This document shows, one piece after another, positions 1 to 64,000 of a stretch of 64,000 bases of DNA. This DNA is from a virus. Taxonomy: Duplodnaviria > Caudoviricetes. The position numbers and the translations under genes were made by a program. The stretch spans positions 24,407 to 88,406 of the IMG/VR virus record IMGVR_UViG_3300014613_000021; one strand, given 5' to 3'. Positions within the stretch are counted from its first letter, which is position 1, and each line of letters opens with the position of its first letter. The notes beneath the pieces are model-generated. The model was not told the DNA's origin. It searched no databases and worked only from the letters and a program-made list of their open reading frames with translations.

Positions 1-89
1 TAATTGACAGGAAATTTTTTATTATTAAATAATCTGGTTGGTACATTGTTATTATTTATTCAGTAAAAATATAAAATTTATATTAAATA

Positions 90-1070
90 TCAAAACAAAA
101 TTTCTAAAACTTTTGTTCTTAATTCATCTCTTAATTCCGGGTTGTCTTTTAATAACTCAATCACTGAGATTCTTCCTTGTCCAAGTTTAGTTTTTCCATA
201 ACTAAACCATGAACCGCTTTTTTTTACTATTTCAGCTTCTACACTAATATCCAGTATTTCTCCGCTTTCATCAATTCCCTGGCCAAAGAAAATATCAAAT
301 TCAGCTTGTTTAAAAGGAGGTGCGACTTTGTTTTTTACAACTTTGACACGAGTTTTATTAGAAACAACTGTTTCTCCGTCCTTATTACTTCCAATCCGGC
401 TTACTTCAAGCCTTATCGTTGCATAAAATTTTAAAGCATTTCCTCCGGTTGTTGTCCAGGGATTACCCCAGCTAATTCCAATCTTTTCCCTCATCTGGTT
501 TGTAAAGATTATCAGACACTTATTCTTATTAACAACGCCCGTAATTTTACGTAAAGCCTGAGACATTAGTCTTGCATGAAGTCCCATTTTTGAATCACCC
601 ATTTCTCCATCAATTTCAGCCTTTGGTGTTAATGCTGCGACAGAATCAATGATTATTAACCTTATTTCTCCAGATTTTACTAAATGTTCAACAATATTCA
701 ATGCCTGATCTCCATCGTCAGGCTGAGAAATTAATAAAGGGTTGTCACCGGTTAATTGAATTCCTAATGCCTTTGCATATTCAACATCTAATGAGTGTTC
801 AGCGTCAATAAAAACAGCAGAATAACCCATTTTTTGAGTATTGGCGATAGCATGAAGACAAAGGGTTGTCTTTCCTGACGATTCTTGTCCATATATCTCA
901 ATAATCCTCCCAAAAGGATACCCCCCGACACCTAAAGCATGGTCAAGAAGCAATGATCCGGATGAAACTATTTCAATATCTTTTTGTGCCTTTGAATCAG
1001 AAGTAATGACAGAAAATTTACCAAAGGCTTTTTCAATATTATCTATTGTTGTTTGTAGTCCTTTTCTCAC
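90..1070 (-). CDS. recA: RecA recombinase
   Basis: [16 protein letters not shown] Walker [40 protein letters not shown]; GTG start. Confidence 0.97.
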
Positions 1071-1094
1071 GTTTCATTTTTATTAACAATTATT
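1065..1094. repeat. 30-bp exact repeat, copy 1 (5' leader of recA)
   Basis: tctcacgtttcatttttattaacaattatt is identical to 63007-63036. Confidence 0.9.
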
Positions 1095-1191
1095 TAATTA
1101 TATATATTCATATTTTGTGAATATATAAACTATTTACCTACAAGCACTACACCCGTTCATTTAATCAACATCATAAAAATTAATAATTTGC

Positions 1192-1431
1192 TCATTTCCT
1201 GTCCCCCTGAATCTTTTGCTCATAAAAATTCCCAACGCAATCAACCAACTCGTTATATTCTTCAACCCATTCAATATCTATCTTCAACCCTGCATTATAG
1301 AATCGGATAATTACTTCACACACTTCGCCAAACCGTTTTATTTTTACAAACTCATCATGTATTTTTTTAGGCATTAATCCTAATGGTGGCCTCAATGTTA
1401 GCTGTATGACATGATTATATTTCTCTTTCAT
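1192..1431 (-). CDS. hypothetical phage protein
   Basis: 79-aa ORF in operon, RPPLGLMP motif; no function recognised. Confidence 0.6.
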   Translation of the reverse strand: MKEKYNHVIQLTLRPPLGLMPKKIHDEFVKIKRFGEVCEVIIRFYNAGLKIDIEWVEEYNELVDCVGNFYEQKIQGDRK

Positions 1432-1434
1432 CTT

Positions 1435-2463
1435 TTACAATATTTCACTTAAGTATTTCTGACCAATTTCATAATCAACTTTATTTAATTCACAAAATTC
1501 CTTAAAACCCTCCTTAATTGCCTTTTTATCAAATGAAACAAATTCCTGACCCTTTGCACTGTCAATGTTAGTTTGTACATCAGAAGGCTTCATTTTAACG
1601 TCTATCCCGGCTTCATTTATCTTTGTTGTGTTTATTGCTTTTAGTCTTGAACTATCACCGATAAATTCAAATCTTGTTTTCTTTTCTGATCCGGAATATT
1701 GTTTTAACAATCCATCAATAGCTTTTAAGTCTGTTTTGTCAATATCAACCTCAATTTTCCTATATTCCTGAAAACTAAGTTTAACAAATTCATGTGAACC
1801 GTCAGAATAAAGAACTGTCATCCCTTTTGAAGTGTCTTCATTAAAACACCTCTGATCTGTTGACCCAATATAATATACATTATTCCCAACAAATGACTGA
1901 TCGTGATAATGACCAACAAAACAAGAATGAAATTTCTTAAATAACTCTCCTTTTATTTTATTTGAAACAAGGTTTTTGTCATTATTTTTAACCCCGTCAA
2001 ATGAAATATGAGTGCCAAGTATATTTATTCTGGTTTTATCAACCTTAACTTGTTTCAAATAATTAAGATAAACAGTGTCTTCTTTGAAATAAGGAATTAA
2101 GTGAAGAACCAAATTGTCTAAACAAATTAAATCAGTTTTATCAATTAACTTAAAATTTGGATGGAACTTAAATTCATCAAGATAACTTTTTTCACTTTCA
2201 TAGTCAACTTTGTCGTGGTTTCCAGGAATAGCAGTCAAATCAATTTTTGATTCCTGAAACATAGAAAGAACTTCTCCAAATCCATTCAATACATGAAGTG
2301 GCTGTGCTTTACGGCTTTTAAAAAAATCACCAAGCCCAATGACAGTGGAACAATTAAGTTCCACTGCCTTTGTTATGACCTGACCAATTATCTCCTTAAC
2401 ATGAACAAGATTGTTTTTGTCAAGGTGAATGTCTGTAATTAAAATTGCTACCGGCTTTTTCAT
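1435..2463 (-). CDS. Mre11/SbcD-like metallophosphoesterase nuclease
   Basis: TDIH, GLGDFF, IPGNHDK, GTH and GHYH calcineurin-like motifs; recombination context. Confidence 0.88.
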   Translation of the reverse strand: MKKPVAILITDIHLDKNNLVHVKEIIGQVITKAVELNCSTVIGLGDFFKSRKAQPLHVLNGFGEVLSMFQESKIDLTAIPGNHDKVDYESEKSYLDEFKFHPNFKLIDKTDLICLDNLVLHLIPYFKEDTVYLNYLKQVKVDKTRINILGTHISFDGVKNNDKNLVSNKIKGELFKKFHSCFVGHYHDQSFVGNNVYYIGSTDQRCFNEDTSKGMTVLYSDGSHEFVKLSFQEYRKIEVDIDKTDLKAIDGLLKQYSGSEKKTRFEFIGDSSRLKAINTTKINEAGIDVKMKPSDVQTNIDSAKGQEFVSFDKKAIKEGFKEFCELNKVDYEIGQKYLSEIL

Positions 2464-3824
2464 TTTCCACCCATTTTAGCTCTTAACTTTTCCCTGAGTT
2501 CTTCTCTTTTTCTTGCAAGATCGTCCTGTACATTATCAGACTTTGTTTCAGAAGAGGATTCTTCTTTTTTTATAGTTGTTTTAACATTCTCTTTACTTTC
2601 TTTTTTCCAGGGAATTTTTTCTTTCTCAACAGGTTTTTCAGGTTCTTTTTCTTCCGGTTCTTCAGATTTTCTTTCTTCTTCCAAATCCGCAAGTTCCTCA
2701 CGAATAGCCCCACGAATATCATCGTCAGAATGACTTTGTGTTACCATTATCGGGAGGTTGTTGTCACGAATAAATTTTTTCAGGTCTTTCCTTCCCATGT
2801 TATCAAGGTCAACGTCACTTGAAACATTTTCTTCCGGTTCACCATCTTCTTCTTTTTTGTCAAACGAAAGGTCTGATTCAGGTTCATCATCATTGATATT
2901 GCCTGCGTTTTCTTCTGGATAATCATCGCTATCACTTTCTTCATCAGAATCAGGATAATATCCGGCAATCTCCTCAACAATATCAAGCCACTCATCATGT
3001 GCAAAAACACCGATCTTGTTTTGTTCATCAAAAATACGTAACCCTTCAAGAGACTTTGTAAAATCTGAAGTGCGGTATTTGAAAATTTCCTGTAATGGTT
3101 CAAGTTCCATGAAGTCCTCAAGTTGTTTTTCAGTCAACTGGTACTTTCCCCTCCACTCCAAAGAAAGTTTGTAATAATCGTCTTTTTTCTTCTCTTTGTT
3201 ATTATAAACAATAATAAGAGCCTTTCCATCGTCCGGATCAGAAAACGGATCGGTCATAATTGGTTCATCTGCCTGTTCTCCAATACACAGGTTATTCATT
3301 TTTTCAGCAGTTCTATCTGAAAACTCAAGTCTGCCAAATTCTGAACCACTTATTTTCAGTTTATCGGCGTAACAAACCCATGATGTTTTTGCGGATATAC
3401 CCTTTTCCCAGTCCGTCATCGGAAAAATAAGTTTCGCAATTTCTTTTTGTTTTTCTTTTTCAGTTGCCTTTGACGGACCGTTTACTTCATCTGTAATAAG
3501 ATTTGTAGCAAACTTAATATATTCTTCAATCAAATCTTTTTCTGTCTTAGCATGTACTTTTGAATTGAAAATAGGTCTTCTGACAATTTCTTTTACACCG
3601 TCTTTGTCGATTTCCTGCGGAAGCCAGTGTACAACCTTCGGAACAATAAAAGAATCATGTTCAGGATAAGCCGGATACAACCTGAATTTATTTGTTCCAA
3701 TATCAATGTCAAGATAACCGGGTCTTCCTGAATTTTTTTTCTTTACAACAATACCAACTTCTTTCATCTTCCCTTTTAAGACTTCAACAGAAGTGGCTTT
3801 AAACTTTGATCTGTCAATTTTCAT
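2460..3824 (-). CDS. gp32-like single-stranded DNA-binding protein with long acidic C-terminal region
   Basis: GTNKFRLYP...VHW N-terminal pattern, very acidic tail, located between nuclease and UvsY-like gene. Confidence 0.6.
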   Translation of the reverse strand: MKIDRSKFKATSVEVLKGKMKEVGIVVKKKNSGRPGYLDIDIGTNKFRLYPAYPEHDSFIVPKVVHWLPQEIDKDGVKEIVRRPIFNSKVHAKTEKDLIEEYIKFATNLITDEVNGPSKATEKEKQKEIAKLIFPMTDWEKGISAKTSWVCYADKLKISGSEFGRLEFSDRTAEKMNNLCIGEQADEPIMTDPFSDPDDGKALIIVYNNKEKKKDDYYKLSLEWRGKYQLTEKQLEDFMELEPLQEIFKYRTSDFTKSLEGLRIFDEQNKIGVFAHDEWLDIVEEIAGYYPDSDEESDSDDYPEENAGNINDDEPESDLSFDKKEEDGEPEENVSSDVDLDNMGRKDLKKFIRDNNLPIMVTQSHSDDDIRGAIREELADLEEERKSEEPEEKEPEKPVEKEKIPWKKESKENVKTTIKKEESSSETKSDNVQDDLARKREELREKLRAKMGGK

Positions 3825-3842
3825 AACTTTACGGTTTTTTAG

Positions 3843-4394
3843 TTAATACTTATTTTTAGTTAATTTATCAAAACACTTAATCATAATTCCGTTTATTGTT
3901 CCTTCCATTATTTCATCTTCAAACTCACTTGGACGTAATTTTTCAGATATTTTGTTCAGTTTATCGTCTTTTGACTTAGCTGACCAGTATAATGAATTAA
4001 GATAATCCCTGTATTTTTCTACTTTAAAAAGTTTTTTTGATTTTAGGTTATTTCCGGTATCCTGTAAAACACTCCACTCAACCTCATCGTTTGTTGGTGC
4101 TTTCATTTTTGCTGCGCCACCTGAACCGTCAACTTTCCTGAGATTCTTTTTATACCTCTCTTTTAATTCAGCCCGATAAACTTCCAGATCAAACTTAGTA
4201 TGTTTAACCATATCCTCTGCGTCTGCAAGTAATAAACCAAGCCTATTAAGTAAAACGGGAAAAGTAAGTATCTCACCAAGTATATTGGAATAATCAATTT
4301 TAAGAATATCGTCAACGTCAATTTCACCGTCAAAATCGGTTACTTTCAATACAACAATTTTATTTTCCAGTGGAATTTTAATTAATTCTAACAT
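3843..4394 (-). CDS. UvsY-like recombination mediator
   Basis: Helical 183-aa protein with a pattern like UvsY (EVEWSVLQD...YRDYLNSLYWSAKSK); next to SSB and RecA. Confidence 0.45.
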   Translation of the reverse strand: MLELIKIPLENKIVVLKVTDFDGEIDVDDILKIDYSNILGEILTFPVLLNRLGLLLADAEDMVKHTKFDLEVYRAELKERYKKNLRKVDGSGGAAKMKAPTNDEVEWSVLQDTGNNLKSKKLFKVEKYRDYLNSLYWSAKSKDDKLNKISEKLRPSEFEDEIMEGTINGIMIKCFDKLTKNKY

Positions 4395-4413
4395 TGTTGA
4401 GGTAAATTTTTGT

Positions 4414-4421
4414 TAAAGATA
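4414..4421 (-). promoter_or_regulatory. putative promoter element TATCTTTA
   Basis: Same octamer in intergenic DNA upstream of gene blocks at 45317, 56915 and 61224; one base from the Bacteroidota -7 TAnnTTTG. Confidence 0.45.
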
Positions 4422-4447
4422 TATAATTTATATTTATCTACAAAATT

Positions 4448-7400
4448 TTAATTTAAAATTTCTACTTGTGAGTTATCTTCTGTATAAAGAACGTTCATGT
4501 TCTTATAATCATCATATCCGATTTTTCCGTCTATTATCAAAAGTTTTCCTTTAGCTAAAGACAGTTGTTTTCCGTAATCAGCCCAAGTAATCGGCCAACA
4601 AACAACCCAAATCATTTCATCATTACATTCAATTTGTATTTGCGCAAACTTGCCATTTTTACTGTTTCTTTCAATAAATCCAGAAATAACCCCTGCAATA
4701 ATACCTCTTTTGTTTCCTCGTGAATTAAATTCAGAATAAAATTCAATAGGGTCTATTAATTTATTTGCACTTTGTTTGAATATTATAGAGAATTTAAGAA
4801 TTACTCTTTTATAATTAAGATAACCAAATCCACATAATTCTTTCTGTCGTAATATCCACCAATATTCTTCATCTATTCTATTATTGTCAGTAAAAGTATC
4901 TTTTCCTTTATCAATTTTAATGCCTACTATTTTTCTGTATTTTTCAATCAAAGAAAGTCTTTCTTGTGGAGTTTTTATGCTTTCTATATTATCAAAACAC
5001 CCTGAAAAAATAAGACTTTCGACAACTCTTTTATTGACTTTACTTTTAGGGACCCTTTCATAAAATTCCTTTAGTGAATAAAAATCGCCATTCTTTTCTC
5101 TTTCTTCTACTATTATTGAAACAGCTATATCGCCAACATTTTTTATTTTAGAAAGAGACCAATATATTTTAGCTTGCTCAAAATCAGTATAAAAACTTTG
5201 TCTTGAATAATTAATATCTGGCGGCAATACTTTAATAAAATCACCTATTTTATTTATCTCACAAATCAATTTTGAAATATTACTTTCTTTTGCGTACTCT
5301 AATGCAACAGTCCAAAACTGAATCGGATATTTATATTTTAACCACTGCCCTATATATCCAGTAATAGCATAAGCGACCGCATGAGAACGATTAAAAGAAT
5401 ATCCGGCAAACGCTTGTAATTTATTCCATATTTTTTTTACTATTTTTTCTTCATAACCGTTTTCAATAGCCCTGTCAATAAATAATTGTTTGTAACTATC
5501 AAGTAATGATTGTATTTTTTTTCCCATCGCCTTCCTTATTTCATCTCCTTCGCTAAAAGAAAAATCAGAAAGTATTTGTGTTACTTTGATAGCTTGCTCC
5601 TGATATATATATAAACCATAAGTGTTTTCTGTAACCTCTTTTAACACTTCAAGATCATATTCAGTGTTTTTTCTTCCATGCCTTAAATTAATATAGTCAA
5701 TGTGAGCGTTTGAAATCATTGTTCCCGGTCTGTATAATGAAATCATTGAAATAAGATGCTCCATGTTATCAGGTTTCACATTTAAAGAATAACCTATCAA
5801 TCCAGTACTTCCAAAATGATGTATATCCTGATTAAACCCTTTTTGAAACAATTTATAAACTCCTTTATCATTATATTCTAAATTAAAAACATTAATTTCT
5901 TCTCCTGTTGTTTTCTTTACAAGTTCTGTTATTTCCTTAAATTTATCAAGTTGTTCAAGCGAAAGAAGGTCTTCTTTTAAAAAACCTATTTTATCTAAAT
6001 CACTTCCTTTCCATTCAGAAACTAAATTTCCGTCTTCCATACGAACGGGAATCCAATCAAAAATCTCCATAAAATTATCATCCCCGTCATGTTCTGGAAA
6101 AATAATCATTGCTGACGCATGAACGGATTTATTCCTTACCTGTGATATTATTAATTGAATGGCATTGATTAACTCAAAGTTTTTCCTTATAAAGTCAGTA
6201 AAAACAGGGTTTTTAATAGTATTTTTAAACACATCAATAAAAGTATCTGTTTCCTCCGGCTTTGTCTTTACATCTTTAAAATTAAACACAACAGATGCAG
6301 GATACCCATAAACACTCGCAAGGTCTTTTAACGCCGCCTTTAATTGAAATGTATTGTTATTTCCCACATAGCAGATATGATTATATCCATATTTTTGAAC
6401 CAGGTATTGTTTTACGACATCCCTTTTACCAGCCTCTATATCTATATCAATATCCGGACAACCTTCTTTAATCCTTGCCTCATTTAAAAACCTCTCAAAA
6501 ATCAAATCATAATCAAAAGGGTTTATTTTTATTATTCCAAGTAAATATGAAATTAACGACCCTGACGCACTTCCACGACCAATGCCAACGTATATATTTT
6601 CTTTTTTACAAAATTCAATAACATCCCAAAGAATAAGAAAATAATCAATAAAGCCTCCTCTTATTATTACATCAACTTCTTTTTCTATTCTTTCATAATA
6701 CTTTTCTAAATCCTGTTCTTTTGACAATTTTTCTTCAACCCCTTTCTGAATTAAATTAAAAAATAATTCTTCACTATTTTCACATTTAAACTTTGGGAGG
6801 TGAAGTTTCTTTTCAATTCTAAAATCAACATTATTACTTACCCAATTTGTATTTGAACTGGCTTCAGTAAATATTTCCAATACCTTTTTTTTATCTGAAA
6901 ACAAGGAACTCAATATTTCAAAATTATCATCAAGGTTTTTAAAATATTGATTTTTTGATTCATGCTGAAATCCCACATCACCTATTTTATTAAGGATTTT
7001 CTTGATATAACCGTCTCCTTTATCAAGGTAATAAGAATCATTTATTAAAATAGGCTCTACAAGATTTATATACCTGTCAAAATATTCTTTTAAAACCAAA
7101 AGACTTTCTTTATCTTTTTCATCTCTTTCCCAAACAACGGTATCTATTTGATAAAAAACTTTTTCAAAATTTCTTTTGAGAATAGGTAAATCACTGAAAA
7201 ACAAATTGTCGCATAAAATAAGAACAAGTCCAGAACTATACTGAATTAAGTCATCAATTGTAACACCTCTTTTTTGAACATTTATAATGCAATTTAGCCT
7301 TAATAAGTTTTTCCACCCCTGATTATTTAAAACATATATTTTTATATTTGCGTTTTCTCCTTTTCTTACAATATTAATGCTCTCTCCTATAACAAATTTT

Positions 7401-7873
7401 ATATTTTCTTTCTGACACTGAAACTGTAATTGAAGAACCCCCGCTAATGTATTTTTATCACAAATTCCAACAGTGTCATATCCATAAAACTTAGCTTTCT
7501 TAATCCAATCCGGAAACTTTCTTGAACCATTACAAATGTCATATTCTGAATGAATGCCTAAATAAGAAAATGGTTGCTCAATTTCTTGAACACACTTACC
7601 TAAATATTTAAACGGATTAACTTCTGGATTCTTTTCTGTTTTAATTGGTGTATAGTAATACTTTCCACCAAATTTGAATAAATAAAAATCTGTTAAGTCT
7701 TCCATTGCTTTTTCAGCCGGAGAAAGAATTAATTCAAACTTATCAGTAAACATTTTTTTCTTATATTCAATTAAAAGAAATTTACCAACACCCTCAATTT
7801 TAAAAACATCTTCTAATTCGGAATTTAACAAACTAAGTTTATTATCAACTATCCATTCACTTAATTCAGTCAT
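4448..7873 (-). CDS. dnaE: DNA polymerase III alpha subunit (family C)
   Basis: PHP domain (HSEY...GS), GIGRGSASGSLISYLLGI, PDIDIDI catalytic motif, GYSFNRSHAVAY, C-terminal OB fold; about 100-aa N-terminal extension. Confidence 0.96.
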   Translation of the reverse strand: MTELSEWIVDNKLSLLNSELEDVFKIEGVGKFLLIEYKKKMFTDKFELILSPAEKAMEDLTDFYLFKFGGKYYYTPIKTEKNPEVNPFKYLGKCVQEIEQPFSYLGIHSEYDICNGSRKFPDWIKKAKFYGYDTVGICDKNTLAGVLQLQFQCQKENIKFVIGESINIVRKGENANIKIYVLNNQGWKNLLRLNCIINVQKRGVTIDDLIQYSSGLVLILCDNLFFSDLPILKRNFEKVFYQIDTVVWERDEKDKESLLVLKEYFDRYINLVEPILINDSYYLDKGDGYIKKILNKIGDVGFQHESKNQYFKNLDDNFEILSSLFSDKKKVLEIFTEASSNTNWVSNNVDFRIEKKLHLPKFKCENSEELFFNLIQKGVEEKLSKEQDLEKYYERIEKEVDVIIRGGFIDYFLILWDVIEFCKKENIYVGIGRGSASGSLISYLLGIIKINPFDYDLIFERFLNEARIKEGCPDIDIDIEAGKRDVVKQYLVQKYGYNHICYVGNNNTFQLKAALKDLASVYGYPASVVFNFKDVKTKPEETDTFIDVFKNTIKNPVFTDFIRKNFELINAIQLIISQVRNKSVHASAMIIFPEHDGDDNFMEIFDWIPVRMEDGNLVSEWKGSDLDKIGFLKEDLLSLEQLDKFKEITELVKKTTGEEINVFNLEYNDKGVYKLFQKGFNQDIHHFGSTGLIGYSLNVKPDNMEHLISMISLYRPGTMISNAHIDYINLRHGRKNTEYDLEVLKEVTENTYGLYIYQEQAIKVTQILSDFSFSEGDEIRKAMGKKIQSLLDSYKQLFIDRAIENGYEEKIVKKIWNKLQAFAGYSFNRSHAVAYAITGYIGQWLKYKYPIQFWTVALEYAKESNISKLICEINKIGDFIKVLPPDINYSRQSFYTDFEQAKIYWSLSKIKNVGDIAVSIIVEEREKNGDFYSLKEFYERVPKSKVNKRVVESLIFSGCFDNIESIKTPQERLSLIEKYRKIVGIKIDKGKDTFTDNNRIDEEYWWILRQKELCGFGYLNYKRVILKFSIIFKQSANKLIDPIEFYSEFNSRGNKRGIIAGVISGFIERNSKNGKFAQIQIECNDEMIWVVCWPITWADYGKQLSLAKGKLLIIDGKIGYDDYKNMNVLYTEDNSQVEILN

Positions 7874-7910
7874 ATTGGTAAATTCACAGTATAAGATAGT
7901 ATTCCGCTAA

Positions 7911-9731
7911 TTAACAAGGACACCACCATGCCTTTAATTTATTTGTTTTAAAAATAAAAATATCGCCCTTTGTATTGTTATAGATGATTTTCAACTGTTC
8001 AAAATTAAAACCCTCTTTTAATTCATCATTTTCTTTTAAACATAACACGCTTACAAAATATCCGTTTTCTATTAATTCATTATTATTTAAACTAATAACC
8101 GAATCAATAGATTCTATTTTTAATTCTTTATAAACTGAATTTACTTTTGTTATCTCGTTTTCAAAATCAATTATAAACCCGTAATTTTTTTTACTTTTTT
8201 CTTTATTTTTCCTTTCTTCTTTTCTTAATTCTTCTAAAAATGAAATATATTTTTGAGCTACTTCTTTATTAATAACAATTCCGTTATTAATAAAGATTTT
8301 TCTTTCTATTATATATTTTTTTATAATAGAGTTTTCTTCAAATAATCTTGAATATAGATCTATATTATCTGATTTTAAAATAATCTCTTTTTCATTAAAA
8401 TAAATATCTATTTCTCCGTCCGGAATTACACCAAATACTTTAGAAAAATCTTTATTAATTATTATTGAATCACAATTAATATTTAATTGATCTGAATTGA
8501 AATAATCAAAATATAAATGCATCTTATTTACCCCCCCTATATATGTTTTATCATTAATATTAAATAAATGAATTTGGTTAGAAATACCCTTTTTTACAAT
8601 ATTAAACTTATTTATAAATTCCTGCGATTGAAGTTTTCCTATATATATATAATCAGAAATATTCTTTTGACAAAACGGATATTCACTAATAGTTTTATAA
8701 AAGATTAAAGCATTTCCTTCAAGTTTATAAAGGCCATCCGGTTTATTTATTCCTGAAATATTTATAATATTTTCAAGATCAGTACAGGTCAAAATTTTAT
8801 TTTCGATTTTTATAAAATCAAGTATTGGAAGATATGTTTTGTTATTATTATTAATAAAGCTCTTTATTACGGATATTTGTTCTTTAGTTAAATCAGAATA
8901 TTCACCTTTCTTTATTTCTATATTTACTTCATCAATATATTGTTTATTATTTGAATAAACAATGTTTTCAATTAAATCATAATTTGAACAAATCCCTACA
9001 TTTCTATCAATATCACCATACCATCCATCTTCAGAAATCTTTCCATAATCCCCCGGCATTAACATAGCAAATAATGAAAATTTATTTCCTTTATATTCAA
9101 ATAAAATAGAGTTATTATATGATAATTTAATTGATATTTTACTAATACCTGTTTTTATAAATAGAATAAGTAAATCTCTTATAAAATTCAATTTATATGT
9201 AATTATCAATTCGCCAACAAAACTGAATTTCATTAATTTATTTGATTCATTTGTTAAATTTGTTCTATCAATAAATTGAATAAAAGCAAGGCATCTATGA
9301 CAATCTAATTCACCGTCAACTAAAAAATCTGTTAGAACAACATTGTGATAATCCGGGTATTTAAAATCAACCTTATCACCTATTTTATATTCTTTTTCAC
9401 CAAATTCTATATTATGAACTAAATATTTACCGTCATATTTTACGTTTTCTATATCACTTATGATAACTAATTTCATTGTATCATTAAAAACTATTTCATT
9501 TTTTTCTTTATTAAAAAAAACACAAAAGGTAAATTGACTATCATTTTGCGGATAAAGAATAGACTTAACCAAACCCATAAATTGTTTGTTTTCCGGGCTA
9601 AATTCAAATTTAACCGGTTTTGGTCTTTCATAATACTTATTCGCTAAAGGAATAATTTTATTAAAATCACTTTCAGCATTATTTATTTCCATGATTCTTT
9701 TTTTTATATGATGATATAGTACTGTAAACAA
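7911..9731 (-). CDS. large very AT-rich protein, possibly derived from the DnaN sliding clamp
   Basis: LPILDFIKIENKILTCTDLENII resembles the DnaN N-terminus; adjacent to dnaE. Confidence 0.35.
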   Translation of the reverse strand: MFTVLYHHIKKRIMEINNAESDFNKIIPLANKYYERPKPVKFEFSPENKQFMGLVKSILYPQNDSQFTFCVFFNKEKNEIVFNDTMKLVIISDIENVKYDGKYLVHNIEFGEKEYKIGDKVDFKYPDYHNVVLTDFLVDGELDCHRCLAFIQFIDRTNLTNESNKLMKFSFVGELIITYKLNFIRDLLILFIKTGISKISIKLSYNNSILFEYKGNKFSLFAMLMPGDYGKISEDGWYGDIDRNVGICSNYDLIENIVYSNNKQYIDEVNIEIKKGEYSDLTKEQISVIKSFINNNNKTYLPILDFIKIENKILTCTDLENIINISGINKPDGLYKLEGNALIFYKTISEYPFCQKNISDYIYIGKLQSQEFINKFNIVKKGISNQIHLFNINDKTYIGGVNKMHLYFDYFNSDQLNINCDSIIINKDFSKVFGVIPDGEIDIYFNEKEIILKSDNIDLYSRLFEENSIIKKYIIERKIFINNGIVINKEVAQKYISFLEELRKEERKNKEKSKKNYGFIIDFENEITKVNSVYKELKIESIDSVISLNNNELIENGYFVSVLCLKENDELKEGFNFEQLKIIYNNTKGDIFIFKTNKLKAWWCPC

Positions 9732-10281
9732 ATGAATAGTCAGATTCCATTAATTTTGAAATCTCTTTTATTGTTAATCCGGTATCATAAAGTCTTCTAA
9801 ATTTTTCCGATTTACTTATTTTTTTTTCTCTAAATACCCTTATTTGTTTCATTGTTAATTTAATTCTGTACTTTTTCTTTCCAATTTTTGGAGGGGTTAA
9901 ATACAATCTTATTTGTATTAAATACTCAATCCAATGACAACCAGATTTTACTAAATGATCAGTCAATTCAATAATTCTTTTTGCTTTTTCTTCCCCAAAT
10001 TGATTTACAATTTCTTCTTCAAGTTCATCTTTTGCAATTTCATTTTTTGTATTGTTCTGATAAACATAGAAAAACCTCTTTATTTCAGAAAAATCAATTG
10101 AAGTTTTTTCTGCAACAGGTTTGTTTTCCTTTTTTCCCCACTTTATTTTCTTTATTATCTCTGCCTTTAACTCCGTTTTTGTTTTCTTTTCAGGTTTCCT
10201 TATTTCTAATTCATCAGATATACTCCGTAATTCAGACAATGAATAACGAAATATATTCTCAATAATTATTTCTGGATTCAT
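9679..10281 (-). CDS. putative DNA-binding protein (Rho-N/HeH-like N-terminus, C-terminal HTH)
   Basis: SLSELRSISDELEI...KTELKAEII and GLTIKEISKLMESDYSFVYSTI. Confidence 0.5.
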   Translation of the reverse strand: MNPEIIIENIFRYSLSELRSISDELEIRKPEKKTKTELKAEIIKKIKWGKKENKPVAEKTSIDFSEIKRFFYVYQNNTKNEIAKDELEEEIVNQFGEEKAKRIIELTDHLVKSGCHWIEYLIQIRLYLTPPKIGKKKYRIKLTMKQIRVFREKKISKSEKFRRLYDTGLTIKEISKLMESDYSFVYSTISSYKKKNHGNK

Positions 10282-10287
10282 TTTTAT

Positions 10288-10989
10288 TTATTTATTAACA
10301 AAATTAAATTGAAATCCTGGAGAAAAGTTATACCCTTCTTCAATACACATTTTGTAAAAAATAACATTTAACTTTTTTTCTTGTTCTTTTGTAATACATT
10401 CAACAGTTAAATATATTTTGTGATTGGGTATTTTAAGTTTTTCTTGTAATTTAATTAATTCATTTATGTTTTCCTGAGTAGAAATACGAGGTTTTAACTG
10501 ATAATCTTCATGCTTTGTTATTAACTCATACATTGCATCATAATTCTTTCTTAACTTTTCATGTCTTTGATAAATTTCTTTTGAGACAGAATTTTTTGTT
10601 GGGGTTGAGTTTGAAAGTTTTAGAGACAAAGAAATAAAATCAGCACAAGTACTTACAAATTTTGAACCTTCAGTTTCTATTGTTGTAAATTTTTTATAAT
10701 GACTTGCTAATAGACAAATTTCTTGTAATAACGGAGGATGAAGTGTTGGACTTCCGCCAGTTATTAATACGTGTTTTATTTGTTCATTTTTTGATAAATA
10801 TGTTTCAATTTCTTCAAGTGTATAGTTTTTCTTTTTATGGTCATTTTCAAATGAAAAATCACAAAACACACAGCTTAACGGACATCCTGAGAATTGAATT
10901 AAAATATGAGGTATACCAATATACATACCTTCATATTGTATTACAGTTGATAATTCAATTATTGGTCGTTCTTGTTTATAATTCATCAT
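10288..10989 (-). CDS. queE: QueE-like radical SAM enzyme (7-carboxy-7-deazaguanine synthase family), divergent
   Basis: GCPLSCVFCD CxxxCxxC, ITGGSP, IETEGS, SLSLKL, QLKP; several QueE consensus residues altered. Confidence 0.75.
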   Translation of the reverse strand: MMNYKQERPIIELSTVIQYEGMYIGIPHILIQFSGCPLSCVFCDFSFENDHKKKNYTLEEIETYLSKNEQIKHVLITGGSPTLHPPLLQEICLLASHYKKFTTIETEGSKFVSTCADFISLSLKLSNSTPTKNSVSKEIYQRHEKLRKNYDAMYELITKHEDYQLKPRISTQENINELIKLQEKLKIPNHKIYLTVECITKEQEKKLNVIFYKMCIEEGYNFSPGFQFNFVNK

Positions 10990-10995
10990 AATTTA

Positions 10996-11256
10996 TTAGT
11001 CTTTTAAATATTTTTCAATAGCTTCTAATTTATTATCAGATTCAGTTTTTAAATGGCCATGAACGTGATATTTTTTACTTCCATCAGGAAATTGTTTTGT
11101 AACAATTCCGACGTTCCATTTTAATTCAAAATCTTTAACCTTTATTTCTGTGAATTTTTCTCTTGCTGACTTTATAACTATAAGCATTTCGTCTGGAGTT
11201 AATCCGTTTTCCTGCATTTCTTTAATTATCTTATCAACTATTTCTTTTTCTTTCAT
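10996..11256 (-). CDS. hypothetical protein
   Basis: 86-aa ORF in operon. Confidence 0.55.
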   Translation of the reverse strand: MKEKEIVDKIIKEMQENGLTPDEMLIVIKSAREKFTEIKVKDFELKWNVGIVTKQFPDGSKKYHVHGHLKTESDNKLEAIEKYLKD

Positions 11257-11278
11257 AATTTTTATATTTTAAAATTTA

Positions 11279-11740
11279 TCACAATATTCTTGTTATTAAC
11301 TCAATATCAAAATATTTAATCACTTTATCAATTTTAACCTTTACCTTGTTTTTTTTTCCATCATACCCTAAACTCTTACAGACAATAGTTTCATTGTTTA
11401 TTACCACTGATACATCCTCCCCTTCAAAATAATAATTTTTTTTATCAAGTGTTCCAAAAATAGACTCTGGAAGTTTATCACTATAATAAAATTTTGGATA
11501 ACCTCCACTTCCATAAACTTCTAAATAAATTTCTTTCTTTACTGTTTCATTATCAAATATATTTGGGAGTCTATTCCTCAAACTAATGTCATCTATTTTT
11601 ATCTTTTTCCAAATTATTAATTTTGAATAAAAATTTTTATCTTGTTGATATGGATAAATTCTTCTTCTCAACTCGGTAATAACATATTCAATCTGCAATT
11701 GTTTTAAATAACTAACTAAACTTAAACCCTTATCACCCAT
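11279..11740 (-). CDS. hypothetical protein
   Basis: 153-aa ORF translationally coupled to primase. Confidence 0.65.
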   Translation of the reverse strand: MGDKGLSLVSYLKQLQIEYVITELRRRIYPYQQDKNFYSKLIIWKKIKIDDISLRNRLPNIFDNETVKKEIYLEVYGSGGYPKFYYSDKLPESIFGTLDKKNYYFEGEDVSVVINNETIVCKSLGYDGKKNKVKVKIDKVIKYFDIELITRIL

Positions 11741-12732
11741 TAAACTAAATTTTTTATGAATAATTTTGAATATTTATAAGAAAATGGTGACTCCAAATTG
11801 CAAAAAATATCTGATAATTCACCAAAGGTTAAATCACCGGGATCACTGTCTGAACTTTTAATGTGTGCAACCTGAACATTAAACCACATTTCCAACTCAA
11901 ATGAATTTTCCTGAACTTCCTTCAAAGCATCAGGATCATATAATAATATAATGTTTTTAATTTTTTTGTCCTTTAGTCTTTGAATATGATACTTTGTTAT
12001 TCTTTTTCCAAATGTACAGCAACACTTCATTTCTAATAAATCATCTAATCCAAGTAAATTTTCAATATTGAATTTATCTGTAATACCTTCAACTAAAATA
12101 ACTGTATTAGTTTCATTCTCTATTATTTCTTCAAACCCGAACAAAATCTTCTCAAAATCAGTATTAGTTGAGTTTATATATCTTTGGTGTCTTTTTTTGG
12201 AACCCTCAAGTTTCCTTCTTTCATTGAACCATTCAATCCATTCTTTTGTTTTTCTGCTTCTTGAAACATACCCGACACATACATCATTTTCCATTATTAA
12301 AAGAGTAATGTAATTTTTTCTTAATCTCGGTTCTAATTGAGCAAATCCAAATATATATTTTTCAAATTGATAAGTTTTCACTCCTCTGCTTTTTAAATAC
12401 CAATCTGAATAAACCCTTTTAAATCCAAGAGGGATGTTTTTCTTTTGTAATATGTAGTCTTTTTCTTCTTCTTCAAATAATTCCTTTTGTTCAATACGAG
12501 GTACTGTTTCATCAAACTCAACTAAATCAAGTCTCCCTATTTTTTCAAGTAAAATGTTTATATGTCCCTTTTCGCCACATTTTCCTGAAAAACAATTAAA
12601 TGATGAACTTTTATACCCAAAAACAACGCCCATTTTTTCGCCACCACAAAAAGGACAATTCTCAGCAACATACCATCCTTTGTTACCTGACTTTCTTAAT
12701 TTAAGACATTCTATGATAGCTTCTTTATTCAT
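11740..12732 (-). CDS. dnaG: DNA primase (Zn finger + TOPRIM)
   Basis: CPFCGG...CFSGKC Zn-binding domain; VILVEGITD and LLYDPDA TOPRIM motifs. Confidence 0.88.
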   Translation of the reverse strand: MNKEAIIECLKLRKSGNKGWYVAENCPFCGGEKMGVVFGYKSSSFNCFSGKCGEKGHINILLEKIGRLDLVEFDETVPRIEQKELFEEEEKDYILQKKNIPLGFKRVYSDWYLKSRGVKTYQFEKYIFGFAQLEPRLRKNYITLLIMENDVCVGYVSRSRKTKEWIEWFNERRKLEGSKKRHQRYINSTNTDFEKILFGFEEIIENETNTVILVEGITDKFNIENLLGLDDLLEMKCCCTFGKRITKYHIQRLKDKKIKNIILLYDPDALKEVQENSFELEMWFNVQVAHIKSSDSDPGDLTFGELSDIFCNLESPFSYKYSKLFIKNLV

Positions 12733-12761
12733 TGTTTTTTAAATAATTTTCAATAATCATA

Positions 12762-14126
12762 TCAATAAAAGTTTTCAATCGTTTTCATCCTATCATAAAA
12801 CCTATCATACCGATAATTCTGATAAATTTTAATTGTTTGTCCTGCTTTGAAGTGCCTTAATTTATCCAAATAAATCCTCATCATTCCATCCCTATATTCA
12901 TCTTTTGTTTGATTCAGAGACATCACGAAACTAAATGAATTTGTTAATTCTTTTGTATTTGAAGCATAATGCCTGTCTATAACCCACTCCGGATCATTCC
13001 ATAAAGTTGGAGGCACATCACTTGCTTGTGTAGGGACAGTTACCCTTGTTTGATATTCAACAGCAATATTTTTTAATTTATCGGCAATCGCTTCCCTTCT
13101 TTGCTTTTCATCATTTACACCATATCTTTTGCCGTTTCCGGGATGGGAAATTTTTTCAAGATAATCTATATAAACATCGTCAATCCGGCCATGTATTTTG
13201 ATTAAATCAGAAACAAATAATTTTATATCAAACATTGAAGCAGACTCAAACTGTTCGTAAGCATGAACATAAATATCTGACCCTTTTGCTCTTATATCTT
13301 TTACTATCTTTTGAAGTTTCTGATATGTTTTATTATGTATATTACCAATTTTTACATCACTCATTAAACAAGCCGTCCAAGTAGCATCATAACCATTTAA
13401 GCATTCTTGCTCCGAACCTTCCAACTGAACATGAGCAACTAAATTACCTCTCCTTGCCGAATGAACTGCCATGTGTCGGACACATTTCGTTTTACCAACC
13501 CCTGACCGGGATATTACCAGTGTTGTGTCAGTTACATCTTTCCCTCCATTAGTAATATCATCAATTTCATCAATTCCAAAAGGTATCTTGTGAATAAACT
13601 TACTTGTTTTTGAATTTATAACTCTTATTTTGTTTCTATTTTCAAAATCACCAAATATTGATTCATAATATTTAGTCCCCTTTTTAATTGAAAAAGTAGA
13701 TAGTTTTTCAGAAAATTTATTTAACTCTCCCCTTGCTTTTTCTTTCTCACCCTTACTATAAGTCTCACCAAATTTATAATAAAAGGTTTCTGCCATTGCA
13801 TCTTTTAAAAAATCCTCAAGTGACTCCATTGCAGAATCAACTTCAAGTACATCAGCTTCTTTTATTTTTTCAAGTAATTCAACTGCATCCTGATCTTTTT
13901 TAACCCTTCTGTCAAAATACTGAGAAATCATACCAATAGTAGGAACTTTCTTCGTTTCACTTATTGAATATTCAGTCTTTATAGCTTTCCAAATTTTTTT
14001 ATATCCCTCGATCGGAAGATAGCTATATTCTAAATGTTCAATTAATATACTGATAACCTTTGAGTTTCTAAAACAAAGTTTAAACAATTCATTAAGAAAA
14101 TTATCACTGAGTTTGTTTGAGGCCAT
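12762..14126 (-). CDS. dnaB: replicative DnaB-like helicase
   Basis: SRSGVGKT Walker A, HVQLEG, YIDYL Walker B, TQA motif; adjacent to primase. Confidence 0.88.
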   Translation of the reverse strand: MASNKLSDNFLNELFKLCFRNSKVISILIEHLEYSYLPIEGYKKIWKAIKTEYSISETKKVPTIGMISQYFDRRVKKDQDAVELLEKIKEADVLEVDSAMESLEDFLKDAMAETFYYKFGETYSKGEKEKARGELNKFSEKLSTFSIKKGTKYYESIFGDFENRNKIRVINSKTSKFIHKIPFGIDEIDDITNGGKDVTDTTLVISRSGVGKTKCVRHMAVHSARRGNLVAHVQLEGSEQECLNGYDATWTACLMSDVKIGNIHNKTYQKLQKIVKDIRAKGSDIYVHAYEQFESASMFDIKLFVSDLIKIHGRIDDVYIDYLEKISHPGNGKRYGVNDEKQRREAIADKLKNIAVEYQTRVTVPTQASDVPPTLWNDPEWVIDRHYASNTKELTNSFSFVMSLNQTKDEYRDGMMRIYLDKLRHFKAGQTIKIYQNYRYDRFYDRMKTIENFY

Positions 14127-14176
14127 TTATTATAGATAATTCGCTATAAATATAAATAATATATTTTGAAAACCAA

Positions 14177-15826
14177 TTAAAGAAAATCAAATGAAAATGA
14201 TTCATTGACATATTTACAAGCCAAAATAGCTAACCATAACGAATAAACTGTATCATCATTTTCACTTATACTTGCAAGTCTGTTTTTATCAGTCCATGTT
14301 ATACTACTTAATTCTGATGCAACTACATCTGTCATATCTCTTGACTGTGCGTCACCTCTCGGAAATTTCATCCTGCTTTGTTCAAATAAAATAGCCAGTC
14401 CCGGTAACCCTTTATCCAAATCAAACTTATTTGTTCCAGTTGTATGAGGAACAACATTCAAATTTGAATCATTTGCCAAATCTATCATTACTTTCTGAAA
14501 AGCGTTCGCCTCTGCCATAATTACGTCAGGAAGAAAATTAGCCTTTATTTGTTTTAACATTGCAATCTGCTTACTATAATGAACCCCCTTTTCTCTCCAA
14601 TACCACAACAACCAATAATTGTCAAGTTCATCAATCCCTATTATTGTATAAACTGTATAATCGGCATCCATTTTTTCAGAAATAGCAAAGTCACAACCAA
14701 CACCTATTTTAACAAATTTTTTCTTAAATGAAAATATATTAGGTGTCATTATATAATCATCCATCCCTACAAATGCTTTTCTTATAATCTCATAAGGGAA
14801 AATAGAATTAGCATCTGAAACAGGAGTCACAAGTATTTCTCTTGAAAATTTAATTGAACCCTGTGAATCTTTTTTATCTAACAAATCTTGAAGTGTCCAT
14901 CTATCTTCCCACAACAATTTTCCATTTGGAAAAACACCAGGATACTCAAAGACCCTCCACTTAGGATTAACTTTTAAATTCCCGTATAAATCTTTTTCAT
15001 GGAATGGTGTTCCGATAACCTTAACCTCACCGGCCTTTAATACCATGTTCATTATTTCAGAATGGAAAACTTCTTCAAACTTTTCTCTCTGTTCTAATGA
15101 ATATAAAGCTGATTTATTCAAAAAATCATCTACAACAATATAACCTGGATGAAACCCCCTTAAGGAACTATCAAAAGCTCCAAGCATTAACATTGCTCCA
15201 TTTAAACAAGTTACCCCGTCCTCACCCCAACCTATTTTACCAGGATACAGTCTCTCTCTCAATATATTGTTGCCTTCAACTTCTTCTCTTATAAATTTTA
15301 ATAAATGCCTTGATAATTTAAACCGATTAGTTATAAGCATTCCAAGTTTAGTTAATCTTGCAGAAGGGGTATTTGGTTTATGTTGATACATTTTCCACAA
15401 AAGATATGCAAAAGAAAAAGCATGAGATTTACCATGATCTCTGGCCGCAAGAATACAAAGAAACCTGTGAAGTTGAATTAAATTAAACCATTCAATATGA
15501 TGCCAGCTTACATCAAACCCCGAAAGACAACTGATAACAAAATAATTAAGACTTATACACCTTAATTCTTCTTCTACATCTTTCGTTAAATATTGAAGAT
15601 AATCAAATGTTAAGTTTTTTATGGGTTTAACTTTACATGAAAAAGCCTTCAATGTTTCGTCTGTAAGAACCTTTAAAATTTTATCTATATCCGTTTCATT
15701 CCCTGAAAACAACTCGTTTAGTGCCTCCGGAGAAAGACTGGAAATAATTTGTTCAGTAAACTTATAGGATTGATTTATTTCTTCAATAGAAATAATTCTT
15801 TTTTTTGGAAGAAAAACCTTTTTCAT
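14177..15826 (-). CDS. terL: terminase large subunit
   Basis: AARDHGKS Walker A, LRGFHPGYIVVDD Walker B, IGTP, GCDFA and DDTVYSLWLA nuclease motifs. Confidence 0.92.
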   Translation of the reverse strand: MKKVFLPKKRIISIEEINQSYKFTEQIISSLSPEALNELFSGNETDIDKILKVLTDETLKAFSCKVKPIKNLTFDYLQYLTKDVEEELRCISLNYFVISCLSGFDVSWHHIEWFNLIQLHRFLCILAARDHGKSHAFSFAYLLWKMYQHKPNTPSARLTKLGMLITNRFKLSRHLLKFIREEVEGNNILRERLYPGKIGWGEDGVTCLNGAMLMLGAFDSSLRGFHPGYIVVDDFLNKSALYSLEQREKFEEVFHSEIMNMVLKAGEVKVIGTPFHEKDLYGNLKVNPKWRVFEYPGVFPNGKLLWEDRWTLQDLLDKKDSQGSIKFSREILVTPVSDANSIFPYEIIRKAFVGMDDYIMTPNIFSFKKKFVKIGVGCDFAISEKMDADYTVYTIIGIDELDNYWLLWYWREKGVHYSKQIAMLKQIKANFLPDVIMAEANAFQKVMIDLANDSNLNVVPHTTGTNKFDLDKGLPGLAILFEQSRMKFPRGDAQSRDMTDVVASELSSITWTDKNRLASISENDDTVYSLWLAILACKYVNESFSFDFL

Positions 15827-16462
15827 CTAAATTTCAAATGTATCCCTGAACCTTTCTTCTTTTTTTTCTTCTTTTACAATAACTGTGCTTTCTCTAAAGC
15901 AATTTGCAAAATATTTAAATAAGCGCATTGTTGCCTCTGTATCTGGCATAGCTCTGTGAGCGTCCACAAGATTAAACCCGGATTTCTGACAACAAGTACT
16001 TAACTTATGGTTTTTCATTGTATCATCCAATCCCCATTTTAATCTTGAGATACACATAGTATCCCACATAAAACTATCCACAACAGAATATAGGTTTTTC
16101 TCACAAAACTCAAAAGCATATTCAAGAAATGGTGAGTCAAAACTTTTAAAATTATGTCCAACCATTTGAATCTTTTTATACTTACCCATCTTTAACATTG
16201 AAAAGGCTTCGGTTAATTCGTCAACTATATCTTTTATCTCTCTTCCTTCTTTCTCAAGTAATTCAGGTATTATTCCTGTTACCTTTTGAGCTTCTGGACT
16301 GTAAAATAAGCCATTATAATTTTTTACTAATGATTCATATCTATATATTTCTTCCAAATTAGTATCAAGAAATATAATAGCTATTTCAGTTATTGGGTTT
16401 TTTTCAGCAGAAAAACCTCCTGTTTCGAGGTCTATTACTGCAAAATTATTGTCATAAATCAT
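15827..16462 (-). CDS. DEDDh 3'-5' exonuclease (DnaQ/epsilon-like)
   Basis: IDLETGG, GHNFKSFD, HRAMPDTEAT. Confidence 0.9.
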   Translation of the reverse strand: MIYDNNFAVIDLETGGFSAEKNPITEIAIIFLDTNLEEIYRYESLVKNYNGLFYSPEAQKVTGIIPELLEKEGREIKDIVDELTEAFSMLKMGKYKKIQMVGHNFKSFDSPFLEYAFEFCEKNLYSVVDSFMWDTMCISRLKWGLDDTMKNHKLSTCCQKSGFNLVDAHRAMPDTEATMRLFKYFANCFRESTVIVKEEKKEERFRDTFEI

Positions 16463-16594
16463 TTGAGATAATTTTTTTTATTAATATTTAGTTTTATTTC
16501 ACAATCTTTATAATTTTGTTATTCATTTCACTGTATTTTAATTAATTAAAATTTAAAAAAGTAATAAACGAAGTTAACTACCACTGCATATTAG

Positions 16595-17377
16595 TTATAA
16601 GCCATTAGCCCAACGCTCTGTTGCTTCCTTATATATTTCCGTGTCCAATTCGCTTAATATCCATTTTCTATTTAAACTATCTGCCACCTTACCCGTAGTT
16701 CCGCTACCACCAAAGCAATCAAATACAGTCTCGTTTTCATAAGAATAATATCGTATTACATTTTCCGCAAGTTTTTTTGGGAAGGATGCTGTGTGCCAAC
16801 TTTTGGTTTCGGGTTGTATTTCCCACACGTTAGTTCGTTCATATTCACCGTTCACAAAGCTGTTATTTTGTAGTACCTTATCAATCAAAAAATTGGCTTT
16901 TTTCTTAAATACAAGTACATATTCTGTAACTATGTTCGGCTTGTATGCTACTGGCTTTCTATGTCTGTAAAACCCACCATTTCTATTCGCTGCTGCTCCA
17001 TCAGGTTTCTTCCAAATTATATCTTCCAAAAACTCAAAGCCAATTTTCTCCATCATTGGTACAAAGTAGTAAGGTAATGGTATTCGGTAGCTTTGTTCAC
17101 TACGTTTCTGCCTCTTTACAAGTACAGGGCTAATATTAATTACACACATTCTACTTGGTTTTAGCACTCGTTCAATCCCAAAAAAAACTTGCTCCATTTC
17201 GTGCATATAATCCGCTACACTACTATATTGGCTGTATTCTCTTGCATTGTAGTAAGGTGGCGAAGTGAACACTAAGTCTATGCTATTATCATCGAGTCTA
17301 TTTATAGTTTCTTTACAGTCCTCATTCCAAAATTCCCCACGCTCAAATAACGGCTTATAACACGTGGTTAACGTCAT
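16595..17377 (-). CDS. DNA methyltransferase, beta class (N4-C/N6-A family)
   Basis: DLVFTSPPY motif IV before DCFGGSGTT motif I; start uncertain (ATG 17377 chosen over TTG 17428). Confidence 0.9.
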   Translation of the reverse strand: MTLTTCYKPLFERGEFWNEDCKETINRLDDNSIDLVFTSPPYYNAREYSQYSSVADYMHEMEQVFFGIERVLKPSRMCVINISPVLVKRQKRSEQSYRIPLPYYFVPMMEKIGFEFLEDIIWKKPDGAAANRNGGFYRHRKPVAYKPNIVTEYVLVFKKKANFLIDKVLQNNSFVNGEYERTNVWEIQPETKSWHTASFPKKLAENVIRYYSYENETVFDCFGGSGTTGKVADSLNRKWILSELDTEIYKEATERWANGL

Positions 17378-17487
17378 TGCCTTTTTCTTCGTTGATAATT
17401 TCTTGGTTTTCCATGTTTTGTATTTCAATTAAAGTTTGTACTAAATTTAAGGTCGGCAACGAACGCCAACCGTCAAACATTATAGCC
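17352..17487. repeat. attC-like imperfect inverted repeat B
   Basis: Minus-strand arms GGCTATAAT..GGTTGGCGTTCGTTGCC and GGCAATGACGTTAACC..GTTATAAGCC enclose an AT-rich loop. Confidence 0.7.
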
Positions 17488-17812
17488 AATATGAAATAAA
17501 CTTACCAGCCATAAATAAAAGTCCGAATATTGCAATTAATCCTATCATTTCAACGCATTTATTTTGGAAGTGCTGTTTAAACGATAGCTTTGACCTACTT
17601 ACACATTTACCTGAATAAGATAAATGTATCCTTATCCAGTAAGTCATTTCAATTGCACTATCAATATTACCTTTGCAAAATTGAATAATCATCCATCCTA
17701 TTTCCCAAAATAAATGCTCAGCCCAGTTAAACATACTGGCTATAATACCGCATAAAACCAATAAAGGTTTCAGTGCATTTCGTAGGTTAGTAATTCTATT
17801 TAAGTATTTCAT
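17480..17812 (-). CDS. hypothetical membrane protein (cassette gene)
   Basis: 110 aa with hydrophobic segments; starts inside the loop of site A and ends in the arm of site B. Confidence 0.6.
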   Translation of the reverse strand: MKYLNRITNLRNALKPLLVLCGIIASMFNWAEHLFWEIGWMIIQFCKGNIDSAIEMTYWIRIHLSYSGKCVSRSKLSFKQHFQNKCVEMIGLIAIFGLLFMAGKFISYWL

Positions 17813-17871
17813 ATATTGATAATTAAGTGTTTCAAATTCCTTTACTGGTCTTATGCAAAACGTTATAAAAC
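17737..17871. repeat. attC-like imperfect inverted repeat A
   Basis: Minus-strand arm TGCATAAGACCAGTAAAGG pairs with CCTTTATTGGTTTTATGCG (16 of 19 Watson-Crick, differences G-T compatible); flanked by TATAAC/ATTATA cores. Confidence 0.72.
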
Positions 17872-18126
17872 AGTTTGCGAATATCGTTTCAGTGTTTTAC
17901 CGCAAATCTGGCATTTATCAGTAAATGTTTTTTCAATCGGAATTGCACAATCGCAAACCGATTTTATAGCAGGTATAACACAATTTTTTGCTTGCGTTAG
18001 TGCTGCTATAATGTCATTGCAATTAATAAGCATTTCTGCTATTTGCTTTTTAGGCAACTTCATATACATTGCCATTTTTTCTTCTTTTGTCTGTTGTACT
18101 ATCTGTAACATATTTTTAAGTTTCAT
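17863..18126 (-). CDS. hypothetical protein with C-terminal Zn-ribbon-like mini-cassette
   Basis: CDC...CQIC; the last ~35 codons lie within the 17862-17970 cassette. Confidence 0.55.
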   Translation of the reverse strand: MKLKNMLQIVQQTKEEKMAMYMKLPKKQIAEMLINCNDIIAALTQAKNCVIPAIKSVCDCAIPIEKTFTDKCQICGKTLKRYSQTVL

Positions 18127-18180
18127 AGTCTTTAATTTGTTAATATATATGTATATTTTCGTATCTACATATCAAAAATT

Positions 18181-18426
18181 TCACTCACCTAATAACCTAT
18201 AAACCTTCACTCCCGCAAAACGCAAATCAAGAGGCATTATTTCATTTCCCCCTAAATATGGAGGTAAGTAACCTCTCCTGATATAACCCTGAACATCAGA
18301 AACAGTAAAAGGGACACCTGATTTTTTCTTTCCAAATTTCTCATTTAAAAAATTAGTAAGCTGTGTTAATGTAAAATCTTTACCTTCCTGAATAGTTTGT
18401 TTCTTGTTTTCCATTTCATAAGACAT
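18181..18426 (-). CDS. small winged-HTH/MerR-like DNA-binding protein
   Basis: TLTQLTNFLN...FTVSDVQGYIRRGYLP. Confidence 0.5.
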   Translation of the reverse strand: MSYEMENKKQTIQEGKDFTLTQLTNFLNEKFGKKKSGVPFTVSDVQGYIRRGYLPPYLGGNEIMPLDLRFAGVKVYRLLGE

Positions 18427-18433
18427 ATTGTTT

Positions 18434-18934
18434 TTAAACCAATTTTGACATTAATAGACAATAATATTGATAATCATTCACTTTTATAAACTTCATCCTT
18501 TCATTAAAATTCAAAAGTTTTCTTTTTTCATTCATTGAACCGTGTTCCCAAATATCATGGCAACCTTTATTTCCGTTCATACTTAAACAATCGAATACAA
18601 TGTTTTCTTTTACACACTCAAATTTAGTGTTTTGACCTACCGGAATTATATGTGAATGACTTAATGGATTTACCCGACTTCCGCACCCTGAACATATCCT
18701 TTCTCTTTCGGTATCTATTTCCCGGTAAACTTTGTTTTTAAGTTTCATTATTTCAGCTTTCTTTTTTGAAACCTGATTTATTACTTTTGATTGTGTTGGT
18801 AAATTATATTTTATATGACAATAATAAGATTCTCCCGGATGAAGTCTTTCCCAATTACATCTATTACACAACCAATATTTTTTGTTTACTATTGGTAGGT
18901 TTTTATTACACTTTTCGCAAAGTCCTCTCTGCAT
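18434..18934 (-). CDS. HNH-like endonuclease with Zn fingers
   Basis: CEKC..CNRC; CSGC...SHSHIIP...NIVFDC...GCHDIWE. Confidence 0.7.
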   Translation of the reverse strand: MQRGLCEKCNKNLPIVNKKYWLCNRCNWERLHPGESYYCHIKYNLPTQSKVINQVSKKKAEIMKLKNKVYREIDTERERICSGCGSRVNPLSHSHIIPVGQNTKFECVKENIVFDCLSMNGNKGCHDIWEHGSMNEKRKLLNFNERMKFIKVNDYQYYCLLMSKLV

Positions 18935-19487
18935 ATATTTTAGGTAAATTTATTTTCAATAATCCAATGCAACTGTTTTTAAAAAGACAACTAAAACAAA
19001 ACTTACTTTTTCGATTGTAAAAGGTTGTGTTTTCAATACAATTTAAAAACCCCTCAGTATTGCCATAAAACCTTTCCTTTTCTTCTTCTTCTCTTTTACT
19101 TATATCAGTATGGGTTTTTTGCTCTGTTTTTATTAAATCACCCTTTTTTATTTCATATTGTCTACAAAATAATTCTGAAAAATAAATCTGGTTATTGTCT
19201 TTCTCAATGAATCTTTTTAAAGCCTTGTTTCCAATAATCCAATTAAAATAAACCCTTCTTTTCCCGAGTTTCGTTCTTTTCTCATCCCAATACATAAACT
19301 GAAAAGAAAAATAAAAAAATAACCAATCAAACCCAATTCCATCACCGTATTTTTTTTGAACCTTCTTTATAAAATTTTGGGTTGTTTTCTTGTCTTTATC
19401 AGTATATGTTAACGAAAATAATTCATTATTCGTTATCTTCCTATAAAAGTACTCAAAGAACTTTATTGTTTCACTTTCAGAAATCAC
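18906..19487 (-). CDS. hypothetical protein
   Basis: 193-aa ORF with C-terminal Cys cluster (CFSCLFKNSC). Confidence 0.65.
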   Translation of the reverse strand: MISESETIKFFEYFYRKITNNELFSLTYTDKDKKTTQNFIKKVQKKYGDGIGFDWLFFYFSFQFMYWDEKRTKLGKRRVYFNWIIGNKALKRFIEKDNNQIYFSELFCRQYEIKKGDLIKTEQKTHTDISKREEEEKERFYGNTEGFLNCIENTTFYNRKSKFCFSCLFKNSCIGLLKINLPKIYAERTLRKV

Positions 19488-19552
19488 AATTAAATATAAT
19501 TTTTATAAAAATATAAATAATATATTAATTTTCCAAATTTAGACAAACACCT

Positions 19553-19634
19553 TGTACTGCCCCTTACTGACTAAAAAATCCCCCAAGTATGCATTAGAAA
19601 GAGGCATGGGGGATATATTGCCAGCAAGGGCTAC
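19553..19634 (-). ncRNA. candidate structured small RNA or attenuator
   Basis: Starts a few nt after TATCTTTG; outer stem CCCUUGCUGGC/GUCAGUAAGGG (11 bp, 2 G-U) encloses UCCCCCA/UGGGGGA followed by U6. Confidence 0.5.
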
Positions 19635-19636
19635 TT

Positions 19637-19644
19637 CAAAGATA
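19637..19644 (-). promoter_or_regulatory. Bacteroidota-type sigma70 -7 element TATCTTTG
   Basis: Exact match to TAnnTTTG in intergenic DNA. Confidence 0.6.
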
Positions 19645-19663
19645 CAAAATATTTAGGAACAAA

Positions 19664-19838
19664 GGTGAACTACCCACCCACGCCAGAGGCGATGGGTTTG
19701 GCTTCGGAAGTATGTGCAAATATACAAAAGTTTAAAGAAGAAACAATATTTATTTAAAATAATCATTAGCTTTGTATTGGGTCGCTTACATCCCCATAGC
19801 CTAAAGGCGTAGGGGTTTACGCTCAATTAGGTGAACTA
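19664..19838 (+). mobile_element. IS200/IS605-family non-autonomous remnant (both ends, no tnpA/tnpB)
   Basis: Left-end-like GTGAACTACCCACCCACGCCAGAGGCGATGGG hairpin; right-end-like GCTTACATCCCCATAGCCTAAAGGCGTAGGGGTTTACGC hairpin; GGTGAACTA at both 19664 and 19830. Confidence 0.65.
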
Positions 19839-19870
19839 AAAAAATTAAATTACAAAGAATAAGAAGTTAA

Positions 19871-20032
19871 TTATTTAGATGGGTAAGAATAAGAATTAAA
19901 TCGCTTATCTTGCGGATTGCCAAGACGTAAGTAATTGATGACCGTTTCTAATCTTATATTCTCCTTCTCTAATTCTTTTATTTTTTCTTTAAGTTCGATA
20001 ATTTTCAATTCAAGAATTTCAAATTTATCCAT
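19871..20032 (-). CDS. small coiled-coil protein (53 aa, not in ORF track)
   Basis: Hand translation MDKFEILELKIIELKEKIKELEKENIRLETVINYLRLGNPQDKRFNSYSYPSK; heptad pattern; follows the barrel gene. Confidence 0.55.
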   Translation of the reverse strand: MDKFEILELKIIELKEKIKELEKENIRLETVINYLRLGNPQDKRFNSYSYPSK

Positions 20033-20040
20033 ATATTGTT

Positions 20041-20751
20041 TTATCTATCAATTGAATACGCCAATCTCAATGACCAATTTTGATTAAGTTTTTCAATATT
20101 GGGATTTGGATATTTATTCCAATATTCAACAGAATAAACACATTTTATTAACAGTTTTTTCAACAAATTGCAAGTAATTTGAAAATCACAATCAATATCG
20201 TAATCAGAGAAATCGTAAATATTTGGTTTGTAAAAGAAAATCAACTCGGCGAAAATCCTGTCTGAAATATTTTGTTTCAACTTCGGTCGGATAGATAACC
20301 GTATTCTGTTCTGTTCATCAATATCTGAAACAAAAACAGTCTTTTCATATAAAATAGCTGCACTAATAGAATATTTTGCCCTTTGCCTTTTTAGGAATAA
20401 ATATTTTAGTCCAAATAAACCATAATTTTTACTCTTAATATCCTTTATTTCATTAACCCTATACTGGTATAATACAAACGGACTTAAGGTTGATTGTGGC
20501 TTGTAATCAACCTGAAAATATATCTTTAAATCTCTATTTGTTACCCTATTCTCATTTTCTGAATATAGAAATTCACACCCCGTTGAATATTCAAATAACG
20601 AATCCTTTCTTATAACCTCAAATAAACTGTTTAAATTCAAGTTTTGTATCTGTCCTAATGACAATCTACCTCCGGTTTCAAAACTTAGTTTAAATTGAGA
20701 AAAACAAGGTATAAAGGAAAATAGCAATATAGATAAGAAAACAAACCTCAT
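20041..20751 (-). CDS. outer-membrane beta-barrel protein (DUF481/YdiY-like) with signal peptide
   Basis: MRFVFLSILLFSFIPCFS|Q signal peptide; alternating amphipathic strands; C-terminal LRLAYSI. Confidence 0.65.
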   Translation of the reverse strand: MRFVFLSILLFSFIPCFSQFKLSFETGGRLSLGQIQNLNLNSLFEVIRKDSLFEYSTGCEFLYSENENRVTNRDLKIYFQVDYKPQSTLSPFVLYQYRVNEIKDIKSKNYGLFGLKYLFLKRQRAKYSISAAILYEKTVFVSDIDEQNRIRLSIRPKLKQNISDRIFAELIFFYKPNIYDFSDYDIDCDFQITCNLLKKLLIKCVYSVEYWNKYPNPNIEKLNQNWSLRLAYSIDR

Positions 20752-21299
20752 TAATCCCAGTCAAAAATAATACTTATTTCATCTTCTGTTGAAAGGGTTT
20801 CTCCATAATGTTCTTCCAGATAGTCAAGTGATCTTTGTTCATCAATAACATCTGTTTCTAACGCTCTCTTTATCCAAAGGCCGACATACTTTCCGGCTAA
20901 AATATTTCCAAGAAGTTTCTTGTTTACAACCCCGTCAGCTTCATAAAATGTAGCATAATAAGGTAATGCTTTTCCACTTGCAATTTCCTCCATATAATAG
21001 CCGCCATCACCGTCTTCCATTAATTCAACAGCGGCAAATTCAAGTTTAGAAAAGCATCCGTCCGGATAATCAAAATAAATATAAACATTAGAAAGCATTG
21101 AAACAGCCTCATTCTTTATGACAATCCCGATAATATCAAATCCGCCTCTGGATTCAGTAAGCAAACTTATGTCTCCAAAAAGATTATTTACTAAAGCATT
21201 TGGAATAGGTATTGAAGAAACATAACCACCTAAAGAATATTCTTTTTTCGGTTGTGATTCAAGATAAGACTTACCTCCGGTATAATAAAGTTTAATCAT
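20751..21299 (-). CDS. tail-module structural protein
   Basis: 182 aa, SLGGYVSS...NNLFGDIS pattern; end of tail operon. Confidence 0.55.
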   Translation of the reverse strand: MIKLYYTGGKSYLESQPKKEYSLGGYVSSIPIPNALVNNLFGDISLLTESRGGFDIIGIVIKNEAVSMLSNVYIYFDYPDGCFSKLEFAAVELMEDGDGGYYMEEIASGKALPYYATFYEADGVVNKKLLGNILAGKYVGLWIKRALETDVIDEQRSLDYLEEHYGETLSTEDEISIIFDWD

Positions 21300-21301
21300 A
21301 A

Positions 21302-21739
21302 CTAACTAAGTTTACCTCCTACAACAATTATTAAAGTAGCATACTCTCCGGCAGCTAACCCCGCTATCTCTGAAATAAGTATCTCTTTGTCAAAATCACT
21401 TATGTTTGCCAACTGAAACTGACTTCCCTTAAACACTTCAACAGCATCAAAAGAAACCGTGAATTTTATAGGATCAGGTGTTACACTCGTTGACGTTTCC
21501 CTTTTGTAACAAAGTACATGAATAAAGGTTGCGTTTGCTTTTGTTATGCTTACATGATCAAAAATATTAATCGAATAAGTTGCAGACAAAGTGTAACTTA
21601 CTGAAAATATTTTTCTGTCAACAGCGTCTATTTGAAAGTCAGAAGACTCATCTCCTTCAATGAGATTGTTTACAAGAAATTGATTTTCTAAAGAACCTTC
21701 TTGTTCTTCTGTTAATGTGGTTTGAATTTTTAAACTCAT
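21302..21739 (-). CDS. hypothetical tail-module protein
   Basis: 145-aa beta-rich ORF in tail operon. Confidence 0.55.
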   Translation of the reverse strand: MSLKIQTTLTEEQEGSLENQFLVNNLIEGDESSDFQIDAVDRKIFSVSYTLSATYSINIFDHVSITKANATFIHVLCYKRETSTSVTPDPIKFTVSFDAVEVFKGSQFQLANISDFDKEILISEIAGLAAGEYATLIIVVGGKLS

Positions 21740-21753
21740 GTCTTATTGTGTTT

Positions 21754-24537
21754 TTAACCTTCGTACATAACTGTCAACCATCCACGGTTAGGAGGTGTTC
21801 CTGGGGGTGTTACATAAGTTCCCCAAGAACCCCCTGAATTTCTTATCAAAACAACCCTATTCCCAATAGATTGAAGAGAGCTTATTCCAAAATAACTTGA
21901 ACCATCTGAAATTACAGAAGGTGTCATTAAAAAATTAGCGGCGAAATCATCCCATATTTGAACGCCAATAATTCTGCTTTTTAAAACATCAATAGGGTTA
22001 CCTTCGGCATCGTTTCCAAGTGGAACATCATGTGTTGCATCATTTAATAAATCCCAGTCTCCAATAGTAACAACTTTCGTTTTAAGTCCTACATTGCCTG
22101 TAATAACTTCTTCTTCTGCTACATAAATAGCATCTGGAACGTGAATATTACCTAAAACATTTGATTCCTGAATAATTGTTTCACCTCCAACATTACCAAC
22201 CGGAAGATCATTATAATATAAATCCCATCCTGTTTCATATCCTTTGTATCCAAAATCAATTAATTGTAATCCAAAACCAGTTAAATCAGTATTAAAATAA
22301 ACCTCAATATACTGAGCTTGTGAATCGGGGTTTCCAAGTCCATCGTCAATATAAACAAGTCTTACTTTATCCCATCTCGTTGACCCTGTAAACATATTTC
22401 TATCCAAAGTAAATCCACCATAAGCGTCAGACCAAAATGAATCAACCCTTATTGTTAAGTAATCTGGAGCGTAAACGCCTCCCGCAATATAAAGGTTAAT
22501 AATTGCCTGCCCCCGTCCAGAACCAAGAATATTTTTCGCAACTCTTCTCCAAACACCCGCTCCATTTGTATTCGCTGAATATTGTTGCTTCGTTATTTCA
22601 TTAGTTGAGTTTAATATCCAGTCAGTTGCATCAAAAATACACTTTACAAAGTATCCGGCAGGAGAATAACTAACAAAACTGTCAATTTCTTCTGTATATT
22701 CTCTTAGTAAAACATAACTTGATGGACTGACATAATCTGTAACAATCTTTATAGTACATCCGTTAAAATCAGCTATTGCCTGATTAAAATGAAGTATAAA
22801 GTTGTTTCCGTTAATGCAAGAATCACCGTCTACATTTGTTTTCTTTATATTAATGTACATGTCAGAAGAAAGGGTTATCCCATTTCCTTTAATCACTTGA
22901 TACTGATAACTACTTCCTACTGTCAAATGAACAACAGAAACGGCAGGATCAAGCATTAATTCCTGAACACCAAATAAATCACCTGTTTCAAGACCGGCTA
23001 ATCTGTTATAATAACTTCTTGAACTCGGTATTAATTCAATATAACCGTCATCCAGATCAGGTAAAGCTGAAGGTTCATAGGTTTTTCTGTTTCTGTCAAG
23101 TGGATTGAGATTCAGTACACCATTCTCATCATAAGAAGTTTCATCATAGTAACCTGAAATTATATCATCCGGTAAAACTGTCCACTCAGTGTATTCCCTG
23201 AATTTCTTATAACGATATTTGATATTATACTTATAAACAACAGAAGCTGAAGGAACAAGTAAAAATAACTTTCCAAACGCTTTATTTATCGGAAAAGTAA
23301 ATACGTTATCTATCTGCTCAATCTCTGTATCTGCCTCATCGTACCAAGCCTGTATTTGAATTTCTTCAACATCCGGAACAATTATTATTTCATCTACTGA
23401 TTCTTCATAATCGTCTATGTCTAATGAATCAACTGTAATTAATAAAGAACCTCCAGATTTTATGCTTGAAATAACTGTTTTCCAACTTCCATTTTTAGCA
23501 TAAAGCCTCCAACCGTTAAAATCTCCATCCGTAAAATTTATAAATCCATCAGCGTCTTTATACCTTCCGTTATCACAGTTTGTTATTGTAAATTTTCTTA
23601 ATTCAGGGGAATAACTCCAATCAAAGGTTCTTATCCCCCATCCTATCATTACCTGATTTTTTACTCTGGGGGAAAATGGATTATCATATTTTACACTTTC
23701 AATACCGATAACTGAGTTTACTGTTGTTTTATCTATATACCATAAATCATAACCAACCTTTGTTCTCCAAAAGTCAGTTCTTTTGTCATGTATTGTAATA
23801 ACTCCAGAATCATTTTTTACTCTTGCAATATAAAATTCTTCATCAGTTAAAGTTATTGTCGGAGGAACATTTGGTGTTAAGGGGTCTTCTGCAACTAATC
23901 CACCAGCCGCAACCGTAAAAGCAATACAACTGTCATATTGAAATATTTCTTTTTCATCAGAAATAGGAACCGCATCAGGAGAAAATGTGCCAATAACTGA
24001 ATATTCCAAATCAGTTTCAGCCTGAAAAACACCTGAAAGAACAACATTATTGTCGTCTATTACCTCAACAACATCATATTCTAAAATGTTAAGTGTAGAA
24101 CCGTAAAACTTAATTCTTGCCGGAAAATTAGGCTGACCTCTCAAAACGTCCTCAAAAGCTGTTCCTGTTCCAGTTAAATTCCCGTTCGCATCAATAGAAA
24201 CTGTTCCGGTTTCTTTAGGTGAATATTCGTGTTTTATTTTAATCCAATACCAATCCCCTCCTGCCGGAATTGCTATATCAGATTGTGGGTTTTTTACAAT
24301 AATTAAACCATTCTTGTCAATAGCATAAGAAGTATTAACTATCTTAACTTCACCAGAACCAGAAGTTTCAACTTTAAAATTATTTAAAACTGAATCATCT
24401 TTTGTTTTGATAATTCCAAAACTAAAAGAATTATCAAGCAAACTTTTTCTGTATCCCTCATCAACGATAAATTGAATCAGTCTATTAAGTTCCTGTTTTT
24501 CAAGAAAACAATCCGTACTAAATTTCAAATATGACAT
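21754..24537 (-). CDS. large baseplate/tail-fibre-associated protein
   Basis: 927 aa, beta-rich and acidic, downstream of baseplate J; no signal peptide. Confidence 0.6.
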   Translation of the reverse strand: MSYLKFSTDCFLEKQELNRLIQFIVDEGYRKSLLDNSFSFGIIKTKDDSVLNNFKVETSGSGEVKIVNTSYAIDKNGLIIVKNPQSDIAIPAGGDWYWIKIKHEYSPKETGTVSIDANGNLTGTGTAFEDVLRGQPNFPARIKFYGSTLNILEYDVVEVIDDNNVVLSGVFQAETDLEYSVIGTFSPDAVPISDEKEIFQYDSCIAFTVAAGGLVAEDPLTPNVPPTITLTDEEFYIARVKNDSGVITIHDKRTDFWRTKVGYDLWYIDKTTVNSVIGIESVKYDNPFSPRVKNQVMIGWGIRTFDWSYSPELRKFTITNCDNGRYKDADGFINFTDGDFNGWRLYAKNGSWKTVISSIKSGGSLLITVDSLDIDDYEESVDEIIIVPDVEEIQIQAWYDEADTEIEQIDNVFTFPINKAFGKLFLLVPSASVVYKYNIKYRYKKFREYTEWTVLPDDIISGYYDETSYDENGVLNLNPLDRNRKTYEPSALPDLDDGYIELIPSSRSYYNRLAGLETGDLFGVQELMLDPAVSVVHLTVGSSYQYQVIKGNGITLSSDMYINIKKTNVDGDSCINGNNFILHFNQAIADFNGCTIKIVTDYVSPSSYVLLREYTEEIDSFVSYSPAGYFVKCIFDATDWILNSTNEITKQQYSANTNGAGVWRRVAKNILGSGRGQAIINLYIAGGVYAPDYLTIRVDSFWSDAYGGFTLDRNMFTGSTRWDKVRLVYIDDGLGNPDSQAQYIEVYFNTDLTGFGLQLIDFGYKGYETGWDLYYNDLPVGNVGGETIIQESNVLGNIHVPDAIYVAEEEVITGNVGLKTKVVTIGDWDLLNDATHDVPLGNDAEGNPIDVLKSRIIGVQIWDDFAANFLMTPSVISDGSSYFGISSLQSIGNRVVLIRNSGGSWGTYVTPPGTPPNRGWLTVMYEG

Positions 24538-24538
24538 A

Positions 24539-26158
24539 TCAAATGAATTTATTTTTTATTGTTGAATTATACGGTATCAAATATTCTCTTATTATCTGTT
24601 CCACCTGATCATCTGAATATTTTCCACTATTATTTTTTAACCATGTCAAAATTAAATTTTTTACACCTAAAAACCCAAAAGATTGATCAGTAACCAATGG
24701 TCTCACTTTAAAATCCCATACTTTAATTGTACTTGAAAAAGCCTCTGAATTATTATTAAGTATCAAAACAGGAACAATATAACATGGATTTACAGAACCA
24801 AACTTTAAGTGCTCTCCATACCCTATATTTAATGTCCCTTCTAATGACGGTAACAATGATTTATCTTTATTAAAAATGACACCCCTTATAAAATACCATG
24901 TATCAACTATGTTTAACTGTATTCTATTAAAAAACAACCCTACTCCAACTTCTAATGCTCCTGTAACCGCATTATACAAACTTATCATATTATCATTTAT
25001 ATCATAAGCTGCAACAGCAAAAGATATATTCTGAACAAGAGTTTCTTGTTTTACCAAAAATGTTATTTCATAATCAACTGTATTATCAACCTTTATTTTT
25101 TTACTTAAATCACTTCCATCTGGAAAAATACCGGACTGTTCATTTAAAGGAACCCCTGTTATTTGTAAAACATCCCTGCCTCCATCTGTTACAATAGAAC
25201 AATAAGAATCATTATTTAAAGGATAGTTGTTTAAATCAACAAAATCCTGTGTATTCTCATAACCCTTTATAACATTAAACATATTTTTTATTCCTCTGTA
25301 CATCGGGGAGGAACTTCCAATATTAAACCCTATCTTCCAGGGTTCAACTAAAGAAAAAATAAATTCATCACATTCTTTTTTACAAAGAAGTCTCAATAAT
25401 TCACCGCTAACTTGTCTTCCACTATCCTCACTTGAAACAGCAACTTGTAATGTCCCCCTAAACCTAAACTCATTATAAAGGTTATTAACCAAATAAATCA
25501 AATCTTCTTGTTCAATTGAATCACATACAAACAAACCCTTATTCCTTACATATTCTGTTAATAATTGTTGATTTCCTGTAAAATTTTCAAATTGTCTTAC
25601 ATAATTTACAAATAATGAAAAATAACAAGTTATTGATCTCCAAAAATTCAAATAATCTTTGTCTTCCCAATTGAAATTATTATTTTCCCCCCTTATAATA
25701 TATTCAGGAACAATACCAGGTTTGTAAATTTTTTCAAGAACATTTATGCACCAATTAAGAACATCTATTGAAGCACATGAAAAAAATTGAGCAAAAATAC
25801 TGTTATTATAAACAGCAGGACATTCAGAACTTACATACTGTCCTTGCAAAGTTATATCGTCAAACTCTAATTCACCTGAATGATCAGTACCAGACCTTAT
25901 ATATCTATATTCAACAAAAAAGGCAAATGTAGGTTCTGTTTGAACCGCTGATACATTTGCTGTTGTTAATTCAATCCATGCAGACCAGTTTATTGCATCA
26001 ACTTTATACCGAAATTCTTTATAAAAATACCTCGTAGCAGTTTCACCAACAACAGTGTCAATAAAATCACTAAGCAAAAGTAACCCAATCAAGGGAACCT
26101 CTACTTGAATAACTAAAACATCACCAATCTCAGTTGTTCTATTTTCTATTACTGCCAT
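24539..26158 (-). CDS. baseplate wedge/tail structural protein
   Basis: 539 aa; position in baseplate operon. Confidence 0.55.
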   Translation of the reverse strand: MAVIENRTTEIGDVLVIQVEVPLIGLLLLSDFIDTVVGETATRYFYKEFRYKVDAINWSAWIELTTANVSAVQTEPTFAFFVEYRYIRSGTDHSGELEFDDITLQGQYVSSECPAVYNNSIFAQFFSCASIDVLNWCINVLEKIYKPGIVPEYIIRGENNNFNWEDKDYLNFWRSITCYFSLFVNYVRQFENFTGNQQLLTEYVRNKGLFVCDSIEQEDLIYLVNNLYNEFRFRGTLQVAVSSEDSGRQVSGELLRLLCKKECDEFIFSLVEPWKIGFNIGSSSPMYRGIKNMFNVIKGYENTQDFVDLNNYPLNNDSYCSIVTDGGRDVLQITGVPLNEQSGIFPDGSDLSKKIKVDNTVDYEITFLVKQETLVQNISFAVAAYDINDNMISLYNAVTGALEVGVGLFFNRIQLNIVDTWYFIRGVIFNKDKSLLPSLEGTLNIGYGEHLKFGSVNPCYIVPVLILNNNSEAFSSTIKVWDFKVRPLVTDQSFGFLGVKNLILTWLKNNSGKYSDDQVEQIIREYLIPYNSTIKNKFI

Positions 26159-27399
26159 TAATTTACAGACTGTGAAACTTCATAAAAATAATTGCCTCTA
26201 CGTTGTAATATTATAATATCATCAGGAGTATAAGCAAAGGTATTACTTATCTTCAAATTTTTACCTTTTACAAGTCCATTGGTTGCTTTTGTTCCGGTAA
26301 ACTCAATATAAATCAATGCCCAATCTGGAACAGTAGACGCAATATCAATGCTATCTATATCTGCTGTTCCTGAAATAACAAAATTATTATATAAACCTAA
26401 TGTTACTGTTGCTGCGCTCGCAACTGTATCACAATCAATTGATGTTATTACTTTATTACATTGAAACAAACCTGATGTCCACAAATTTCCCGTAATCTTT
26501 GTCGTGTCTTCTGTAATATTAAAAAGGGTTGAGCTTGAATAATCAAAAATAAGTCCCGTCTTAAATACCATTGAGTTCTGTTGAACCCTATACTGATTAA
26601 TACCAGAACAAATAAATTCAATAGTATTACTTACAGAACCACCAATTCCTGTTGTAGAACTTGAACGATAAGGTATTAGAGAAGGAACCGTAGATGATGC
26701 CCCAGTTTCCAACAATTCAATTCCATCATTAGCATTAGAAAATATTTTTGTAGGAGTTAAATACCAGGACTTAACATCATTTAAGTAAAACAGTAACGTA
26801 TCGTCAGTTAAATTAGTTATCCATTCATCATCTCCAAAATGAATACCATAAGTTGATTTATCTCCAACAGGAACAAATAAATTAGCTGTTGTCATTAAAA
26901 CACCCTTTCCCTTAATGGTATCTTCTGTTAGTGTTAATAAAGTGGATCGGGGATTGATAATATATGATCCGTTTTTCCCTGAAAGAGTGTCAAATGATAT
27001 ATTGTGAACATTATCTAAACTATCTTGAATATCAGCATTCTTTAAAAACGTAACATCAATCCAATTATGAGTTAAAGAAGTATCGTAGAGTGTAATGTAG
27101 TTGCCGGTCGAATCAGAAAATTCCATAAAATAAGTGTTAATCCAATTGTGGGTTAATGTAGTGTCATAAGGGGTAATATAAACCCCTATTGAATCTTCAA
27201 TATCAATATATCCAACTAATGAATCTATTTTAACTTTACCAGTTGAAATAAATTTAACAGTATCACCTATTTGTATTTGAAGTGTATCTGAACCATGATA
27301 AATAGTTACTGTACTATCAACACACACAACCCTATAAGTTTGACTTATTGCAAAAAATGAAACCAAACTAAACAAAATAGAAAATAAAATCTTTTTCAT
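26158..27399 (-). CDS. tail-fibre-like protein with Sec signal peptide, rich in O-glycosylation sequons
   Basis: MKKILFSILFSLVSFFAIS|Q; 14 D(S/T)(A/I/L/V/M/T) sequons by hand count; fibre-type C-terminus (ASAATVTL...ISGTADI...YFYEVSQS); start moved from 27411 to 27399. Confidence 0.7.
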   Translation of the reverse strand: MKKILFSILFSLVSFFAISQTYRVVCVDSTVTIYHGSDTLQIQIGDTVKFISTGKVKIDSLVGYIDIEDSIGVYITPYDTTLTHNWINTYFMEFSDSTGNYITLYDTSLTHNWIDVTFLKNADIQDSLDNVHNISFDTLSGKNGSYIINPRSTLLTLTEDTIKGKGVLMTTANLFVPVGDKSTYGIHFGDDEWITNLTDDTLLFYLNDVKSWYLTPTKIFSNANDGIELLETGASSTVPSLIPYRSSSTTGIGGSVSNTIEFICSGINQYRVQQNSMVFKTGLIFDYSSSTLFNITEDTTKITGNLWTSGLFQCNKVITSIDCDTVASAATVTLGLYNNFVISGTADIDSIDIASTVPDWALIYIEFTGTKATNGLVKGKNLKISNTFAYTPDDIIILQRRGNYFYEVSQSVN

Positions 27400-27400
27400 A

Positions 27401-28303
27401 TTATTCAACATTTGAGTCTCTTAAAATAATATCAACCAATTCAGTAACATTAGCGTTTTTTGAAAGACAATTTGTTCTTGCGTCATAAACAACAACATTT
27501 TGTGAAGTTGCTGCATAAACATCTTCGGCAGAAGCATGGGTTTTAATCATTGTAACCCCGTCAAGAACTAATTTACCGCCACCTTTCTCAATACAATGAC
27601 TGTTTGCAGAATTTACTTCATTATAAATTTTACTATTAATTATGTCAATTTTTCCCCCTGAAACTTCGATTAATGATTCATCGTCTGCTTTTCTTACTAT
27701 TTCACACCCGGACAACCTTAAATAACCATTTGAAACTGACATCCCGCTTTTTACTCCGGATGTTTTTTCAATATAAAAGTCACCAAGAAAACGTAAATCA
27801 GCAGAAGCATGACTTATATTCACTATATAACCAGCAAGGGTATTTTTTATTATACATCTTCCCGTAAATACAGAAACTATTGCAGTAGATGCTAAAAACA
27901 TTGCCGTAGTTGAAGAAGTATTGTTTATTATAACACCATTCTCAAAATGATAATTAACCCCGTCCTTTAAAATATCGGCTTCATTAAATATGCCATCCAA
28001 AACCCAAATTAAATCCCCTGAAACAGCAGCAGTAACAGCAGCACGTAAGGATGAATAAGATAAAACAATATTTCCTTTAACAGCCGTTCCATCATTGCCA
28101 ACAGATTGAGAAACAAATAAAACCTTATCGCTTACAATAAATGAACTTGTTATTGTACTTCTTAATAACTCCCATGTACTTGACCCGAAATTATAATAAT
28201 ACCATTCATTATCCGTTGTTTTATACCACAACAACTCCGTATTTGTCGGATTTGTTGACCCTCTATAAAAAGATGATATTTGTCCTAAATTAGTTGTTGG
28301 CAT
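27401..28303 (-). CDS. right-handed beta-helix (pectin-lyase fold) tailspike-like protein
   Basis: LFVSQSVGND...SLRAAVTAAVSGDLIWVLDGIFNE cap followed by beta-helix rungs; no signal peptide. Confidence 0.65.
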   Translation of the reverse strand: MPTTNLGQISSFYRGSTNPTNTELLWYKTTDNEWYYYNFGSSTWELLRSTITSSFIVSDKVLFVSQSVGNDGTAVKGNIVLSYSSLRAAVTAAVSGDLIWVLDGIFNEADILKDGVNYHFENGVIINNTSSTTAMFLASTAIVSVFTGRCIIKNTLAGYIVNISHASADLRFLGDFYIEKTSGVKSGMSVSNGYLRLSGCEIVRKADDESLIEVSGGKIDIINSKIYNEVNSANSHCIEKGGGKLVLDGVTMIKTHASAEDVYAATSQNVVVYDARTNCLSKNANVTELVDIILRDSNVE

Positions 28304-28305
28304 GA

Positions 28306-28599
28306 CTAAATTGTATATTGTAATTGACCAGTTAAAATATCTATTCCATAACTTAAAGCATCACTTGCTTGTATTACCAAATCACCGTCTGAATTTACAT
28401 AAAAAACAGGAGGTGTAGATGTTTTGTTTATTCCACCTTCACCCTCAACAAATGAAATACCACCAACTAACTGAACTAATTGAGAAATAAAGGCAGAGGT
28501 AACGACAGGAGGAGGTTGATTATAAAAAGTATAAATTTCTATATCTGTCCCTATTACTGTTACATCAGTGCTTGTCGATATTATTTGAGTTTGTGGCAT
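28306..28599 (-). CDS. small tail-module protein
   Basis: 97 aa, FYVNSDGDLVI fibre-type motif. Confidence 0.5.
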   Translation of the reverse strand: MPQTQIISTSTDVTVIGTDIEIYTFYNQPPPVVTSAFISQLVQLVGGISFVEGEGGINKTSTPPVFYVNSDGDLVIQASDALSYGIDILTGQLQYTI

Positions 28600-28602
28600 T
28601 TA

Positions 28603-29805
28603 TTATGTTATACTTGCTAAAATCGTATTTTGATAACTTATATTTGGCTCATTTGGATAATACACAGGGTTTAATGTACCAGAAATATTACTAATGATAT
28701 TACCGTCAATATCCCTCATTATAAAACTTTTTAATCTTGGCAGTTTCCCTCTCACAATCTGAATGTCTGCATTTGGAGTGAAATATTGGTCAGGCACATA
28801 TTTAACGCCACCTGTATTTTTTACAACTTCCATTAATTCATCCCATTCAACCAACTTATCATAAGTCCAAAATCGAAAATCTAAATATTTTGAACCTGCT
28901 ATCTGTATTTCCTTTCTTACTTCATCAGGATCATAACCATTCAATAATTGTACCCTAAAGTCCCAATCTATTTCTTGATATTCGATATTTCTTAACTCAA
29001 CCCCATATATTTGAACATCATAAGAACGTAAATCAGTCAAAGACAAATATTGTTCTGCTTGTTCTAAAATATCACTTAATTCACCTGCCGTTAAATCAAC
29101 CCCGTTTTGTGTTGCTATCGCTAAAACAGTTTGTCCGGTTTCATTTATCCCCTGATAAGATACCCTTAAAACATTATTATTTATTTTTATAAAAACCTGA
29201 GTGAGTTTAGCAAGTGTTCCGGTTGCTGCCAAGTTACATCCGTCTTTTATTCTTTTCCTAAAAATATCATCTTGTTCAGCATCCCGACCTCCAGTAGCCA
29301 TATATTCATTAATACAGTATGAGTGACCAACTGGTTCAGGCGTAACAGTGCTTAATGTTAACGGGTCAACATTTACTTTACTTCCTGTATCAGAGCTTCT
29401 TACTTTTGCATAAGTATAACCTATTGCAGGAATGGTAATATCATCCTCAAGAACAAACGTATACCCATGTGAACCTGTAAAAGTATTTGTAACAATAAAA
29501 TACTGAGTTCCAGGGTCACCAACAAGTCTTACATAAGTTGAAGATTCAGATGCCCCAAATCTGGCAGAAACACCCATAAATTCAGCAATATCATCCAAAT
29601 ACTGACCATAAGCAGAATCTACCATCAAATGTATTTCAACAAGCGATATTTCTTTTAAAACCTTTTGAGCAACCTTCGCTGTACCAAAAGCAACCCCGTT
29701 CAAAACGCTATTGTCGCTTATCTCAGTTACCTCAGAACAGTGATTTAACAACCCTTGAACAAAAAGCTCCTTTAATTCTGATATGGTAGATATTTTTGTA
29801 AACAT
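28603..29805 (-). CDS. baseplate J-like wedge protein
   Basis: DSAYGQYLDDIAEFMGVSAR, GGRDAEQDDIFRKRI, ATGTL. Confidence 0.85.
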   Translation of the reverse strand: MFTKISTISELKELFVQGLLNHCSEVTEISDNSVLNGVAFGTAKVAQKVLKEISLVEIHLMVDSAYGQYLDDIAEFMGVSARFGASESSTYVRLVGDPGTQYFIVTNTFTGSHGYTFVLEDDITIPAIGYTYAKVRSSDTGSKVNVDPLTLSTVTPEPVGHSYCINEYMATGGRDAEQDDIFRKRIKDGCNLAATGTLAKLTQVFIKINNNVLRVSYQGINETGQTVLAIATQNGVDLTAGELSDILEQAEQYLSLTDLRSYDVQIYGVELRNIEYQEIDWDFRVQLLNGYDPDEVRKEIQIAGSKYLDFRFWTYDKLVEWDELMEVVKNTGGVKYVPDQYFTPNADIQIVRGKLPRLKSFIMRDIDGNIISNISGTLNPVYYPNEPNISYQNTILASIT

Positions 29806-29808
29806 TTT

Positions 29809-30726
29809 CTAAATTATTGTTGAAGTTCTTATTATATCACTCAATTTTGTCTCAACAATAAATTCAATAAAAACAGCATCTTCCTGTTGTTTTACATTTG
29901 TTATTTGTATTGATTTTATTGAATCCTTTGTTTGGAATGTATTGTAAATCTGTCTTATTAATGCAGGATAATAAACAGAACCGATATTCGTTCCTGCAAC
30001 TAAAGAAACCTGCATTCCGTCTTCAGGAAACTCAGGGTTGTCGCCTTTCTTTAAATTAATAAGCGTTTCAATGGTTTGTGTTATTGTTTCCCTATAAGAC
30101 AAAACCTTTAAATCATTATTTTCAAAAGTAAGTTTGTTATAAATGTCAATTCCATAAATATTTTCTCCAGTAAGATTATCAACAACAGACTGTATATCTA
30201 TCGAAATATTATTTTGAAAACTGATTTTTGCTACATAACCGCCTTCAGGAGTGTAGTCTTCCTCCTTTATGTCGTTTCTTAAAGCCACATTAACCCAATC
30301 ATTTTGTTCATCAGAATAACCGGCTTCCCGTGACATTCTTTCTAATGTCTGATTCTGTCCAAGTACTTTATCAACTTCAACAAAAGGATTAAAATTATTA
30401 TTTGTTATTGAACTCCGTGACCACCTTGAATAATTACTTATTGTAAGTAATGAATCAGCAACAGATTGAACAGCATCAATTAATTCCCAGAAATCACCTG
30501 TTGTGAACTTATTCTTATTTGAAGCAAATACGGATTCAATTTTCTTTGATTCCTTTATAAGTCTTTCCAATTCATTAAAAGCGGCAATATTCGGCTTCAA
30601 AGAATACCCCCGATAATAATTAAGTATATATTGTTGTTTTTCGTCAACAAATGATGTAAAATCAGCTAAATAATCAGCTAATTTATACTTAGTTATCTTT
30701 TGAAAATTTTCAACAGTCTCTTTCAT
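29809..30726 (-). CDS. baseplate wedge protein with C-terminal gp25/gpW-like domain
   Basis: TITQTIETLINLKKGDNPEFPEDG; directly upstream of baseplate J. Confidence 0.6.
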   Translation of the reverse strand: MKETVENFQKITKYKLADYLADFTSFVDEKQQYILNYYRGYSLKPNIAAFNELERLIKESKKIESVFASNKNKFTTGDFWELIDAVQSVADSLLTISNYSRWSRSSITNNNFNPFVEVDKVLGQNQTLERMSREAGYSDEQNDWVNVALRNDIKEEDYTPEGGYVAKISFQNNISIDIQSVVDNLTGENIYGIDIYNKLTFENNDLKVLSYRETITQTIETLINLKKGDNPEFPEDGMQVSLVAGTNIGSVYYPALIRQIYNTFQTKDSIKSIQITNVKQQEDAVFIEFIVETKLSDIIRTSTII

Positions 30727-30731
30727 TTTTC

Positions 30732-31493
30732 TTAAAGGAATCTTCTTTTTATGTCGCCCCCTAACTGATTAACGCCATTCTGCAAATTGTCAACTGTTAA
30801 CGCTGTTGCCAAACTTCTTCTGAAATTACTTATCAAATTATCCAACGGAGCTATCGCCTTAAATTGAAGGTTATAATTCCAAAGCATATTCCTGTCTCTT
30901 TCATTTGCATCAACAGTGAGAACCATTTTCTTTACCAACCAACTTTCACTTAACGCAAGGTTGTAAAAATATAATTTAAAAGGCTTATTATCAATGCCAA
31001 CCGAATTGGACTTATCGCAAATACTCTGTAATATTTTTAAACACCCAAATCCGGTTTTTATTGAAGGATCAAAAGCCATTGTTTTTATTTCCGATAAAAC
31101 GACTAAATAATTAGACTTTTTATAAACGCCAGCGTCAGCAGAATAACGTATTGCTGAAAAATCCAGTGTTTTGCCTGACCGATTTAAAATAACCTTAAAT
31201 TTCCTTCCAAATGTTCCCTGAATTGTTATTTCTTTCGGCACAAAAACAGAACTTGAAACCGAAACAACACCTCCAGCAGTTTGTTTTACATTTGTTATTT
31301 CCGGTTCTGTTTGTGAAATGCTACTTGGAGAAACCGGAAAAGAAAAATAATCAATGGTCATTCCTCTACTATCAACTAACTCCAAAGCAACCATATAATA
31401 CTCAAAATCATTTGGGAAAAGCATGTTTAACCCTGCCTTTCCAATAGAACTAAGTAAACCAGAATATCTACTTATAGCTTCTGTTTCTGCCAT
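30732..31493 (-). CDS. baseplate hub/tube-initiator-like protein
   Basis: FPVSPSSISQTEP...TIQGTFG...WNYNLQFKA. Confidence 0.55.
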   Translation of the reverse strand: MAETEAISRYSGLLSSIGKAGLNMLFPNDFEYYMVALELVDSRGMTIDYFSFPVSPSSISQTEPEITNVKQTAGGVVSVSSSVFVPKEITIQGTFGRKFKVILNRSGKTLDFSAIRYSADAGVYKKSNYLVVLSEIKTMAFDPSIKTGFGCLKILQSICDKSNSVGIDNKPFKLYFYNLALSESWLVKKMVLTVDANERDRNMLWNYNLQFKAIAPLDNLISNFRRSLATALTVDNLQNGVNQLGGDIKRRFL

Positions 31494-31590
31494 AGTTGGT
31501 TCTCACAATAAATATAAAAATACTTAAATTTAACGAATAAAAAAAATACAGTATTCTGGACTGAATTTTTAATGTTTGATTTTCAAAAAA

Positions 31591-32037
31591 TTACTCAAAC
31601 CCTAAAATACTGTTAAGTATATTTAATGGAGGAGGTGTGAGTGCATTTTTAGCTGTATTTATAATACCTTGTGCAGCTTCAATAGCTTCAATCAATGGAG
31701 TCAGTGCATCTGGTATTGAAATGTTTAAATTAGCTAACATATTAAGTGTTGAAGGCAACAAGGCTTTAACAGTTGCAAGAGCTAAAGGGATGGTTACCGG
31801 AACTGCTAATAAAGGTAATTGACTTATCAAAGTATTTAATTGAGACCTTGTTTGAGATATTTCCATGTCAATCCCCTTTAAAGCAGGCGAATTTTCATTA
31901 ACACTGTTCAAACTATCTTCTGTAACCCCCTGTGCTTCCATTCTTGCCTTTAAAACATCAATTGCAGCAGGAAATGTCACTCCTGATAAATCCGGCAATG
32001 AATCAGCAAGTGCTTTTATATCTTCTGTTGTTGCCAT
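31591..32037 (-). CDS. hypothetical baseplate-region protein
   Basis: 148 aa, helical and Ala/Leu/Pro-rich, after spike gene. Confidence 0.5.
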   Translation of the reverse strand: MATTEDIKALADSLPDLSGVTFPAAIDVLKARMEAQGVTEDSLNSVNENSPALKGIDMEISQTRSQLNTLISQLPLLAVPVTIPLALATVKALLPSTLNMLANLNISIPDALTPLIEAIEAAQGIINTAKNALTPPPLNILNSILGFE

Positions 32038-32038
32038 A

Positions 32039-32830
32039 TCATTTTAGTATTTGAGCTACTTTTTCTTTTAAAGCTAAAATCGTTGCACTATTCAACAGAG
32101 GCATATTTCCTAATGAAGTTGCCACTGTTGAAATAGCAATTTCATCTATTGTATCATTTAATAAATCAAATATCGAATAATCTCCGTTTCCTAAATTCAT
32201 TTTTTTAAACTGTCCTGTTAAATCACCCTTTTCTTCTATCTTAAAAATATTTTCAAATCCGTTATTTTTAATATCTTGGACTTTAATATTCAGTTCTTGT
32301 GTAGAAAATATATTTACCTTCCCTTCATTTTCAATATTAATGATTCCCTTTACATTAACATTAACCTGAGATTCTTTGTTTACATTGGAAACATTCATGT
32401 AAACATTTCCTCCGTCTTTCAAACTTGAATCAATATCAATGAAAAAATTTCCTTTATTACCATCACCAGTTATTATAACGCTTCCGGTTTCGGTTATTTT
32501 AGCAAGCCTGAACAAATTTCTTGCTAACCCTGATTCCTCGTCATTCTTATCTAAAACAGCTATTATAATAGGCGTATTGCTGACATATTGATTAATGAAA
32601 ACAACACAACTCCCTAATTGCATATTTTCATCCGGGAAATCAATTAACTGTAAACTCCACCTGTCAACTTTTACATTTAATAAAAACTCATTATCTTCAG
32701 TTATCATGGCAACCATACCAGTACGATAACAGGTTTCAATGTAAGCGTTAATATTTGTTTTTGCCGGAACAGTTACATAACCGATCCCAACCGTATATCT
32801 TGCGCTTTTTATTCTTACTGTTTTTTTCAT
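32039..32830 (-). CDS. baseplate central spike (gpV/gp5 OB-fold-like)
   Basis: FPDENMQLGSCVVFIN...PIIIAVL followed by beta-repeat strands. Confidence 0.55.
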   Translation of the reverse strand: MKKTVRIKSARYTVGIGYVTVPAKTNINAYIETCYRTGMVAMITEDNEFLLNVKVDRWSLQLIDFPDENMQLGSCVVFINQYVSNTPIIIAVLDKNDEESGLARNLFRLAKITETGSVIITGDGNKGNFFIDIDSSLKDGGNVYMNVSNVNKESQVNVNVKGIINIENEGKVNIFSTQELNIKVQDIKNNGFENIFKIEEKGDLTGQFKKMNLGNGDYSIFDLLNDTIDEIAISTVATSLGNMPLLNSATILALKEKVAQILK

Positions 32831-35239
32831 TTATTCGTCAAATTGTCTCCGCTTCAAAAAGAAATTGAAAACCTTCTCATTAACCGCAAAGTTAGTTTTC
32901 AGTTTTGTACTCATTTTTGTTTCAATAGTATCTTCACCGGGCTTCGTTAACCTCTCTATGATAAAATCTTTTATTGCTTTACTGTCAACGATATTAAAGT
33001 AACTTATTTCACCTGTTAAATAAGCCTTTTTCATTCCCCTGCTTACCGATAATGTAGTAACCCTGTCTATTGAACTTGTTGAAATAGAAAAATTATTGCT
33101 CACAGCATCTACATAAAATATTTCATCTGTCAGTTCAAACTCAATCCATGTTCCTCTTTTTATTCTCCTGTCACCATTGATTGTTATTGTTCCAGACCGG
33201 GTAAAAGGAACGTAAGCATTACAATCTATCAAAAACTTCAAATCATTAACAACCTGTTCAAGAAAATAATTTCTGTCCTCTGACCATTGTTCTCCTTCAA
33301 TACCTGAATAAGAAATATAATTAGAAACAACAGAAAGTCTTTTAGCCCCCCAAATATTAGCATATAACGGAAAATAAACAATCGGAATATACGCAAGTGC
33401 CATTTGATTTGCAAGACCTAAAAACGCTCCCTTCGGTTGTATCTCATAAAAGGAATAAATCCCATCTTCTGTATATGATAAAGATTTACTTAAAACATCA
33501 GCCGGACTAATTGAAAGTAATATTGATTTTCTTTCTTTCTTTAACTCCACATTAACAGGAGTATTTATTTGACCTCTTAATTGTACCTGATTTAATAAGT
33601 CTGGGGTTTTTTCGGCATAACCTACTTCATCTTCACCAGGCAACGTTTTGTTTATAAAATCAAGAACAGCCCTTCCGGTAAAAGGAGGCTGTCGAACCGT
33701 ATAATAAAACTCGTCTCCATAAGTATCGGTCATAAATTCAACAAATGGTTCTTGACATACCTTCCAGACAGAATTTATTAAACTACCATCAGGCTGAGAA
33801 ATACTTGAATCAGCGATCCGTCTGTCAGCAATGTTTTCATCAAATAAAAGTTTTATTATCTGCCAAATTCCTTCATGTAACCTTTCAGAAAATAATTTAG
33901 GATTTTCATTATTCAGTCTATAAACATACGTTCTCCTGTCAATAACCTCACCCTTTAATTCATATCTATAACTCGTAAATAAATCGTCTGGTACAATGCC
34001 TAAATTAGCCAAATGATTTATAATAAATTTCATTACATCCGGTATTGAATAAAATGAATAAGCCATTAATAATTCATCATATTTACCAGATGAAAAAAGT
34101 CTTTTAATTAACCTATCGTCTTCCTGTGTATTCAAAAAAATATCAGTAGCGTATTGTAAAGCGTAAAAATAACTCCCGTCTTCAATCAGCGGTTTTATTA
34201 AATCCCTTCCGGTAATACTTATATTAACATCATTTGAACCGTAATTTGTGGCCAAAGTGTTTGAATCAACAAGACCAATCATGTCATAAATCTGATTTGC
34301 TATTTTAGACTTTGACACATTCATACTAAATTCCTTAGTCCTTAGTTTTTCTATTTCAAGTTTCTCAAATTTTATGAAAACAAGGTCATTAGTATTGATT
34401 ATCTTGTGAAACAAAAAATCATTCTCTTTTATTTTTCCCTGAATTATTTTAAAAACATTTGAATCAGAAACAAACCCATTTCCTGACCTCAATACGCTTC
34501 CTTTTGTTATTGGCGCAAGCGACATACTGAAATTACCGCCTGTCTTTGTGACATTGATAGATATATTTTCAATGAACGGGGTTATATCAATCATACTCCC
34601 ATTTGTCAAAAAACTCTCATCAAACCGTATTTTATTAAAATCTACTCCTGTGTTTACCTGTTTATGTTGTCTTACCTGATTTAAAAGCTCCGAAACCTGA
34701 GCTTCTGTATATTCGTCCTGTGGATACTCTAAACTCCTTACCCACATCCATACCGTTATATACGGGTAAATGTCCTGTACTGCTGAACCACCCCTTAAAT
34801 TATATTTTACAGAAGGCGTATATAAAGGATCAGAAAGTAATTGTTCGAGTTTGTCAGCTAAAAATGTAGTGAATTGTCTTTGAGTAGCTACCTGGTTTTT
34901 ACCTGTTATTGCAAGAGCTTCACGGTTAGCCTTATCAGTTGGAATAAGAACGGTTGTGTTTACTTTAAAAAGTATTGCGCCAAATTCACTAAACAAGGAA
35001 AATTGAACACTTAATTTATAAGTAAACTGATTTATTAATCCTTCATATTGTTTGCTTTCCAATACATTGTATTTTTCATAAATACGTTCAATATTCATTT
35101 TATCAGTGTCACCCTTATAACTCAAAAAATCTTTTATACTCATTCCCTTTGCAACAGAAGTGGCACTACTCAAAAACTTTGAAACAGTATTTATTTCAGG
35201 TGAAATATGGGGGTGTGGTATGTAGGGTTTGTTGTTCAT
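32831..35239 (-). CDS. baseplate hub protein
   Basis: 802 aa after tape measure; ITGRDLIK, CQEPFVEFMTD, GTITINGDRRIKRG, FYVDAVSNNF...TTLSVSRG. Confidence 0.65.
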   Translation of the reverse strand: MNNKPYIPHPHISPEINTVSKFLSSATSVAKGMSIKDFLSYKGDTDKMNIERIYEKYNVLESKQYEGLINQFTYKLSVQFSLFSEFGAILFKVNTTVLIPTDKANREALAITGKNQVATQRQFTTFLADKLEQLLSDPLYTPSVKYNLRGGSAVQDIYPYITVWMWVRSLEYPQDEYTEAQVSELLNQVRQHKQVNTGVDFNKIRFDESFLTNGSMIDITPFIENISINVTKTGGNFSMSLAPITKGSVLRSGNGFVSDSNVFKIIQGKIKENDFLFHKIINTNDLVFIKFEKLEIEKLRTKEFSMNVSKSKIANQIYDMIGLVDSNTLATNYGSNDVNISITGRDLIKPLIEDGSYFYALQYATDIFLNTQEDDRLIKRLFSSGKYDELLMAYSFYSIPDVMKFIINHLANLGIVPDDLFTSYRYELKGEVIDRRTYVYRLNNENPKLFSERLHEGIWQIIKLLFDENIADRRIADSSISQPDGSLINSVWKVCQEPFVEFMTDTYGDEFYYTVRQPPFTGRAVLDFINKTLPGEDEVGYAEKTPDLLNQVQLRGQINTPVNVELKKERKSILLSISPADVLSKSLSYTEDGIYSFYEIQPKGAFLGLANQMALAYIPIVYFPLYANIWGAKRLSVVSNYISYSGIEGEQWSEDRNYFLEQVVNDLKFLIDCNAYVPFTRSGTITINGDRRIKRGTWIEFELTDEIFYVDAVSNNFSISTSSIDRVTTLSVSRGMKKAYLTGEISYFNIVDSKAIKDFIIERLTKPGEDTIETKMSTKLKTNFAVNEKVFNFFLKRRQFDE

Positions 35240-37201
35240 TTATTCAACTGCATTTTTTACAATGGAATCCGTTTCAATTTTCATGACTTGCTTATATGCC
35301 TCTATCGCTTTATCTAAATCAATTAAGGAAGCATTAATAACCCTCAAATTCGTATCAGCAGCCGTTCCATAATCTTCTCCAACAACGCCTGTTTTAACCC
35401 TCTTTTCTTCCCATTGACGCTGTTCTTCTGCCATTCGTTTTTCTTTTTCTGACTTTTCTTTATCTCGATCTTTTAAATATTTCATAAATTCATCAATCTT
35501 CTTTATAACAAATTCAGAAACATTCGTTATAGACTTGCCAACATCCATAAATATGTTTTCCATATTTGCCGTAGATTCTTCGAGTAATCCTACCGTTCCC
35601 TTTGCTCTTGTAGAAAGATCAACTCCTTGCGCCTCTTGAATTTTTCTTGATAAGGCAGCTTCATCTAAACCACCCGTTTCAAAACCTCTTCCAATTTCTT
35701 CTGACAATGTTGCAGAAAGACCAAAAACATTTTTAATATTTCTATAAAACTGTTCTCCGCCACCCATTCTCCCTAATCTACCCAAAATACCCCTCAAATA
35801 ACCGGGTTGAGAAACGCCACCTTCACGCATCTTTTCAAGTTCCCATAAACTCGCTCCCGGCATTATTCCTGAAAGTGTCGCAAATTGTAATGCCTCGACC
35901 TGCGGAGTTGAAGGAGAAATTAATCCTTCCTGCAATCTACTTATTACGCCACCTAATACAGCAGGATTTGTTAATGAAGTGCTTAAACTGGCTATTCCTG
36001 CTATCATACGATTATTAACACCTAAATCAATACGGCCAAGTCTCGCTAACTGTTCTTTTCCATAAGACTTCATTATATCAACAAACTCAGGAAACATTGA
36101 TAAATCACCTCCCCTTCCAACTCCGGCAGACTGCATTGCTTTTATTAAATTTTCAGCAGTACCTTGTGTTGTCATTCCGCTAATATCACCTCTTGAAAGA
36201 CCAAATAACTCAGCAGCAACCCCTTGAGACAAACCCCCTCCTTTTTGCAAAGCAATTGATTCATAAGTAGCCTTCTCAACATCCTTTATTTTTCCCTTTG
36301 ACCTTGCTGTTCTTACAGCCTCCTCAATAAATTGAGCTTGATTATAACCGTATGATTCGGCTAATGATGTATCCCCCCATTTACCTCCACCGCCAAGATT
36401 TTCATAAACCCCCGGAACAGTTTCAAATAACTTTGTAAAAATACCTGGAGTTACCTTATCTTTAATCTTACTACGGACAGACCCTCCCGCAATTTGAACC
36501 AACCCGCCACGAGCAATATCATATTGTTCAGCCGCCCCTAAAGCCTTTTGGCCAATCATACTTAATCCCTGTCCAACCCAGGGTATAACAGCTAATGTCG
36601 CAGCTAATCCATAAATCTCATTTTTTGACATAGCTAATCCACCGGCAATACCAACCCCTCTTTCAATACCTCTGCCCGTAAAACCCCTTCTTTCTTCTTC
36701 TGTTTGTTGCTTATCAGTTGCAAGCTGTTCCCTCTGATATTTTAATTTTAGTTCTTCTTCAGGAGATAGACCTTTTAATTCGCCTTCCTGATAAGACCTG
36801 ATTTGATTCTCTACATTAGACCTGTCATGTATTATTTCCTGCCTGGAAGTGCCTTTAATAGCATCAATAATTTCCCTTAAAAGTTGGGTTTGTAATTTAT
36901 CTTCTTCACTTTCAAACTTTATTTCTGTCGCTCTCTTTGTAAAATCTTCTTTAGATATTTCTCCACCGAATCGTGCCCTTTCAAGTTCTAAAGTTCTTGT
37001 TTTTTCATAAAGCCTGTTTCTTTGTTCAAGAAGCCTTATTTCATCTTCTAAATACCTTGTCACCTGTTTGCCGGAAGTGGCAAAAGCGTTTGCGTCTTCA
37101 ATTAATTCACGACCGAGTTCAGCAGCACTTTGTTTTAACCGGTTTACAGTAGACTCTACATTACTGTCTTTCGCTCTAAAAGTAATTTCCCTGTCAGCCA
37201 T
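35240..37201 (-). CDS. tape measure protein
   Basis: Helical, Gly/Ala-rich 653 aa; MADREITFRAKD N-terminus; follows chaperone pair. Confidence 0.7.
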   Translation of the reverse strand: MADREITFRAKDSNVESTVNRLKQSAAELGRELIEDANAFATSGKQVTRYLEDEIRLLEQRNRLYEKTRTLELERARFGGEISKEDFTKRATEIKFESEEDKLQTQLLREIIDAIKGTSRQEIIHDRSNVENQIRSYQEGELKGLSPEEELKLKYQREQLATDKQQTEEERRGFTGRGIERGVGIAGGLAMSKNEIYGLAATLAVIPWVGQGLSMIGQKALGAAEQYDIARGGLVQIAGGSVRSKIKDKVTPGIFTKLFETVPGVYENLGGGGKWGDTSLAESYGYNQAQFIEEAVRTARSKGKIKDVEKATYESIALQKGGGLSQGVAAELFGLSRGDISGMTTQGTAENLIKAMQSAGVGRGGDLSMFPEFVDIMKSYGKEQLARLGRIDLGVNNRMIAGIASLSTSLTNPAVLGGVISRLQEGLISPSTPQVEALQFATLSGIMPGASLWELEKMREGGVSQPGYLRGILGRLGRMGGGEQFYRNIKNVFGLSATLSEEIGRGFETGGLDEAALSRKIQEAQGVDLSTRAKGTVGLLEESTANMENIFMDVGKSITNVSEFVIKKIDEFMKYLKDRDKEKSEKEKRMAEEQRQWEEKRVKTGVVGEDYGTAADTNLRVINASLIDLDKAIEAYKQVMKIETDSIVKNAVE

Positions 37202-37598
37202 TTATACCCGGTATTTTAAGTTTGCTAATATCCAAATTGTCAAATGCCTCGTCTATTTCTTTCTCTGTCAATTTCTTTTTCTTTAAATAATCACCGTAAC
37301 CCGGCTTATAAATATCTTCATCTTTCTTTTCTTCCCTTTTCGACATTATTTCAGCAAATATCTTATCTTCCTGATACTCAAAAAACATATCTATAAAACA
37401 AAATTCCCTGTGTTGAAGTGAATTAAAGGGTATTTTGTGTTTTTCCCTCCACCACCTATCCACAGGGTAATTATTATTCCAATGATAAACAAAAGACTTA
37501 AAAGCCTTTAAACTTAGTTTACTCAGGTCAAATTCATCTAAAGATAAGTTTTGAGGTTTTTCCTTAGTAAACAACTTCTTAAAGAAATCAATGAACAT
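37194..37598 (-). CDS. tail assembly chaperone (second ORF)
   Basis: Between first chaperone and tape measure; in frame with upstream ORF across TAG. Confidence 0.5.
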   Translation of the reverse strand: MFIDFFKKLFTKEKPQNLSLDEFDLSKLSLKAFKSFVYHWNNNYPVDRWWREKHKIPFNSLQHREFCFIDMFFEYQEDKIFAEIMSKREEKKDEDIYKPGYGDYLKKKKLTEKEIDEAFDNLDISKLKIPGING

Positions 37599-37967
37599 CT
37601 ATTCATCCTTATTTTCTTTTTTTTCATCACCACGTAACACCTTCAACCAACTTTCTATCCAGGGATTGAAGTTTTCTTTATAAACCGTTAAAAGTTCATT
37701 CGCATCCATCACATCCAAATCAAGATAACTGTCAGACTTCAAGTCTTTCAGTAAATTCGGAACAAGTACTGAAAAGTAAGAAATCATATCAACAAAATCT
37801 AACGCCTTCAGCGAATTCCTCGTTAATGACTGGATAAATCCGCCATATTCATTCCGGGAAACCTTTATTTTTGTTGACTCAATGTCAAGAAATTTCCCTA
37901 CTGTCGGAAACTCTACTTTGTAAGTGTTTCCCTTTACTTGTAAATTAAGTTCTCTTTGTAAATTCAT
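37599..37967 (-). CDS. tail assembly chaperone
   Basis: 122 aa; VEFPTVGKFLDIE; canonical position. Confidence 0.55.
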   Translation of the reverse strand: MNLQRELNLQVKGNTYKVEFPTVGKFLDIESTKIKVSRNEYGGFIQSLTRNSLKALDFVDMISYFSVLVPNLLKDLKSDSYLDLDVMDANELLTVYKENFNPWIESWLKVLRGDEKKENKDE

Positions 37968-37991
37968 TTGAGGTAAGTGATTAAATTATTA

Positions 37992-38630
37992 TTATAAATT
38001 AAAAACAGCAAAAGCCTTTTCAAGTTCAGATTGTTCCGTTGAAGAAACCTCAGTTTTGACTCCTTTCTGAAAAACATCATTTGAATAAACCCCAATAACG
38101 CCATCAGAAAATTTAACATGAATATCACCGTGTTTTGGATCAATCTTCACAACCTTACCCGATTCACCTTGTTTCTTTTTCGGATCGGTCGTAAGTGTTT
38201 TAGGAATAGTGACCGTACTACCTATTTTTACTCCACCTTTAAATTCTAATTTATCATAGTATTTAAACAATGCTGCCTCATATCTTTCTTGTGAATCAAA
38301 TTCATATCTTTGTGGTCTCACTAATTTACCTGATTCTTTTTGTAAAAGCTGTCTTTTTACTTTGTGCATTTCTTCTTTTTCAGAAGATTTTTCTGCACCA
38401 AATTTCTGTCCAACCCTGCCTAACTTCCGGTTTTCAGGAGTATCGGCATAAATACCGGACTTGGCTTTCTCCAATTCATCTTCCTGAACTTCTTCAAAAC
38501 TAAGTTCAGTTTCAGACTTCTCAATCTGTTCTTCTTTTTTATCTATTTCAAAAGTTCCAGTGAAACCCTTGTAAATAAGAGACTGTTGCTCAAATCTCTT
38601 TCTTTTTATTTCTTCCCAAATCATAGTCAT
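37992..38630 (-). CDS. inserted modular protein ([12 protein letters not shown] motif + SH3/KOW-like domain)
   Basis: [22 protein letters not shown] shared with the prohead protease extension; VKIGSTV...GKVVKID...IHVKFSDG. Confidence 0.65.
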   Translation of the reverse strand: MTMIWEEIKRKRFEQQSLIYKGFTGTFEIDKKEEQIEKSETELSFEEVQEDELEKAKSGIYADTPENRKLGRVGQKFGAEKSSEKEEMHKVKRQLLQKESGKLVRPQRYEFDSQERYEAALFKYYDKLEFKGGVKIGSTVTIPKTLTTDPKKKQGESGKVVKIDPKHGDIHVKFSDGVIGVYSNDVFQKGVKTEVSSTEQSELEKAFAVFNL

Positions 38631-38637
38631 ATATGTA

Positions 38638-39141
38638 TTAGCTTACCGGTAATAATATTGGATTGAGATAAGTAAATGACTGATCCATTCCTGAAATCTG
38701 ACCTTCACTTATATCAAAAGACTGACTGTCTGTAAACGCCCCAAAAATAACAGCAAAATCACCATTTTCTATCTCCGTAACAAGTCCTGTCGTAGCGTCA
38801 ATGCCTGATACTGTTGCCTGTTTTTTATAAATATAAATATCAACCCCATTCTCCTGAAGTAAAAGACTGTTTACAAACTCCTCAACAACACCCGTTTCTC
38901 TATGGACAGACTGGGGAAGTCCTGTTGAAACTAAATCAATCGTATAAAATGAACAAGTCAGTGTTCCATTCCACGAAAGAGCCGGTTTTTCCTTTGGAAG
39001 AAGCTCTCCAAGCCCTCTTACATCACCTCGCTGTATATTTTCTGTTACCCGAATGTTTTTCATTTTGCCAATAATCTGACCACCTGCAATAATTATTGCA
39101 AGAGGGGCTGTCATTACCGCTGTATTTGTACTTGATGGCAT
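38638..39141 (-). CDS. tail tube protein
   Basis: IIGKMKNIRVTENIQRGDVRGLGE; directly after sheath. Confidence 0.85.
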   Translation of the reverse strand: MPSSTNTAVMTAPLAIIIAGGQIIGKMKNIRVTENIQRGDVRGLGELLPKEKPALSWNGTLTCSFYTIDLVSTGLPQSVHRETGVVEEFVNSLLLQENGVDIYIYKKQATVSGIDATTGLVTEIENGDFAVIFGAFTDSQSFDISEGQISGMDQSFTYLNPILLPVS

Positions 39142-39175
39142 AACTGTAAAATATTAAATCCTAAAAACCAATTTC

Positions 39176-41149
39176 CTAATTAATCATAAATCCTGTAAAG
39201 AAAACCTTCGTTATCTCACTGTTCGGAGTAAACTTATATGTCACCTGATACGAGTCTTGAACTTTAGTTACATTAATAGTTGCAGGATAAAATTTCTTTA
39301 TCAAATTATCTGTCGTTGGAGTGATTGTCCTGGATTGCAAATAACCAATCAGCCAGTCACGTACCCTTTTAGTTGAAAGAGTATATTGATTAACTCCCGA
39401 AGGATTCCCAAATAACTGATTTTTTGCATTAATAACAATCTCCTTGTTCAACTGAGAAGTTATGTTTTTGATTTGAATAACATGAGACGTTCCATCATCA
39501 TTTATCTCATAATCATTTCTTTGAAGTGAATTAACATCCTGAACAATAACGAATTTTCCAAAATCACTGTCATATTCAGTGCAAAGAACTCCATTATCCA
39601 AACATTGAATTTTTTCTTTCTTTGAAAGAACATGAGTTTCTTTGTTATGACCAAGTGACTTAAATGTTCCGGGTATCTGTGGAGCCTGTCCGGCAATACG
39701 ACCAAGAACTTCAGCAGCCTTATAAATAGCCGGATAGTTTTTAAACCCTGTCGAAGCCCACTGAGTTGAAATACCTACTCCACCGTGAACAACCCAAACA
39801 CGGTCAGAATCATAATACTGAGCTGTTGGAATTGATCCGTAAGTCTGAGTAAACTTAGTTGAGTCTTCACCGCCGCCAACAACAAGGAATTTTTCAAATT
39901 TCGCCTCATTAACTATATGGGCAAGTAATTTTCCGTTATCAGCACTTTGAGCATCATCGCCATAATCATTGCAAAGAATAAATGTAAAATCATTCTCCGT
40001 AACAGCGTCCAGAACCTCATCCAGTTTTGTTGTGCTGTATGTTTCTGTCCCGCCATAAGCAAGGTTATAATCTGAATAATTGGTCAAATCACCGGCAACA
40101 AACGCCCCTGTTGCACTTGATGTTTCCAGTTTAAAATATTGATTAAACGTAGAATTGTTTGTCATCCACGTAATAAATTCCTGAACAGTTGAAAATTCCG
40201 GTGACTTAACATAAAGAAGTGGAACAGCATCGTCAACAGAAATATTATCCCACGGATCACCGTCAAAATCTTCACCTTTATATGTTCCCCTGTAAAACTT
40301 AAACAAATATTTTGTAGCGTCAATTTCACCAGCTTCCATTACAGCAGCAAAACCACGTGTAAGATTTACTCCATCAACGCCACCAGTCAATGTAGCTGGT
40401 GCCGTTCCTGTTGCCGTTCCGGTAACGACATAAGTTCCTGTATAAGCGTTTGCGTCAGAAGCAACCTCGGTTCCTCTCGGCTGTCTCGCTGTTACCGTTA
40501 TAATAGCAGCGTCTGAAGTAGCCGTATAACCATGTGTTCCAGTCAAGTCATTAATAGCCTCTGCAATTGCAGCAGCAGTTAAATCAATAGAAAGGGGGAC
40601 AGCCGGAACTGTATATGAACCAAGCGTTATCAACGTAGCCCCTTCTGTTATTTTTGGTGTATGTGTGTCACCAGTCGCACCAACCGCTGTAACGGTATAA
40701 TTTCCTGTTGCCAGGGTTTCATCTTCCCTTCTTCCATTTCCAACAATACCTTCATCTCTCATCTGGATTGAAGCGGCTCCATTCGTGAAAGTAAAAACCA
40801 TATTTGCGCAAGTTGTCGTTGCAGCTCTCGCAAAATAAACATTCGGAACACCCCTTGAGGCATATCCGTCCGGAAAAAATAAAGGAAGTCCAAGCAACCA
40901 CCACAAACCGCCTTTTGTTAATGACCTGTAATCAGCAATATTATCAACCGAATAAATTGAATCAAGTCCTGTTAAAAGTTCCCCGTCAATACCAGAACCA
41001 CCACCAAATTCAGCTCCATTTCCAGTATCAATGATTAAAATACGGCCAAATGTTGCCGGTGAAGGAGGGTTTGTTTCACCTGATTTTATTGTGGAATATG
41101 CACCCGGAAGTTCAATTGTCGTTCCGTCAAATACAAATTTAGTTGCCAT
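39176..41149 (-). CDS. contractile tail sheath protein
   Basis: FVFDGTTIELPGAYSTI N-terminus, C-terminal sheath domain; 657 aa. Confidence 0.9.
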   Translation of the reverse strand: MATKFVFDGTTIELPGAYSTIKSGETNPPSPATFGRILIIDTGNGAEFGGGSGIDGELLTGLDSIYSVDNIADYRSLTKGGLWWLLGLPLFFPDGYASRGVPNVYFARAATTTCANMVFTFTNGAASIQMRDEGIVGNGRREDETLATGNYTVTAVGATGDTHTPKITEGATLITLGSYTVPAVPLSIDLTAAAIAEAINDLTGTHGYTATSDAAIITVTARQPRGTEVASDANAYTGTYVVTGTATGTAPATLTGGVDGVNLTRGFAAVMEAGEIDATKYLFKFYRGTYKGEDFDGDPWDNISVDDAVPLLYVKSPEFSTVQEFITWMTNNSTFNQYFKLETSSATGAFVAGDLTNYSDYNLAYGGTETYSTTKLDEVLDAVTENDFTFILCNDYGDDAQSADNGKLLAHIVNEAKFEKFLVVGGGEDSTKFTQTYGSIPTAQYYDSDRVWVVHGGVGISTQWASTGFKNYPAIYKAAEVLGRIAGQAPQIPGTFKSLGHNKETHVLSKKEKIQCLDNGVLCTEYDSDFGKFVIVQDVNSLQRNDYEINDDGTSHVIQIKNITSQLNKEIVINAKNQLFGNPSGVNQYTLSTKRVRDWLIGYLQSRTITPTTDNLIKKFYPATINVTKVQDSYQVTYKFTPNSEITKVFFTGFMIN

Positions 41150-41200
41150 AACTGGATAGTATAATTATTTCCAATCAGAACAACCAAAAATTTAATTGAT

Positions 41201-41252
41201 TGTTTTAGACAATTACGAATAGACAATTAATGATATAAAAATAACAAAAATA
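41201..41252. repeat. 52-bp intergenic repeat, copy 1 (upstream of sheath)
   Basis: One mismatch to 47756-47807; contains tagacaatta twice. Confidence 0.9.
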
Positions 41253-41267
41253 ATTCAGTAATAAAAA

Positions 41268-41458
41268 TTACTTGATAACAAGTCCATCATTTATAAGAAC
41301 TCGTTTCCATTCTGCCCTTGTTTTTTTTGTTGCAGAATACTTCTTTGAAACAAAAAATTTCTCCCTTGAGTTCAAACCAACCTCACCTGCATAAGTGATA
41401 GCTGTTATCTCTTTTTCAACTTTTGTATCCTTTTTGATTTCTTCTTTCTTTGACATAA
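41268..41458 (-). CDS. small basic protein (start likely MSKKEE)
   Basis: Upstream part of the tracked ORF overlaps a promoter-like element; Lys-rich. Confidence 0.55.
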
Positions 41459-41482
41459 TGCTAAAATTTTTAATTATTTGAC

Positions 41483-41490
41483 CAAATATA
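41483..41490 (-). promoter_or_regulatory. Bacteroidota-type -7 element TATATTTG
   Basis: TAnnTTTG with a TTG about 20 bp upstream. Confidence 0.5.
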
Positions 41491-41648
41491 CAAATAAATT
41501 TTAAATATTGCAACCATTTGATGATATTGTTTGTTGATAATCAAATAGATAGCTATTTTTGCAAATACACATATATTTTTTCCGCTTTATTTTTGTAACT
41601 ATTTGATTATCAACACTTCCTATTTAAAAATATAAAAATTACATTTTA

Positions 41649-42317
41649 TTAAATATCATCTAATTCAACTATTGTTTCTGTGAATGCTATTGAAGCTATT
41701 TGTTGCGCTGAAATAATTGAAGGAACTGTTATTTCATATTCAAATTTAACCGTTACACTTCTAAAAAATATTCCTTTTGGCACAAGCTCAGAATTAATCT
41801 GTACATCCTGACCTCCAATCATTACATTCATAAATCCAGACAACTCCAATGAATCAAATACACTTACTAACATACCTCTCAATAAATGATAAATCAACAA
41901 TACTTCAAAGGTATTATCAGAAGTTATCACTACATGAAACATTGTGTCAAATGTCCTTGTATATTGTTCGTGTTGTTTTCCATCAATTATTACAGGGTCA
42001 GCATACCCTTCTCCCATTCCTAAACCATCCTTTGCCGGGTTTTCATTTGGCAGTGTTATATGAATAGTTGGAATACCCGCCCTGTCAGAATCAAAAAATA
42101 TACGGGTTTCAAGTTTCCTTTGGTGTTCTACACCCCTGTTAATAAACAAATCAACAGCCTGTTGATAATAGTCAAACTTTCCATAAACCTGTCCATTGAA
42201 ATAATTATAAAGAATAGACTTACTCTTGTCAGTATACTTATTATAATCCTGTTTGATATAAATTAATATACCATCAATCAGTTTCTTTAATATTATTTCC
42301 GGCATTAATACAGCCAT
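41649..42317 (-). CDS. tail terminator/completion-like protein
   Basis: Position between neck genes and sheath; IPTIHITLPNE. Confidence 0.55.
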   Translation of the reverse strand: MAVLMPEIILKKLIDGILIYIKQDYNKYTDKSKSILYNYFNGQVYGKFDYYQQAVDLFINRGVEHQRKLETRIFFDSDRAGIPTIHITLPNENPAKDGLGMGEGYADPVIIDGKQHEQYTRTFDTMFHVVITSDNTFEVLLIYHLLRGMLVSVFDSLELSGFMNVMIGGQDVQINSELVPKGIFFRSVTVKFEYEITVPSIISAQQIASIAFTETIVELDDI

Positions 42318-42318
42318 A

Positions 42319-43086
42319 TCACAAATTGTTTAAAAAATTACTAACAGCTAAATCCGTTACATTATCCATCCTACTTGCATTAAATTCAGTAAAAGCCTTA
42401 TTCATAAAATCCCTTGCTATAATTCCGGTATGAATAAATGAATTAGCGTCTGAAGCCTGTCCTGCCCGGCGAAATGTCACATAACCGCCATGATGTTTTT
42501 TAGGTGCTTTTTGCATTCCTTCATAAATTGAATGCTTATGAACATACTCATCAAATGTCTTTGAAGTAAGTACAATTTTTTCCCTGACACCTCTTTCTTC
42601 CTTAAATTGTTCCGGTAGCATTCCGCTTTTTAAAGACTGTCCGACAGCAAGTGTCTTTACTGTTTTATAAATAGCTTCAGGCATTACATTTGAAAAAGCC
42701 TGAGATGAAGCCTGTATTCCTGGTATTCTGTGTCTGAACGGTATAGTTAAATACCACCCGCCCTTTTTATTGTATTTTACTTTACCACTTTTTGATTGTT
42801 CAAAATAAGGCTTTAAATCAAACGGTTCTAATCCTTGTTCAACTGCATTTGGCAACCAACCATCTAATTTAACCCCTTTTACAGTGGGACTGACACTAAA
42901 TACATAAAGGCTTTTTGTATATTCATCTTTTGTTTGCCTTAAATCAGAAGTAGCTGCCATATCATACCATGTCCTGTAAAAATCTTCTGTTACCTTTTCA
43001 AGAACATAGGTAATAAAATCATCCTTTGTCTTACCTGTTAAGGAAAATTCAGAAATTTGACCGGATAAATCTATTTCTATATTCAT
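42319..43086 (-). CDS. neck/tail completion protein
   Basis: LPNAVEQGLEPFDLKP, YLTIPFRH, YVTFRRA. Confidence 0.55.
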   Translation of the reverse strand: MNIEIDLSGQISEFSLTGKTKDDFITYVLEKVTEDFYRTWYDMAATSDLRQTKDEYTKSLYVFSVSPTVKGVKLDGWLPNAVEQGLEPFDLKPYFEQSKSGKVKYNKKGGWYLTIPFRHRIPGIQASSQAFSNVMPEAIYKTVKTLAVGQSLKSGMLPEQFKEERGVREKIVLTSKTFDEYVHKHSIYEGMQKAPKKHHGGYVTFRRAGQASDANSFIHTGIIARDFMNKAFTEFNASRMDNVTDLAVSNFLNNL

Positions 43087-43089
43087 TTT

Positions 43090-43845
43090 TCAATAACTAT
43101 TATCAAATATCAAATCACCCTGAAAATTTTGAACATCCAAAACATAATGGCTTCGTCTTCCTATCGCTGAAACTGGAAATTTTGTATTCTTGTCACCAGT
43201 TGATTGTAATACATAAGAATTTCTGACCTCTCTTGTTAAATCAATAACATGATACTGAATTTTATGCCTATATCTTACAGTACAGGTAAAGTCAAGATAA
43301 GATTTATACTTATTTATAAACAAAATCTTATTGCCGGAAACAGTAAAATCAACACCTTCTTCAAGTTTTTCAAGAGGCATTTCATCCCCTTTATAAACAA
43401 ACAAATCAATTAAATCTTTTATGACATAAATTGTAAAAGCAAATAATTGACCATTAAAAACCTGTGGATATACAATTTGAGAAAACCGTGAATCACTACC
43501 TTCAACTGTTAGCCTATCCATATCAGCTAACAAATCAATGTCCCTTGCCGTTATTGTGACCGTTCCGGCTCTTTCTGCCGACCAGGGCATATATTTTGTC
43601 GAAGCACTCAGCGATTGAAGAACCATCTTTGTTTTAACCGGATTAATAAATAACCACCCTGTACCCCCACAATTACGACATTTTACGTTATGACCTCCAC
43701 CCTTACTTTTACACGGACAAGCTATTGCAGATTCCCAAATAACTTCATATCCTTTCTGATAAATTAAAACGTCAAAATCAGAATGAACAAAGTCAACTCT
43801 CGGTTTCTGAATTGTCTGCGGAGCAGCTTGTGTTACAACGATCAT
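43090..43845 (-). CDS. head closure/neck protein with Zn-binding motif
   Basis: IACPCK...CRNCGGTGW. Confidence 0.6.
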   Translation of the reverse strand: MIVVTQAAPQTIQKPRVDFVHSDFDVLIYQKGYEVIWESAIACPCKSKGGGHNVKCRNCGGTGWLFINPVKTKMVLQSLSASTKYMPWSAERAGTVTITARDIDLLADMDRLTVEGSDSRFSQIVYPQVFNGQLFAFTIYVIKDLIDLFVYKGDEMPLEKLEEGVDFTVSGNKILFINKYKSYLDFTCTVRYRHKIQYHVIDLTREVRNSYVLQSTGDKNTKFPVSAIGRRSHYVLDVQNFQGDLIFDNSY

Positions 43846-43846
43846 G

Positions 43847-44632
43847 TTAACAAACGGTAAAGGTTATATCCTTGTAAAAACTTTTTAATCTTGGTATTTC
43901 AATCTTCAAATCTTTAATATAGTTCTCAATTCTTGCTCCATATCCCGCATTTGTTGCTGAATTCGTAGTTCCTATACTCTGCGAAAGTCCATCTATACTT
44001 AAAGACATATTCGCAATTCCCGCTCCAATTATTATATCTCCCATCTGATGAAAAATAAATATCGAAGCTATTTTCCCTATAACCGTCAATATATCGTTAG
44101 GAATCCTTGTAAAGCCTGTTATATACCTTAATTTCCAATAATACGGAACATTACTGTAACCAAGAAGACCAATGGAAGATATTGTATTAAATGTTAATCC
44201 GGCCTGATTAATCAAGGCATTTTGATACGCAACAACAAACATCTGTCTCGACCAACCTTTGTCATCCCCACTCGTTTTACTTACCAACCACTCTTCCGGA
44301 TACTCAACCTGCAAAACACCACCTAAATAACCATCCATAGCCAACGGTTTCATTACCGGGTAAGAGGTTTGAATAAAACCCCACTTAATTAAATCATTTA
44401 CATAAAAACTTGAATTTTCTTCATAAACCTGTTTGAAAAGTTTTATGTCAAGTAAATTCTCAACCTGTTCCTGCGCTGATTTAATAAAAGTTGTTATATC
44501 TTCATTGGTCATTTCAGTTCCGTACTGATTCTGCAACCTAATACCATAAAGATACAAAGAAACAAGTTCTGAGGGACCCATTATAAGCCCATCATTTTTC
44601 TTGTATGATGTTTTAAAATTTAATTGCCCCAC
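43847..44632 (-). CDS. head-tail adaptor
   Basis: IKSAQEQVENLLDIKL, YITGFTRIPNDI, SLSIDGLSQS. Confidence 0.7.
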   Translation of the reverse strand: MGQLNFKTSYKKNDGLIMGPSELVSLYLYGIRLQNQYGTEMTNEDITTFIKSAQEQVENLLDIKLFKQVYEENSSFYVNDLIKWGFIQTSYPVMKPLAMDGYLGGVLQVEYPEEWLVSKTSGDDKGWSRQMFVVAYQNALINQAGLTFNTISSIGLLGYSNVPYYWKLRYITGFTRIPNDILTVIGKIASIFIFHQMGDIIIGAGIANMSLSIDGLSQSIGTTNSATNAGYGARIENYIKDLKIEIPRLKSFYKDITFTVC

Positions 44633-45288
44633 TAAATTTGAGATAACAGATAGTCAACCAATTTTGATTTATTAAGGTCTTTCCACTCTTTTTCAGGCAG
44701 TCCAGCATCAGAAGCGATTGACTTCAACTCTTTTACTGTTGTTTCCATTAATTTGTTTCTTTTTTCTTCTGTGTCGTTCTTATTATTTTTTTTGTCGGGA
44801 TTAACACCTCCAATCTGAAACTCACCATTATTAAATACCTCAATTTGCTTCTTTAATTCTGCATTCTCTTTTAATAAATCAATGTTTTTCCTTTGAGCAG
44901 ATTTAAGAGCGTCTTCAATTTCAGGATTAGATACTTCACTGCCTTTATTCAGCTTTTCAATGTCATTAACTAATTTAACATTCTGCTCCAAAGACTTTTC
45001 CTGTTTCAACTTCAACTGTTCAATCTCTTTACCTTGTTTCTCAATTATTTTCTGATATTCAGACACATAATTGATTTGCTGTCTCTCTTTTTCAGGCAAT
45101 GAAGATAAATCAATATCATTAATAAGAGAAATAGATGAATCAACGGACATTAATTCCCGGATGTTGGTTATATCAGTTTCCGCTTCACAAGAATCATTAA
45201 ATGTTAATTCGCAAACTGAATTTAAAACTGTTTTTCCTGCCCGATGAAGTTCTGAGGTTTTTACTTTTACTAATTTCATAATTATCAT
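44632..45288 (-). CDS. coiled-coil protein with C-terminal Rho-N/HeH-like motif
   Basis: Central heptads; TVKELKSIASDAGL...KSKLVDYL. Confidence 0.6.
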   Translation of the reverse strand: MIIMKLVKVKTSELHRAGKTVLNSVCELTFNDSCEAETDITNIRELMSVDSSISLINDIDLSSLPEKERQQINYVSEYQKIIEKQGKEIEQLKLKQEKSLEQNVKLVNDIEKLNKGSEVSNPEIEDALKSAQRKNIDLLKENAELKKQIEVFNNGEFQIGGVNPDKKNNKNDTEEKRNKLMETTVKELKSIASDAGLPEKEWKDLNKSKLVDYLLSQI

Positions 45289-45316
45289 TTTTAGTTAATA
45301 TTCATTAAAACAACCA

Positions 45317-45324
45317 TAAAGATA
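45317..45324 (-). promoter_or_regulatory. putative promoter element TATCTTTA
   Basis: Between capsid terminator and neck operon. Confidence 0.45.
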
Positions 45325-45351
45325 TAAAAAAGATGTTTAGTTTCCAAAAGC

Positions 45352-45385
45352 AAAAGAGCCTGAGTAATTAAACAAAGGCTCTTTT
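45352..45385 (-). terminator. intrinsic terminator after major capsid gene
   Basis: aaaagagcct / aggctctttt inverted repeat with A/T tails. Confidence 0.75.
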
Positions 45386-45409
45386 AAAAAATGCAAATTT
45401 ACCTCAAAC

Positions 45410-46882
45410 TTAATTTGCAGAATAAGCTCCAATATTGATAATCTGAACCATCTTACCAGGGGCTTTCAAAATCGGAGTTATATACATCAATACAACAAAC
45501 CTGTCAGCAGTAGAAAGACGTGCTAAATCCATTTTCATCAAAGGAGCAAGCTGACGAACAGTCCAAACTTCTTCAGCATTTTCAATAAGAAGACACTTAC
45601 TTGTGTTTGAAATAAATCTGTTCCTGTCTCTTATGAGACCAGCAGCACCACCATCATACCCGGCAGCTAACTGTGCTGTCGAAACCTGAAAAATAGGGTA
45701 CAGTTTTGTAGCTGCAACCAAAGTAGTCGGTGTTTTTTCGCTTCTGTAAATTACATAACCTGTGGCTACATAAGTTCCAGAACCGGCAGTAAATTTCAGA
45801 TCAACAGATTGAGTTGCACCTACTGTCAATAACGCTGAACCAAGAGCTACAACAGCAGACTCTCCATACTGATTTATAGCAGCCACACCGTAATAATAAT
45901 CGCCTGCATAAGCAGCTGCAAACCTGTTCAGTGTATCCGTTGCAACAGCCTTCGGGGTTGAACCATCGGCAACAGGAGAAGCCGGAGCCTTTGTACTGGT
46001 TGCATTATCAGTTGTGAATCTTGCAGGGTTTTCACGCATGAATTTATCGTATCCAAAGTCAATCCTTCCAAAGGAAGTTTCAACACCCTGAACACGCTGA
46101 CCCATATAGGCATTTGATACTTGAGCTGTATTCGGCTGAATAAGTTTCTTTGAATAAAACTGTTTTACAAACCCGGAAATAACAGCAGTAGGGGCCATAA
46201 GAAGATCACCGTAAGAATTATTGTTAATAAGGTTTTCATTCCCTTGTTCAACATTTTCTTCTTTCAGATAAGAACCCCTCAAATCAATAACACTCAGCGA
46301 ATCCTGCCACAAATCAAGAGTAGCAAAATAATCTTTCTGTTGTTTGTAAAACCCGTCAAACTGAACAGGAACAACATCAGCATCACCTTTACAAAGATAA
46401 TAATCAGCAGCCCTGAGAACAGTCATTGTACCAGATTTAATTTCCTGCCTCACAATATCAACAAGTGCCCTTATCAACTGAGCCTGATGAGTTACTGACC
46501 GAGTCTCACCAATATATTTGACAAACTGTGACTGACGGCTGTAAGAAGTTGAGTTTTCTTCAGGAAGACCACCTTCTTCAAAAAAACCGCTTACATTACC
46601 GTAACTTTCCAGTCTTTCATACTGCTCAACAGTTGAATAAGCCGGAGACTTTGGTACTTTCTGCCACAGAGCTAAGTCCTGCTCTTTAAATTCCAAATTA
46701 ACAAGCGTCTTTTCAAGTGATTCAACTTTAAGTGAACCTGCGCTTGTTGCGCTCGGATCAGTCCCCAAAAGATGACCAACCGACATAGCTTTGTTAAGTT
46801 CTGCTACTGTCTGAGCACTCTCAACACCAAAACCAGTACCAAATTGCTCATACGCTGATAAATCAATTCCTAAATTTTTCAT
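45410..46882 (-). CDS. major capsid protein (Herelleviridae-like)
   Basis: LKVESLEKTL, LWQKVPKSPAYSTVEQY, QLAPLMKMDLA; follows protease and scaffold. Confidence 0.88.
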   Translation of the reverse strand: MKNLGIDLSAYEQFGTGFGVESAQTVAELNKAMSVGHLLGTDPSATSAGSLKVESLEKTLVNLEFKEQDLALWQKVPKSPAYSTVEQYERLESYGNVSGFFEEGGLPEENSTSYSRQSQFVKYIGETRSVTHQAQLIRALVDIVRQEIKSGTMTVLRAADYYLCKGDADVVPVQFDGFYKQQKDYFATLDLWQDSLSVIDLRGSYLKEENVEQGNENLINNNSYGDLLMAPTAVISGFVKQFYSKKLIQPNTAQVSNAYMGQRVQGVETSFGRIDFGYDKFMRENPARFTTDNATSTKAPASPVADGSTPKAVATDTLNRFAAAYAGDYYYGVAAINQYGESAVVALGSALLTVGATQSVDLKFTAGSGTYVATGYVIYRSEKTPTTLVAATKLYPIFQVSTAQLAAGYDGGAAGLIRDRNRFISNTSKCLLIENAEEVWTVRQLAPLMKMDLARLSTADRFVVLMYITPILKAPGKMVQIINIGAYSAN

Positions 46883-46916
46883 ATCATTTTAATAATAATG
46901 TTTTTAACCAATTTTT

Positions 46917-47702
46917 TTAAGAAATAACTGCAATTCCATGTTCACGACCGAGTTCATCCACAATACCTTTTGAAATAAACCCTCCACCTTCAAGATCAAT
47001 AACGGCATCAGAATAAACTTGTTCTCCGTTTTTGCTCTTTGCAATTTCATCGAGTTTGTTAACAATTTGCCTTCTCTGCTCCGGATTTGAAACGGATAAT
47101 ACAGTTTTTCCTTCTTCATGAGCCTTTTCAATGAATTTCTCCATGTATTTTGCTGACTGAACAGATTTTACTGGAAGAGGTTCATCCTGGAGTTTTTCAA
47201 TCTCTTCATTGGCCTTTTTCAGTTCCTCTTTCTGTTGTTCAATTTCAGTAACAAGTCCATTTACTTTGTCACTCAAACCCTTATTTATAATAGCCAAAGC
47301 ACTGAGTTTATTGTCAATCTCCGCATGCTGAGATTTAAGCAGTTCTTCGATCCCTTTTGAAATCTCACTTTCTTCAGGTTTTTTAGGTTCTTCACCTTTT
47401 TCAACCGATTCAAGTTGCTTTTCAAGTTCTGATTGTTCTGCTTTCTTTAACTCAATAGCTTTTTGAATTTCTTCTTTTTTGTCTTTCTTTGAAGCAGAAG
47501 TGGCTTTATATGTTGCCTTATCCTCATCAGACATAGCATCATATTTCTTCTGTTCATCTTTAGTCATATCCTTATAAAACGCCTCTTCAGCTTTTTCTTC
47601 TTCTGTTTTACCGGGATTTCCTGACTGTGACCTTTCAATACCTAAAGTCTCAAAAGCCTTTTCAATAACTTCAGGAGTTATCTCAATGGTTTGTTTTGTC
47701 AT
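46917..47702 (-). CDS. capsid scaffolding protein
   Basis: Charged coiled-coil between protease and MCP; many (I/L)xK(A/G/S) motifs. Confidence 0.7.
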   Translation of the reverse strand: MTKQTIEITPEVIEKAFETLGIERSQSGNPGKTEEEKAEEAFYKDMTKDEQKKYDAMSDEDKATYKATSASKKDKKEEIQKAIELKKAEQSELEKQLESVEKGEEPKKPEESEISKGIEELLKSQHAEIDNKLSALAIINKGLSDKVNGLVTEIEQQKEELKKANEEIEKLQDEPLPVKSVQSAKYMEKFIEKAHEEGKTVLSVSNPEQRRQIVNKLDEIAKSKNGEQVYSDAVIDLEGGGFISKGIVDELGREHGIAVIS

Positions 47703-47755
47703 AATAATAAATGGTAAAAATTTTATCCCGGTGAGAACAATCTTAGGAAAAAGAC

Positions 47756-47807
47756 TGTTTTAGACAATTACGGATAGACAATTAATGATATAAAAATAAC
47801 AAAAATA
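47756..47807. repeat. 52-bp intergenic repeat, copy 2 (upstream of scaffold/MCP)
   Basis: One mismatch to 41201-41252. Confidence 0.9.
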
Positions 47808-47837
47808 TTTATTAAACAAAAATATTAACAAAAAAAA

Positions 47838-49346
47838 TTATTTAATATTCATAAACTCATCATATTTTTCTTTATTTTCAAATTTCCATCCAGAATAATA
47901 CTCAGGCAAATTATATGATTTATAAGTGCTGTCAAACCATCCGTACTTTCCGTTCATCTCTCTTGCCGTTTCATAAAAATATTCAGGCTTATCACGAACT
48001 CTTTCAATTTTTTTTGCATTAGTTTGCAAAAAATCAAATTTTCTTTGCTCTAATGATTTTCTTTGTTCTAAAACTATTTTTGCCTCAGACTTAGAAATAT
48101 TTAATTTCTCTCTGTAACTGTCCCAATTTTTAGAAATATCAGCAAGTTCAGCAGAATTTAAAAAATAAGTTTTCTTCATGCCTCCACCATACTGTTTAGG
48201 AAGAAATCCAGCATGATGCCACTCCATATTAGGTACTGCATATTCCAAAACACCCTTAATTTCAGTAACATCCAATCCGGTTGCTTTCTTAAAGAGTTGT
48301 GTTGCCTCACCAAGTGTCAACTTACCCTTGTCGTCTTTTGCAGACTCATGCCTTCTACTAACATATTTTACAGAACTCAACCCCCCACCAACTAAATAAA
48401 CATCTTTATCATGTTTAAGTTTAGAATATTTATCATAAATATTTTTTAATCCCTCCTTTTTCTTTTCCTCAGTAATTTCACCCACACTTTCTTTGCCAGC
48501 CTTATCTTCAATGGTTTCCTTTTTACTACCATACTTCTTTCCAACCCGACCAAGTTTACGATTTTCAGGAGTATCCTCATAAATACCACTTTTAGCTTTC
48601 TCCAAATCCTCGTCAGAAACTAAACCCAATTCATGTCCTTTAACAATAATACAACACGCCTCATCAAAACTTAGTTTACTATCCTGTTCCAAAATTTCAA
48701 TATTAAACCCCTTATCCATCATATATCTTTTTCCATCACATGAAATATCAAAAATATGATCGCTTTCACCTTTTTCAATTTCATCTGTTTCAGATTCATA
48801 GTCATAATCAACAAAAGGTTCTTCGTATTCACCCTTCATTATTGAAAGAAATGTGTTGCTATTTTTTGGAAACGGAGTAATAGCAATGCCCGTTATTAAT
48901 GCCTTTTTTATTCGTTTTGGGTTAATGTCATCTCTCTCTAATGCCGTCCCTTCAATACTCCATGCAAGTTTTCTCTTTGACCCGGATTTCTCAAGAACCT
49001 CAGCAAGCTCATAAATCTGTTGCGCCTTTTTTGAATGAGACCACAATTTACCTTCAATATAAAAATCTTTTCCTTTATTTACCACAACAGCCTTTGTTGG
49101 TTCTCCAACCAAAGCCGTTGGATCATGTTTTGCCTGGTGATTATAATTCAGATAACCGTAATCCAGTAATTTATCAAACTGAAACCCGGAAGGCTCAAGA
49201 GTTTCTCCGTCAGAATCTTTTGTCATACTGGACGCAACACCCTTAACCATCATTACGTCTTCTCCGGTTTTCGGGTCTTTCCCTTTTTCAAATCCTGAAA
49301 TAGGTATTGTAAAATTAAATTTATCTTCTTTAGTCTTTGCTTCCAT
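47838..49346 (-). CDS. prohead protease with long modular C-terminal extension
   Basis: [25 protein letters not shown] protease motifs in the first ~170 aa; then [12 protein letters not shown] and an EWHH-containing domain. Confidence 0.8.
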
Positions 49347-50739
49347 CTTCTTCTTTGTTTTCGATTTTATCCAATATGACTGAAAGATTCATGATTAAAT
49401 CCAAATCGTCCATTCCTTTCTTTGTTGAAAATACATAGTTACTATGTTCATCTTCAACAAGCACAATTTCATAAGGTTCTTTAACCTCACACATATAATA
49501 ATATATAATTACTTCATCGCTTTCATAAATGTAAACTAAGTTACATTTTTCAACCTCCAGTCCGGTTTCTTCAATCAACTCTCTTTTTGCAGCATCTTCC
49601 GGTTTTTCTTTTGCATCAATATGTCCTCCGGGCAAACACCACTTGTCTGGCTCAAAATCTGATTTCTTTGTTCTCTTTAATAAAAGAGTTCTTCCTTTGC
49701 TGTCTTTTACTATACAGTCCGCAAACTTAGTTTTCTTTTCTGTTTTTGCTTTTTCAATTAAATCATAATCAAAATCAATTATATAAATGTCTTCCTCATC
49801 TTCTCCTTTACTTAACCCCGATTCAGAAAAAGCAATAGCCAAAGCCTGTTCCCTGTCTGTCACTACCTCGCCACTACCTGAGTGAAGGGTTCCCCTTTTA
49901 AACTCCCCCATCACAGTTTCAAATTTTTCCTTTCCCTTCTTCTCCTTTTTTATTGAAACAGATTCAGGTTTCTTACTTTCTTTCTTTTCAGAAGCCTTTT
50001 GTAATGAATCCTTAATTCTTTTTATTATCCTATCCCTTTCAACTTCATTTTCAAACTCTTCTTCCAATGCCTTTAAAATATGATCTGCTTCCTTTCTTTC
50101 TCTTTCATCTTTCAAATCATCATATTCAAGATTTTCATTGTGTGATTCCTGATTATTTAATAACTGTTCCCAAACATAAATACCTGTTTTTCCCTTTATA
50201 AGAACTTGCCCGTAATACTTTCCTCTTGGTGTATTTGGAAAATATTTTGAAGAAGCAGAAACTCTTTTTTGTGCTTCAGTCATCCTTTGTTCATCAACCA
50301 TCCCTTTTTCAAAAGCATCCAAAATAGTAAAATAAGCATCCTTTATATTGTTCTCTTTTTTATACTGTTCAATAGCTTCTTTTAAATCGGGGTTTCTTTT
50401 TAAAAGATTTTCCTGAGCAAACTTAGCTTTCTCAATCGAATCCTTAACCTTACTTATATTATCAATATATTTTGAAAAGTAAGTTTCATATTTCTTTTGA
50501 AGAATAACCTCTGTTTGAAATGTATCCGGATTTCCGGCTTTTTCAAACAACTCAATTTTTTTATTATAATCCCTTGAAACAATATCATGCTCCTTTATTA
50601 ATTGAAAAAGATCATTCCTTCCCTTTTCAATCACTTTTTCAAATTCTTCATATTGAGTAACTTTGTCCTCAATAGATGAACCCTTAAATATTGATAAAAT
50701 AGTTTCCCTTAAACCCATAATTAAAACCCTAATGCACAA
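49330..50739 (-). CDS. modular protein: coiled coil + DUF6496-like + Nudix hydrolase
   Basis: [35 protein letters not shown] (DUF6496-like); Nudix box [23 protein letters not shown]. Confidence 0.8.
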
Positions 50740-51308
50740 ATCTGTTGAGGTGTTAAATTGTATTTTTTATTATCAGAAAGATTTCTCTCTAATGACTCAA
50801 TTTTAATTAATTCAACAATACAGTCAATTAATTGCCTTATTTTATCATTATAGTCTCTGTGAACCTTTGATTGTTCTTCTGTTACTGTTACTTTTTCAAC
50901 CACCTGTTTGTTTTCATCATATTCAGGAATTACATAAGATATTCTCTTTTCTTGCGAAAAACAGGTCATTTCCCAATCAAACTCTTTCGGCTCATAACCA
51001 AGTTTTTCAATAACTTTACTTTTTAATCCTCTATAACTCCAGTCACCTACACCCCTGTTTGGTGTAAATGAAGTTTTTGAAAGTAAGTCTGTTAAATCAG
51101 ATTGATAAATTGACTTTTGAGAATCTTCCCTTCCTTTTAATACAGAAAGTTTTTCCTTTACTTCCTTCCCCATTTTTTCAATCTTAAAATCTTTATCATA
51201 ATCAAAAGCGTTCATCGTTTCCCCTTTTTCAAGAGTATTTGTTTCACCCTTAATCACATTGATAACTCTTTTATTCCCTAATAAATCAACTATTTCTCTT
51301 TTTTCCAT
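50721..51308 (-). CDS. hypothetical head-module protein
   Basis: 195 aa; VIKG and LEKG motifs near the N-terminus. Confidence 0.6.
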
Positions 51309-51340
51309 GATAAATGTATTTTATTGTTTCAAAAACTCAT

Positions 51341-51775
51341 TCATTTTGTGACAAAATTAAATATCAGATCAAGCCATAAAAATATACAGAATATCCCGGC
51401 AACGATCTTGACTGTCCAGTGAACCTTATAAATCAACCTATCAATATCGCTTGTCTTGCCCCTATATGACCATTTTTCCTGCAACAATTGATTAATCCGA
51501 CCGTCAAACCAATGCCAGTACGTTATTCCGAAAATCAGAAATATCTCTGCTGCCTGTATCCAGTTGTCGATATGAACTCGATAGGCAAACATGACGATAA
51601 TAAAATAGGTGATAACACGGAGCAAAAACTGAAAACGATGCCATATCTTGCTAATATCAGAATGATTGTCGGGATTAATCTTACCGTATTGGATTATCCA
51701 GAAATTAAGATGTGCTGCAATCTCAGGTATAATCAGGCTGATAGTCAGAATTGATATGTAGTTCCAGATTGTCAT
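51341..51775 (-). CDS. multi-pass membrane protein
   Basis: About four hydrophobic segments. Confidence 0.65.
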   Translation of the reverse strand: MTIWNYISILTISLIIPEIAAHLNFWIIQYGKINPDNHSDISKIWHRFQFLLRVITYFIIVMFAYRVHIDNWIQAAEIFLIFGITYWHWFDGRINQLLQEKWSYRGKTSDIDRLIYKVHWTVKIVAGIFCIFLWLDLIFNFVTK

Positions 51776-51954
51776 TTATTTAGCCAATCTTTTATTATCG
51801 CTATTATTCCGTAAAAAAATCCTGTTACCGCAACTACACATAGAATCAGCAGACCGATTCCCCACCAGGGGGAATGTAGCAATCCGAATGCCGAGTCGAA
51901 AATAATTAATCCGGCACAGACAACTACAAGAAATATAGGTATCAAATGCTTCAT
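51772..51954 (-). CDS. small two-TM membrane protein (holin-like topology)
   Basis: 60 aa, two hydrophobic helices; overlaps both neighbours by 4 nt. Confidence 0.55.
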   Translation of the reverse strand: MKHLIPIFLVVVCAGLIIFDSAFGLLHSPWWGIGLLILCVVAVTGFFYGIIAIIKDWLNK

Positions 51955-52271
51955 TCTTCAAACAGTTCTTTGATCAGATTATACTTAATCTGTTTCGCCC
52001 GCAACGCCTCTAAACGCTGAATAGACATTATACTGTCCTGTACGTTCATTTCTAAATCCATCTGCATATTTCCAATAACTCGATTAACATAAGCAGAATC
52101 CATTGCCGGAGCGTTTACTTCCTCTGTAACGGTTACAGAACCCTTGCCAAATGTGGAAACCGTCTTATAGACAGTATCATTGTTTGCAAGTATAATCGGG
52201 GTTGTCGTAACCGTCTGACACCAAGCAGACAAAACAAATAATGAACAGATAATTGTTAGTAATGTTTTCAT
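51951..52271 (-). CDS. small exported protein with Sec signal peptide
   Basis: MKTLLTIICSLFVLSAWC|Q; 3 of its 4 Asp are in DTV, DSA and DSI sequons. Confidence 0.65.
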   Translation of the reverse strand: MKTLLTIICSLFVLSAWCQTVTTTPIILANNDTVYKTVSTFGKGSVTVTEEVNAPAMDSAYVNRVIGNMQMDLEMNVQDSIMSIQRLEALRAKQIKYNLIKELFEE

Positions 52272-52831
52272 ATTTCATTTAATTTAAGGTGTTGAAAATA
52301 AGTTGATTTGTATAAATAATCAGGACTCCCTGAGCCTTCATAAGCAATATCCTCGAACCATCCCCGCACTCGGTAATATAGTTCAATAGTTGCCTCGCCA
52401 CAATTGAATGCCTTATCAGCACTTGCCCCGTTTCGACCTATCCAGATATAGTCTTTTTTAATTTTAAATCCCTTTCCTCTGAGCCAGTTTATAGCTTTTA
52501 TGCTCAAGCATCTTATGACCTGATGAAAAGCAAGGTTTTCGTAATCGTAACGATATTGAGTTAAATTCAGACATTCTTTTATTGCCATCCTTTTTTCCTC
52601 AATTGAGAACGAGAGGGATGGCCTAAGCACTATAATATCAGTATATAACCGATTGTACGTCTCCCATTCAATGAATTGTCCGCCGAATTTGTCGAACTCA
52701 AAGACATATAAAACATTGTTTATCTTAACGATAAAACCTGAATGGGAATATTCACAATCAGTAAACCAGTCTATCGTATTTGATAGTTTGGTTTCAGTAG
52801 ACCGTAATATGCAGCAGCCTGTACTTATCAT
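52268..52831 (-). CDS. permuted papain-like NlpC/P60 (YiiX/YaeF-like) hydrolase
   Basis: YSHSG His motif, YVFE, YRYDY, FNCGE late Cys. Confidence 0.7.
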   Translation of the reverse strand: MISTGCCILRSTETKLSNTIDWFTDCEYSHSGFIVKINNVLYVFEFDKFGGQFIEWETYNRLYTDIIVLRPSLSFSIEEKRMAIKECLNLTQYRYDYENLAFHQVIRCLSIKAINWLRGKGFKIKKDYIWIGRNGASADKAFNCGEATIELYYRVRGWFEDIAYEGSGSPDYLYKSTYFQHLKLNEI

Positions 52832-53664
52832 AAGTAATAATTTCCATCTTGTAAAATAGACAATAACAGAATAATTGCCTCTTGCATTGTTCCGGTATGC
52901 GGAATAAAGCCAGTTTCAGAAAGACCATCATTCGCAAATGCAGTATTTTCAGAGCTTTGTATATAATCAAAGATAGCATCGAAACCATCTTCATCAAATG
53001 ATTCAATCCCTTCATTAATGTAAGCCTCTTTCAGTGCTTTAACCTTCACAGCGGAATTGAGATTCTTATAATCGTCTAAATCGAAATTAGTTCCCTTTGT
53101 TATTTGCCGCAAATCTTGTGCTATTGCCTTTGCGTCCAATTTCGCAAAGCGATTAAAAACAATAATTAATGCCCTGTCGAATCTTTGTTCACGTGATTTC
53201 TTTGAGTTGATATGATATTTAACGCCATAATTGTCAATCTCATCCTGATTATAAACAGTTATCTGCAACTCAGCCGGAACGACAAATCTTCTTGCACATA
53301 TCTGTTTTTCTTTCAATGTCAGATTATTTGTCCAATTTGTCATTGCAGTTGATTTATCTCCTGCTGACATTGTATCCCATAATTTCAGATTATAGCCTAT
53401 TTTTGCAAATGCCAAAGCAGCTATTTTGGAGCGGACATATTTATAATCCCGCTTTGTTTTAACACCATTTTCTGCCCATAATTCAATCGTTGTCAAAGAC
53501 GATTCTTCGATAGATTCGCTTTCTGGTACATAAGTTTCGATAATACCACTATCATTTATAGACAATTCCTTATTACAACCAGAGTTATCTTTAATTATTA
53601 TCGTTTCAAAGATAAGATTTGAAACCGTATCGCCTTCTTTGATATTTTTCGGATTATATACCAT
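52828..53664 (-). CDS. hypothetical protein following fibre gene
   Basis: 278 aa; no motif recognised. Confidence 0.6.
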   Translation of the reverse strand: MVYNPKNIKEGDTVSNLIFETIIIKDNSGCNKELSINDSGIIETYVPESESIEESSLTTIELWAENGVKTKRDYKYVRSKIAALAFAKIGYNLKLWDTMSAGDKSTAMTNWTNNLTLKEKQICARRFVVPAELQITVYNQDEIDNYGVKYHINSKKSREQRFDRALIIVFNRFAKLDAKAIAQDLRQITKGTNFDLDDYKNLNSAVKVKALKEAYINEGIESFDEDGFDAIFDYIQSSENTAFANDGLSETGFIPHTGTMQEAIILLLSILQDGNYYL

Positions 53665-53670
53665 AATAAT

Positions 53671-56328
53671 TTAAAAGATATACCATTTATTTTTTGAAAA
53701 AATATATTGCAGAATATAACTATCATTTAATGCGAGGGTGACAGTTGCTGCACCATCAATTGTATCCGCTCCATCTGCCACTATTCTGACAGTATTATCA
53801 GCATTAATGCACTTTATATAATAAACAGTTTCGTTGTATATTGTTCCTGTCGGCAATGTAATATCAACTGCTCCACTTGTTCCATCTGCATAAACAAAAT
53901 TATTTGCATGATTCAATACTTGTGTTGTTGTATAAATATTGTTTTTTGCCTTTTCTCCGCCGTTGATTTTCAGATAATCAGCAGAAAAATCACCATAAAT
54001 CAAAGGAGTCGCCGTATTTGAATTATCAATATACAATTTATTCGAGCCTGTTTCACTATATCCTGCCTGATAACCGATAAAAACATTACTTGCCCCTGTC
54101 TGATTAGAAAAACCTGCATCGCGACCGAAATAACAATTATAATTTCCTGTCGTCAGGGAATTCCCCGCATTAAATCCGACCGCCGAATTAGCCTCACCAT
54201 TATTAATATTATAAAAAACCTGATAACCGATTCCAGTATTATATTGAGCCGTGCGCACAAGATAGGCACCCTTATATCCTATTATAGTATTTCTTGTACA
54301 GGAATTACCTGAAACGCCATACATTGCACTACTTCCAATTGCCACATTAAATAAGCCTGCCTGATTATATACTAATGAATTACTACCGATTGCCACATTT
54401 TCATATCCGGTCGTTACGTAATTCATTGCCGATCGACCAAAGGCCATGTTATTATTTGCTGTTGTACCCGCATATCCTGCATAATTACCAATGTAAACAT
54501 TATAGTATCCAGTATTGTTATTTGCTCCGGCATCATAGCCTATAAATACATTGTCCGTTCCTGTTGTGGTATTATAACCTGCATAATTACCGAGAGCAGT
54601 ATTGAAATTACCGGTTGCAGTACCGACAGCACCACGTAAAGCCACATAACCAATACCAATATTATTATTCACATTTCGATAGCGTCCTGCACCAATGCCA
54701 ATGAATAAATTATCAGTTGAATCGCAATACTGGCCAGCAAGCGAGCCGATGAATGTATTGCGCTGACCTGTATTTAATGAATAACCTGCACTATCACCAA
54801 TAAGTGTGTTATTTTTCTTATAGAAAGTATTATTACCTGAATTGCCTATACACAAGGACGTTTCAGAGCCGGAAGGTATCCTAATAAGATTGACATTATT
54901 CTGCTTGTATGCTTTCTTAGAAGTTATATTTATATTACCATAAATATCATCCCCACTTGTACTGACACGACCCGTATCAAGTGTCGCTAATTTTATCAAT
55001 CCAGAATTTATATCTTGGAAAACAAGATCATTTGTAGCAACACTTTTAAATATCTCAGTATTATTATCTGTAAATTTCAAATGTTCCTCAATCATTGCAG
55101 AACTTTGTATGTATGTTATTCCTGCACCACTGGCATCAAGGAAGATGGAATCACCAGAAACAGGAGCAAGTTCTATATCTCCAACATTCTCTGTACTTAA
55201 AACAAGTGGAACACTTGAAGCCCGTATTTGTCCACCAGTTAATCTAAAATCACCAGTCCATACTGGCTGACCTGTGATTGTATCTGCATCAATATCCAGT
55301 TTTGAACAGGCATGTATAACAGATGCAGAAATTGTATCATGGCAATTCTTTAAACTATCAGCAAAATCTGCTCTGTATAGCCATAATCCAGAGGTATCAA
55401 TTGGCTCATTAGGCCATCTTGTAATGCTAAATTTACCAGTAGTTTGGTCTTTTACAAGTATTTTATATGTAGTTGTATCATATATATAATCAAATGGTCT
55501 ACGAGCATAAATAAAACCATTAATAAAATTAATATATTTATTTGTTGTGGATGTAGAGTCAAATGTAAAAGACATTTTCTTATTTCCATATAAATAATTA
55601 TTAGAATAAGACATAATGCCAACAGGTCTTATATATAAAGAATCAGTACCAGCAACCATCTTAATAGTAGATCCACCATGACTTGCACGATTTAATATAT
55701 TCAACATTGTTTCATTATAACTCTGTGCTTTATCAAGAGTTAAATCACTCCAAATAATATCTCCTCCTGTTGTGTTTACTTTTCCAGTATCTGCAATCTG
55801 TACATAGGATTTACTCGCATAATCAGAACTATCCGACACCCATACAGGATCGGTCTCTGTATATGTCGCAGGTAGCCATTTGCCCATAGTATCATAAGGT
55901 GTGATGTAGTTTCCGGTACTGTCAGAAAAACGAACAAAATACATATCTGTCCATGTTCGGGTAGCATTGTCAGTACTATCTGCCTTCTCTGCAACAGTAA
56001 TGTATAATGTATCAATATTATACTTTGTTGCAATCTTTAAAATTGTATCAGTCCAATTAAGATAATATCCAGGAGGCTGATGACCAAGACTATCAGCATT
56101 TTCAGCAGAAATACTACCTATATCAATATCACTAAAATCAAATAAAATACTGTCTCCTTTGAACACATATTTCCCTGTCCTAAGAAAATATTGCTGCATT
56201 GAATCATTTCCCATTATCCATATATCAGAAAGGGTATCAACATAATGAGTTTGATTGCCAACTTCCCCTTGTGCTTTTACAAATTGAAATGAAATGAGTA
56301 AAAACAAAAACAAAAGCAACTTTTTCAT
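53671..56328 (-). CDS. long tail-fibre/adhesin-like protein with Sec signal peptide, Gly-rich beta-repeats and many O-glycosylation sequons
   Basis: MKKLLLFLFLLISFQFVKA|Q; 19 sequons by hand count; NxxIGxxAG repeats; fibre-tip-like C-terminus (DITLP...DTIDG...KWYIF); start moved from 56361 to 56328. Confidence 0.75.
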   Translation of the reverse strand: MKKLLLFLFLLISFQFVKAQGEVGNQTHYVDTLSDIWIMGNDSMQQYFLRTGKYVFKGDSILFDFSDIDIGSISAENADSLGHQPPGYYLNWTDTILKIATKYNIDTLYITVAEKADSTDNATRTWTDMYFVRFSDSTGNYITPYDTMGKWLPATYTETDPVWVSDSSDYASKSYVQIADTGKVNTTGGDIIWSDLTLDKAQSYNETMLNILNRASHGGSTIKMVAGTDSLYIRPVGIMSYSNNYLYGNKKMSFTFDSTSTTNKYINFINGFIYARRPFDYIYDTTTYKILVKDQTTGKFSITRWPNEPIDTSGLWLYRADFADSLKNCHDTISASVIHACSKLDIDADTITGQPVWTGDFRLTGGQIRASSVPLVLSTENVGDIELAPVSGDSIFLDASGAGITYIQSSAMIEEHLKFTDNNTEIFKSVATNDLVFQDINSGLIKLATLDTGRVSTSGDDIYGNINITSKKAYKQNNVNLIRIPSGSETSLCIGNSGNNTFYKKNNTLIGDSAGYSLNTGQRNTFIGSLAGQYCDSTDNLFIGIGAGRYRNVNNNIGIGYVALRGAVGTATGNFNTALGNYAGYNTTTGTDNVFIGYDAGANNNTGYYNVYIGNYAGYAGTTANNNMAFGRSAMNYVTTGYENVAIGSNSLVYNQAGLFNVAIGSSAMYGVSGNSCTRNTIIGYKGAYLVRTAQYNTGIGYQVFYNINNGEANSAVGFNAGNSLTTGNYNCYFGRDAGFSNQTGASNVFIGYQAGYSETGSNKLYIDNSNTATPLIYGDFSADYLKINGGEKAKNNIYTTTQVLNHANNFVYADGTSGAVDITLPTGTIYNETVYYIKCINADNTVRIVADGADTIDGAATVTLALNDSYILQYIFSKNKWYIF

Positions 56329-56338
56329 AATCAAGATT

Positions 56339-56650
56339 TTATGAATAACTATACCCAACAACTACAACCTTTACATTATTTCTATCAGTTGGATATTTAA
56401 CAATTATCTTATTTTTAATATCAGCCGGGTCTTTCCACCAATCAGGGGTGAACTCTTTTTCCTGAACTGTATCCAAATCTTTATCATAATAAAACCTAAC
56501 AGAAGAAAGATTGTCAACACCAAGTCCATGTTCAACTGTTAATTCAGTATTTGCAACTAAATTAACTTCTATATCGCCAGAAGGTATCTCTAATACAAGC
56601 CCACCACTTGACGTTTCATCTTCAAATAAATTTAACAAACCCCAAATCAT
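56339..56650 (-). CDS. small fibre-associated beta protein
   Basis: LTVEHGLG...KVVVVG pattern. Confidence 0.5.
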   Translation of the reverse strand: MIWGLLNLFEDETSSGGLVLEIPSGDIEVNLVANTELTVEHGLGVDNLSSVRFYYDKDLDTVQEKEFTPDWWKDPADIKNKIIVKYPTDRNNVKVVVVGYSYS

Positions 56651-56898
56651 GTTTCTATTATTTTAATGGTAAAAGACTTTATTTTCTTTGTTGTTAAATC
56701 CCAAACCATATCCGATTGCATTACCCTTGTGCCAACACAAACACCACCAGTAATATTTGAATTTTGATAAAAATCCATCCTGGTTGGTTTATTATTTGCA
56801 TCACTGGTGACAACATTAAACCCATCCCAGGGTAACGGAAATGGTATCTCAAAAACCTTTGAAATAGGGTACTTTGTTATTCTTGAATTTGCATCCAT
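56647..56898 (-). CDS. hypothetical protein
   Basis: 83 aa; first gene after promoter-like element. Confidence 0.55.
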   Translation of the reverse strand: MDANSRITKYPISKVFEIPFPLPWDGFNVVTSDANNKPTRMDFYQNSNITGGVCVGTRVMQSDMVWDLTTKKIKSFTIKIIET

Positions 56899-56914
56899 AA
56901 TGTAATATTTTTTA

Positions 56915-56922
56915 TAAAGATA
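56915..56922 (-). promoter_or_regulatory. putative promoter element TATCTTTA
   Basis: Intergenic, upstream of fibre module. Confidence 0.45.
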
Positions 56923-56930
56923 ACAAAAAA

Positions 56931-57701
56931 TTAATCACTCTCAAACTTACTCTTTTCAGGAAATAATTTTTCAATGACTTCCTTTAAATTATGAGTCAAC
57001 CCTCTATTATTAAAATTCAAATATAATTTTCCACTAATCAATTCCATTAATTTATTAACTGAATACCCATTGTGTTGATGAAATTTAATAAGTCTGTTAC
57101 CTATATAATTATGTTTTGTTATCACAATAGTATTATAATAAAGTGAATTTACAATATACTTTTTGTTCTCCCAATCATATTGATTCATTACTAACTTATA
57201 ATCCTTTTTACAAATCAACTCAGGGATATGTATATCATATTTATAAGTAGTTAATCTTCTTTTTCTTAATTCATCAAAAGTATTCCTGCATCTTTCTAAA
57301 TAATCATCTTTTAAATTTTGATAATTTTCATCTAATTCAAACCAGTCATCTTCAAAATATGGAGTAACTAATTCTTCACCTTCCAAATTTCCTAAAAGAA
57401 TGTGGTCATCTGAACACCTCAATATAAATTGAGAAATTTCAAGTCTTTCACAACCCTTTATTATCCTACAAATCATGCTTGCAGCTTTGTTGTTCACATA
57501 AGAGTCCCTTGATTCTATAAAAATTGCTTCATCACTTAACCAATCCGGCTTAACTCCAATAACATAAATATTTCCAAGTTGAGGAAAATAACTAACCAGA
57601 CTTCTTATTGAATACCTTATTTCCCAATTATCACCAAATTTACTTGCCCCACCTAAAGGATATATTACGTCAATTTTTTGCATCAAAACCCTTCTTTTCA
57701 A
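56931..57701 (-). CDS. Stealth-like sugar(-phosphate) transferase
   Basis: DVIYPLG, EIRYSIRSL, IYVIGVKPDWL, SDDH. Confidence 0.6.
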   Translation of the reverse strand: MKRRVLMQKIDVIYPLGGASKFGDNWEIRYSIRSLVSYFPQLGNIYVIGVKPDWLSDEAIFIESRDSYVNNKAASMICRIIKGCERLEISQFILRCSDDHILLGNLEGEELVTPYFEDDWFELDENYQNLKDDYLERCRNTFDELRKRRLTTYKYDIHIPELICKKDYKLVMNQYDWENKKYIVNSLYYNTIVITKHNYIGNRLIKFHQHNGYSVNKLMELISGKLYLNFNNRGLTHNLKEVIEKLFPEKSKFESD

Positions 57702-58500
57702 TATAACTTTCCAAAATATTTAATAAAACTAAATACTCACTGTCAAAATAAACACTTAATTGTTCCCACTCGTTTGATTCCTTCAATTGTTTATATAACT
57801 TAATTCTTTTTTCACTAACACCCCACCCTATCTCTCCATCAATAAACCTGTTTGGAGAAAAATGAATACCAAAAACAGGTCTGTAATCAAATGTTATATG
57901 TGAATATTTCTTACTCTCATTAAAATATACAGGCAAACCGTGTTTTTCCTCCACTATTTTAAACAATAACTGTTCATCTGAATCAATACACCTACCAGAA
58001 TTAATAATTGAAATAATTGAATCTAAATACTCTTTTGAAACACGTTCATAATAATCTTTTGTGTGAACAAAATGAAGTCCGGTCAATCTGTCTGAGTTTT
58101 TTCTAACTATATTTGAATAACATTTTCCTATACACATTGAGTGTTCTGACAATAATTCTGAAATATTTTGTTCAAGAACAAGTATATCAATATCACCTAT
58201 ATATGTGTATTCTAATTTTTGTACCGGAGTTTCAACAAACCGTATAGCATTTGGATTAAAAAATTTTTTTCTTCCCCACTTTTCAAGTTGCTGATTATAC
58301 CTTCTTATTAAAAACCTTCCCGAATAAAACCTTTCTAAAATCTCTTTTATATTATAAAAATAACCCGGTTCATCTGTCATTATTTCAACAAAAGAATCCG
58401 AGTTACTCCATAAAACAGAAACCATATAAGGTAAAACAAACTGTTTGTATTTACCAGTTGCAACTGTAAAAAAATTAGTATTTAAAGATTCTCCCACCAT
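57670..58500 (-). CDS. putative glycosyltransferase (GT-A, DxD)
   Basis: YIGDIDIL, DEQLLF, GIHFS. Confidence 0.55.
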   Translation of the reverse strand: MVGESLNTNFFTVATGKYKQFVLPYMVSVLWSNSDSFVEIMTDEPGYFYNIKEILERFYSGRFLIRRYNQQLEKWGRKKFFNPNAIRFVETPVQKLEYTYIGDIDILVLEQNISELLSEHSMCIGKCYSNIVRKNSDRLTGLHFVHTKDYYERVSKEYLDSIISIINSGRCIDSDEQLLFKIVEEKHGLPVYFNESKKYSHITFDYRPVFGIHFSPNRFIDGEIGWGVSEKRIKLYKQLKESNEWEQLSVYFDSEYLVLLNILESYIEKKGFDAKN

Positions 58501-59177
58501 TTCTTTTTTAAATAAACCGGATTAATCCAAACAGAATCACTCTGAGGCCAGATTATTTTTAGTTCAATCATTGTGAACCCATTATTTATTAAAAATCTTT
58601 CACAATCACTATATAGTTTCTGTCCCTTCCATATCTCCTTATGCTCACACTCAATATGAATTATCTTTACATTCCTTAATTTATTTCCAAACCCAGACAA
58701 TACCTCATAAGACACCCCCTCAACGTCAATTTTAAGAACATCTATTTCACTTGTTAATTCATTAAATACCGAATCAAATCTTTTCTTTTCAACTATTGTA
58801 ATATCATATTCTCTATTATCATTTCTACTTAATAAAGAGGACACCCCTTGATTCTGTTTTATATCAGTTCTTATTGCATGAAATGGAACACCATCTTCAT
58901 CTTTATCTCCAATGGCATAATCAAAAACATTTATTTCAGAATATTTTTTCTTAATATTTTTATTGTAAACAGGATGAGGCTCAAAAACAAAAACATTCTT
59001 TCTGTCTATACTGAAAAATTCACAAAGAAAAACAGCGTCATTACCATTCAATGAACCAATCTCAAATATATTGTTTGGAACAATAGTTGTACAAGATTCA
59101 ATAATTCTTGCAAACTCATTCATATTAATCTGTATAAAACTAAAATTTTCCACCAAATTGATTCTTATTGTGATCAT
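58482..59177 (-). CDS. FkbM-family methyltransferase
   Basis: IFEIGSLNGND, FVFEPHP, IDVLKIDVEG.SYEVLSG. Confidence 0.85.
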   Translation of the reverse strand: MITIRINLVENFSFIQINMNEFARIIESCTTIVPNNIFEIGSLNGNDAVFLCEFFSIDRKNVFVFEPHPVYNKNIKKKYSEINVFDYAIGDKDEDGVPFHAIRTDIKQNQGVSSLLSRNDNREYDITIVEKKRFDSVFNELTSEIDVLKIDVEGVSYEVLSGFGNKLRNVKIIHIECEHKEIWKGQKLYSDCERFLINNGFTMIELKIIWPQSDSVWINPVYLKKKWWENL

Positions 59178-59826
59178 TCTTTATAAAATAATTAGAAAAT
59201 ATATCATTTGCATCTAAACAATTAAATACAACACCTAATTCATTTGCAAATAACCAAGATATATACGGTAAACTTATCTGGTCTCTCCTACTCCACTTTT
59301 CAACCTCTCTCCACCACAAATCAAAAAATAGCTTTTCATTTGAAGTGAGTTTTGGTCTTACAATCACACCAGTTTGAAACAACCCCCACTTTTTAGGAAA
59401 TTTTTTATCTATATAATCACAAACCTGATCTATTATTATTTCTGGACTATCCTTTTTTAATTTAATACAAGCATCACCCTCGTCATATAAACAATTCCTT
59501 TCCGGGTGTTTCATTAAAGAAATTGTTTCCAATCCAAAACATTTTTCCTTGATAAATTGGTCAAGATCGCAATTTATCTGTATGTTTCCATCAACCCAAA
59601 CAGATAGATCGTACTTACTTACATATAAATAACTAAGTATCTTTATCTTTCTGGCTAACTTAACTTGATGAATTGACTTATTAGTTATTCTTATTATATT
59701 CCAAAAATCTGATTTTAATTTTTCATTATCTGTAAAACAAAGATAGTTCCATCCATCAGTGATAATTTTTGGAGTGAGTAAATTATCATAATCGCCGGTT
59801 ATAACTGTATAGACTGCTTTAGTCAT
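59140..59826 (-). CDS. DUF616/TOD1-MUCI70-like glycosyltransferase
   Basis: VYTVITGDYD, LCFTD, WVDGN, HPERNCLYDE, RDQISLPY. Confidence 0.8.
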   Translation of the reverse strand: MTKAVYTVITGDYDNLLTPKIITDGWNYLCFTDNEKLKSDFWNIIRITNKSIHQVKLARKIKILSYLYVSKYDLSVWVDGNIQINCDLDQFIKEKCFGLETISLMKHPERNCLYDEGDACIKLKKDSPEIIIDQVCDYIDKKFPKKWGLFQTGVIVRPKLTSNEKLFFDLWWREVEKWSRRDQISLPYISWLFANELGVVFNCLDANDIFSNYFIKNDHNKNQFGGKF

Positions 59827-60361
59827 TCAATTTTTCACGGTTAAATATTCTCCACTTAACTACATAACCTTCATCAATAAATTTCTTTACTTTGTCCCTT
59901 AGTTCCTTTTGTTTTGTACCCTGAATAGTGCTATCATTTAACCTTTTCTCAGCAACCAAAACACAAGCATCAGTATCTGTATGTTTATTCCCTCCATGAG
60001 CAAGAACGTATTCAAAAGAAATCCCATCTCTTTCAAGTATAAATACATCAACTCCATTTCTTTTTTCAATTCTTGTATAAATAACAACAACTGTATCTTT
60101 TAGTAAAGGAGAATACCTAATACCAACACTATAACCTTCACTATTTGCCGGAATAGCCGTTATTTTTGGTATTTTTATTCCCTTAGCCCTTACAACATCT
60201 TCCAGTGTTTCGCAAAAATATTCATTAGAAATATAAATCTTTCCTAATGTTGTCTTTGTTGTTTCGTCTGTTCCAAAAGTATCACGATAGTGATCTATAT
60301 ATATCGCCAACCCAGCGACAATCTTTGTTTGTTCTATTGCAACCCTTTCTCCCTCAGTCAT
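59819..60361 (-). CDS. DUF5675-family protein
   Basis: TLGKIYI...CETLED...TAIPA, AHGGNKHTDTDACVLV. Confidence 0.75.
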   Translation of the reverse strand: MTEGERVAIEQTKIVAGLAIYIDHYRDTFGTDETTKTTLGKIYISNEYFCETLEDVVRAKGIKIPKITAIPANSEGYSVGIRYSPLLKDTVVVIYTRIEKRNGVDVFILERDGISFEYVLAHGGNKHTDTDACVLVAEKRLNDSTIQGTKQKELRDKVKKFIDEGYVVKWRIFNREKLND

Positions 60362-60906
60362 AATAAATGTAGTTTTTGTACTTGCGGATTTATACTACCT
60401 AATCTATATAAATGAAAAACATAAACCCCTTTCATTAACAATATTTTCTTACCTGCATTAAGTAATTTCCTGCTCATTAATGTATCAACCCCTAATATTC
60501 CTACATTTTCTTCAAATTTAAACCCTTCATCCCATGTTTTTTTTTGCATTATCATTAAATGACCTGAAATCGGCTTGGTAATCTCCTTTACTTCACTGTA
60601 ATAATCATTTTGAAGAGTCCTTGCAATAATGTGATGCTGAAACATATCTGTATTCTCGGAAATTTCACCAGAATAACATTGAGAAAGTTCCCCAACTCTA
60701 TTAGTCAAACAAGTAAACATCCCTGTATCTGGATGTGACTGTATAATGCTATTTATTTGGGCTCCATAACAAGGTACAAGAAAACAAACGTCCCCGTCCA
60801 TCAAACAAACCCAATCTTCGGGGTCTTGGACAAGGGACATCTCATAATTATATGCCTTACCTATATCTTTTTCTAAAGAATAGCAAGACCTGTATAAAAC
60901 CTTCAC
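60358..60906 (-). CDS. GT2-like glycosyltransferase
   Basis: IGKAYN, WVCLMDGD, ISGHLMIM, VYVFHLY. Confidence 0.7.
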   Translation of the reverse strand: MKVLYRSCYSLEKDIGKAYNYEMSLVQDPEDWVCLMDGDVCFLVPCYGAQINSIIQSHPDTGMFTCLTNRVGELSQCYSGEISENTDMFQHHIIARTLQNDYYSEVKEITKPISGHLMIMQKKTWDEGFKFEENVGILGVDTLMSRKLLNAGKKILLMKGVYVFHLYRLGSINPQVQKLHLL

Positions 60907-60913
60907 AACTTAA

Positions 60914-61198
60914 TTAACTTGACGCCGGAAAATCAATAAGTGTGGTAACTGAGTCACCAGTAGAAATATAGGACAGTTTCAGTCCGTTATTAGTTGCAAA
61001 GGTTTTAAATTCAGCAAGGGTATAAACCAACTCTCTAAAATTAAATCCTGCAATAACTTCAGCATCATCCAATCCCTCAATAAACATAACGGTAAACTTA
61101 TCGTCACCCGTTACATCCAAAAGGTTAGTTTTGTAAATGACCTTTACAGTTCCTGCTTCATTTTCAAATATCAGGTCTTTTTCAAATTTTTCTGCCAT
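60914..61198 (-). CDS. hypothetical protein
   Basis: 94 aa, acidic. Confidence 0.55.
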   Translation of the reverse strand: MAEKFEKDLIFENEAGTVKVIYKTNLLDVTGDDKFTVMFIEGLDDAEVIAGFNFRELVYTLAEFKTFATNNGLKLSYISTGDSVTTLIDFPASS

Positions 61199-61223
61199 GA
61201 CAAATAATGTTTTAAATTCTTTA

Positions 61224-61231
61224 TAAAGATA
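61224..61231 (-). promoter_or_regulatory. putative promoter element TATCTTTA
   Basis: Just past the terminator, upstream of the glycosyltransferase operon. Confidence 0.45.
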
Positions 61232-61251
61232 ATAAAATTTTACCTAAAAAT

Positions 61252-61278
61252 AAAAAAAAGGCTGTCATTACAACAGCC
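61252..61278 (-). terminator. intrinsic terminator
   Basis: GGCTGT-loop-ACAGCC followed by T8 on the minus strand. Confidence 0.8.
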
Positions 61279-61314
61279 CCTTAAGAACAAACCAATATAT
61301 GAAACCATGAAAGA

Positions 61315-61479
61315 CTAATTAAACCCTGTGTAATAAAATTCATGCAAAAGTTTCATGCGAAAAGAAAACGGTTCTTCATAAGACCTCTTTTCTTCTTCAG
61401 TAAAATCATCAAAAATAACAGCTTCTAAAACTGCCTTTTGAGATATAGTGTTTCTATATTCCAAAATATTTTCTTCCAT
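61315..61479 (-). CDS. small hypothetical protein (54 aa, not in ORF track)
   Basis: Hand translation MEENILEYRNTISQKAVLEAVIFDDF...; starts 3 nt after the ParB-like stop. Confidence 0.45.
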   Translation of the reverse strand: MEENILEYRNTISQKAVLEAVIFDDFTEEEKRSYEEPFSFRMKLLHEFYYTGFN

Positions 61480-61482
61480 AAT

Positions 61483-62379
61483 CTACTCCTCCACCGATTC
61501 ATATTCAACAAGTATTTCAAAAATATTCTCATTTGAAAGTTTTCCGTCAATGAGCTTACAACAAAACTCATACAACTCTCCCTTTTCTTTCTTTACCTTA
61601 AAACCCTCACCTTCAACCAACTTTCTGAGATTTTTAAAAGCCGTAATGCTGTTAAACTCTTTCTTTGATTTTTTTATGTCTTTCATAGTGACCTTTACCG
61701 GATCGCTTTCTTTCCCCTTTTCTTCTTCCGATTCAATCACTTTTTCTAAGATTTTACCTTCTTTCTTTTCTTCTTTTGTCTCAACCCCTTTTTCCTGAAT
61801 AGCTGTTCGCAAGGTTTCAGTTGCTTTTTCAAAGCTACCCTCTTCCTTCAAAATCTGTATTGCAAGGGTTGATTTGATTGTTTCGTCTCTTATCCAGTTT
61901 TTCATTTCTGAAGGTGATCCGGACAAAAGTTTAAGATTATTGATATACACAACAGATTTGCCAGTTTTCTTTGAAATATCTGATGCTGACATTCCGTAAT
62001 TCATAAGTCGGCTAATAGCCTCGCTTTCTTCCAGCGGATTCAGCTTCTTTCCATCGTTAAAAATAAGCATATCCAGTACCCGACTTTCTTCTGAAGCCTT
62101 CTGGTCTTCGATTATAACCGGAACAAGAAGGTTAATTCCGGATTCATTCAATAACCGGCAACCCCTCAACCTTCTTTCTCCGTCAATGAGATTAAAACGG
62201 TCGCCGTTCCGGTATACCCTGAGAAGGCCCTTTACTCCATTTTCACGAATACTTTCAGCAAGTTCTTCAACGTCCGAAAAATCCGTTCTGACATTGAACC
62301 CCTCTACAATGTCAATCAGCCTACTGTCAACCTTGTAATAAGTGTTCTTTTTTGATTCAATCATGGTTTCTGTTTTCAT
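61483..62379 (-). CDS. ParB/Srx-domain protein
   Basis: FNVR...EELAESIRENG, LIDGERRLRG, HTH (GMSASDISKKTGKS). Confidence 0.85.
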   Translation of the reverse strand: MKTETMIESKKNTYYKVDSRLIDIVEGFNVRTDFSDVEELAESIRENGVKGLLRVYRNGDRFNLIDGERRLRGCRLLNESGINLLVPVIIEDQKASEESRVLDMLIFNDGKKLNPLEESEAISRLMNYGMSASDISKKTGKSVVYINNLKLLSGSPSEMKNWIRDETIKSTLAIQILKEEGSFEKATETLRTAIQEKGVETKEEKKEGKILEKVIESEEEKGKESDPVKVTMKDIKKSKKEFNSITAFKNLRKLVEGEGFKVKKEKGELYEFCCKLIDGKLSNENIFEILVEYESVEE

Positions 62380-62438
62380 AATAAATTAAGTTTAAATTAA
62401 TAAAAATATATATAAATAAGTTATTTTCATTGCTTAAT

Positions 62439-62798
62439 TTAAGCGATATTCGTTGTGCCATGTATCTGCATTATAGCCTTATATTCTTCTTCAGTCCATT
62501 CATGTTCTACTTTTGAAGTCCCTGATAATTTTTCACTGACAGCATCGTAAAATATGCTGAAAGTGTTTGCATTTAGTTCAATCCCGTAATTTTCTAACGA
62601 CTTAAAAACACCATTTAACAATCCAGTCGTTAAAGCATATTTTACTTTATGAACATGTACATCTAATTGTTTTCTACAAACATTCATAATAGCACTTACA
62701 TTCTCTTTTGTAGGCTCTTCCATGATTTTAATATTTTTTACATTTTCGTCTTTGATTTTCTCAAATTCAGCCTTGTCCTTTTTTGTCCTTCTCCGCAT
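62439..62798 (-). CDS. hypothetical protein
   Basis: 119 aa. Confidence 0.55.
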   Translation of the reverse strand: MRRRTKKDKAEFEKIKDENVKNIKIMEEPTKENVSAIMNVCRKQLDVHVHKVKYALTTGLLNGVFKSLENYGIELNANTFSIFYDAVSEKLSGTSKVEHEWTEEEYKAIMQIHGTTNIA

Positions 62799-63012
62799 CA
62801 GACAAGTCTACGGAGATCGGCGAAATGAATGCCACCTTTGAGTTTTGAGGCTCAAATATTTCCCATTCGCCTGAATATTCCATCCCGACAGTCAGGGTGG
62901 TTTTTTTTGAAAAAAAGACTATTTTCCCGAACCGACTATCGGTACGGAATATTCCGTTTTCTATTCTTCCGGCAGGATTGGAAGAATATTTAATTGTAGC
63001 CTGGACTCTCAC
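62767..63012 (-). CDS. hypothetical protein
   Basis: 81 aa; GTG start in the same 30-bp leader as recA. Confidence 0.55.
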   Translation of the reverse strand: MRVQATIKYSSNPAGRIENGIFRTDSRFGKIVFFSKKTTLTVGMEYSGEWEIFEPQNSKVAFISPISVDLSDAEKDKKGQG

Positions 63013-63036
63013 GTTTCATTTTTATTAACAATTATT
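63007..63036. repeat. 30-bp exact repeat, copy 2
   Basis: Identical to 1065-1094. Confidence 0.9.
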
Positions 63037-63039
63037 CAG

Positions 63040-63234
63040 TTATATAATAAATTTGATATTTTTCAAATCTTCAAAATCAACTTCAAAATCATCATCGAGT
63101 TCATCTCTTTTTTCTGATAACTGTTGAATAAATTTATCAATGGAAGATTTTTGATAGTTTGTTTCAGAAATTTTATTATCATCTGTCTCCTGGAAATCAT
63201 ATAATTGCATGTTCGGACATTTAATAACGTTCAA
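63040..63234 (-). CDS. small acidic hypothetical protein
   Basis: 64 aa. Confidence 0.45.
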   Translation of the reverse strand: MNVIKCPNMQLYDFQETDDNKISETNYQKSSIDKFIQQLSEKRDELDDDFEVDFEDLKNIKFII

Positions 63235-64000
63235 CCTCGCTAAGTACCTTCCCTTTTCTAAACCCTATCTTCTTCGGATAAGTTGGGCTATCAGTCCATT
63301 CGTACAAATCAGAAACATCAACCTCAATTGACACATATTTATCACCTCTTCCATTTCTGAACGTGTCACACCATAAAGGCTTAGAACAGGCATGGAATTT
63401 CCCGGCGCCACATTCGTCTTTGAATGGTTTCCAGTCAGGATGCTCAACGGTGGTTCCCGGAAGCCACAGCGTCTCATTCTTTGTATTTTCTTGTGTCTTG
63501 AAATCAAATGAAACTTTCTTATATAAGATCACCTTGCCATTCTCTACTTTTACGTTAAATCGTTTAAGATAAGGTGTTCTAATTTTTTTTATCTCAGAAC
63601 CCAAATACACATCACCGCCGTTATTGAAAGTAGTGCCTTCAGGTAGTGGATGTGAGTTGTAAGAACTCAAATATACATCACAGCCGTTATTGAAAACGAT
63701 GTCTTTAGGTAGCGGGTGTGAGTTGTAAGAACTCAAATATACATCACAGCCGTTATTGAAAACGATGTCTTTAGGTAGCGGGTGTGAGTTGTAAGAATTT
63801 AAATACACATCACCGCCGTTATTGAAAACGATGCCTTCAGGTAGCGGGTGTGAGTTGTAAGAATTTAAATACACATCACCGCCGTTGTTGAAAACGATGC
63901 CTTCAGGTAGCGGGTGTGAGTTGTAAGAATTTAAATACACATCACCGCCGTTATTGAAAACGATGCCTTCAGGTAGCGGGTGTGAGTTGTAAGAACTCAA
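63221..64000 (-). CDS. LRR-like tandem-repeat protein with C-terminal DUF7666-like domain (5' truncated by window edge)
   Basis: Six 22-aa units SYNSHPLPEGIVFNNGGDVYLN; C-terminal ILYKKV...ECGAGKFHAC domain; the apparent TTG start is a Leu inside a repeat. Confidence 0.75.
   Translation of the reverse strand: MSSYNSHPLPEGIVFNNGGDVYLNSYNSHPLPEGIVFNNGGDVYLNSYNSHPLPEGIVFNNGGDVYLNSYNSHPLPKDIVFNNGCDVYLSSYNSHPLPKDIVFNNGCDVYLSSYNSHPLPEGTTFNNGGDVYLGSEIKKIRTPYLKRFNVKVENGKVILYKKVSFDFKTQENTKNETLWLPGTTVEHPDWKPFKDECGAGKFHACSKPLWCDTFRNGRGDKYVSIEVDVSDLYEWTDSPTYPKKIGFRKGKVLSEVERY
63600..64000. repeat. 66-bp tandem repeat (coding), at least six units
   Basis: tgagttgtaagaa recurs with a 66-bp period (e.g. 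63653, 63719). Confidence 0.92.

Follow-up and report, generated by a model that had tools for sequence, protein, structure and literature searches.

A probable orphan array of integron-like gene cassettes in the genome of an uncultured phage

The island and its edges

The window, i.e., the whole stretch of 64,000 nucleotides analysed here, comes from an uncultured phage of the Bacteroidota type, the record of which is 88.6 kb long and 78% complete (the viral status of all contigs is as assigned by IMG/VR). Between the exonuclease gene and ORF81 it carries a three-gene island on the minus strand (16594-18180), made up of a DNA methylase gene, ORF110 and ORF87, with two long hairpins between them (Table 1). 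The island is absent from a syntenic relative (L006), in which the ORF81 homologue adjoins the exonuclease homologue and 16463-18180 is missing, and because of this relative it appears to be an insertion. A search with the terminase recovered a single syntenic relative, and the exonuclease and ORF110, used as queries against the viral contigs, gave no matches.

Table 1. The island, its cassettes and its borders, in window coordinates (the junction lies directly after AAC; R1 is the covariance model described in the text)
Feature	Position	Strand	Content or evidence
Backbone beyond the last junction	16463..16593	-	AAC followed directly by TAATATGCAG; reaches the exonuclease start
Methylase cassette	16594..17478	-	hairpin, core GTTATAAGCC, N6/N4 DNA methylase body, complementary end GGCTTATAAC up to the junction
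DNA methyltransferase gene, 260 aa	16595..17377	-	Pfam N6_N4_Mtase, E 2.5e-40; phrog_67 DNA methyltransferase
attC-like element of the methylase cassette	17350..17488	-	R1 58.9 bits, E 6.5e-11, full length
ORF110 cassette	17479..17861	-	hairpin, core ATTATAGCCAGTATG, 110-aa two-helix membrane-like protein body, end CATATTGGCTATAAT up to the junction
attC-like element of the ORF110 cassette	17735..17871	-	R1 70.4 bits, E 1.6e-13
Mini-unit, body of an ORF87-type cassette	17862..17968	-	ends TCGCAAACTGTTTTATAAC up to the junction
ORF87, fused and decayed cassette	17863..18126	-	92-95% similarity to L008-L010 over 18136-17968 only
Left edge of the island, ORF81/ORF87 interval	18127..18180	-	L006 synteny; L008-L010 homology from 18136 only

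Both termini of the island are half-sites, as a first, sequence-only reading of this DNA had already proposed. No hairpin lies past 16594: the adjoining backbone segment holds none, nor does it match the attI-like consensus described below (its position-weight score is -13.8, whereas true sites score 6.1-16.0). On the left, the ORF87 hairpin is without its 5′ arm and without the GTT of its core, and the edge interval shows neither a junction after AAC nor a 5′ hairpin arm.

Inverted unit ends and long hairpins

The same reading had divided the region into three consecutive units with inverted ends, separated by two hairpins, and all of these were recovered. The ends of the methylase unit pair at 13 of 14 positions (16594-16607 with 17348-17361), those of the middle unit at 14 of 15 (17479-17493 with 17732-17746, the core ATTATAGCCA/TGGCTATAAT being exact), and those of the mini-unit at about 16 of 19, with one indel (17862-17880 with 17951-17969). 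Codons 6-9 of the methylase gene lie in one inverted core, and its last three codons and the stop in the other. The methylase ATG (17377) sits in the loop of a hairpin whose left box is GGCTATAAT (with AAT, not AAC) and whose right box is the core of that cassette. In the hairpin of the ORF110 cassette, the stem measures 20 bp and includes two G.T pairs on the gene strand, and the loop contains an ATG (17812); this hairpin is the best of its layout genome-wide.

Chance inverted repeats in AT-rich DNA, combined with ordinary terminator hairpins, might be thought sufficient to explain such a picture, in part because there are 75 inverted pairs in 3.5 kb, among which the unit-end repeats rank only 15th and 22nd, and in part because thermodynamic folding of the single sequence gave no signal for the two window hairpins (z -0.9 to +1.0). 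Folding alone misses these hairpins because each has a loop of ~71 nt, with the start codon inside, and it was comparison across sequences alone that revealed them. A covariance model (R1), built from 27 elements that all come from other contigs, matched the two at E values of 1e-13 and 6e-11; when the 88.6-kb genome was searched with it, it gave four significant matches, each on the gene strand, the two window hairpins among them. In 324 kb of related loci 105 elements were found, against 4 in shuffles. With the identical junctions that recur in dozens of contexts, these matches already refute the explanation by chance, which retains practically no probability.

Cassettes in unrelated contexts

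The DNA similarity of the methylase to ~25 metagenome contigs (81-94.5%) is confined to 17362/4-16594/2. The cassette occurs in ~23 distinct left and 24 distinct right contexts, and the similarity ends exactly after AAC: the right flanks diverge immediately past TTATAAC in 24 contexts, and conservation jumps at AAC from ~40% to >90%. The window's methylase hairpin differs from the hairpin that is attached to the same methylase body elsewhere. At 1e-30, a tblastn search with the methylase found nothing in 50,697 phage records.

The ORF110 cassette was found in three contexts in total, i.e., the window and two others (L073 and L074), with identical junctions; these two contigs have in common the stretch from GTTTTGCATAAG, directly after AAC, to GGCTATAAC, directly before the next junction. 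The sequence-only reading had pointed out that the middle unit has ATT/AAT in place of GTT/AAC, and at the equivalent positions both contigs indeed carry GTT/AAC; in the window cores, one AAC is AAT and one GTT is ATT. None of the 13 ORF110 homologues contains a Pfam domain.

Judged by these breakpoints, the cassettes move as units between unrelated contexts, with their junctions directly after AAC, and the hairpin travels with its downstream gene, often supplying the start codon. The unit ends drawn earlier stand, while the view that a unit by itself is the cassette does not: the mobile entity is a hairpin together with the unit that follows it (17479-17861 and 16594-17478). A cassette consisting of a body and its downstream hairpin was considered as well, and rejected for both the methylase and ORF110, in which the upstream hairpin stays with the gene.

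ORF87 combines the two kinds of sequence in one protein. A long hairpin element contributes its loop and 3′ arm as the constant N-terminal module (18136-17968), and the variable C-terminal body is the mini-unit of the earlier reading. The family has a single N-terminus and at least eight different C-termini, which start directly after ..NCVIPAV. In two relatives (P0015 and P0017) the corresponding residues are PAVIKSVC, as against PAIKSVC in the window, and by this protein alignment alone the 5′ core of the mini-unit would have lost its GTT triplet. In the ORF87-type cassette of L008-L010, GTTATGGGT pairs with ACCCATAAC, which ends at the junction. A second type of module border, on the GTT side of the hairpin, is seen in the ORF87 family (at least eight bodies), as well as in the window methylase and in L028, and a single crossover at AAC gives no account of such borders.

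An exchange within conserved stretches would be compatible with module borders at the two hairpin feet, and such exchange is part of an alternative in which the hairpins are regulatory cassettes of the PeSL kind. They would then be promoter/terminator elements or elements of translation control in the mRNA, and homologous recombination between similar hairpins would shuffle the genes without a dedicated recombinase. PeSLs flank ORFans in the variable regions of T4-type phages and yield mini-circles (PMC2839356), and the present phage record is likewise devoid of a recombinase.

A family of folded sites

The layout common to the cassettes runs, on the gene strand, from ..TAAC and the junction through a 4-6-nt spacer, a stem of 18-20 bp, the loop, the return stem and a spacer of 1-3 nt to a core GTTAxxxxxx, followed by the gene body and the reverse complement of the core, which again ends in ..TAAC. 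Usually, the ribosome site is in the loop, together with the ATG and the codons next to it.

The hairpins are conserved as structures, with compensatory changes in 16 of the 18 stem pairs and a covariation score of 0.85; shuffled alignments score 0.18, and a slid pairing no more than 0.17. Since the hairpin scanner selects for hairpins, the percentage of paired positions is partly built in, which is not the case for the covariation or for the model searches of unselected DNA. One G.T pair is invariant (27 of 27 elements) and a second is frequent, and only the gene strand can form the invariant one. No conserved extrahelical bases or bulges were seen in the stems, which align in register. The distance from AAC to GTT clusters at 115-118, 79-82 and 40-49 nt. 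An ORF starts within the element in 46 of 80 cases, and it is the strand with the G.T pairs that carries the genes. The earlier suggestion of a cassette-shuffling system is supported both by the breakpoints at the cores and by the conserved hairpin structure.

Ribosome sites and start codons in the loops of these 46 elements would equally suit regulatory elements of the PeSL kind, and G.T pairs are just as good as G.U pairs in RNA. What homologous exchange does not lead one to expect is the precision of the junctions and the match of the ends. The stems of neighbouring hairpins in one array differ, yet their junctions lie at the same base after only 4-5 shared nt, whereas PeSL crossovers are variable within homologous sequence (PMC2839356). 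Cassette-specific complementary ends are not predicted by such exchange either, and the six variable core positions of a cassette match its next junction 6/6 in 28 of 51 cassettes, compared with 1 of 51 for random partners.

The cores bear on a different alternative, namely that the region is a classical CALIN, i.e., that ordinary bacterial cassettes moved by a host IntI were acquired by the phage. In IntegronFinder 2.0 (PMC9024848), a CALIN is a cluster of attC sites without an integrase; at least two sites have to be recognized by the attC covariance model, with no IntI nearby, and the window has two full sites 385 nt apart by our own model, and no integrase. The R′′-L′′-loop-L′-R′ layout, the AAC/GTT triplets and the complementary cassette ends all agree with this origin. 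CALINs with N6_N4 methylase cassettes among them have moreover been described in virulent phages by Qi et al. 2023 (PMC9892861), and a member of the present site family, which we located at L087 30015-30046, was called an attC by HattCI (PMC9892861, supplement). On the other side, RYYYAAC fits only 9 of 80 elements and GTTRRRY only 7 of 80, the family consensus being ..T-AAC and GTTA(T), so the departure from GTTRRRY that had been remarked upon in the window extends to the family; GTTATAA and TTATAAC themselves are not enriched genome-wide (12 and 18 copies in 88 kb). A bacterial origin is also difficult to reconcile with genes that lie on the folding strand and start within the site, and with a methylase cassette that is nearly missing from 185,579 scanned species genomes, among which there was one close match, on a 4.5-kb contig.

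Polaribacter phage P12002L provides a functional comparison. R1 did not detect its elements, but the scanner and the published primer sequence show related ones there, and P12002L_attC1 is a short form of the same site family, with the loop TCGTTTTAATG in common. It was the only site of six that did not undergo attC x attI1 recombination by IntI1 (PMC9892861); this failure speaks against ordinary integron cassettes and fits a different enzyme, although it proves nothing for the Xer-like one described next.

A recombinase and an attI-like site

The absence of an integrase from the window, remarked upon earlier, extends to the whole phage record, in which neither a tyrosine recombinase (PF00589) nor a Y1 HUH transposase (PF01797) nor a serine recombinase was matched, and a tyrosine recombinase was likewise sought and not found in five related viral records. 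Outside the window, 28 kb away, the record has one attI-like site with a remnant of ~14 codons from a recombinase start, and the phage keeps only a remnant of the gene.

The densest related array adjoins a 266-aa Xer/IntI-like tyrosine recombinase (L033:5182-5979; Phage_integrase match E 2e-35), which lies immediately past the last junction. Across 59 viral loci with relatives of this recombinase, our own scanner counted 215 elements upstream and co-oriented, vs 5 downstream, and in loci that were fetched solely via the recombinase relatives every one of the 183 R1 matches was on the + strand, upstream of the recombinase gene. Between the array and that gene, 42-52 nt before its ATG, 33 loci have a conserved attI-like site, AAC followed directly by TATTATATAT... 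There are many DNA methylases among the 92 ORFs that neighbour the arrays; close copies of the window's own three proteins are absent from the recombinase-linked arrays sampled.

Such a tight, polar association with a tyrosine recombinase and an attI-like site is unpredicted if PeSL-like elements are shuffled by homology, an explanation that we consider unlikely. The enzyme itself also differs from what a host integron would supply. Against TIGR02249 (integron integrase) it scores 149 bits, below the cut-off of 265; it aligns to IntI4 in two pieces, between which the ~48 residues of the IntI-specific insertion are missing; and its closest solved relatives are archaeal XerA/XerC-like proteins. 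An origin as a classical CALIN is still less probable than one by PeSL-like shuffling, and we regard it as very unlikely.

The putative cognate family of Xer-like recombinases and the attI-like site, both found in other phage contigs, go beyond anything in the earlier reading, and no published description was found of this site family paired with its own small Xer-like recombinase.

Proposed mechanism and present state of the array

We take the region, with a probability of roughly 0.8, to be an array of integron-like gene cassettes that is orphaned and in part decayed, in the genome of a lytic-type phage. Much as IntI acts on the bottom strand of attC, the recombinase would cleave the gene strand, in its folded form, at the 5′ AAC, the cassettes would be excised as circles, with their own two cores pairing beside the hairpin, and the excised cassettes would be inserted at the attI-like site. 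The cargo, mainly DNA methylases, could serve the escape from host restriction. Recombination, circles and strand choice are what we infer from the arrangement of the sequences. In this phage, the recombinase gene is gone, and in the window two cores carry mutations (ATT/AAT), one GTT appears to be deleted and only half-sites are left at the outer ends; the array is therefore probably frozen, unless a co-infecting phage provides the enzyme.

For the window's array we lean, with less assurance, towards membership of an undescribed, phage-borne lineage that is integron-like, with a small Xer-like recombinase without the IntI domain, an attI-like site at a fixed distance from the recombinase gene, and sites folded from the coding strand that double as translation start and N-terminal exon of each cassette gene. 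Such a lineage would be widespread among large phages, its arrays reaching 17 or more elements per 7 kb, and its main use would be to store and exchange DNA methylases and other small accessory genes.

Integrons are regarded as bacterial platforms. Phages have so far been credited only with scattered attC-like sites without an enzyme (PMC9892861). If the present reading is true, a large and coherent site family exists inside phage contigs together with its own recombinase and primary site, and cassette capture would be a phage-autonomous route to gain and reorder accessory genes; the methylase-dominated cargo points to fast adaptation to host restriction systems. The constant N-terminal domain and many C-termini of ORF87 would then represent protein-level domain shuffling at a recombination site. 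It would also be accounted for that IntI-based tools see only orphan clusters in such phages. The pair of enzyme and site can now be tested directly.

Comparison with known systems

PeSLs of T4-type phages (PMC2839356, PMC4122927) resemble the sites in being phage-borne stem-loops with expression signals that flank small accessory genes in variable regions, and there, too, gene shuffling via small circles has been proposed and the phage lacks an integrase. They are near-identical promoter-plus-terminator motifs with homology-driven crossovers at variable points. The phage arrays, by contrast, have stems of differing sequence, a junction that always falls at the same base, self-complementary cassette ends and a link to a dedicated recombinase family.

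IS200/IS605 single-strand transposons have a Y1 HUH transposase and subterminal hairpins at both ends, in contrast to the phage units, which have one hairpin each, no PF01797 and a tyrosine recombinase as the linked enzyme. Xer-dependent modules (dif/pdif of Acinetobacter plasmids, IMEX) are small gene modules, mobilized at short sites by tyrosine recombinases of the Xer type. The dif-type site is a 28-bp duplex of two 11-bp arms and a 6-bp spacer; the phage sites differ from it in being folded palindromes of 60-140 nt, and the sequences analysed showed no dif-like site.

Sedentary chromosomal integrons (Vibrio repeats) form long arrays of small cassettes, with sites that are uniform in length and related in sequence, and the phage arrays are like them in all these respects. 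These integron arrays are chromosomal and IntI-dependent, their genes lie on the non-recombined strand, and each site follows its gene.

With integrons in general, the phage arrays share imperfect palindromes of the attC layout that are conserved in structure and not in sequence, AAC and GTT triplets at the feet with the crossover at the triplet, and cassettes whose first bases are complementary to the start of their own site (their own R′′). In other contigs, arrays lie by a tyrosine recombinase gene with a distinct putative primary site, the analogue of attI, one strand folds better than the other, and the DNA methylase cargo is also that of the phage CALINs. In attC sites, the recombined strand is determined by extrahelical bases of the L arm; the phage sites lack conserved extrahelical bases and have an invariant G.T pair. 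Their cores are TAAC/GTTA(T) in place of RYYYAAC/GTTRRRY, and their lengths are quantised. On the coding strand, the phage site comes before its gene, of which it often encodes the start and N-terminus, whereas in integrons the gene precedes attC and lies on the non-recombined (top) strand. Finally, the phage-array recombinase is Xer-like and 266 aa long, without the IntI insertion, and its gene is found downstream of the array, co-oriented with the cassette genes. The array would work like an integron, yet on several of the features by which integrons are defined it stands apart from them.

The cassette island and its borders

The window forms the final 64 kb of a linear IMG/VR virus record of 88,406 bp (completeness rating 78%); the minus strand carries all genes in this part of the record and is referred to here as the gene strand, and the terminase region shares ~71% DNA identity with the Bacteroides phages DAC and SJC. 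In L006, a syntenic relative with 30–47% protein identity across at least 11 genes, the homologue of the exonuclease directly adjoins that of ORF81, an adjacency that marks window 16463–18180 as an inserted or variable island. Here the sequence-only reading had placed an integron-like cassette array with inverted unit ends, and these repeats were recovered with 13/14, 14/15 and ~16/19 matches (the last with one indel). They are unremarkable alone, given 75 inverted pairs within 3.5 kb, and in free-energy folding the long hairpins were not outstanding (z near 0); the case for cassettes comes from comparison with other sequences.

Features of the array and of related loci
Feature	Location	Strand	Remark
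ORF81	window 18181–18426	minus	first in transcription order around the array
ORF87	window 17863–18126	minus	
ORF110	window 17480–17812	minus	two hydrophobic helices, no family
N6/N4 DNA methylase	window 16595–17377	minus	
DnaQ-like exonuclease	window 15827–16462	minus	
Large terminase	window 14177–15826	minus	
Model hit	window 17735–17871	gene strand	E 1.6e-13
Model hit	window 17350–17488	gene strand	E 6.5e-11
Model hit	own genome, L085 14721–14859 (~14.4–14.9 kb)	gene strand	E 2.1e-15
Model hit	own genome, L085 14405–14472 (~14.4–14.9 kb)	gene strand	E 3.1e-06
attI-like site (TGTTGCTAAC, junction, TATTATATATACACAACC) and recombinase remnant	L085:13230–13372		outside window (window coordinate ~-11047)
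P12002L short and long elements around methylase genes	L087 30015–30046, 30926–30936, 32278–32922, 38087–39242	minus	

A search with the methylase protein led to 5 viral and 59 metagenome loci, ~25 of which show DNA similarity to the window (81–94.5%) that is confined to 17362/4 to 16594/2. Read on the gene strand, nearly all of these relatives end in ..AATGGCTTATAAC and diverge from one another at the very next base (24 distinct right contexts), while 23 distinct left contexts extend to ..(T)AAC and the sequences are alike from the next base, i.e., context switches straight after AAC and the breakpoints lie at the cores. The shared 5′ part runs from a stem, GTGTATGAG.AGTAGCGG, through ~71 nt containing an ATG and ~17 codons, to a return stem, CCGCTATT.CTTATACAC; GTTATAAGCC follows, and after it the methylase body.

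The ORF110 cassette shows this pattern too: common to the window and two contigs (L073, L074), which are its two further contexts, it extends exactly from GTTTTGCATAAG, straight after AAC, to GGCTATAAC at the next junction. At the positions of ATTATAGCC and GGCTATAAT in the window, the two contigs, whose ORF110 homologues have 87% protein identity, show GTTATAGCC and GGCTATAAC; the ATT/AAT noticed in this middle unit thus stands in place of GTT/AAC. With a crossover after the C, the changes at the window's ORF110 ends would be a compensatory double change; with one between A and C, the position used in integrons, the T would be part of the next cassette. The methylase and ORF110 borders indicate that the mobile unit is a hairpin plus the following body, and the window's cassettes are accordingly 17479–17861 and 16594–17478. 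In the window's methylase, the related locus L028 and the ORF87 family, the GTT foot of the hairpin is a module border as well; a single crossover point does not explain these borders, which could stem from low-frequency recombination of the other strand or from homologous exchange inside conserved hairpins.

A structured site family

In 324 kb of related loci, a simple scanner (AAC, a stem within 8 nt, a return stem, GTT) found 105 elements on the gene strand; shuffled sequence gave 4. The 80 non-redundant elements have the consensus ..T-AAC and GTTA(T), spacers of 4–6 nt and 1–3 nt, and AAC-to-GTT distances clustering at 115–118, 79–82 and 40–49 nt; an ORF of at least 40 codons begins inside 46 of them. 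Of the variable core positions that follow GTTA, all six agreed with the element's own cassette end in 28/51 cases, and with random partners in 1/51. Twenty-seven long elements with differing stems align to an 18-bp helix with 95.6% of cells paired, a percentage inflated by picking elements for their stem. The compensatory pattern is not so inflated: 16 pairs changed on both sides, with a covariation score of 0.85 versus 0.18 in shuffles and at most 0.17 in slid registers, and the hairpins are conserved as structures. One G.T pair is invariant (27/27); it would be an A.C mismatch on the other strand, and the gene strand is therefore the folding strand.

A covariance model of these 27 elements, all of them from outside the phage's own genome and not homologous to the hairpins of the window, gave four hits in the whole genome (~88.6 kb), all on the gene strand, and matched both hairpins of the window as sites of the family. 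Outside the window, at genome 490–930 (L085:487–930), there is a third cluster, in which the elements are shorter. Of the clusters L085:487–930 and L085:14405–14859, one flanks a ~90-aa gene (ends GTTAGCAAC / GTTGCTAAC) and includes a short hairpin whose loop is TCGTTTTAATG; the other adjoins a PAPS-reductase-like gene. A strong 19-bp hairpin (ATTCCGTACCGATAGTCGG / CTGACTGTCGGGATGGAAT; 36-nt loop) at window 62876–62956, minus strand, has no AAC or GTT feet and may be a terminator.

A linked recombinase and its remnant

The window had been described as lacking an integrase, and this extends to the whole record, in which tyrosine recombinase, Y1 transposase and serine recombinase were sought and none was found. 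Among 92 ORFs flanking related arrays there is one tyrosine recombinase (L033:5182–5979, 266 aa), located 52 nt past the last junction of the densest array. Its best family matches, archaeal XerA (“recombinase/integron integrase”, 185 bits), TIGR02249 integron integrase (149) and XerC/XerD (147), all fall below their cut-offs, and among solved structures XerC-like and XerA proteins come closest. It aligns with IntI4 in two pieces, leaving ~48 IntI residues unmatched at the position of the IntI-specific insertion.

Relatives of this enzyme were then drawn from viral contigs irrespective of hairpins (80 loci, many on 100–460 kb contigs; viral status and the host range of the element family are per IMG/VR). 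All 183 covariance-model hits fell upstream of the recombinase gene and on its strand; on that strand the scanner found 215 elements upstream (275 kb) versus 5 downstream (355 kb). A conserved attI-like site, AAC followed across the junction by TATTATATAT(C/A/G).., separates the last cassette from the gene, 42–43 or 51–52 nt ahead of the ATG at 33 distinct loci. A more distant relative (36% identity; L013:9543–10115), on a contig reached via an ORF87 relative, is downstream of three elements.

When every AAC in the phage's own genome (3,738 sites) was scored as attI-like, position 13359, at the end of the second element cluster, was top by far (14.7; next 6.5). An ATG 42 nt past it opens a sequence resembling the recombinase start (MENTDYYEI-stop versus MKKTDYYEIC), in which TGT has changed to TGA and homology ends after ~14 codons. 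Site and remnant indicate that this phage lineage formerly carried the recombinase, now lost.

Decay of the array and the ORF87 family

The outermost sites had been read as half-sites, which is what was found. The right end (AAC, then TAATATGCAG..) has no hairpin and, scored as an attI-like site, gave no match. Window 18136–17968 has 92–95% DNA identity to L008–L010, where the counterpart makes up the loop (~190 nt) and the 3′ arm of a long element; this element begins, after AAC, with GG..GCAGGTATGACA and is followed by GTTATGGGT ... ACCCATAAC up to the junction; the window's ORF87 copy lacks the 5′ arm. Past the 3′ arm ORF87 runs into a different body, the mini-unit of the sequence-only reading, and is a fusion. 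Thirty-eight homologues of ORF87 have almost the same first 48 residues; right after ..NCVIPAV they split into at least eight unrelated C-termini, of which several are zinc-ribbon-like. Two homologues (P0015, P0017) read PAVIKSVC and the window PAIKSVC; from this protein comparison alone, the GTT codon of that core was most likely lost in the window. The array copy of the window is an orphan and partly fossil.

The constant N-terminal module (window 17968–18136) also has 85% DNA identity to L007 3001–3109, part of a gene of an uncultured phage (LR756500.1, 462 kb). At L009:3349–4960, three copies of one 80–90-nt palindromic element (GTTGTGTGCA..TGCACACAAC) and one half copy lie between small genes, adjoining a C5 methylase and directly upstream of an ORF87 relative.

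Comparison with integrons

Integrase-less attC clusters in virulent phages, including methylase cassettes of Polaribacter phage P12002L, were described by Qi et al. 2023 (PMC9892861). Their P12002L_attC1 (primer table: TGCTAAC-GGCTAC-GGCTAAACGG-TCGTTTTAATG-CCGTTTTAGCC-ATT-GTTAGGC) was the sole site of six without IntI1 recombination (PMC9892861). It was located at 30015–30046 of that phage on the gene strand (minus), its 11-nt loop recurs 14 times in related loci, always on the gene strand, and it is the short form of the present family. Around other methylase genes of P12002L the scanner also found elements of the long form, together with cassette ends that match; around gp54 these ends are GTTACCTA / TAGGTAAC. 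P12002L is a cultured virulent Bacteroidota phage. No description of the recombinase-linked system was found in the literature searched, the coverage of which is incomplete and so gives no proof of novelty.

The array is real and its reading as integron-like cassettes holds; the surroundings reveal a phage system that is coherent and has an enzyme of its own. This system resembles integron cassettes in geometry, triplets, self-complementary cassette ends and strand bias, and integrons in that arrays of related loci adjoin a tyrosine recombinase and a separate, candidate primary site. Unlike in integrons, the seven-base cores do not fit, a deviation already noticed from the sequence, the phage site precedes its gene on the coding strand, and the array-linked enzyme has no IntI domain; in the aligned stems, no conserved extrahelical bases were seen.

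Follow-up and report, generated by a model that had tools for sequence, protein, structure and literature searches.

A predicted exported, sequon-rich protein built of tail-fibre modules is encoded in a variable slot of the baseplate–fibre operon of a Bacteroidota phage

Results

Gene content of the locus

The window, by which we mean the whole stretch of 64,000 nucleotides analysed here, carries on its minus strand the gene of a 413-aa fibre-like protein; the strand was absent from the first-pass annotation. The open reading frame starts with MKKILF and ends with the stop codon at 26158-26160 (Table 1). An alternative in-frame ATG at position 27411 would add the residues MLNN. A cytoplasmic isoform made from an internal start was rejected, as the first in-frame Met does not occur before residue 92. 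Upstream, a TAA ends 1 nt before the ATG (TAATATG), and downstream, the ATG of the next gene overlaps the stop codon by one base (TAATG), which bears out the earlier claim of a tight coupling to the neighbours. Translational coupling to the late tail genes is strongly indicated. No space is left around the gene for a terminator of its own or an intergenic promoter, and its GC content (30.7%) is like that of the flanks. No family was found for the protein in Pfam (E ≤ 5), NCBIfam (E ≤ 1) or PHROGs, and neither tblastn with the protein nor megablast with 22 kb of the sequence gave a match among 50,697 deposited phage records.

Table 1. Coordinates of the features discussed in the text, as positions in the window
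Feature	Position	Strand	Basis
927-aa conserved tail protein, no signal peptide	21754..24537	minus	homologues in L009, L010, L011
539-aa conserved tail/baseplate component, no signal peptide	24539..26158	minus	27-33% full-length identity, L009-L011
Gene of the 413-aa fibre-like protein, predicted export signal, sequon-rich	26158..27399	minus	ORF list, translation
C-terminal beta domain, residues 318-413 (96 aa), tail-fibre/tailspike tip type	26161..26448	minus	profile, AF2, fold match
27-aa repeat, copy 2 (FSDSTGNYITLYDTSLTHNWI..), one canonical sequon DST and near-sequon DTS	27040..27120	minus	sequence reading
27-aa repeat, copy 1 (..DSIGVYITPYDTTLTHNWI..), sequons DSI and DTT	27121..27201	minus	sequence reading
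Predicted signal peptide, residues 1-19	27343..27399	minus	read from sequence; equivalent N-terminus in every close homologue
300-aa gene, upstream in variable cassette, probably small right-handed beta-helix	27401..28303	minus	Atlas lead only
TTGACA-17-TATAAT perfect match, the only one in the window	27620..27648	minus	inside 300-aa gene
97-aa gene, first of variable cassette after Baseplate J	28306..28599	minus	no family match, no L009-L011 homologue
Baseplate J-like wedge protein, conserved module anchor	28603..29805	minus	PF04865 8.9e-14, phrog_6 2e-24
885-aa predicted exported fibre-like protein, VKA then Q, shares 27-aa repeat	53671..56328 (ORF 53671-56361)	minus	sequence, PHROG

The locus was compared with those of three related myoviruses (L009, L010 and L011), whose Baseplate J proteins are 46-48% identical to that of this phage. 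The order J, 539-aa-like protein, 927-aa-like protein is conserved in all of them: the homologue of the 539-aa protein comes directly after J in L009 and L010, and a 117-aa gene intervenes in L011. The genes of the 413-aa, 300-aa and 97-aa proteins are absent from all three. In a neighbouring slot, L010 has different, unrelated signal-peptide proteins and L009 has four fibre paralogues without a signal peptide. The gene was previously placed in the core baseplate operon, which does not agree with its position in a variable slot. It is strongly indicated that it belongs to an accessory, horizontally shuffled cassette of the baseplate–fibre operon and not to the core baseplate. As this slot is variable in L009-L011, the location among tail genes is weak evidence for a virion role; the fibre-like nature of the protein, as named in the first-pass annotation, stands. 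Neither of the adjacent proteins has a signal peptide, as had been noted, and the beta-helix assignment of the 300-aa protein holds as an Atlas lead only (features 0.93-0.94 to DUF1565 clusters; TM 0.65-0.72 to DUF1565/NosD/Beta_helix and fibre clusters).

Further along the window, the 885-aa protein matches PHROG tail spike and virion structural families, and its G-rich shaft matches tail fibres from many phages. A DUF481 outer-membrane barrel and a cluster of sugar-modifying genes are encoded by the phage as well.

Predicted export signal and host

The N-terminus of the 413-aa protein consists of MKK, an uncharged hydrophobic core of 15 residues, and A-I-S followed by Q at +1. All signal-peptide calls in this study are our own heuristic and do not come from a dedicated predictor. 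By this heuristic, the signal is of the Sec/signal peptidase I type, follows the Bacteroidota Q-rule and has no lipobox Cys. The heuristic thus confirmed the exported N-terminus with Q after the cleavage site that was proposed in the first-pass annotation, and the feature is kept in homologues. A Q at +1 is also present in three further signal-peptide proteins of the window (S-Q or C-Q in two, VKA-Q in one), and a small-x-small motif followed by Q after the hydrophobic core was seen in 23 of the 60 signal-peptide-positive proteins, that is, among all those fetched. The phage host is Bacteroidota; a Shine-Dalgarno-like 4-mer, which was found upstream of only 3 of 66 genes, was counted toward this assignment. 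The same combination of a Bacteroidota-type signal, an exposed N-terminal Gln and a proposed use of host secretion has been described for the Q-rule proteins of Porphyromonas gingivalis phages, which are products of five genes of unknown function (PMC10367356). Fibre homology, a tail-module position and sequon enrichment, which mark the 413-aa protein, are unreported for them (PMC10367356).

Tail-fibre modules of the protein

Besides the two copies in this protein, the 27-aa repeat has five copies in P0003, two in P0006 and a single one in the 885-aa signal-peptide fibre. The single-sequence AlphaFold2 model of the whole protein was unusable (pLDDT 33), so the model is confined to the C-terminal domain (pLDDT 90). 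A profile search with this domain yielded 1,551 cluster representatives, in which it stands almost always at the extreme C-terminus. The best solved match is the tailspike gp83 of Acinetobacter phage Solidus (PDB 24qj, residues 592-701; Z 8.2, rmsd 3.6, 100 aligned). In BFVD, 76 matches at E ≤ 1e-3 were to fibres and tailspikes, including pectate-lyase tailspikes. The Foldseek rows against the PDB were weak (E about 0.01), with the top rows all phage spikes and fibres, and a sequence search of the PDB with the domain profile gave no match. These results support the fibre-like nature of the protein and strongly indicate that it is assembled from tail-fibre modules, namely two 27-aa shaft-like repeats and a fibre/tailspike tip.

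The protein thus resembles Solidus gp83 and the BFVD fibres and tailspikes in the profile, fold and extreme C-terminal position of its beta domain, as well as in its tail-gene neighbourhood. Unlike it, proteins of the Solidus gp83 type lack both the signal peptide and the sequon enrichment and assemble in the cytoplasm. A baseplate-binding N-terminus is not recognisable in the 413-aa protein. No baseplate-docking N-terminal region is common to it and any protein of L009-L011; its N-terminal 125-143 residues resemble a signal-peptide protein of an unrelated contig (L008). A paralogue with the same tip domain and without a signal peptide was not found in the 88-kb record from which the window was taken, so a simple exported copy of the virion receptor-binding domain was rejected.

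A signal peptide combined with a conserved C-terminal beta domain of ~95 aa is also the layout of type 9 secretion cargo. The protein could in that case be a moron-like conversion factor, secreted or displayed on the surface. It would pass the outer membrane through the type 9 secretion system or on outer-membrane vesicles, and would alter the surface of the infected or lysogenic cell to its benefit, through adhesion, decoy vesicles or the remodelling of capsule or glycans. The variable presence of the gene among the relatives, the DUF481 barrel with the sugar-modifying cluster and the promoter-like match in the preceding gene agree with this explanation, as do the P. gingivalis phage proteins, which were proposed to be outer-membrane modifiers (PMC10367356). 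However, type 9 cargo of the classified domain types was rejected, since the C-terminal domain matched neither the type A (TIGR04183 / PF18962) nor the type B (TIGR04131) models, nor any other NCBIfam or Pfam family, even at E ≤ 1-5. The domain is not a Bacteroidota secretion tag because it is found in signal-peptide-less fibres of phages from other phyla. The lack of room for an own terminator or intergenic promoter and the flank-like GC content also speak against a conversion factor. As to the promoter-like match, which lies ~220 nt upstream of the ATG, 16 of 100 shuffles gave at least one such match in the window, and Bacteroidota promoters deviate from the sigma-70 consensus. We regard this explanation as improbable.

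O-glycosylation sequons

The protein contains 14 sequons D-(S/T)-(A/I/L/V/M/T) against 3.05 expected from composition, and our recount agrees with the first-pass figures of 14 in 413 aa and about three expected. Their density, one per 30 aa, is 4.6 times that expected by chance. Fifteen of the 32 Asp residues are followed by S/T (binomial p = 0.002), and in 14 of these 15 cases the next residue is A/I/L/V/M/T, which make up 42% of residues (p = 5e-5). When the mature protein was shuffled 20,000 times, no shuffle reached 14 (mean 3.06, sd 1.6, maximum 11).

Among the ~75 minus-strand ORFs of the window, only the 413-aa protein (Poisson p = 4e-6) and the 885-aa fibre (19 sequons versus 4.2 expected, p = 1e-7) are strongly enriched. 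The enrichment is restricted to signal-peptide proteins, that is, these two and, weakly, a 106-aa protein; the neighbouring 927-aa, 539-aa and 300-aa proteins have two (4.0 expected), two and no sequons, respectively. The same restriction was observed in L003, L004, L006, L008, L012, L014, L015 and L016, and, with the present locus included, enrichment goes together with the signal peptide at nine independent loci.

In Bacteroidota, modification of this motif is limited to proteins outside the cytoplasm, where it is usually almost complete, and motifs introduced by engineering are glycosylated as well (PMC12871550). The 413-aa protein shares with the general O-glycosylation substrates of Bacteroidota the Sec signal, the canonical motif and the third-position preference (PMC12871550), as well as the enrichment only in predicted non-cytoplasmic proteins. 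It differs from them in being phage-encoded, in its tail-fibre modules and in a motif density well above composition; phages are not mentioned in the review of this system (PMC12871550). As read from the sequence, selection for a high density of the host periplasmic O-glycosylation sequon is strongly indicated.

One could also suppose that the protein is not exported at all: the hydrophobic N-terminus would serve the structure or assembly of a fibre that stays in the cytoplasm, and the tripeptides would be a by-product of beta-strand-rich fibre sequence and of internal repeats. In favour of this, D, S, T and aliphatic residues abound in fibre and beta-helix proteins, the two 27-aa repeats hold three of the 14 canonical sequons, two others (DTV, DSI) fall within conserved motifs of the C-terminal domain, and the signal-peptide calls are heuristic. 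Against this stand the composition-corrected expectation, the low counts in the neighbours, the association with the signal peptide in the nine loci and the frequent Q after small-x-small. In addition, control motifs in the family (E- or N-first, reversed, or D[ST] followed by a non-permitted residue) reached 0.5-0.95x of expectation, which excludes a compositional artefact as the source of the excess. The family comparison below points the same way, and we consider a non-exported fibre very improbable.

Family members in other phages

Sequons outside the domain were counted in the best 150 of the 1,551 family members. They reached 2.76x expectation in the 55 members with a signal peptide versus 1.34x in the 64 members without one (Mann-Whitney p = 2e-6). 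The signal peptide and the sequon enrichment are retained in all five homologues found first and in about 55 of the 150 best family members, and the refutation test proposed in the first-pass annotation thus did not refute its reading.

At least six different phage backbones carry homologues, invariably with a signal peptide, in their tail or lysis modules. Their genes are always co-oriented and tightly packed among tail genes, one of them between gpW and gpJ of a P2-like baseplate, and in several phages two to five of these genes follow one another. At every locus examined, adjacent genes encode fibre or spike candidates that lack a signal peptide, so the virions need not depend on the exported ones. 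Some family members (P0033, P0136 and P0149) have lipoprotein-type signals, which would anchor them in the membrane. Related loci found with a 4-sequence alignment numbered only two viral and two genome loci; the latter two are on MAG contigs that are unclassified or CPR-like, and have no bearing on the host.

A signal peptide together with a sequon excess in fibre-like proteins of several unrelated phages appears to be undescribed, and the literature searched yielded no report in which a tail-fibre-like phage protein carries both a signal peptide and O-glycosylation sequons. The shared export signal and sequon excess are hard to square with tailed-phage assembly.

Discussion

We tentatively favour the view, at somewhat less than even confidence, that the 413-aa protein is an exported, O-glycosylated, fibre-derived accessory protein most likely acting in the host envelope. 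Late in infection it would be exported to the periplasm and cut before Gln20, which, once exposed, probably cyclises. The host oligosaccharyltransferase would then add glycans at up to 14 sites, and these would probably protect the protein against envelope proteases. Its glycan- or receptor-binding tip may engage components of the envelope in transit or at the outer membrane, with the likely effect that the phage's receptor is masked or sequestered. Such masking would spare progeny and superinfecting phages from being lost on infected or lysed cells. The protein would not be part of the virion assembled in the cytoplasm. Its destination and ligand are in this form a proposal from sequence.

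Meanwhile, the protein may be a true virion fibre, which we consider possible but rather unlikely. It would be exported, glycosylated and trimerised in the periplasm and would join the baseplate after the holin opens the inner membrane, when virions and periplasmic contents are still within the outer membrane or share the lysate. In that case the infectious particle would include the glycan coat. The protein is built entirely of tail-fibre modules, its tip is common to signal-peptide-less fibres and tailspikes, and the shaft of the sister 885-aa protein is homologous to tail fibres of many phages. Further support comes from the tight packing of the co-oriented genes among tail genes in at least six backbones, from the translational coupling seen here and from the lack of a signal-peptide-less paralogue with the same tip. 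The variable, shuffled genes of the tail module are often the ones with signal peptides, as would be the case for host-range determinants. A Sec-exported receptor-binding protein is feasible in principle, as filamentous phages show; on the other hand, no tailed phage is known to add a periplasmic component, and no report of one was found in the literature. Attachment after lysis would be kinetically unfavourable, and the tail module examined in L009 and L011 is devoid of signal-peptide fibres. The sequences also argue against a virion role by the lack of an N-terminal region common with related baseplates, by the lipoprotein-type relatives, whose lipobox fits poorly with it, and by the signal-peptide-less fibre or spike candidates encoded alongside.

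The envelope-acting protein that we favour also meets objections. Late expression in the tail operon and overlapping start and stop codons are more in keeping with a structural protein than with a gene for classical superinfection exclusion. All modules are those of a bona fide fibre, and the rows of two to five genes look like a set of receptor-binding proteins. Besides, it is not obvious how a soluble periplasmic protein would reach a surface receptor.

Several known systems offer partial parallels. Lom and Bor of lambda and Cor of phi80 and N15 are exported, encoded beside receptor-binding genes and block the receptor. Like T5 Llp (PMC9586334), the 413-aa protein is a signal-peptide protein encoded within or beside the tail-fibre region and is proposed to act, in the envelope, on the receptor that its own phage uses. 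Llp, Lom/Bor and Cor are small lipoproteins or outer-membrane barrels that are unrelated to fibres and often expressed early or in lysogens, whereas the 413-aa protein is fibre-derived, soluble, heavily glycosylatable and encoded in a late operon. Mycobacteriophage virions are glycosylated on the capsid and tail tube by phage glycosyltransferases, and they too show a phage structural-type protein selected to carry glycans. That modification takes place in the cytoplasm, by phage enzymes and on C-terminal tracts, whereas the 413-aa protein would need the host periplasmic system and a signal peptide.

Either outcome, in the virion or not, would be a novelty. With the protein in the virion, the assembly of tailed phages would gain a periplasmic branch and Bacteroidota phage fibres would carry host O-glycans, which would bear on host range, on recognition by the immune system and on the engineering of phages against gut and aquatic Bacteroidota. 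We think it doubtful, and a shade less likely than a virion role for this one protein, that a lineage-spanning class of Bacteroidota tailed phages exports some of its fibres or spikes by Sec, has host O-glycans added to them and mounts them after the inner membrane is breached. If such a class exists, the receptor-binding organelles of its virions would bear host-type O-glycans, by an assembly route and a virion modification known for no tailed phage. If the protein is not in the virion, phages have repeatedly converted fibre and spike modules into exported glycoproteins with an action on the host envelope, which would be an unrecognised late accessory class with a function such as receptor masking or glycan remodelling. 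The signature of signal peptide, fibre domain and sequon excess is simple, statistically sharp and searchable across viromes, and it provides an independent marker of a Bacteroidota host for uncultured phages.

Predicted Export and Glycosylation of the 413-aa Protein

The 413-aa protein starts with MKK, followed by 15 uncharged hydrophobic residues and the sequence A-I-S|Q, a predicted signal peptidase I site that follows the Q-rule of Bacteroidota (Gln at position +1). The signal peptide reported in the first-pass annotation thus held on re-reading of the N-terminus. The protein contains 32 Asp residues, 15 of which are followed by S/T; the third position is A, I, L, V, M, or T in 14 of these 15, while such residues make up 42% of the protein (p = 5e-5). 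This gives 14 sequons of the canonical Bacteroidota O-glycosylation type, D-(S/T)-(A/I/L/V/M/T), against 3.05 expected, with a maximum of 11 among 20,000 shuffles, in agreement with the earlier rough estimate of three. Both the predicted export of the protein and the predicted selection for dense O-glycosylation sites are well supported.

Strong sequon enrichment was found in only two of the ~75 minus-strand ORFs of the window, the target and the 885/896-aa sister protein (19 vs. 4.2 expected, chiefly in the N-terminal half), and both carry a signal peptide, that of the sister protein ending in ..VKA|Q. A signal peptide of the Q-rule type (..AWC|Q) is also present on a 106-aa protein, which has 3 sequons vs. 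0.3 expected and gave no family match. In the ~70 ORFs without a signal peptide, sequons are at or under expectation; the observed vs. expected counts for the neighbouring proteins are 2 vs. 4.0 (927 aa), 2 vs. 1.3 (539 aa), and 0 vs. 1.4 (300 aa). As described earlier, the flanking 300-aa and 539-aa proteins lack signal peptides.

Gene Layout and Host

The window is a portion of an 88.4-kb IMG/VR virus record. The virus is a myovirus, and every gene of the window is encoded on the minus strand. The ATG of the target is located one base after the stop codon of the upstream gene, and its own stop codon overlaps the downstream ATG by one base. The tight coupling noted previously was thereby confirmed; therefore, the target must be co-transcribed with its tail-gene neighbours, and translation is probably coupled as well. 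A Shine-Dalgarno-like 4-mer occurs within 20 nt upstream of only 3 of the 66 genes of the window, less often than in the background (13%), and the regions upstream of the gene starts are A/T-rich, which fits Bacteroidota-type translation initiation and a Bacteroidota host. A single perfect TTGACA-17-TATAAT match exists in the window, within the 300-aa gene and ~220 nt ahead of the target start; at least one such match arose in 16 of 100 shuffles, and this consensus is not of the Bacteroidota promoter type.

Positions of the target, its modules, and other features (window coordinates unless a comparison contig is named)
Feature	Position	Strand	Remarks
Target ORF, 413 aa from MKKILF	26158-27399	-	alternative ATG at 27411 adds four residues
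27-aa repeat copies	27121-27201, 27040-27120	-	
C-terminal domain, ~96 aa	26161-26448	-	profile and structure prediction
Baseplate J	28603-29805	-	
Sheath	39176-41149	-	
Major head protein	45410-46882	-	
Prohead protease	47838-49346	-	
469-aa head-module protein	49330-50739	-	C-terminal NUDIX hydrolase domain (phrog_1198, 1e-19); between packaging genes and prohead protease
106-aa protein	51951-52271	-	
Sister protein	53671-56328 (885 aa) or 53671-56361	-	
Sugar-modifying gene cluster	56931-59826	-	few hundred bases upstream of sister gene, two small ORFs between
DUF481 outer-membrane beta-barrel-type protein	20041-20751	-	PF04338, 4e-17; Q-rule signal peptide ..CFS|Q
TTGACA-17-TATAAT	27620-27648	-	
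Successive signal-peptide ORFs (four to five)	L016:696-4703; L008:7432-11466		phage-like contigs; larger ORFs sequon-enriched
Four fibre-like paralogues	L009:12927-17314		no signal peptide
Proteins with the C-terminal domain, ~630 aa	L018:4348-9961; L019:761-2644		unclassified/CPR-like MAG contigs

Signal Peptide and Sequons Occur Together across the Family

The target matched no family in Pfam, PHROG, or NCBIfam, and no homologue was found among deposited phages. A large protein collection yielded five partial relatives, all five with a signal peptide. At E <= 1e-3, the profile of the C-terminal domain retrieved 1,551 cluster representatives, proteins of 76-1,272 aa that in nearly all cases have the domain at their very C-terminus. 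Among the best 150 of these, a signal peptide is present in all of the closest relatives, which have a low-GC, Bacteroidota-like appearance, and is followed by Q at +1 in many of them; the more distant members, of high GC, start like ordinary fibres or tailspikes.

Sequons were then counted outside the shared domain, with the signal peptide removed. The 55 members with a signal peptide contained 307 sequons vs. 111 expected (2.76x), and the 64 members without one 170 vs. 127 (1.34x; Mann-Whitney p = 2e-6), so the enrichment is retained in homologues together with the signal peptide. Control motifs in the signal-peptide set showed no excess (E-first, 0.52x; N-first, 0.88x; reversed, 0.95x; D[ST] with a non-permitted residue, 0.88x). 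Therefore, the specificity of the enrichment is exactly that of the host oligosaccharyltransferase, as described for Bacteroidota (PMC12871550). The coupling was seen gene by gene in eight further loci (L003, L004, L006, L008, L012, L014, L015, and L016). Signal-peptide members on the high-GC contigs L013, L018, and L019 showed no enrichment, as expected outside Bacteroidota. All-against-all comparison showed that modules of signal-peptide proteins are common only to other signal-peptide proteins. A few members (P0033, P0136, and P0149) carry lipoprotein-type signals, for which wrong start calls are possible. That the target is an artefact and is not exported at all seems very improbable.

The Target Is Composed of Fibre Modules

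Two modules were recognised in the target. The 27-aa repeat (consensus ..DSTGxYITPYDTTL(T/S)H(N/T)W..) as a rule holds two sequons per copy; it is also present in the homologues P0003 (five copies) and P0006 (two) and in the sister protein (one). The C-terminal domain was predicted by AlphaFold2 from a 48-sequence alignment to be all-beta (pLDDT 90). Among solved structures, it is most similar to the C-terminal domain of a tailspike depolymerase, gp83 of Acinetobacter phage Solidus (Z 8.2, rmsd 3.6, 100 residues); matches 2-5 are likewise phage spike, fibre, or baseplate proteins, and nearly all of the 76 BFVD models matched at E <= 1e-3 are tail fibres, pectate-lyase tailspikes, or collagen-repeat fibres. 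The fold assignment is limited to this domain, as a model of the full-length target, residues 20-317 included, that was built from its sequence alone had a pLDDT of 33. In the sister protein, the G-rich shaft (residues ~500-800) shows homology to the tail fibres of phages that infect Pelagibacter, Roseobacter, Prochlorococcus, Staphylococcus, and E. coli, and the PHROG match of this protein is tail spike/virion structural. Therefore, both exported proteins are made of genuine fibre parts. Secretion of the target to the cell surface or vesicles is unlikely, and type 9 C-terminal-domain models gave no match.

The L018 and L019 proteins have signal-peptide or membrane-anchor N-termini, lack sequon enrichment, and adjoin FtsE/FtsX-like genes; the domain may also be used in cellular surface proteins.

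The Target Belongs to a Variable Cassette

The target, earlier placed inside the core baseplate operon, is not a core baseplate gene. Three related myoviruses (L009-L011) with Baseplate J 46-48% identical keep the order J, 539-aa homologue, 927-aa homologue, and all three lack the target and the 300-aa and 97-aa genes. Thus, the target belongs to a variable cassette. Its slot holds only a 117-aa gene in L011. Between the 539-like and 927-like genes, L010 encodes unrelated signal-peptide proteins of 920 and 386 aa, and L009 the four paralogues with a common ~50-aa N-terminus, which look like a multi-fibre host-range cassette. A host-range determinant and an accessory gene fit such membership equally well. 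No N-terminal region common to the target and any L009-L011 protein was found; its N-terminal 125-143 residues are instead similar to a protein with a signal peptide on the unrelated contig L008, a pattern unlike that predicted for a baseplate-docking fibre. The 300-aa upstream protein resembles small DUF1565/NosD beta-helix proteins (ESM Atlas: features 0.93-0.94, TM 0.65-0.72), a lead only, which agrees with its earlier description as a beta-helix.

The phages in which homologues were found differ widely, but the genes are always part of a tail or lysis module. In L006, the homologue is flanked by gpW and gpJ of a P2-like baseplate; in L004, an SU10-like podovirus, it follows a fibre gene and precedes the lysis genes. 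A second SU10-like phage has it beside a Peptidase_S74 fibre, and here the signal-peptide protein P0055 contains a NosD beta-helix. In L012, it belongs to a distal tail module of siphovirus-like type. Three to five signal-peptide ORFs stand in a row in L003, L008, and L016, the L008 run including an SGNH/GDSL esterase that itself carries a signal peptide. At every locus, an adjacent gene encodes a candidate fibre or spike that lacks a signal peptide. It is well supported that the target derives from tail-fibre modules and is part of a pool of exported modules circulating among Bacteroidota phages.

The DUF481 gene, the last of the tail module, gives a phage-encoded outer-membrane protein adjoining fibre genes. 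The sugar-modifying cluster encodes a Stealth CR2-like protein (weak, below cut-off), an FkbM methyltransferase (PF05050), and a TOD1/MUCI70 glycosyltransferase-like protein (PF04765); in L006, GT2, GT7, and methyltransferase genes lie close to the signal-peptide fibre. These genes might alter the glycan on the exported proteins or the host surface.

Discussion

The target could be a genuine virion fibre, matured in the periplasm and mounted after holin action. All its modules are fibre modules, genes of this type lie within late tail operons of many backbones and are coupled to them, and this phage lacks a cytoplasmic paralogue with the tip domain of the target. We consider this the less probable of the two main readings. 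Our tentative preference is a role in the host envelope late in infection, because virions assemble in the cytoplasm, the target has no conserved docking region, candidates without a signal peptide are always present at the loci, and lipobox variants occur in the family. For example, the protein would bind or mask the receptor glycan, in transit or at the outer membrane, and its glycosylation would serve stability.

The Bacteroidota O-glycosylation motif and its biology have been described (PMC12871550, PMC8550257, PMC8729774), and Q-rule secreted proteins without a known function have been reported from P. gingivalis phages (PMC10367356). We found no published report of fibre-like phage proteins with a signal peptide and sequon excess. 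The target joins two known kinds of protein, phage tail fibres and Bacteroidota O-glycoproteins; if it proves part of the virion, there is a real chance that it is categorically new.

Follow-up and report, generated by a model that had tools for sequence, protein, structure and literature searches.

The fibre-like proteins of an uncultured, contractile-tailed phage, known from an 88-kb contig, are probably exported through the Sec pathway of a Bacteroidota host and O-glycosylated by it. The case rests mainly on an 885-residue protein, P0001, which combines phage tail-fibre modules with a predicted signal peptide and an excess of the Bacteroidota O-glycosylation motif (the sequon). The coordinates given here refer to the window, the whole 64-kb stretch of DNA that was analysed. 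The gene and its parts are as follows.

53671..56328, minus strand: P0001 gene, 885-aa, predicted exported, sequon-rich fibre-like protein (open reading frame and translation, sequon count, PHROG matches).
56272..56328, minus strand: predicted signal peptide, residues 1-19 (MKK, 13-residue hydrophobic core, VKA before Gln20 at +1).
54919..56271, minus strand: N-terminal half, residues 20-470, with 16 of the 19 sequons (3.5 expected).
55306..55344, minus strand: Cys329-x11-Cys341 loop around a sequon (NCHDTI...HAC), candidate periplasmic disulfide (spacing conservation).
53959..54918, minus strand: repeat shaft, residues 471-790, beta-roll with turns of about 17 residues of the N-x-x-x-G-x-x-A-G type (pLDDT 80-95).
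53671..53958, minus strand: C-terminal tip domain, residues 791-885 and stop codon, a small beta domain packed in the predicted trimer.

The first ATG of P0001 lies 10 nt past the stop codon of the gene upstream, and residues 2-15 form a helix in the AlphaFold model. Leaders were called heuristically, using a crude hydrophobicity and charge rule, the (-3,-1) rule, Gln at +1 and conservation of the leader in homologues; by this call the leader before Gln that an earlier note on this DNA had read at the start of the open reading frame holds. P0003 and P0004, two homologues of P0001, likewise have a leader with Gln right after it, leaders are kept in P0003, P0004 and P0155-P0164 despite diverging mature N-termini, and Gln occupies +1 in all four leader proteins of the window. 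Gln at +1 of signal peptidase I (SPI) substrates is the Q-rule of Bacteroidota (PMC5837995). On sequence grounds a Bacteroidota-type Sec/SPI signal in P0001 is thus supported. No T9SS C-terminal sorting domain was matched in NCBIfam and Pfam at E <= 0.01 (TIGR04183, TIGR04131, Por_Secre_tail), in line with the earlier reading that the protein has no obvious signal of this kind, and neither an S74 domain nor a YadA-type membrane anchor was matched in Pfam and NCBIfam. A lipobox with Cys at +1 is absent, this position being Gln and the first Cys of the mature chain residue 329. T9SS cargo, lipoprotein, autotransporter and S74-chaperone protein were rejected as assignments since no model matches.

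The motif D-(S/T)-(A/I/L/V/M/T) serves for O-glycosylation in Bacteroidota and is restricted to non-cytoplasmic proteins (reviewed in PMC12871550). P0001 contains 19 copies against a composition-matched expectation of 4.3 +/- 2.0 (z 7.5), a number reached in none of 1000 shuffles. The earlier count of 19 tripeptides with about 16 in the N-terminal half proved exact: 16 fall within residues 20-470, and of the other three the repeat region has two and the tip one. Its two control counts held as well: the leaderless 927-aa protein of this phage carries 2 sequons where 4.1 are expected, and none occur in the 300-aa protein. Of seven control motifs on P0001, six are at or below chance, among them E[ST][AILVMT] (2 versus 1.2 expected), the reversed sequon (2 versus 4.3), D[ST][other] (5 versus 6.8) and a permuted sequon (5 versus 4.3); the exception, N[ST][AILVMT], is mildly raised (10 versus 6.1, p 0.09). 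Together, the shuffles and the seven control motifs led us to reject a composition artefact. One sequon lies in the loop between Cys329 and Cys341, a pair whose 12-residue spacing recurs in P0002, P0003 and P0157 and which we infer to be a candidate periplasmic disulfide.

P0001 is not a lone gene, a point that the earlier note overlooked: leader and sequon signature are common to three late proteins, namely P0001, its paralogue p417 and the unrelated p106. These and other genes that bear on the argument are listed below.

26158..27411, minus strand: p417, second predicted exported, sequon-rich fibre-like protein of 417 aa when read from its first ATG, leader ending in AIS before Q.
27401..28303, minus strand: 300-aa leaderless protein, 0 sequons, no homologue in phages MA9V-3 or DAC19.
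51951..52271, minus strand: p106, 106-aa leader protein (AWC before Q) with a helical charged C-terminal tail, 3 sequons versus 0.3 expected, z 5.6.
20041..20751, minus strand: DUF481 outer-membrane-barrel-type protein with a Q-rule leader (CFS before Q), Pfam PF04338, E 4e-17.
56931..60906, minus strand: leaderless sugar-modifying enzyme cluster directly upstream of P0001 in the same gene string (Pfam and PHROGs).

The probable start of p417 is an MKK at 27399, and the protein holds 14 sequons versus 3.1 expected (z 6.6). A segment of P0001, residues 94-158, is shared with p417 (BLASTP, 40% identity, E 7e-7). The p417 gene lies within the baseplate gene block and overlaps its neighbours; it and the 300-aa gene make up an insertion that separates two baseplate genes, both of which have homologues in MA9V-3 and DAC19 and which stand side by side in MA9V-3. 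P0001 itself lies outside the tail block, upstream of the head genes, in a tightly packed operon shared with p106, which is unrelated to the fibres; like its homologue P0004 it stands in a head-proximal gene string next to other small leader proteins. The DUF481 gene lies downstream of the tail genes, its product has 1 sequon versus 0.5 expected, and no homologue was found in the cultured relatives MA9V-3 and DAC19. The enzyme cluster comprises Stealth_CR2-like, FkbM methyltransferase, TOD1/MUCI70-like and other glycosyltransferase members as well as DUF5675, and one may speculate that these enzymes act on the P0001 glycan. A membrane oligosaccharyltransferase encoded by the phage itself was rejected, as no open reading frame of the contig has more than two membrane segments.

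The sequon excess follows the leaders. On the 88-kb contig seven leader-like open reading frames hold 39 sequons versus 8.1 expected and the 101 others hold 62 versus 61.7; when the contig was pooled with four related loci the leader-bearing proteins had 99 versus 24.0 and the others 106 versus 103.3, and the small leader proteins of loci L002 and L003 showed the excess as well. The p417 family behaves alike, with ten of twelve homologues leader-bearing, each at 2.8-5.6x (pooled 81 versus 19.4 expected), and two leaderless with 0 and 1 sequons versus 1.6 and 1.3 expected (0-0.7x). A homologue in a phage of 62% GC, whose leader does not look like that of Bacteroidota, has 1 sequon versus 2.0 expected. 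Leaderless tail proteins of the same phage have no excess. These counts support a sequon excess that is motif-specific and, as judged from predicted leaders, linked to export. Two observations are of a different kind: P0002 (UniRef A0A6M3KR47), the closest relative of P0001, is leaderless as annotated and yet has 12 sequons versus 3.3 expected in its first 300 residues, its own N-terminal relatives being distant, and several P0001 sequons lie within sequence motifs conserved in P0003 and P0004.

The fibre character of P0001 emerges from homology and from structure prediction. By tblastn, residues 507-790 match annotated tail fibres and spikes of cultured phages of Pelagibacter, Roseobacter, cyanobacteria and Bacillus, and the C-terminal half matches PHROG tail spike and virion structural families (4636, 6002, 23837). 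The shaft repeat gave 37,272 library matches. Three copies of residues 600-885 were predicted to form a tight homotrimer, with a score of 0.96 against 0.00 for the best of three controls; the mark used for this score is attained by 20 of 30 proteins whose solved structures are pairs and by 1 of 23 whose solved structures are single chains. The trimer runs agreed in at least 96% of contacts at a partner pLDDT of at least 92, and the contacts were periodic along the shaft. This pass may be owed to a resemblance to trimeric beta-roll fibres and adhesins whose structures are solved. Foldseek returned no PDB match at E <= 0.001; the fold of the shaft resembles YadA-like heads only weakly (E > 0.02). 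AlphaFold models of residues 20-470 and of p417 were of low confidence (pLDDT about 30), and for residues 20-470 the ESM Atlas gave sub-threshold leads to viral fibre clusters (score 0.89). Taken together, the models and matches support P0001 as a homotrimeric fibre-type protein made of phage tail-fibre modules.

The capsid is 47% identical to that of Bacteroides phages DAC16-23 and 38% to that of Chryseobacterium phage MA9V-3, and P0003 is found on a Bacteroidetes MAG contig. A Bacteroidota host fits with the nearest cultured capsid relatives and with the Gln at +1 in all four leaders. No leader-bearing fibres and no sequon excess were found in MA9V-3 and DAC19, which share the structural backbone and make ordinary cytoplasmic fibres, and megablast and tblastn found no close cultured relative of the fibres. 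Since the closest cultured relatives are without leader-bearing fibres, the predicted exported fibres are dispensable add-on cassettes in this lineage. In P0002 the C-terminal 560 residues of P0001, with a near-identical tip, follow another N-terminus, in P0157 a shaft of the P0001 type is combined with a tip of the p417 type, and the fibres are the sole genes shared with otherwise unrelated phages; their evolution is modular, like that of receptor-binding proteins. PHROG annotation of the genes next to the p417 homologues in loci L006 and L007 matched almost nothing.

The route that we propose is the following. P0001 would be a late protein whose Bacteroidota Sec/SPI leader can be cleaved off. 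The Sec translocon would export it, and signal peptidase I would cleave past Ala19 to expose Gln20, which would probably cyclise to pyroglutamate in keeping with the Q-rule. The mature chain would then fold and trimerise in the periplasm, where the host general O-glycosylation system would glycosylate many of the 19 sites, mostly in the N-terminal half. Because P0001 has no lipobox, T9SS signal or membrane anchor it would stay in solution in the periplasm until the cell lyses. Its display on the infected cell, which the earlier note had offered as one of two fates, is unlikely: without lipobox, T9SS C-terminal domain or beta-barrel anchor there is no known route by which P0001 could cross the outer membrane. 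Its other fate was attachment to virions. The particles of tailed phages assemble in the cytoplasm, so docking of P0001 would have to await lysis, when the compartments mix and P0001 and p417 might attach, as accessory fibres for recognising the host, to the particles built in the cytoplasm. The earlier proposal of Sec export and glycosylation has thus gained a predicted Sec/SPI leader, an export-linked sequon excess, a predicted trimeric shaft and a fitting host phylum, while the virion fate is one that we continue to infer; for the whole sequence of events including docking after lysis we would claim slightly less than an even chance. In its favour are the position of p417 in the baseplate block, the modular tips, the N-terminal segment common to P0001 and p417, the lack of an integrase in the contig (78% complete), and the case of Cellulophaga phage phi18:3, three of whose leader-bearing proteins (gp085-gp087) have an MS/MS-based annotation as parts of the virion. 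The missing integrase and the isolation of relatives as free phages also weaken the idea of a prophage lysogenic-conversion gene. More broadly, we tentatively suggest that some Bacteroidota tailed phages have an extracytoplasmic branch of morphogenesis, in which modular, Sec-exported receptor-binding fibres trimerise in the periplasm, gain host O-glycan that adjacent phage enzymes perhaps retailor, and join the particles at lysis, so that virions carry host-type sugars.

Exported and glycosylated, P0001 could instead be an accessory late protein outside the virion, acting in the periplasm or after release by lysis, and this is the rival we take most seriously, though we think it doubtful. By masking the receptor or its glycan, or by occupying either, it could exclude superinfection or keep progeny from adsorbing to debris, as T5 Llp does; it could also act as a free adhesin or a decoy fibre. 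What stands against docking would here count in favour: the topological barrier to virion assembly, the cultured relatives whose ordinary fibres do without these cassettes, and the place of P0001 and P0004 away from the tail genes, beside small leader proteins. The same phage also appears to have a conventional fibre, the leaderless 927-aa protein being a candidate from its homology to a 785-aa protein of MA9V-3 whose C-terminus matches tail-fibre PHROGs. The DUF481 barrel gene in the tail region is moron-like and can be compared to lambda lom, a moron riding in the tail region. Moreover, cellular exported fibres of like build are known, for instance the MAT fibres of Bdellovibrio (PMC10769870). 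A soluble periplasmic fibre, however, cannot get to outward-facing receptors before lysis, and the exclusion proteins known so far, lipoproteins or membrane proteins, are small and quite unlike an 885-aa trimer. The tip swapping and the baseplate-block position of p417 resemble receptor-binding proteins, and in phi18:3 MS/MS of virions has detected proteins with leaders.

That P0001 is a host cell-surface fibre gene, recently captured and with no part in the phage life cycle, seems improbable. Leader-bearing cellular proteins with the shaft repeat number in the thousands and abound in Bacteroidota, and at least 62 of the 149 top library matches carry leaders, so the phage may have captured a cell-type exported fibre. 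However, the leader-bearing cellular relatives are not rich in sequons (median ratio 0.74x, at least 3x in 2 of 62), for the N-terminal half as for the tips every nearest relative lies on a phage-like contig, two paralogues are retained in tightly packed late operons, and several unrelated phages keep the same module. The least probable reading, an ordinary cytoplasmic tail fibre whose N-terminus is no working signal peptide and whose sequons are a habit of the fold, could draw on the sequon-rich P0002, on the sequons in motifs shared with P0003 and P0004 and on the heuristic leader call, but is hard to reconcile with an excess that follows the leader and not the fold (p106 and the small leader proteins of L002 and L003 have it, leaderless tail proteins and leaderless p417 homologues do not), with flat control motifs, and with leaders and +1 Gln that recur where mature N-termini differ.

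To our knowledge all parts of tailed phages described so far are made and assembled in the cytoplasm. Our literature searches for an exported or host-glycosylated tailed-phage fibre found no description, which agrees with the earlier statement that none was known; two partial precedents are the Q-rule proteins of Porphyromonas gingivalis prophages (PMC10367356) and the MS/MS-annotated leader proteins of phi18:3. If the proposed route is true, passage of a fibre through the periplasm and its glycosylation by the host would be a new step in phage assembly, and the infectivity of the phage would come to depend on host genes for secretion and glycosylation. Sugars of the host type would then be placed where the virion meets bacteria, enzymes and animal immune systems, which is relevant to gut and environmental Bacteroidota phages. 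Even outside the virion these proteins would form a new class of envelope proteins, large, glycosylated and encoded by phages. The signature of sequons plus leader could serve as a cheap marker that predicts a Bacteroidota host and flags exported phage proteins in metagenomes.

Among known systems the closest likeness in signals is to the cellular O-glycosylation substrates of Bacteroidota, which have an N-terminal export signal and the motif in soluble non-cytoplasmic regions, the motif being above chance solely in exported proteins (PMC12871550). P0001 differs in being encoded by a lytic-type tailed phage, in its tail-fibre modules, in being a substrate predicted from its sequence, and in a sequon density of 4-5x chance, far above that of the leader-bearing cellular repeat relatives. 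With conventional fibres (Pelagibacter HTVC112P, Roseobacter CRP-7, Prochlorococcus P-SSM2, PHROG 4636) it shares homology over residues 507-790, and with conventional beta-roll fibres a predicted intertwined homotrimer, a small tip domain and modular tip exchange. As far as we know tailed phages make their fibres as leaderless proteins in the cytoplasm; P0001 departs from this by its leader, its Gln at +1 and its high sequon density.

In Cellulophaga phage phi18:3 (NC_021794) the three adjacent late proteins gp085-gp087 have Sec-type leaders before Gln and are structural by MS/MS annotation; we found no discussion of these leaders in the literature searched. Unlike our contractile-tailed phage phi18:3 is a podovirus, and gp085-gp087 are sequon-poor (1 versus about 3 expected each); homology to P0001 or p417 was rejected for want of sequence similarity. 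T5 Llp, phi80 and N15 Cor and lambda Lom are signal-peptide phage proteins encoded beside receptor-binding genes and acting at the envelope of the infected cell. Unlike P0001 they are small lipoproteins or barrels rather than trimeric fibres, and are not known to be glycosylated. The Q-rule leader proteins of P. gingivalis prophages, of unknown function, are like P0001 phage-encoded with SPI leaders exposing Gln, interpreted as adaptation to the host secretion system; in contrast to P0001 they belong to temperate phages and are not described as fibre-like, and glycosylation and sequons go unmentioned there (PMC10367356).

The MAT fibres of Bdellovibrio bacteriovorus combine a signal peptide, a conserved beta-rich N-domain, a long trimeric phage-fibre-like beta-helix and swappable tips, and are extracytoplasmic (PMC10769870). 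The likeness to P0001 is one of build rather than shown homology. MAT fibres are encoded by a predatory bacterium, not by a phage, and many of them finish in an S74 chaperone-protease, whereas P0001 has no Peptidase_S74 match, and no O-glycosylation sequon signature has been described for them. In mycobacteriophages it is enzymes of the phage, working in the cytoplasm, that attach the sugars, and capsid and tail-tube proteins that receive them. Such glycosylation of virions by phage-encoded glycosyltransferases is mentioned in PMC11256854. The route proposed for P0001 would differ in using Sec export and the periplasmic system of the host, and would lead by another path to what the two have in common, a tailed phage with sugared surface proteins.

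P0001, the 885-aa tail-fibre-like protein (53671..56328, minus strand), starts 10 nt past the stop codon of the upstream gene and begins with MKK, thirteen hydrophobic residues and VKA followed by Q. Exposure of Gln after the signal peptide cut is the Q-rule of Bacteroidetes (PMC5837995), and Gln follows the predicted cut in all 4 clear leader proteins of the window. Recounting the O-glycosylation sequon D[ST][AILVMT] in P0001 gave 19 copies against 4.3 +/- 2.0 in shuffles (z 7.5), exactly the number counted by hand in the earlier note, whose protein controls were also right (2 sequons in a 927-aa protein, 0 in a 300-aa protein). Sixteen of the sequons lie within residues 20-470, where 3.5 are expected. 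No excess was seen in P0001 when Glu or Asn replaced Asp, when the motif was reversed or its order permuted, or when D[ST] was followed by a non-permitted residue; the excess is confined to the true sequon. A review (PMC12871550) covers this sequon, its confinement to proteins outside the cytoplasm and the near-complete occupancy of its sites.

The sequon excess tracks predicted export rather than fold. The second fibre-like protein with a Sec-type leader, p417 (26158..27411, minus strand, 417 aa), carries 14 sequons against 3.1 expected (z 6.6), and an unrelated 106-aa Sec-type leader protein (51951..52271) carries 3 against 0.3 (z 5.6). Across the contig as a whole, the 7 leader ORFs, picked by a crude N-terminal rule, hold 39 sequons against 8.1 and the remaining 101 ORFs 62 against 61.7. 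The homologue-carrying loci L002, L003, L006 and L007 are split likewise; pooled with the contig, leader ORFs show 99 against 24.0 and other ORFs 106 against 103.3. Within the p417 family each of ten leader-bearing homologues is enriched 2.8-5.6x (pooled 81 against 19.4) and the two leaderless members hold 0 and 1. Among 62 leader-bearing, mostly cellular proteins with the P0001 shaft repeat, median enrichment is 0.74x. The sole exception to the link between leader and sequons is P0002 (UniRef A0A6M3KR47, a viral-metagenome entry named "putative tail protein"), whose C-terminal 560 residues are nearly letter-identical to P0001; its different N-terminus has no leader as annotated, with 12 sequons against 3.3 in the first 300 residues, so that either its start is miscalled or the exception is genuine. 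A homologue of the p417 tip in a 62% GC phage (IMGVR_UViG_3300028831_000215, locus L009 4224-5555) has 1 sequon against 2.0 and a leader that ends in SQA followed by AF and does not look Bacteroidota-type; leader-bearing phage fibres may thus also occur outside Bacteroidota phages.

The shaft of P0001 (residues 471-790) is modelled as a confident beta-solenoid with turns of about 17 residues (AlphaFold pLDDT 80-95). Its repeat gave 37,272 library hits; among PHROG families it resembles those for tail spikes and virion structural proteins, and it is also similar to proteins annotated as tail fibres or spikes in cultured phages of Pelagibacter, Roseobacter, cyanobacteria and Bacillus. Fold comparison of the shaft gave weak matches, to YadA-like heads. 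When residues 600-885 were modelled in three copies, an intertwined trimer was predicted with a score of 0.96 (best control 0.00). Of proteins solved as pairs, 20 of 30 attain this mark, against 1 of 23 of those solved as single chains; the runs showed contact agreement of at least 96% and pLDDT of at least 92; the pass may be owed to likeness with solved trimeric fibres. In the N-terminal half a sequon is enclosed by a Cys-x11-Cys loop, which is kept in the homologues P0002 and P0003 and in the p417 homologue P0157, and residues 94-158 share 40% identity with p417 residues 50-124. Sequence and model searches of P0001 found neither a T9SS or S74 domain nor a lipobox or membrane anchor. Once exported, P0001 is expected to stay in the periplasm as a soluble trimer, with no evident path to the surface of the cell.

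The window is the final 64 kb of an 88.4 kb IMG/VR viral contig (78% complete, 32% GC) with 107 of 108 ORFs on the same strand. PHROG matches to head, sheath, tube and baseplate genes identify a contractile-tailed phage (myovirus):

45410..46882, major head protein
47838..49346, prohead protease
39176..41149, sheath
38638..39141, tube-like protein
28603..29805, baseplate wedge

In its capsid protein the phage shares 47% identity with Bacteroides thetaiotaomicron phages DAC16-23 and 38% with Chryseobacterium phage MA9V-3, and gene order from protease to baseplate is collinear with both relatives, which makes a Bacteroidota host very likely.

The baseplate wedge gene and a 539-aa gene, neighbours in MA9V-3, are separated here by an insertion made up of the p417 gene and a leaderless 300-aa gene. 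In an unrelated phage, the gene of the P0001 homologue P0004 is flanked by the portal and protease genes and is again followed by a small sequon-rich leader protein; P0003 comes from a Bacteroidetes MAG contig that is phage-like and carries two such small proteins. The only genes common to these fibre-carrying phages are the fibres themselves, and tips and shafts are shuffled: behind its leader, P0157 has a shaft of P0001 type and a tip of p417 type. Synteny proves the fibre genes to be add-on cassettes. Neither leader-bearing fibres nor a sequon excess were found in MA9V-3 or DAC19, and the 927-aa protein of the window is homologous to an MA9V-3 protein with a tail-fibre-type C-terminus; the putative exported fibres are thus mobile additions in a phage equipped with a conventional fibre too. 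Where the P0001 block would lie in MA9V-3, upstream of its Nudix-like and protease genes, there is a gene for a 1459-aa leaderless protein (89216-93595; locus L012 40216-44595) with no sequon excess (6 against 5.8) and no homology to P0001. DAC19, a cultured B. thetaiotaomicron phage, encodes a 173-aa protein (MT074139, 90520-91041) with a lipoprotein-type leader ending in LIGC followed by K and 4 sequons against 0.4, which may be a small, testable candidate for a host-glycosylated phage protein.

P0001 belongs to a tightly packed gene string, in transcription order:

56931-60906 (minus), leaderless sugar-modifying enzymes directly upstream of the P0001 gene: Stealth_CR2-like, FkbM methyltransferase, TOD1/MUCI70-like glycosyltransferase, second glycosyltransferase, DUF5675
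two small ORFs between these enzymes and P0001
53671..56328 (minus), P0001
ORFs of 278 and 187 aa
51951..52271 (minus), 106-aa leader protein
two small membrane proteins
Nudix protein, protease and capsid gene

Either the host O-glycan or a surface polysaccharide could be remodelled by these enzymes. Three overlapping small genes at 51341-52271 (minus), without family match, may be a holin- or spanin-like lysis cassette; their products are the 106-aa leader protein, whose charged tail is helical, and proteins of 60 aa (two membrane segments) and 144 aa (one, N-terminal). A 469-aa protein (49330-50739, minus), encoded between fibre block and prohead protease, joins DUF6496 to a C-terminal NUDIX domain; its MA9V-3 and DAC19 homologues have just 226-235 aa. 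Just downstream of the tail genes lies a DUF481 outer-membrane-barrel-type protein with a Q-rule leader (20041-20751, minus) and no counterpart in MA9V-3 or DAC19, in a position that we take to recall lambda lom.

Taken together, P0001 would quite probably be exported via Sec, cleaved before Gln20, folded in the periplasm and then O-glycosylated by the host. Its subsequent fate is a more tentative matter. We slightly favour docking of the fibres on virions at lysis, when compartments would mix, because p417 sits within the baseplate block, the fibres show modular evolution like that of receptor-binding proteins, P0001 and p417 have a common N-terminal segment, no integrase was found in the contig, and like-leadered proteins of Cellulophaga phage phi18:3 are annotated as virion proteins. 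The main rival, an exported accessory protein that is not part of the virion, is somewhat less likely. A recently captured host gene and an ordinary cytoplasmic fibre are both very unlikely and fit the data poorly.

The phi18:3 proteins favouring virion docking are gp085-087 (NC_021794, locus L005 2892-8584), three adjacent products with Sec-type leaders of the P0001 kind ending before Gln and a virion annotation from MS/MS. Unlike P0001, to which they have no homology, they hold 1 sequon each against about 3; export-type leaders on virion proteins are therefore not always accompanied by sequon enrichment. Our literature search turned up no report of a tailed-phage fibre that is exported or glycosylated by its host. 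Closest in print are the Q-rule leader proteins of Porphyromonas gingivalis prophages, Bdellovibrio MAT fibres and the virion glycosylation of mycobacteriophages. The last takes place in the cytoplasm. The prophage proteins are of unknown function (PMC10367356) and the MAT fibres are cellular (PMC10769870). The ingredients are known, phage fibre modules and Bacteroidota O-glycoproteins, and the case made here is one of strong statistics on sequences. The window adds the absence of the trait from the closest cultured relatives, proof from synteny of add-on cassettes, and a myovirus with two paralogous, putatively exported fibres and clean controls within genome and within family.
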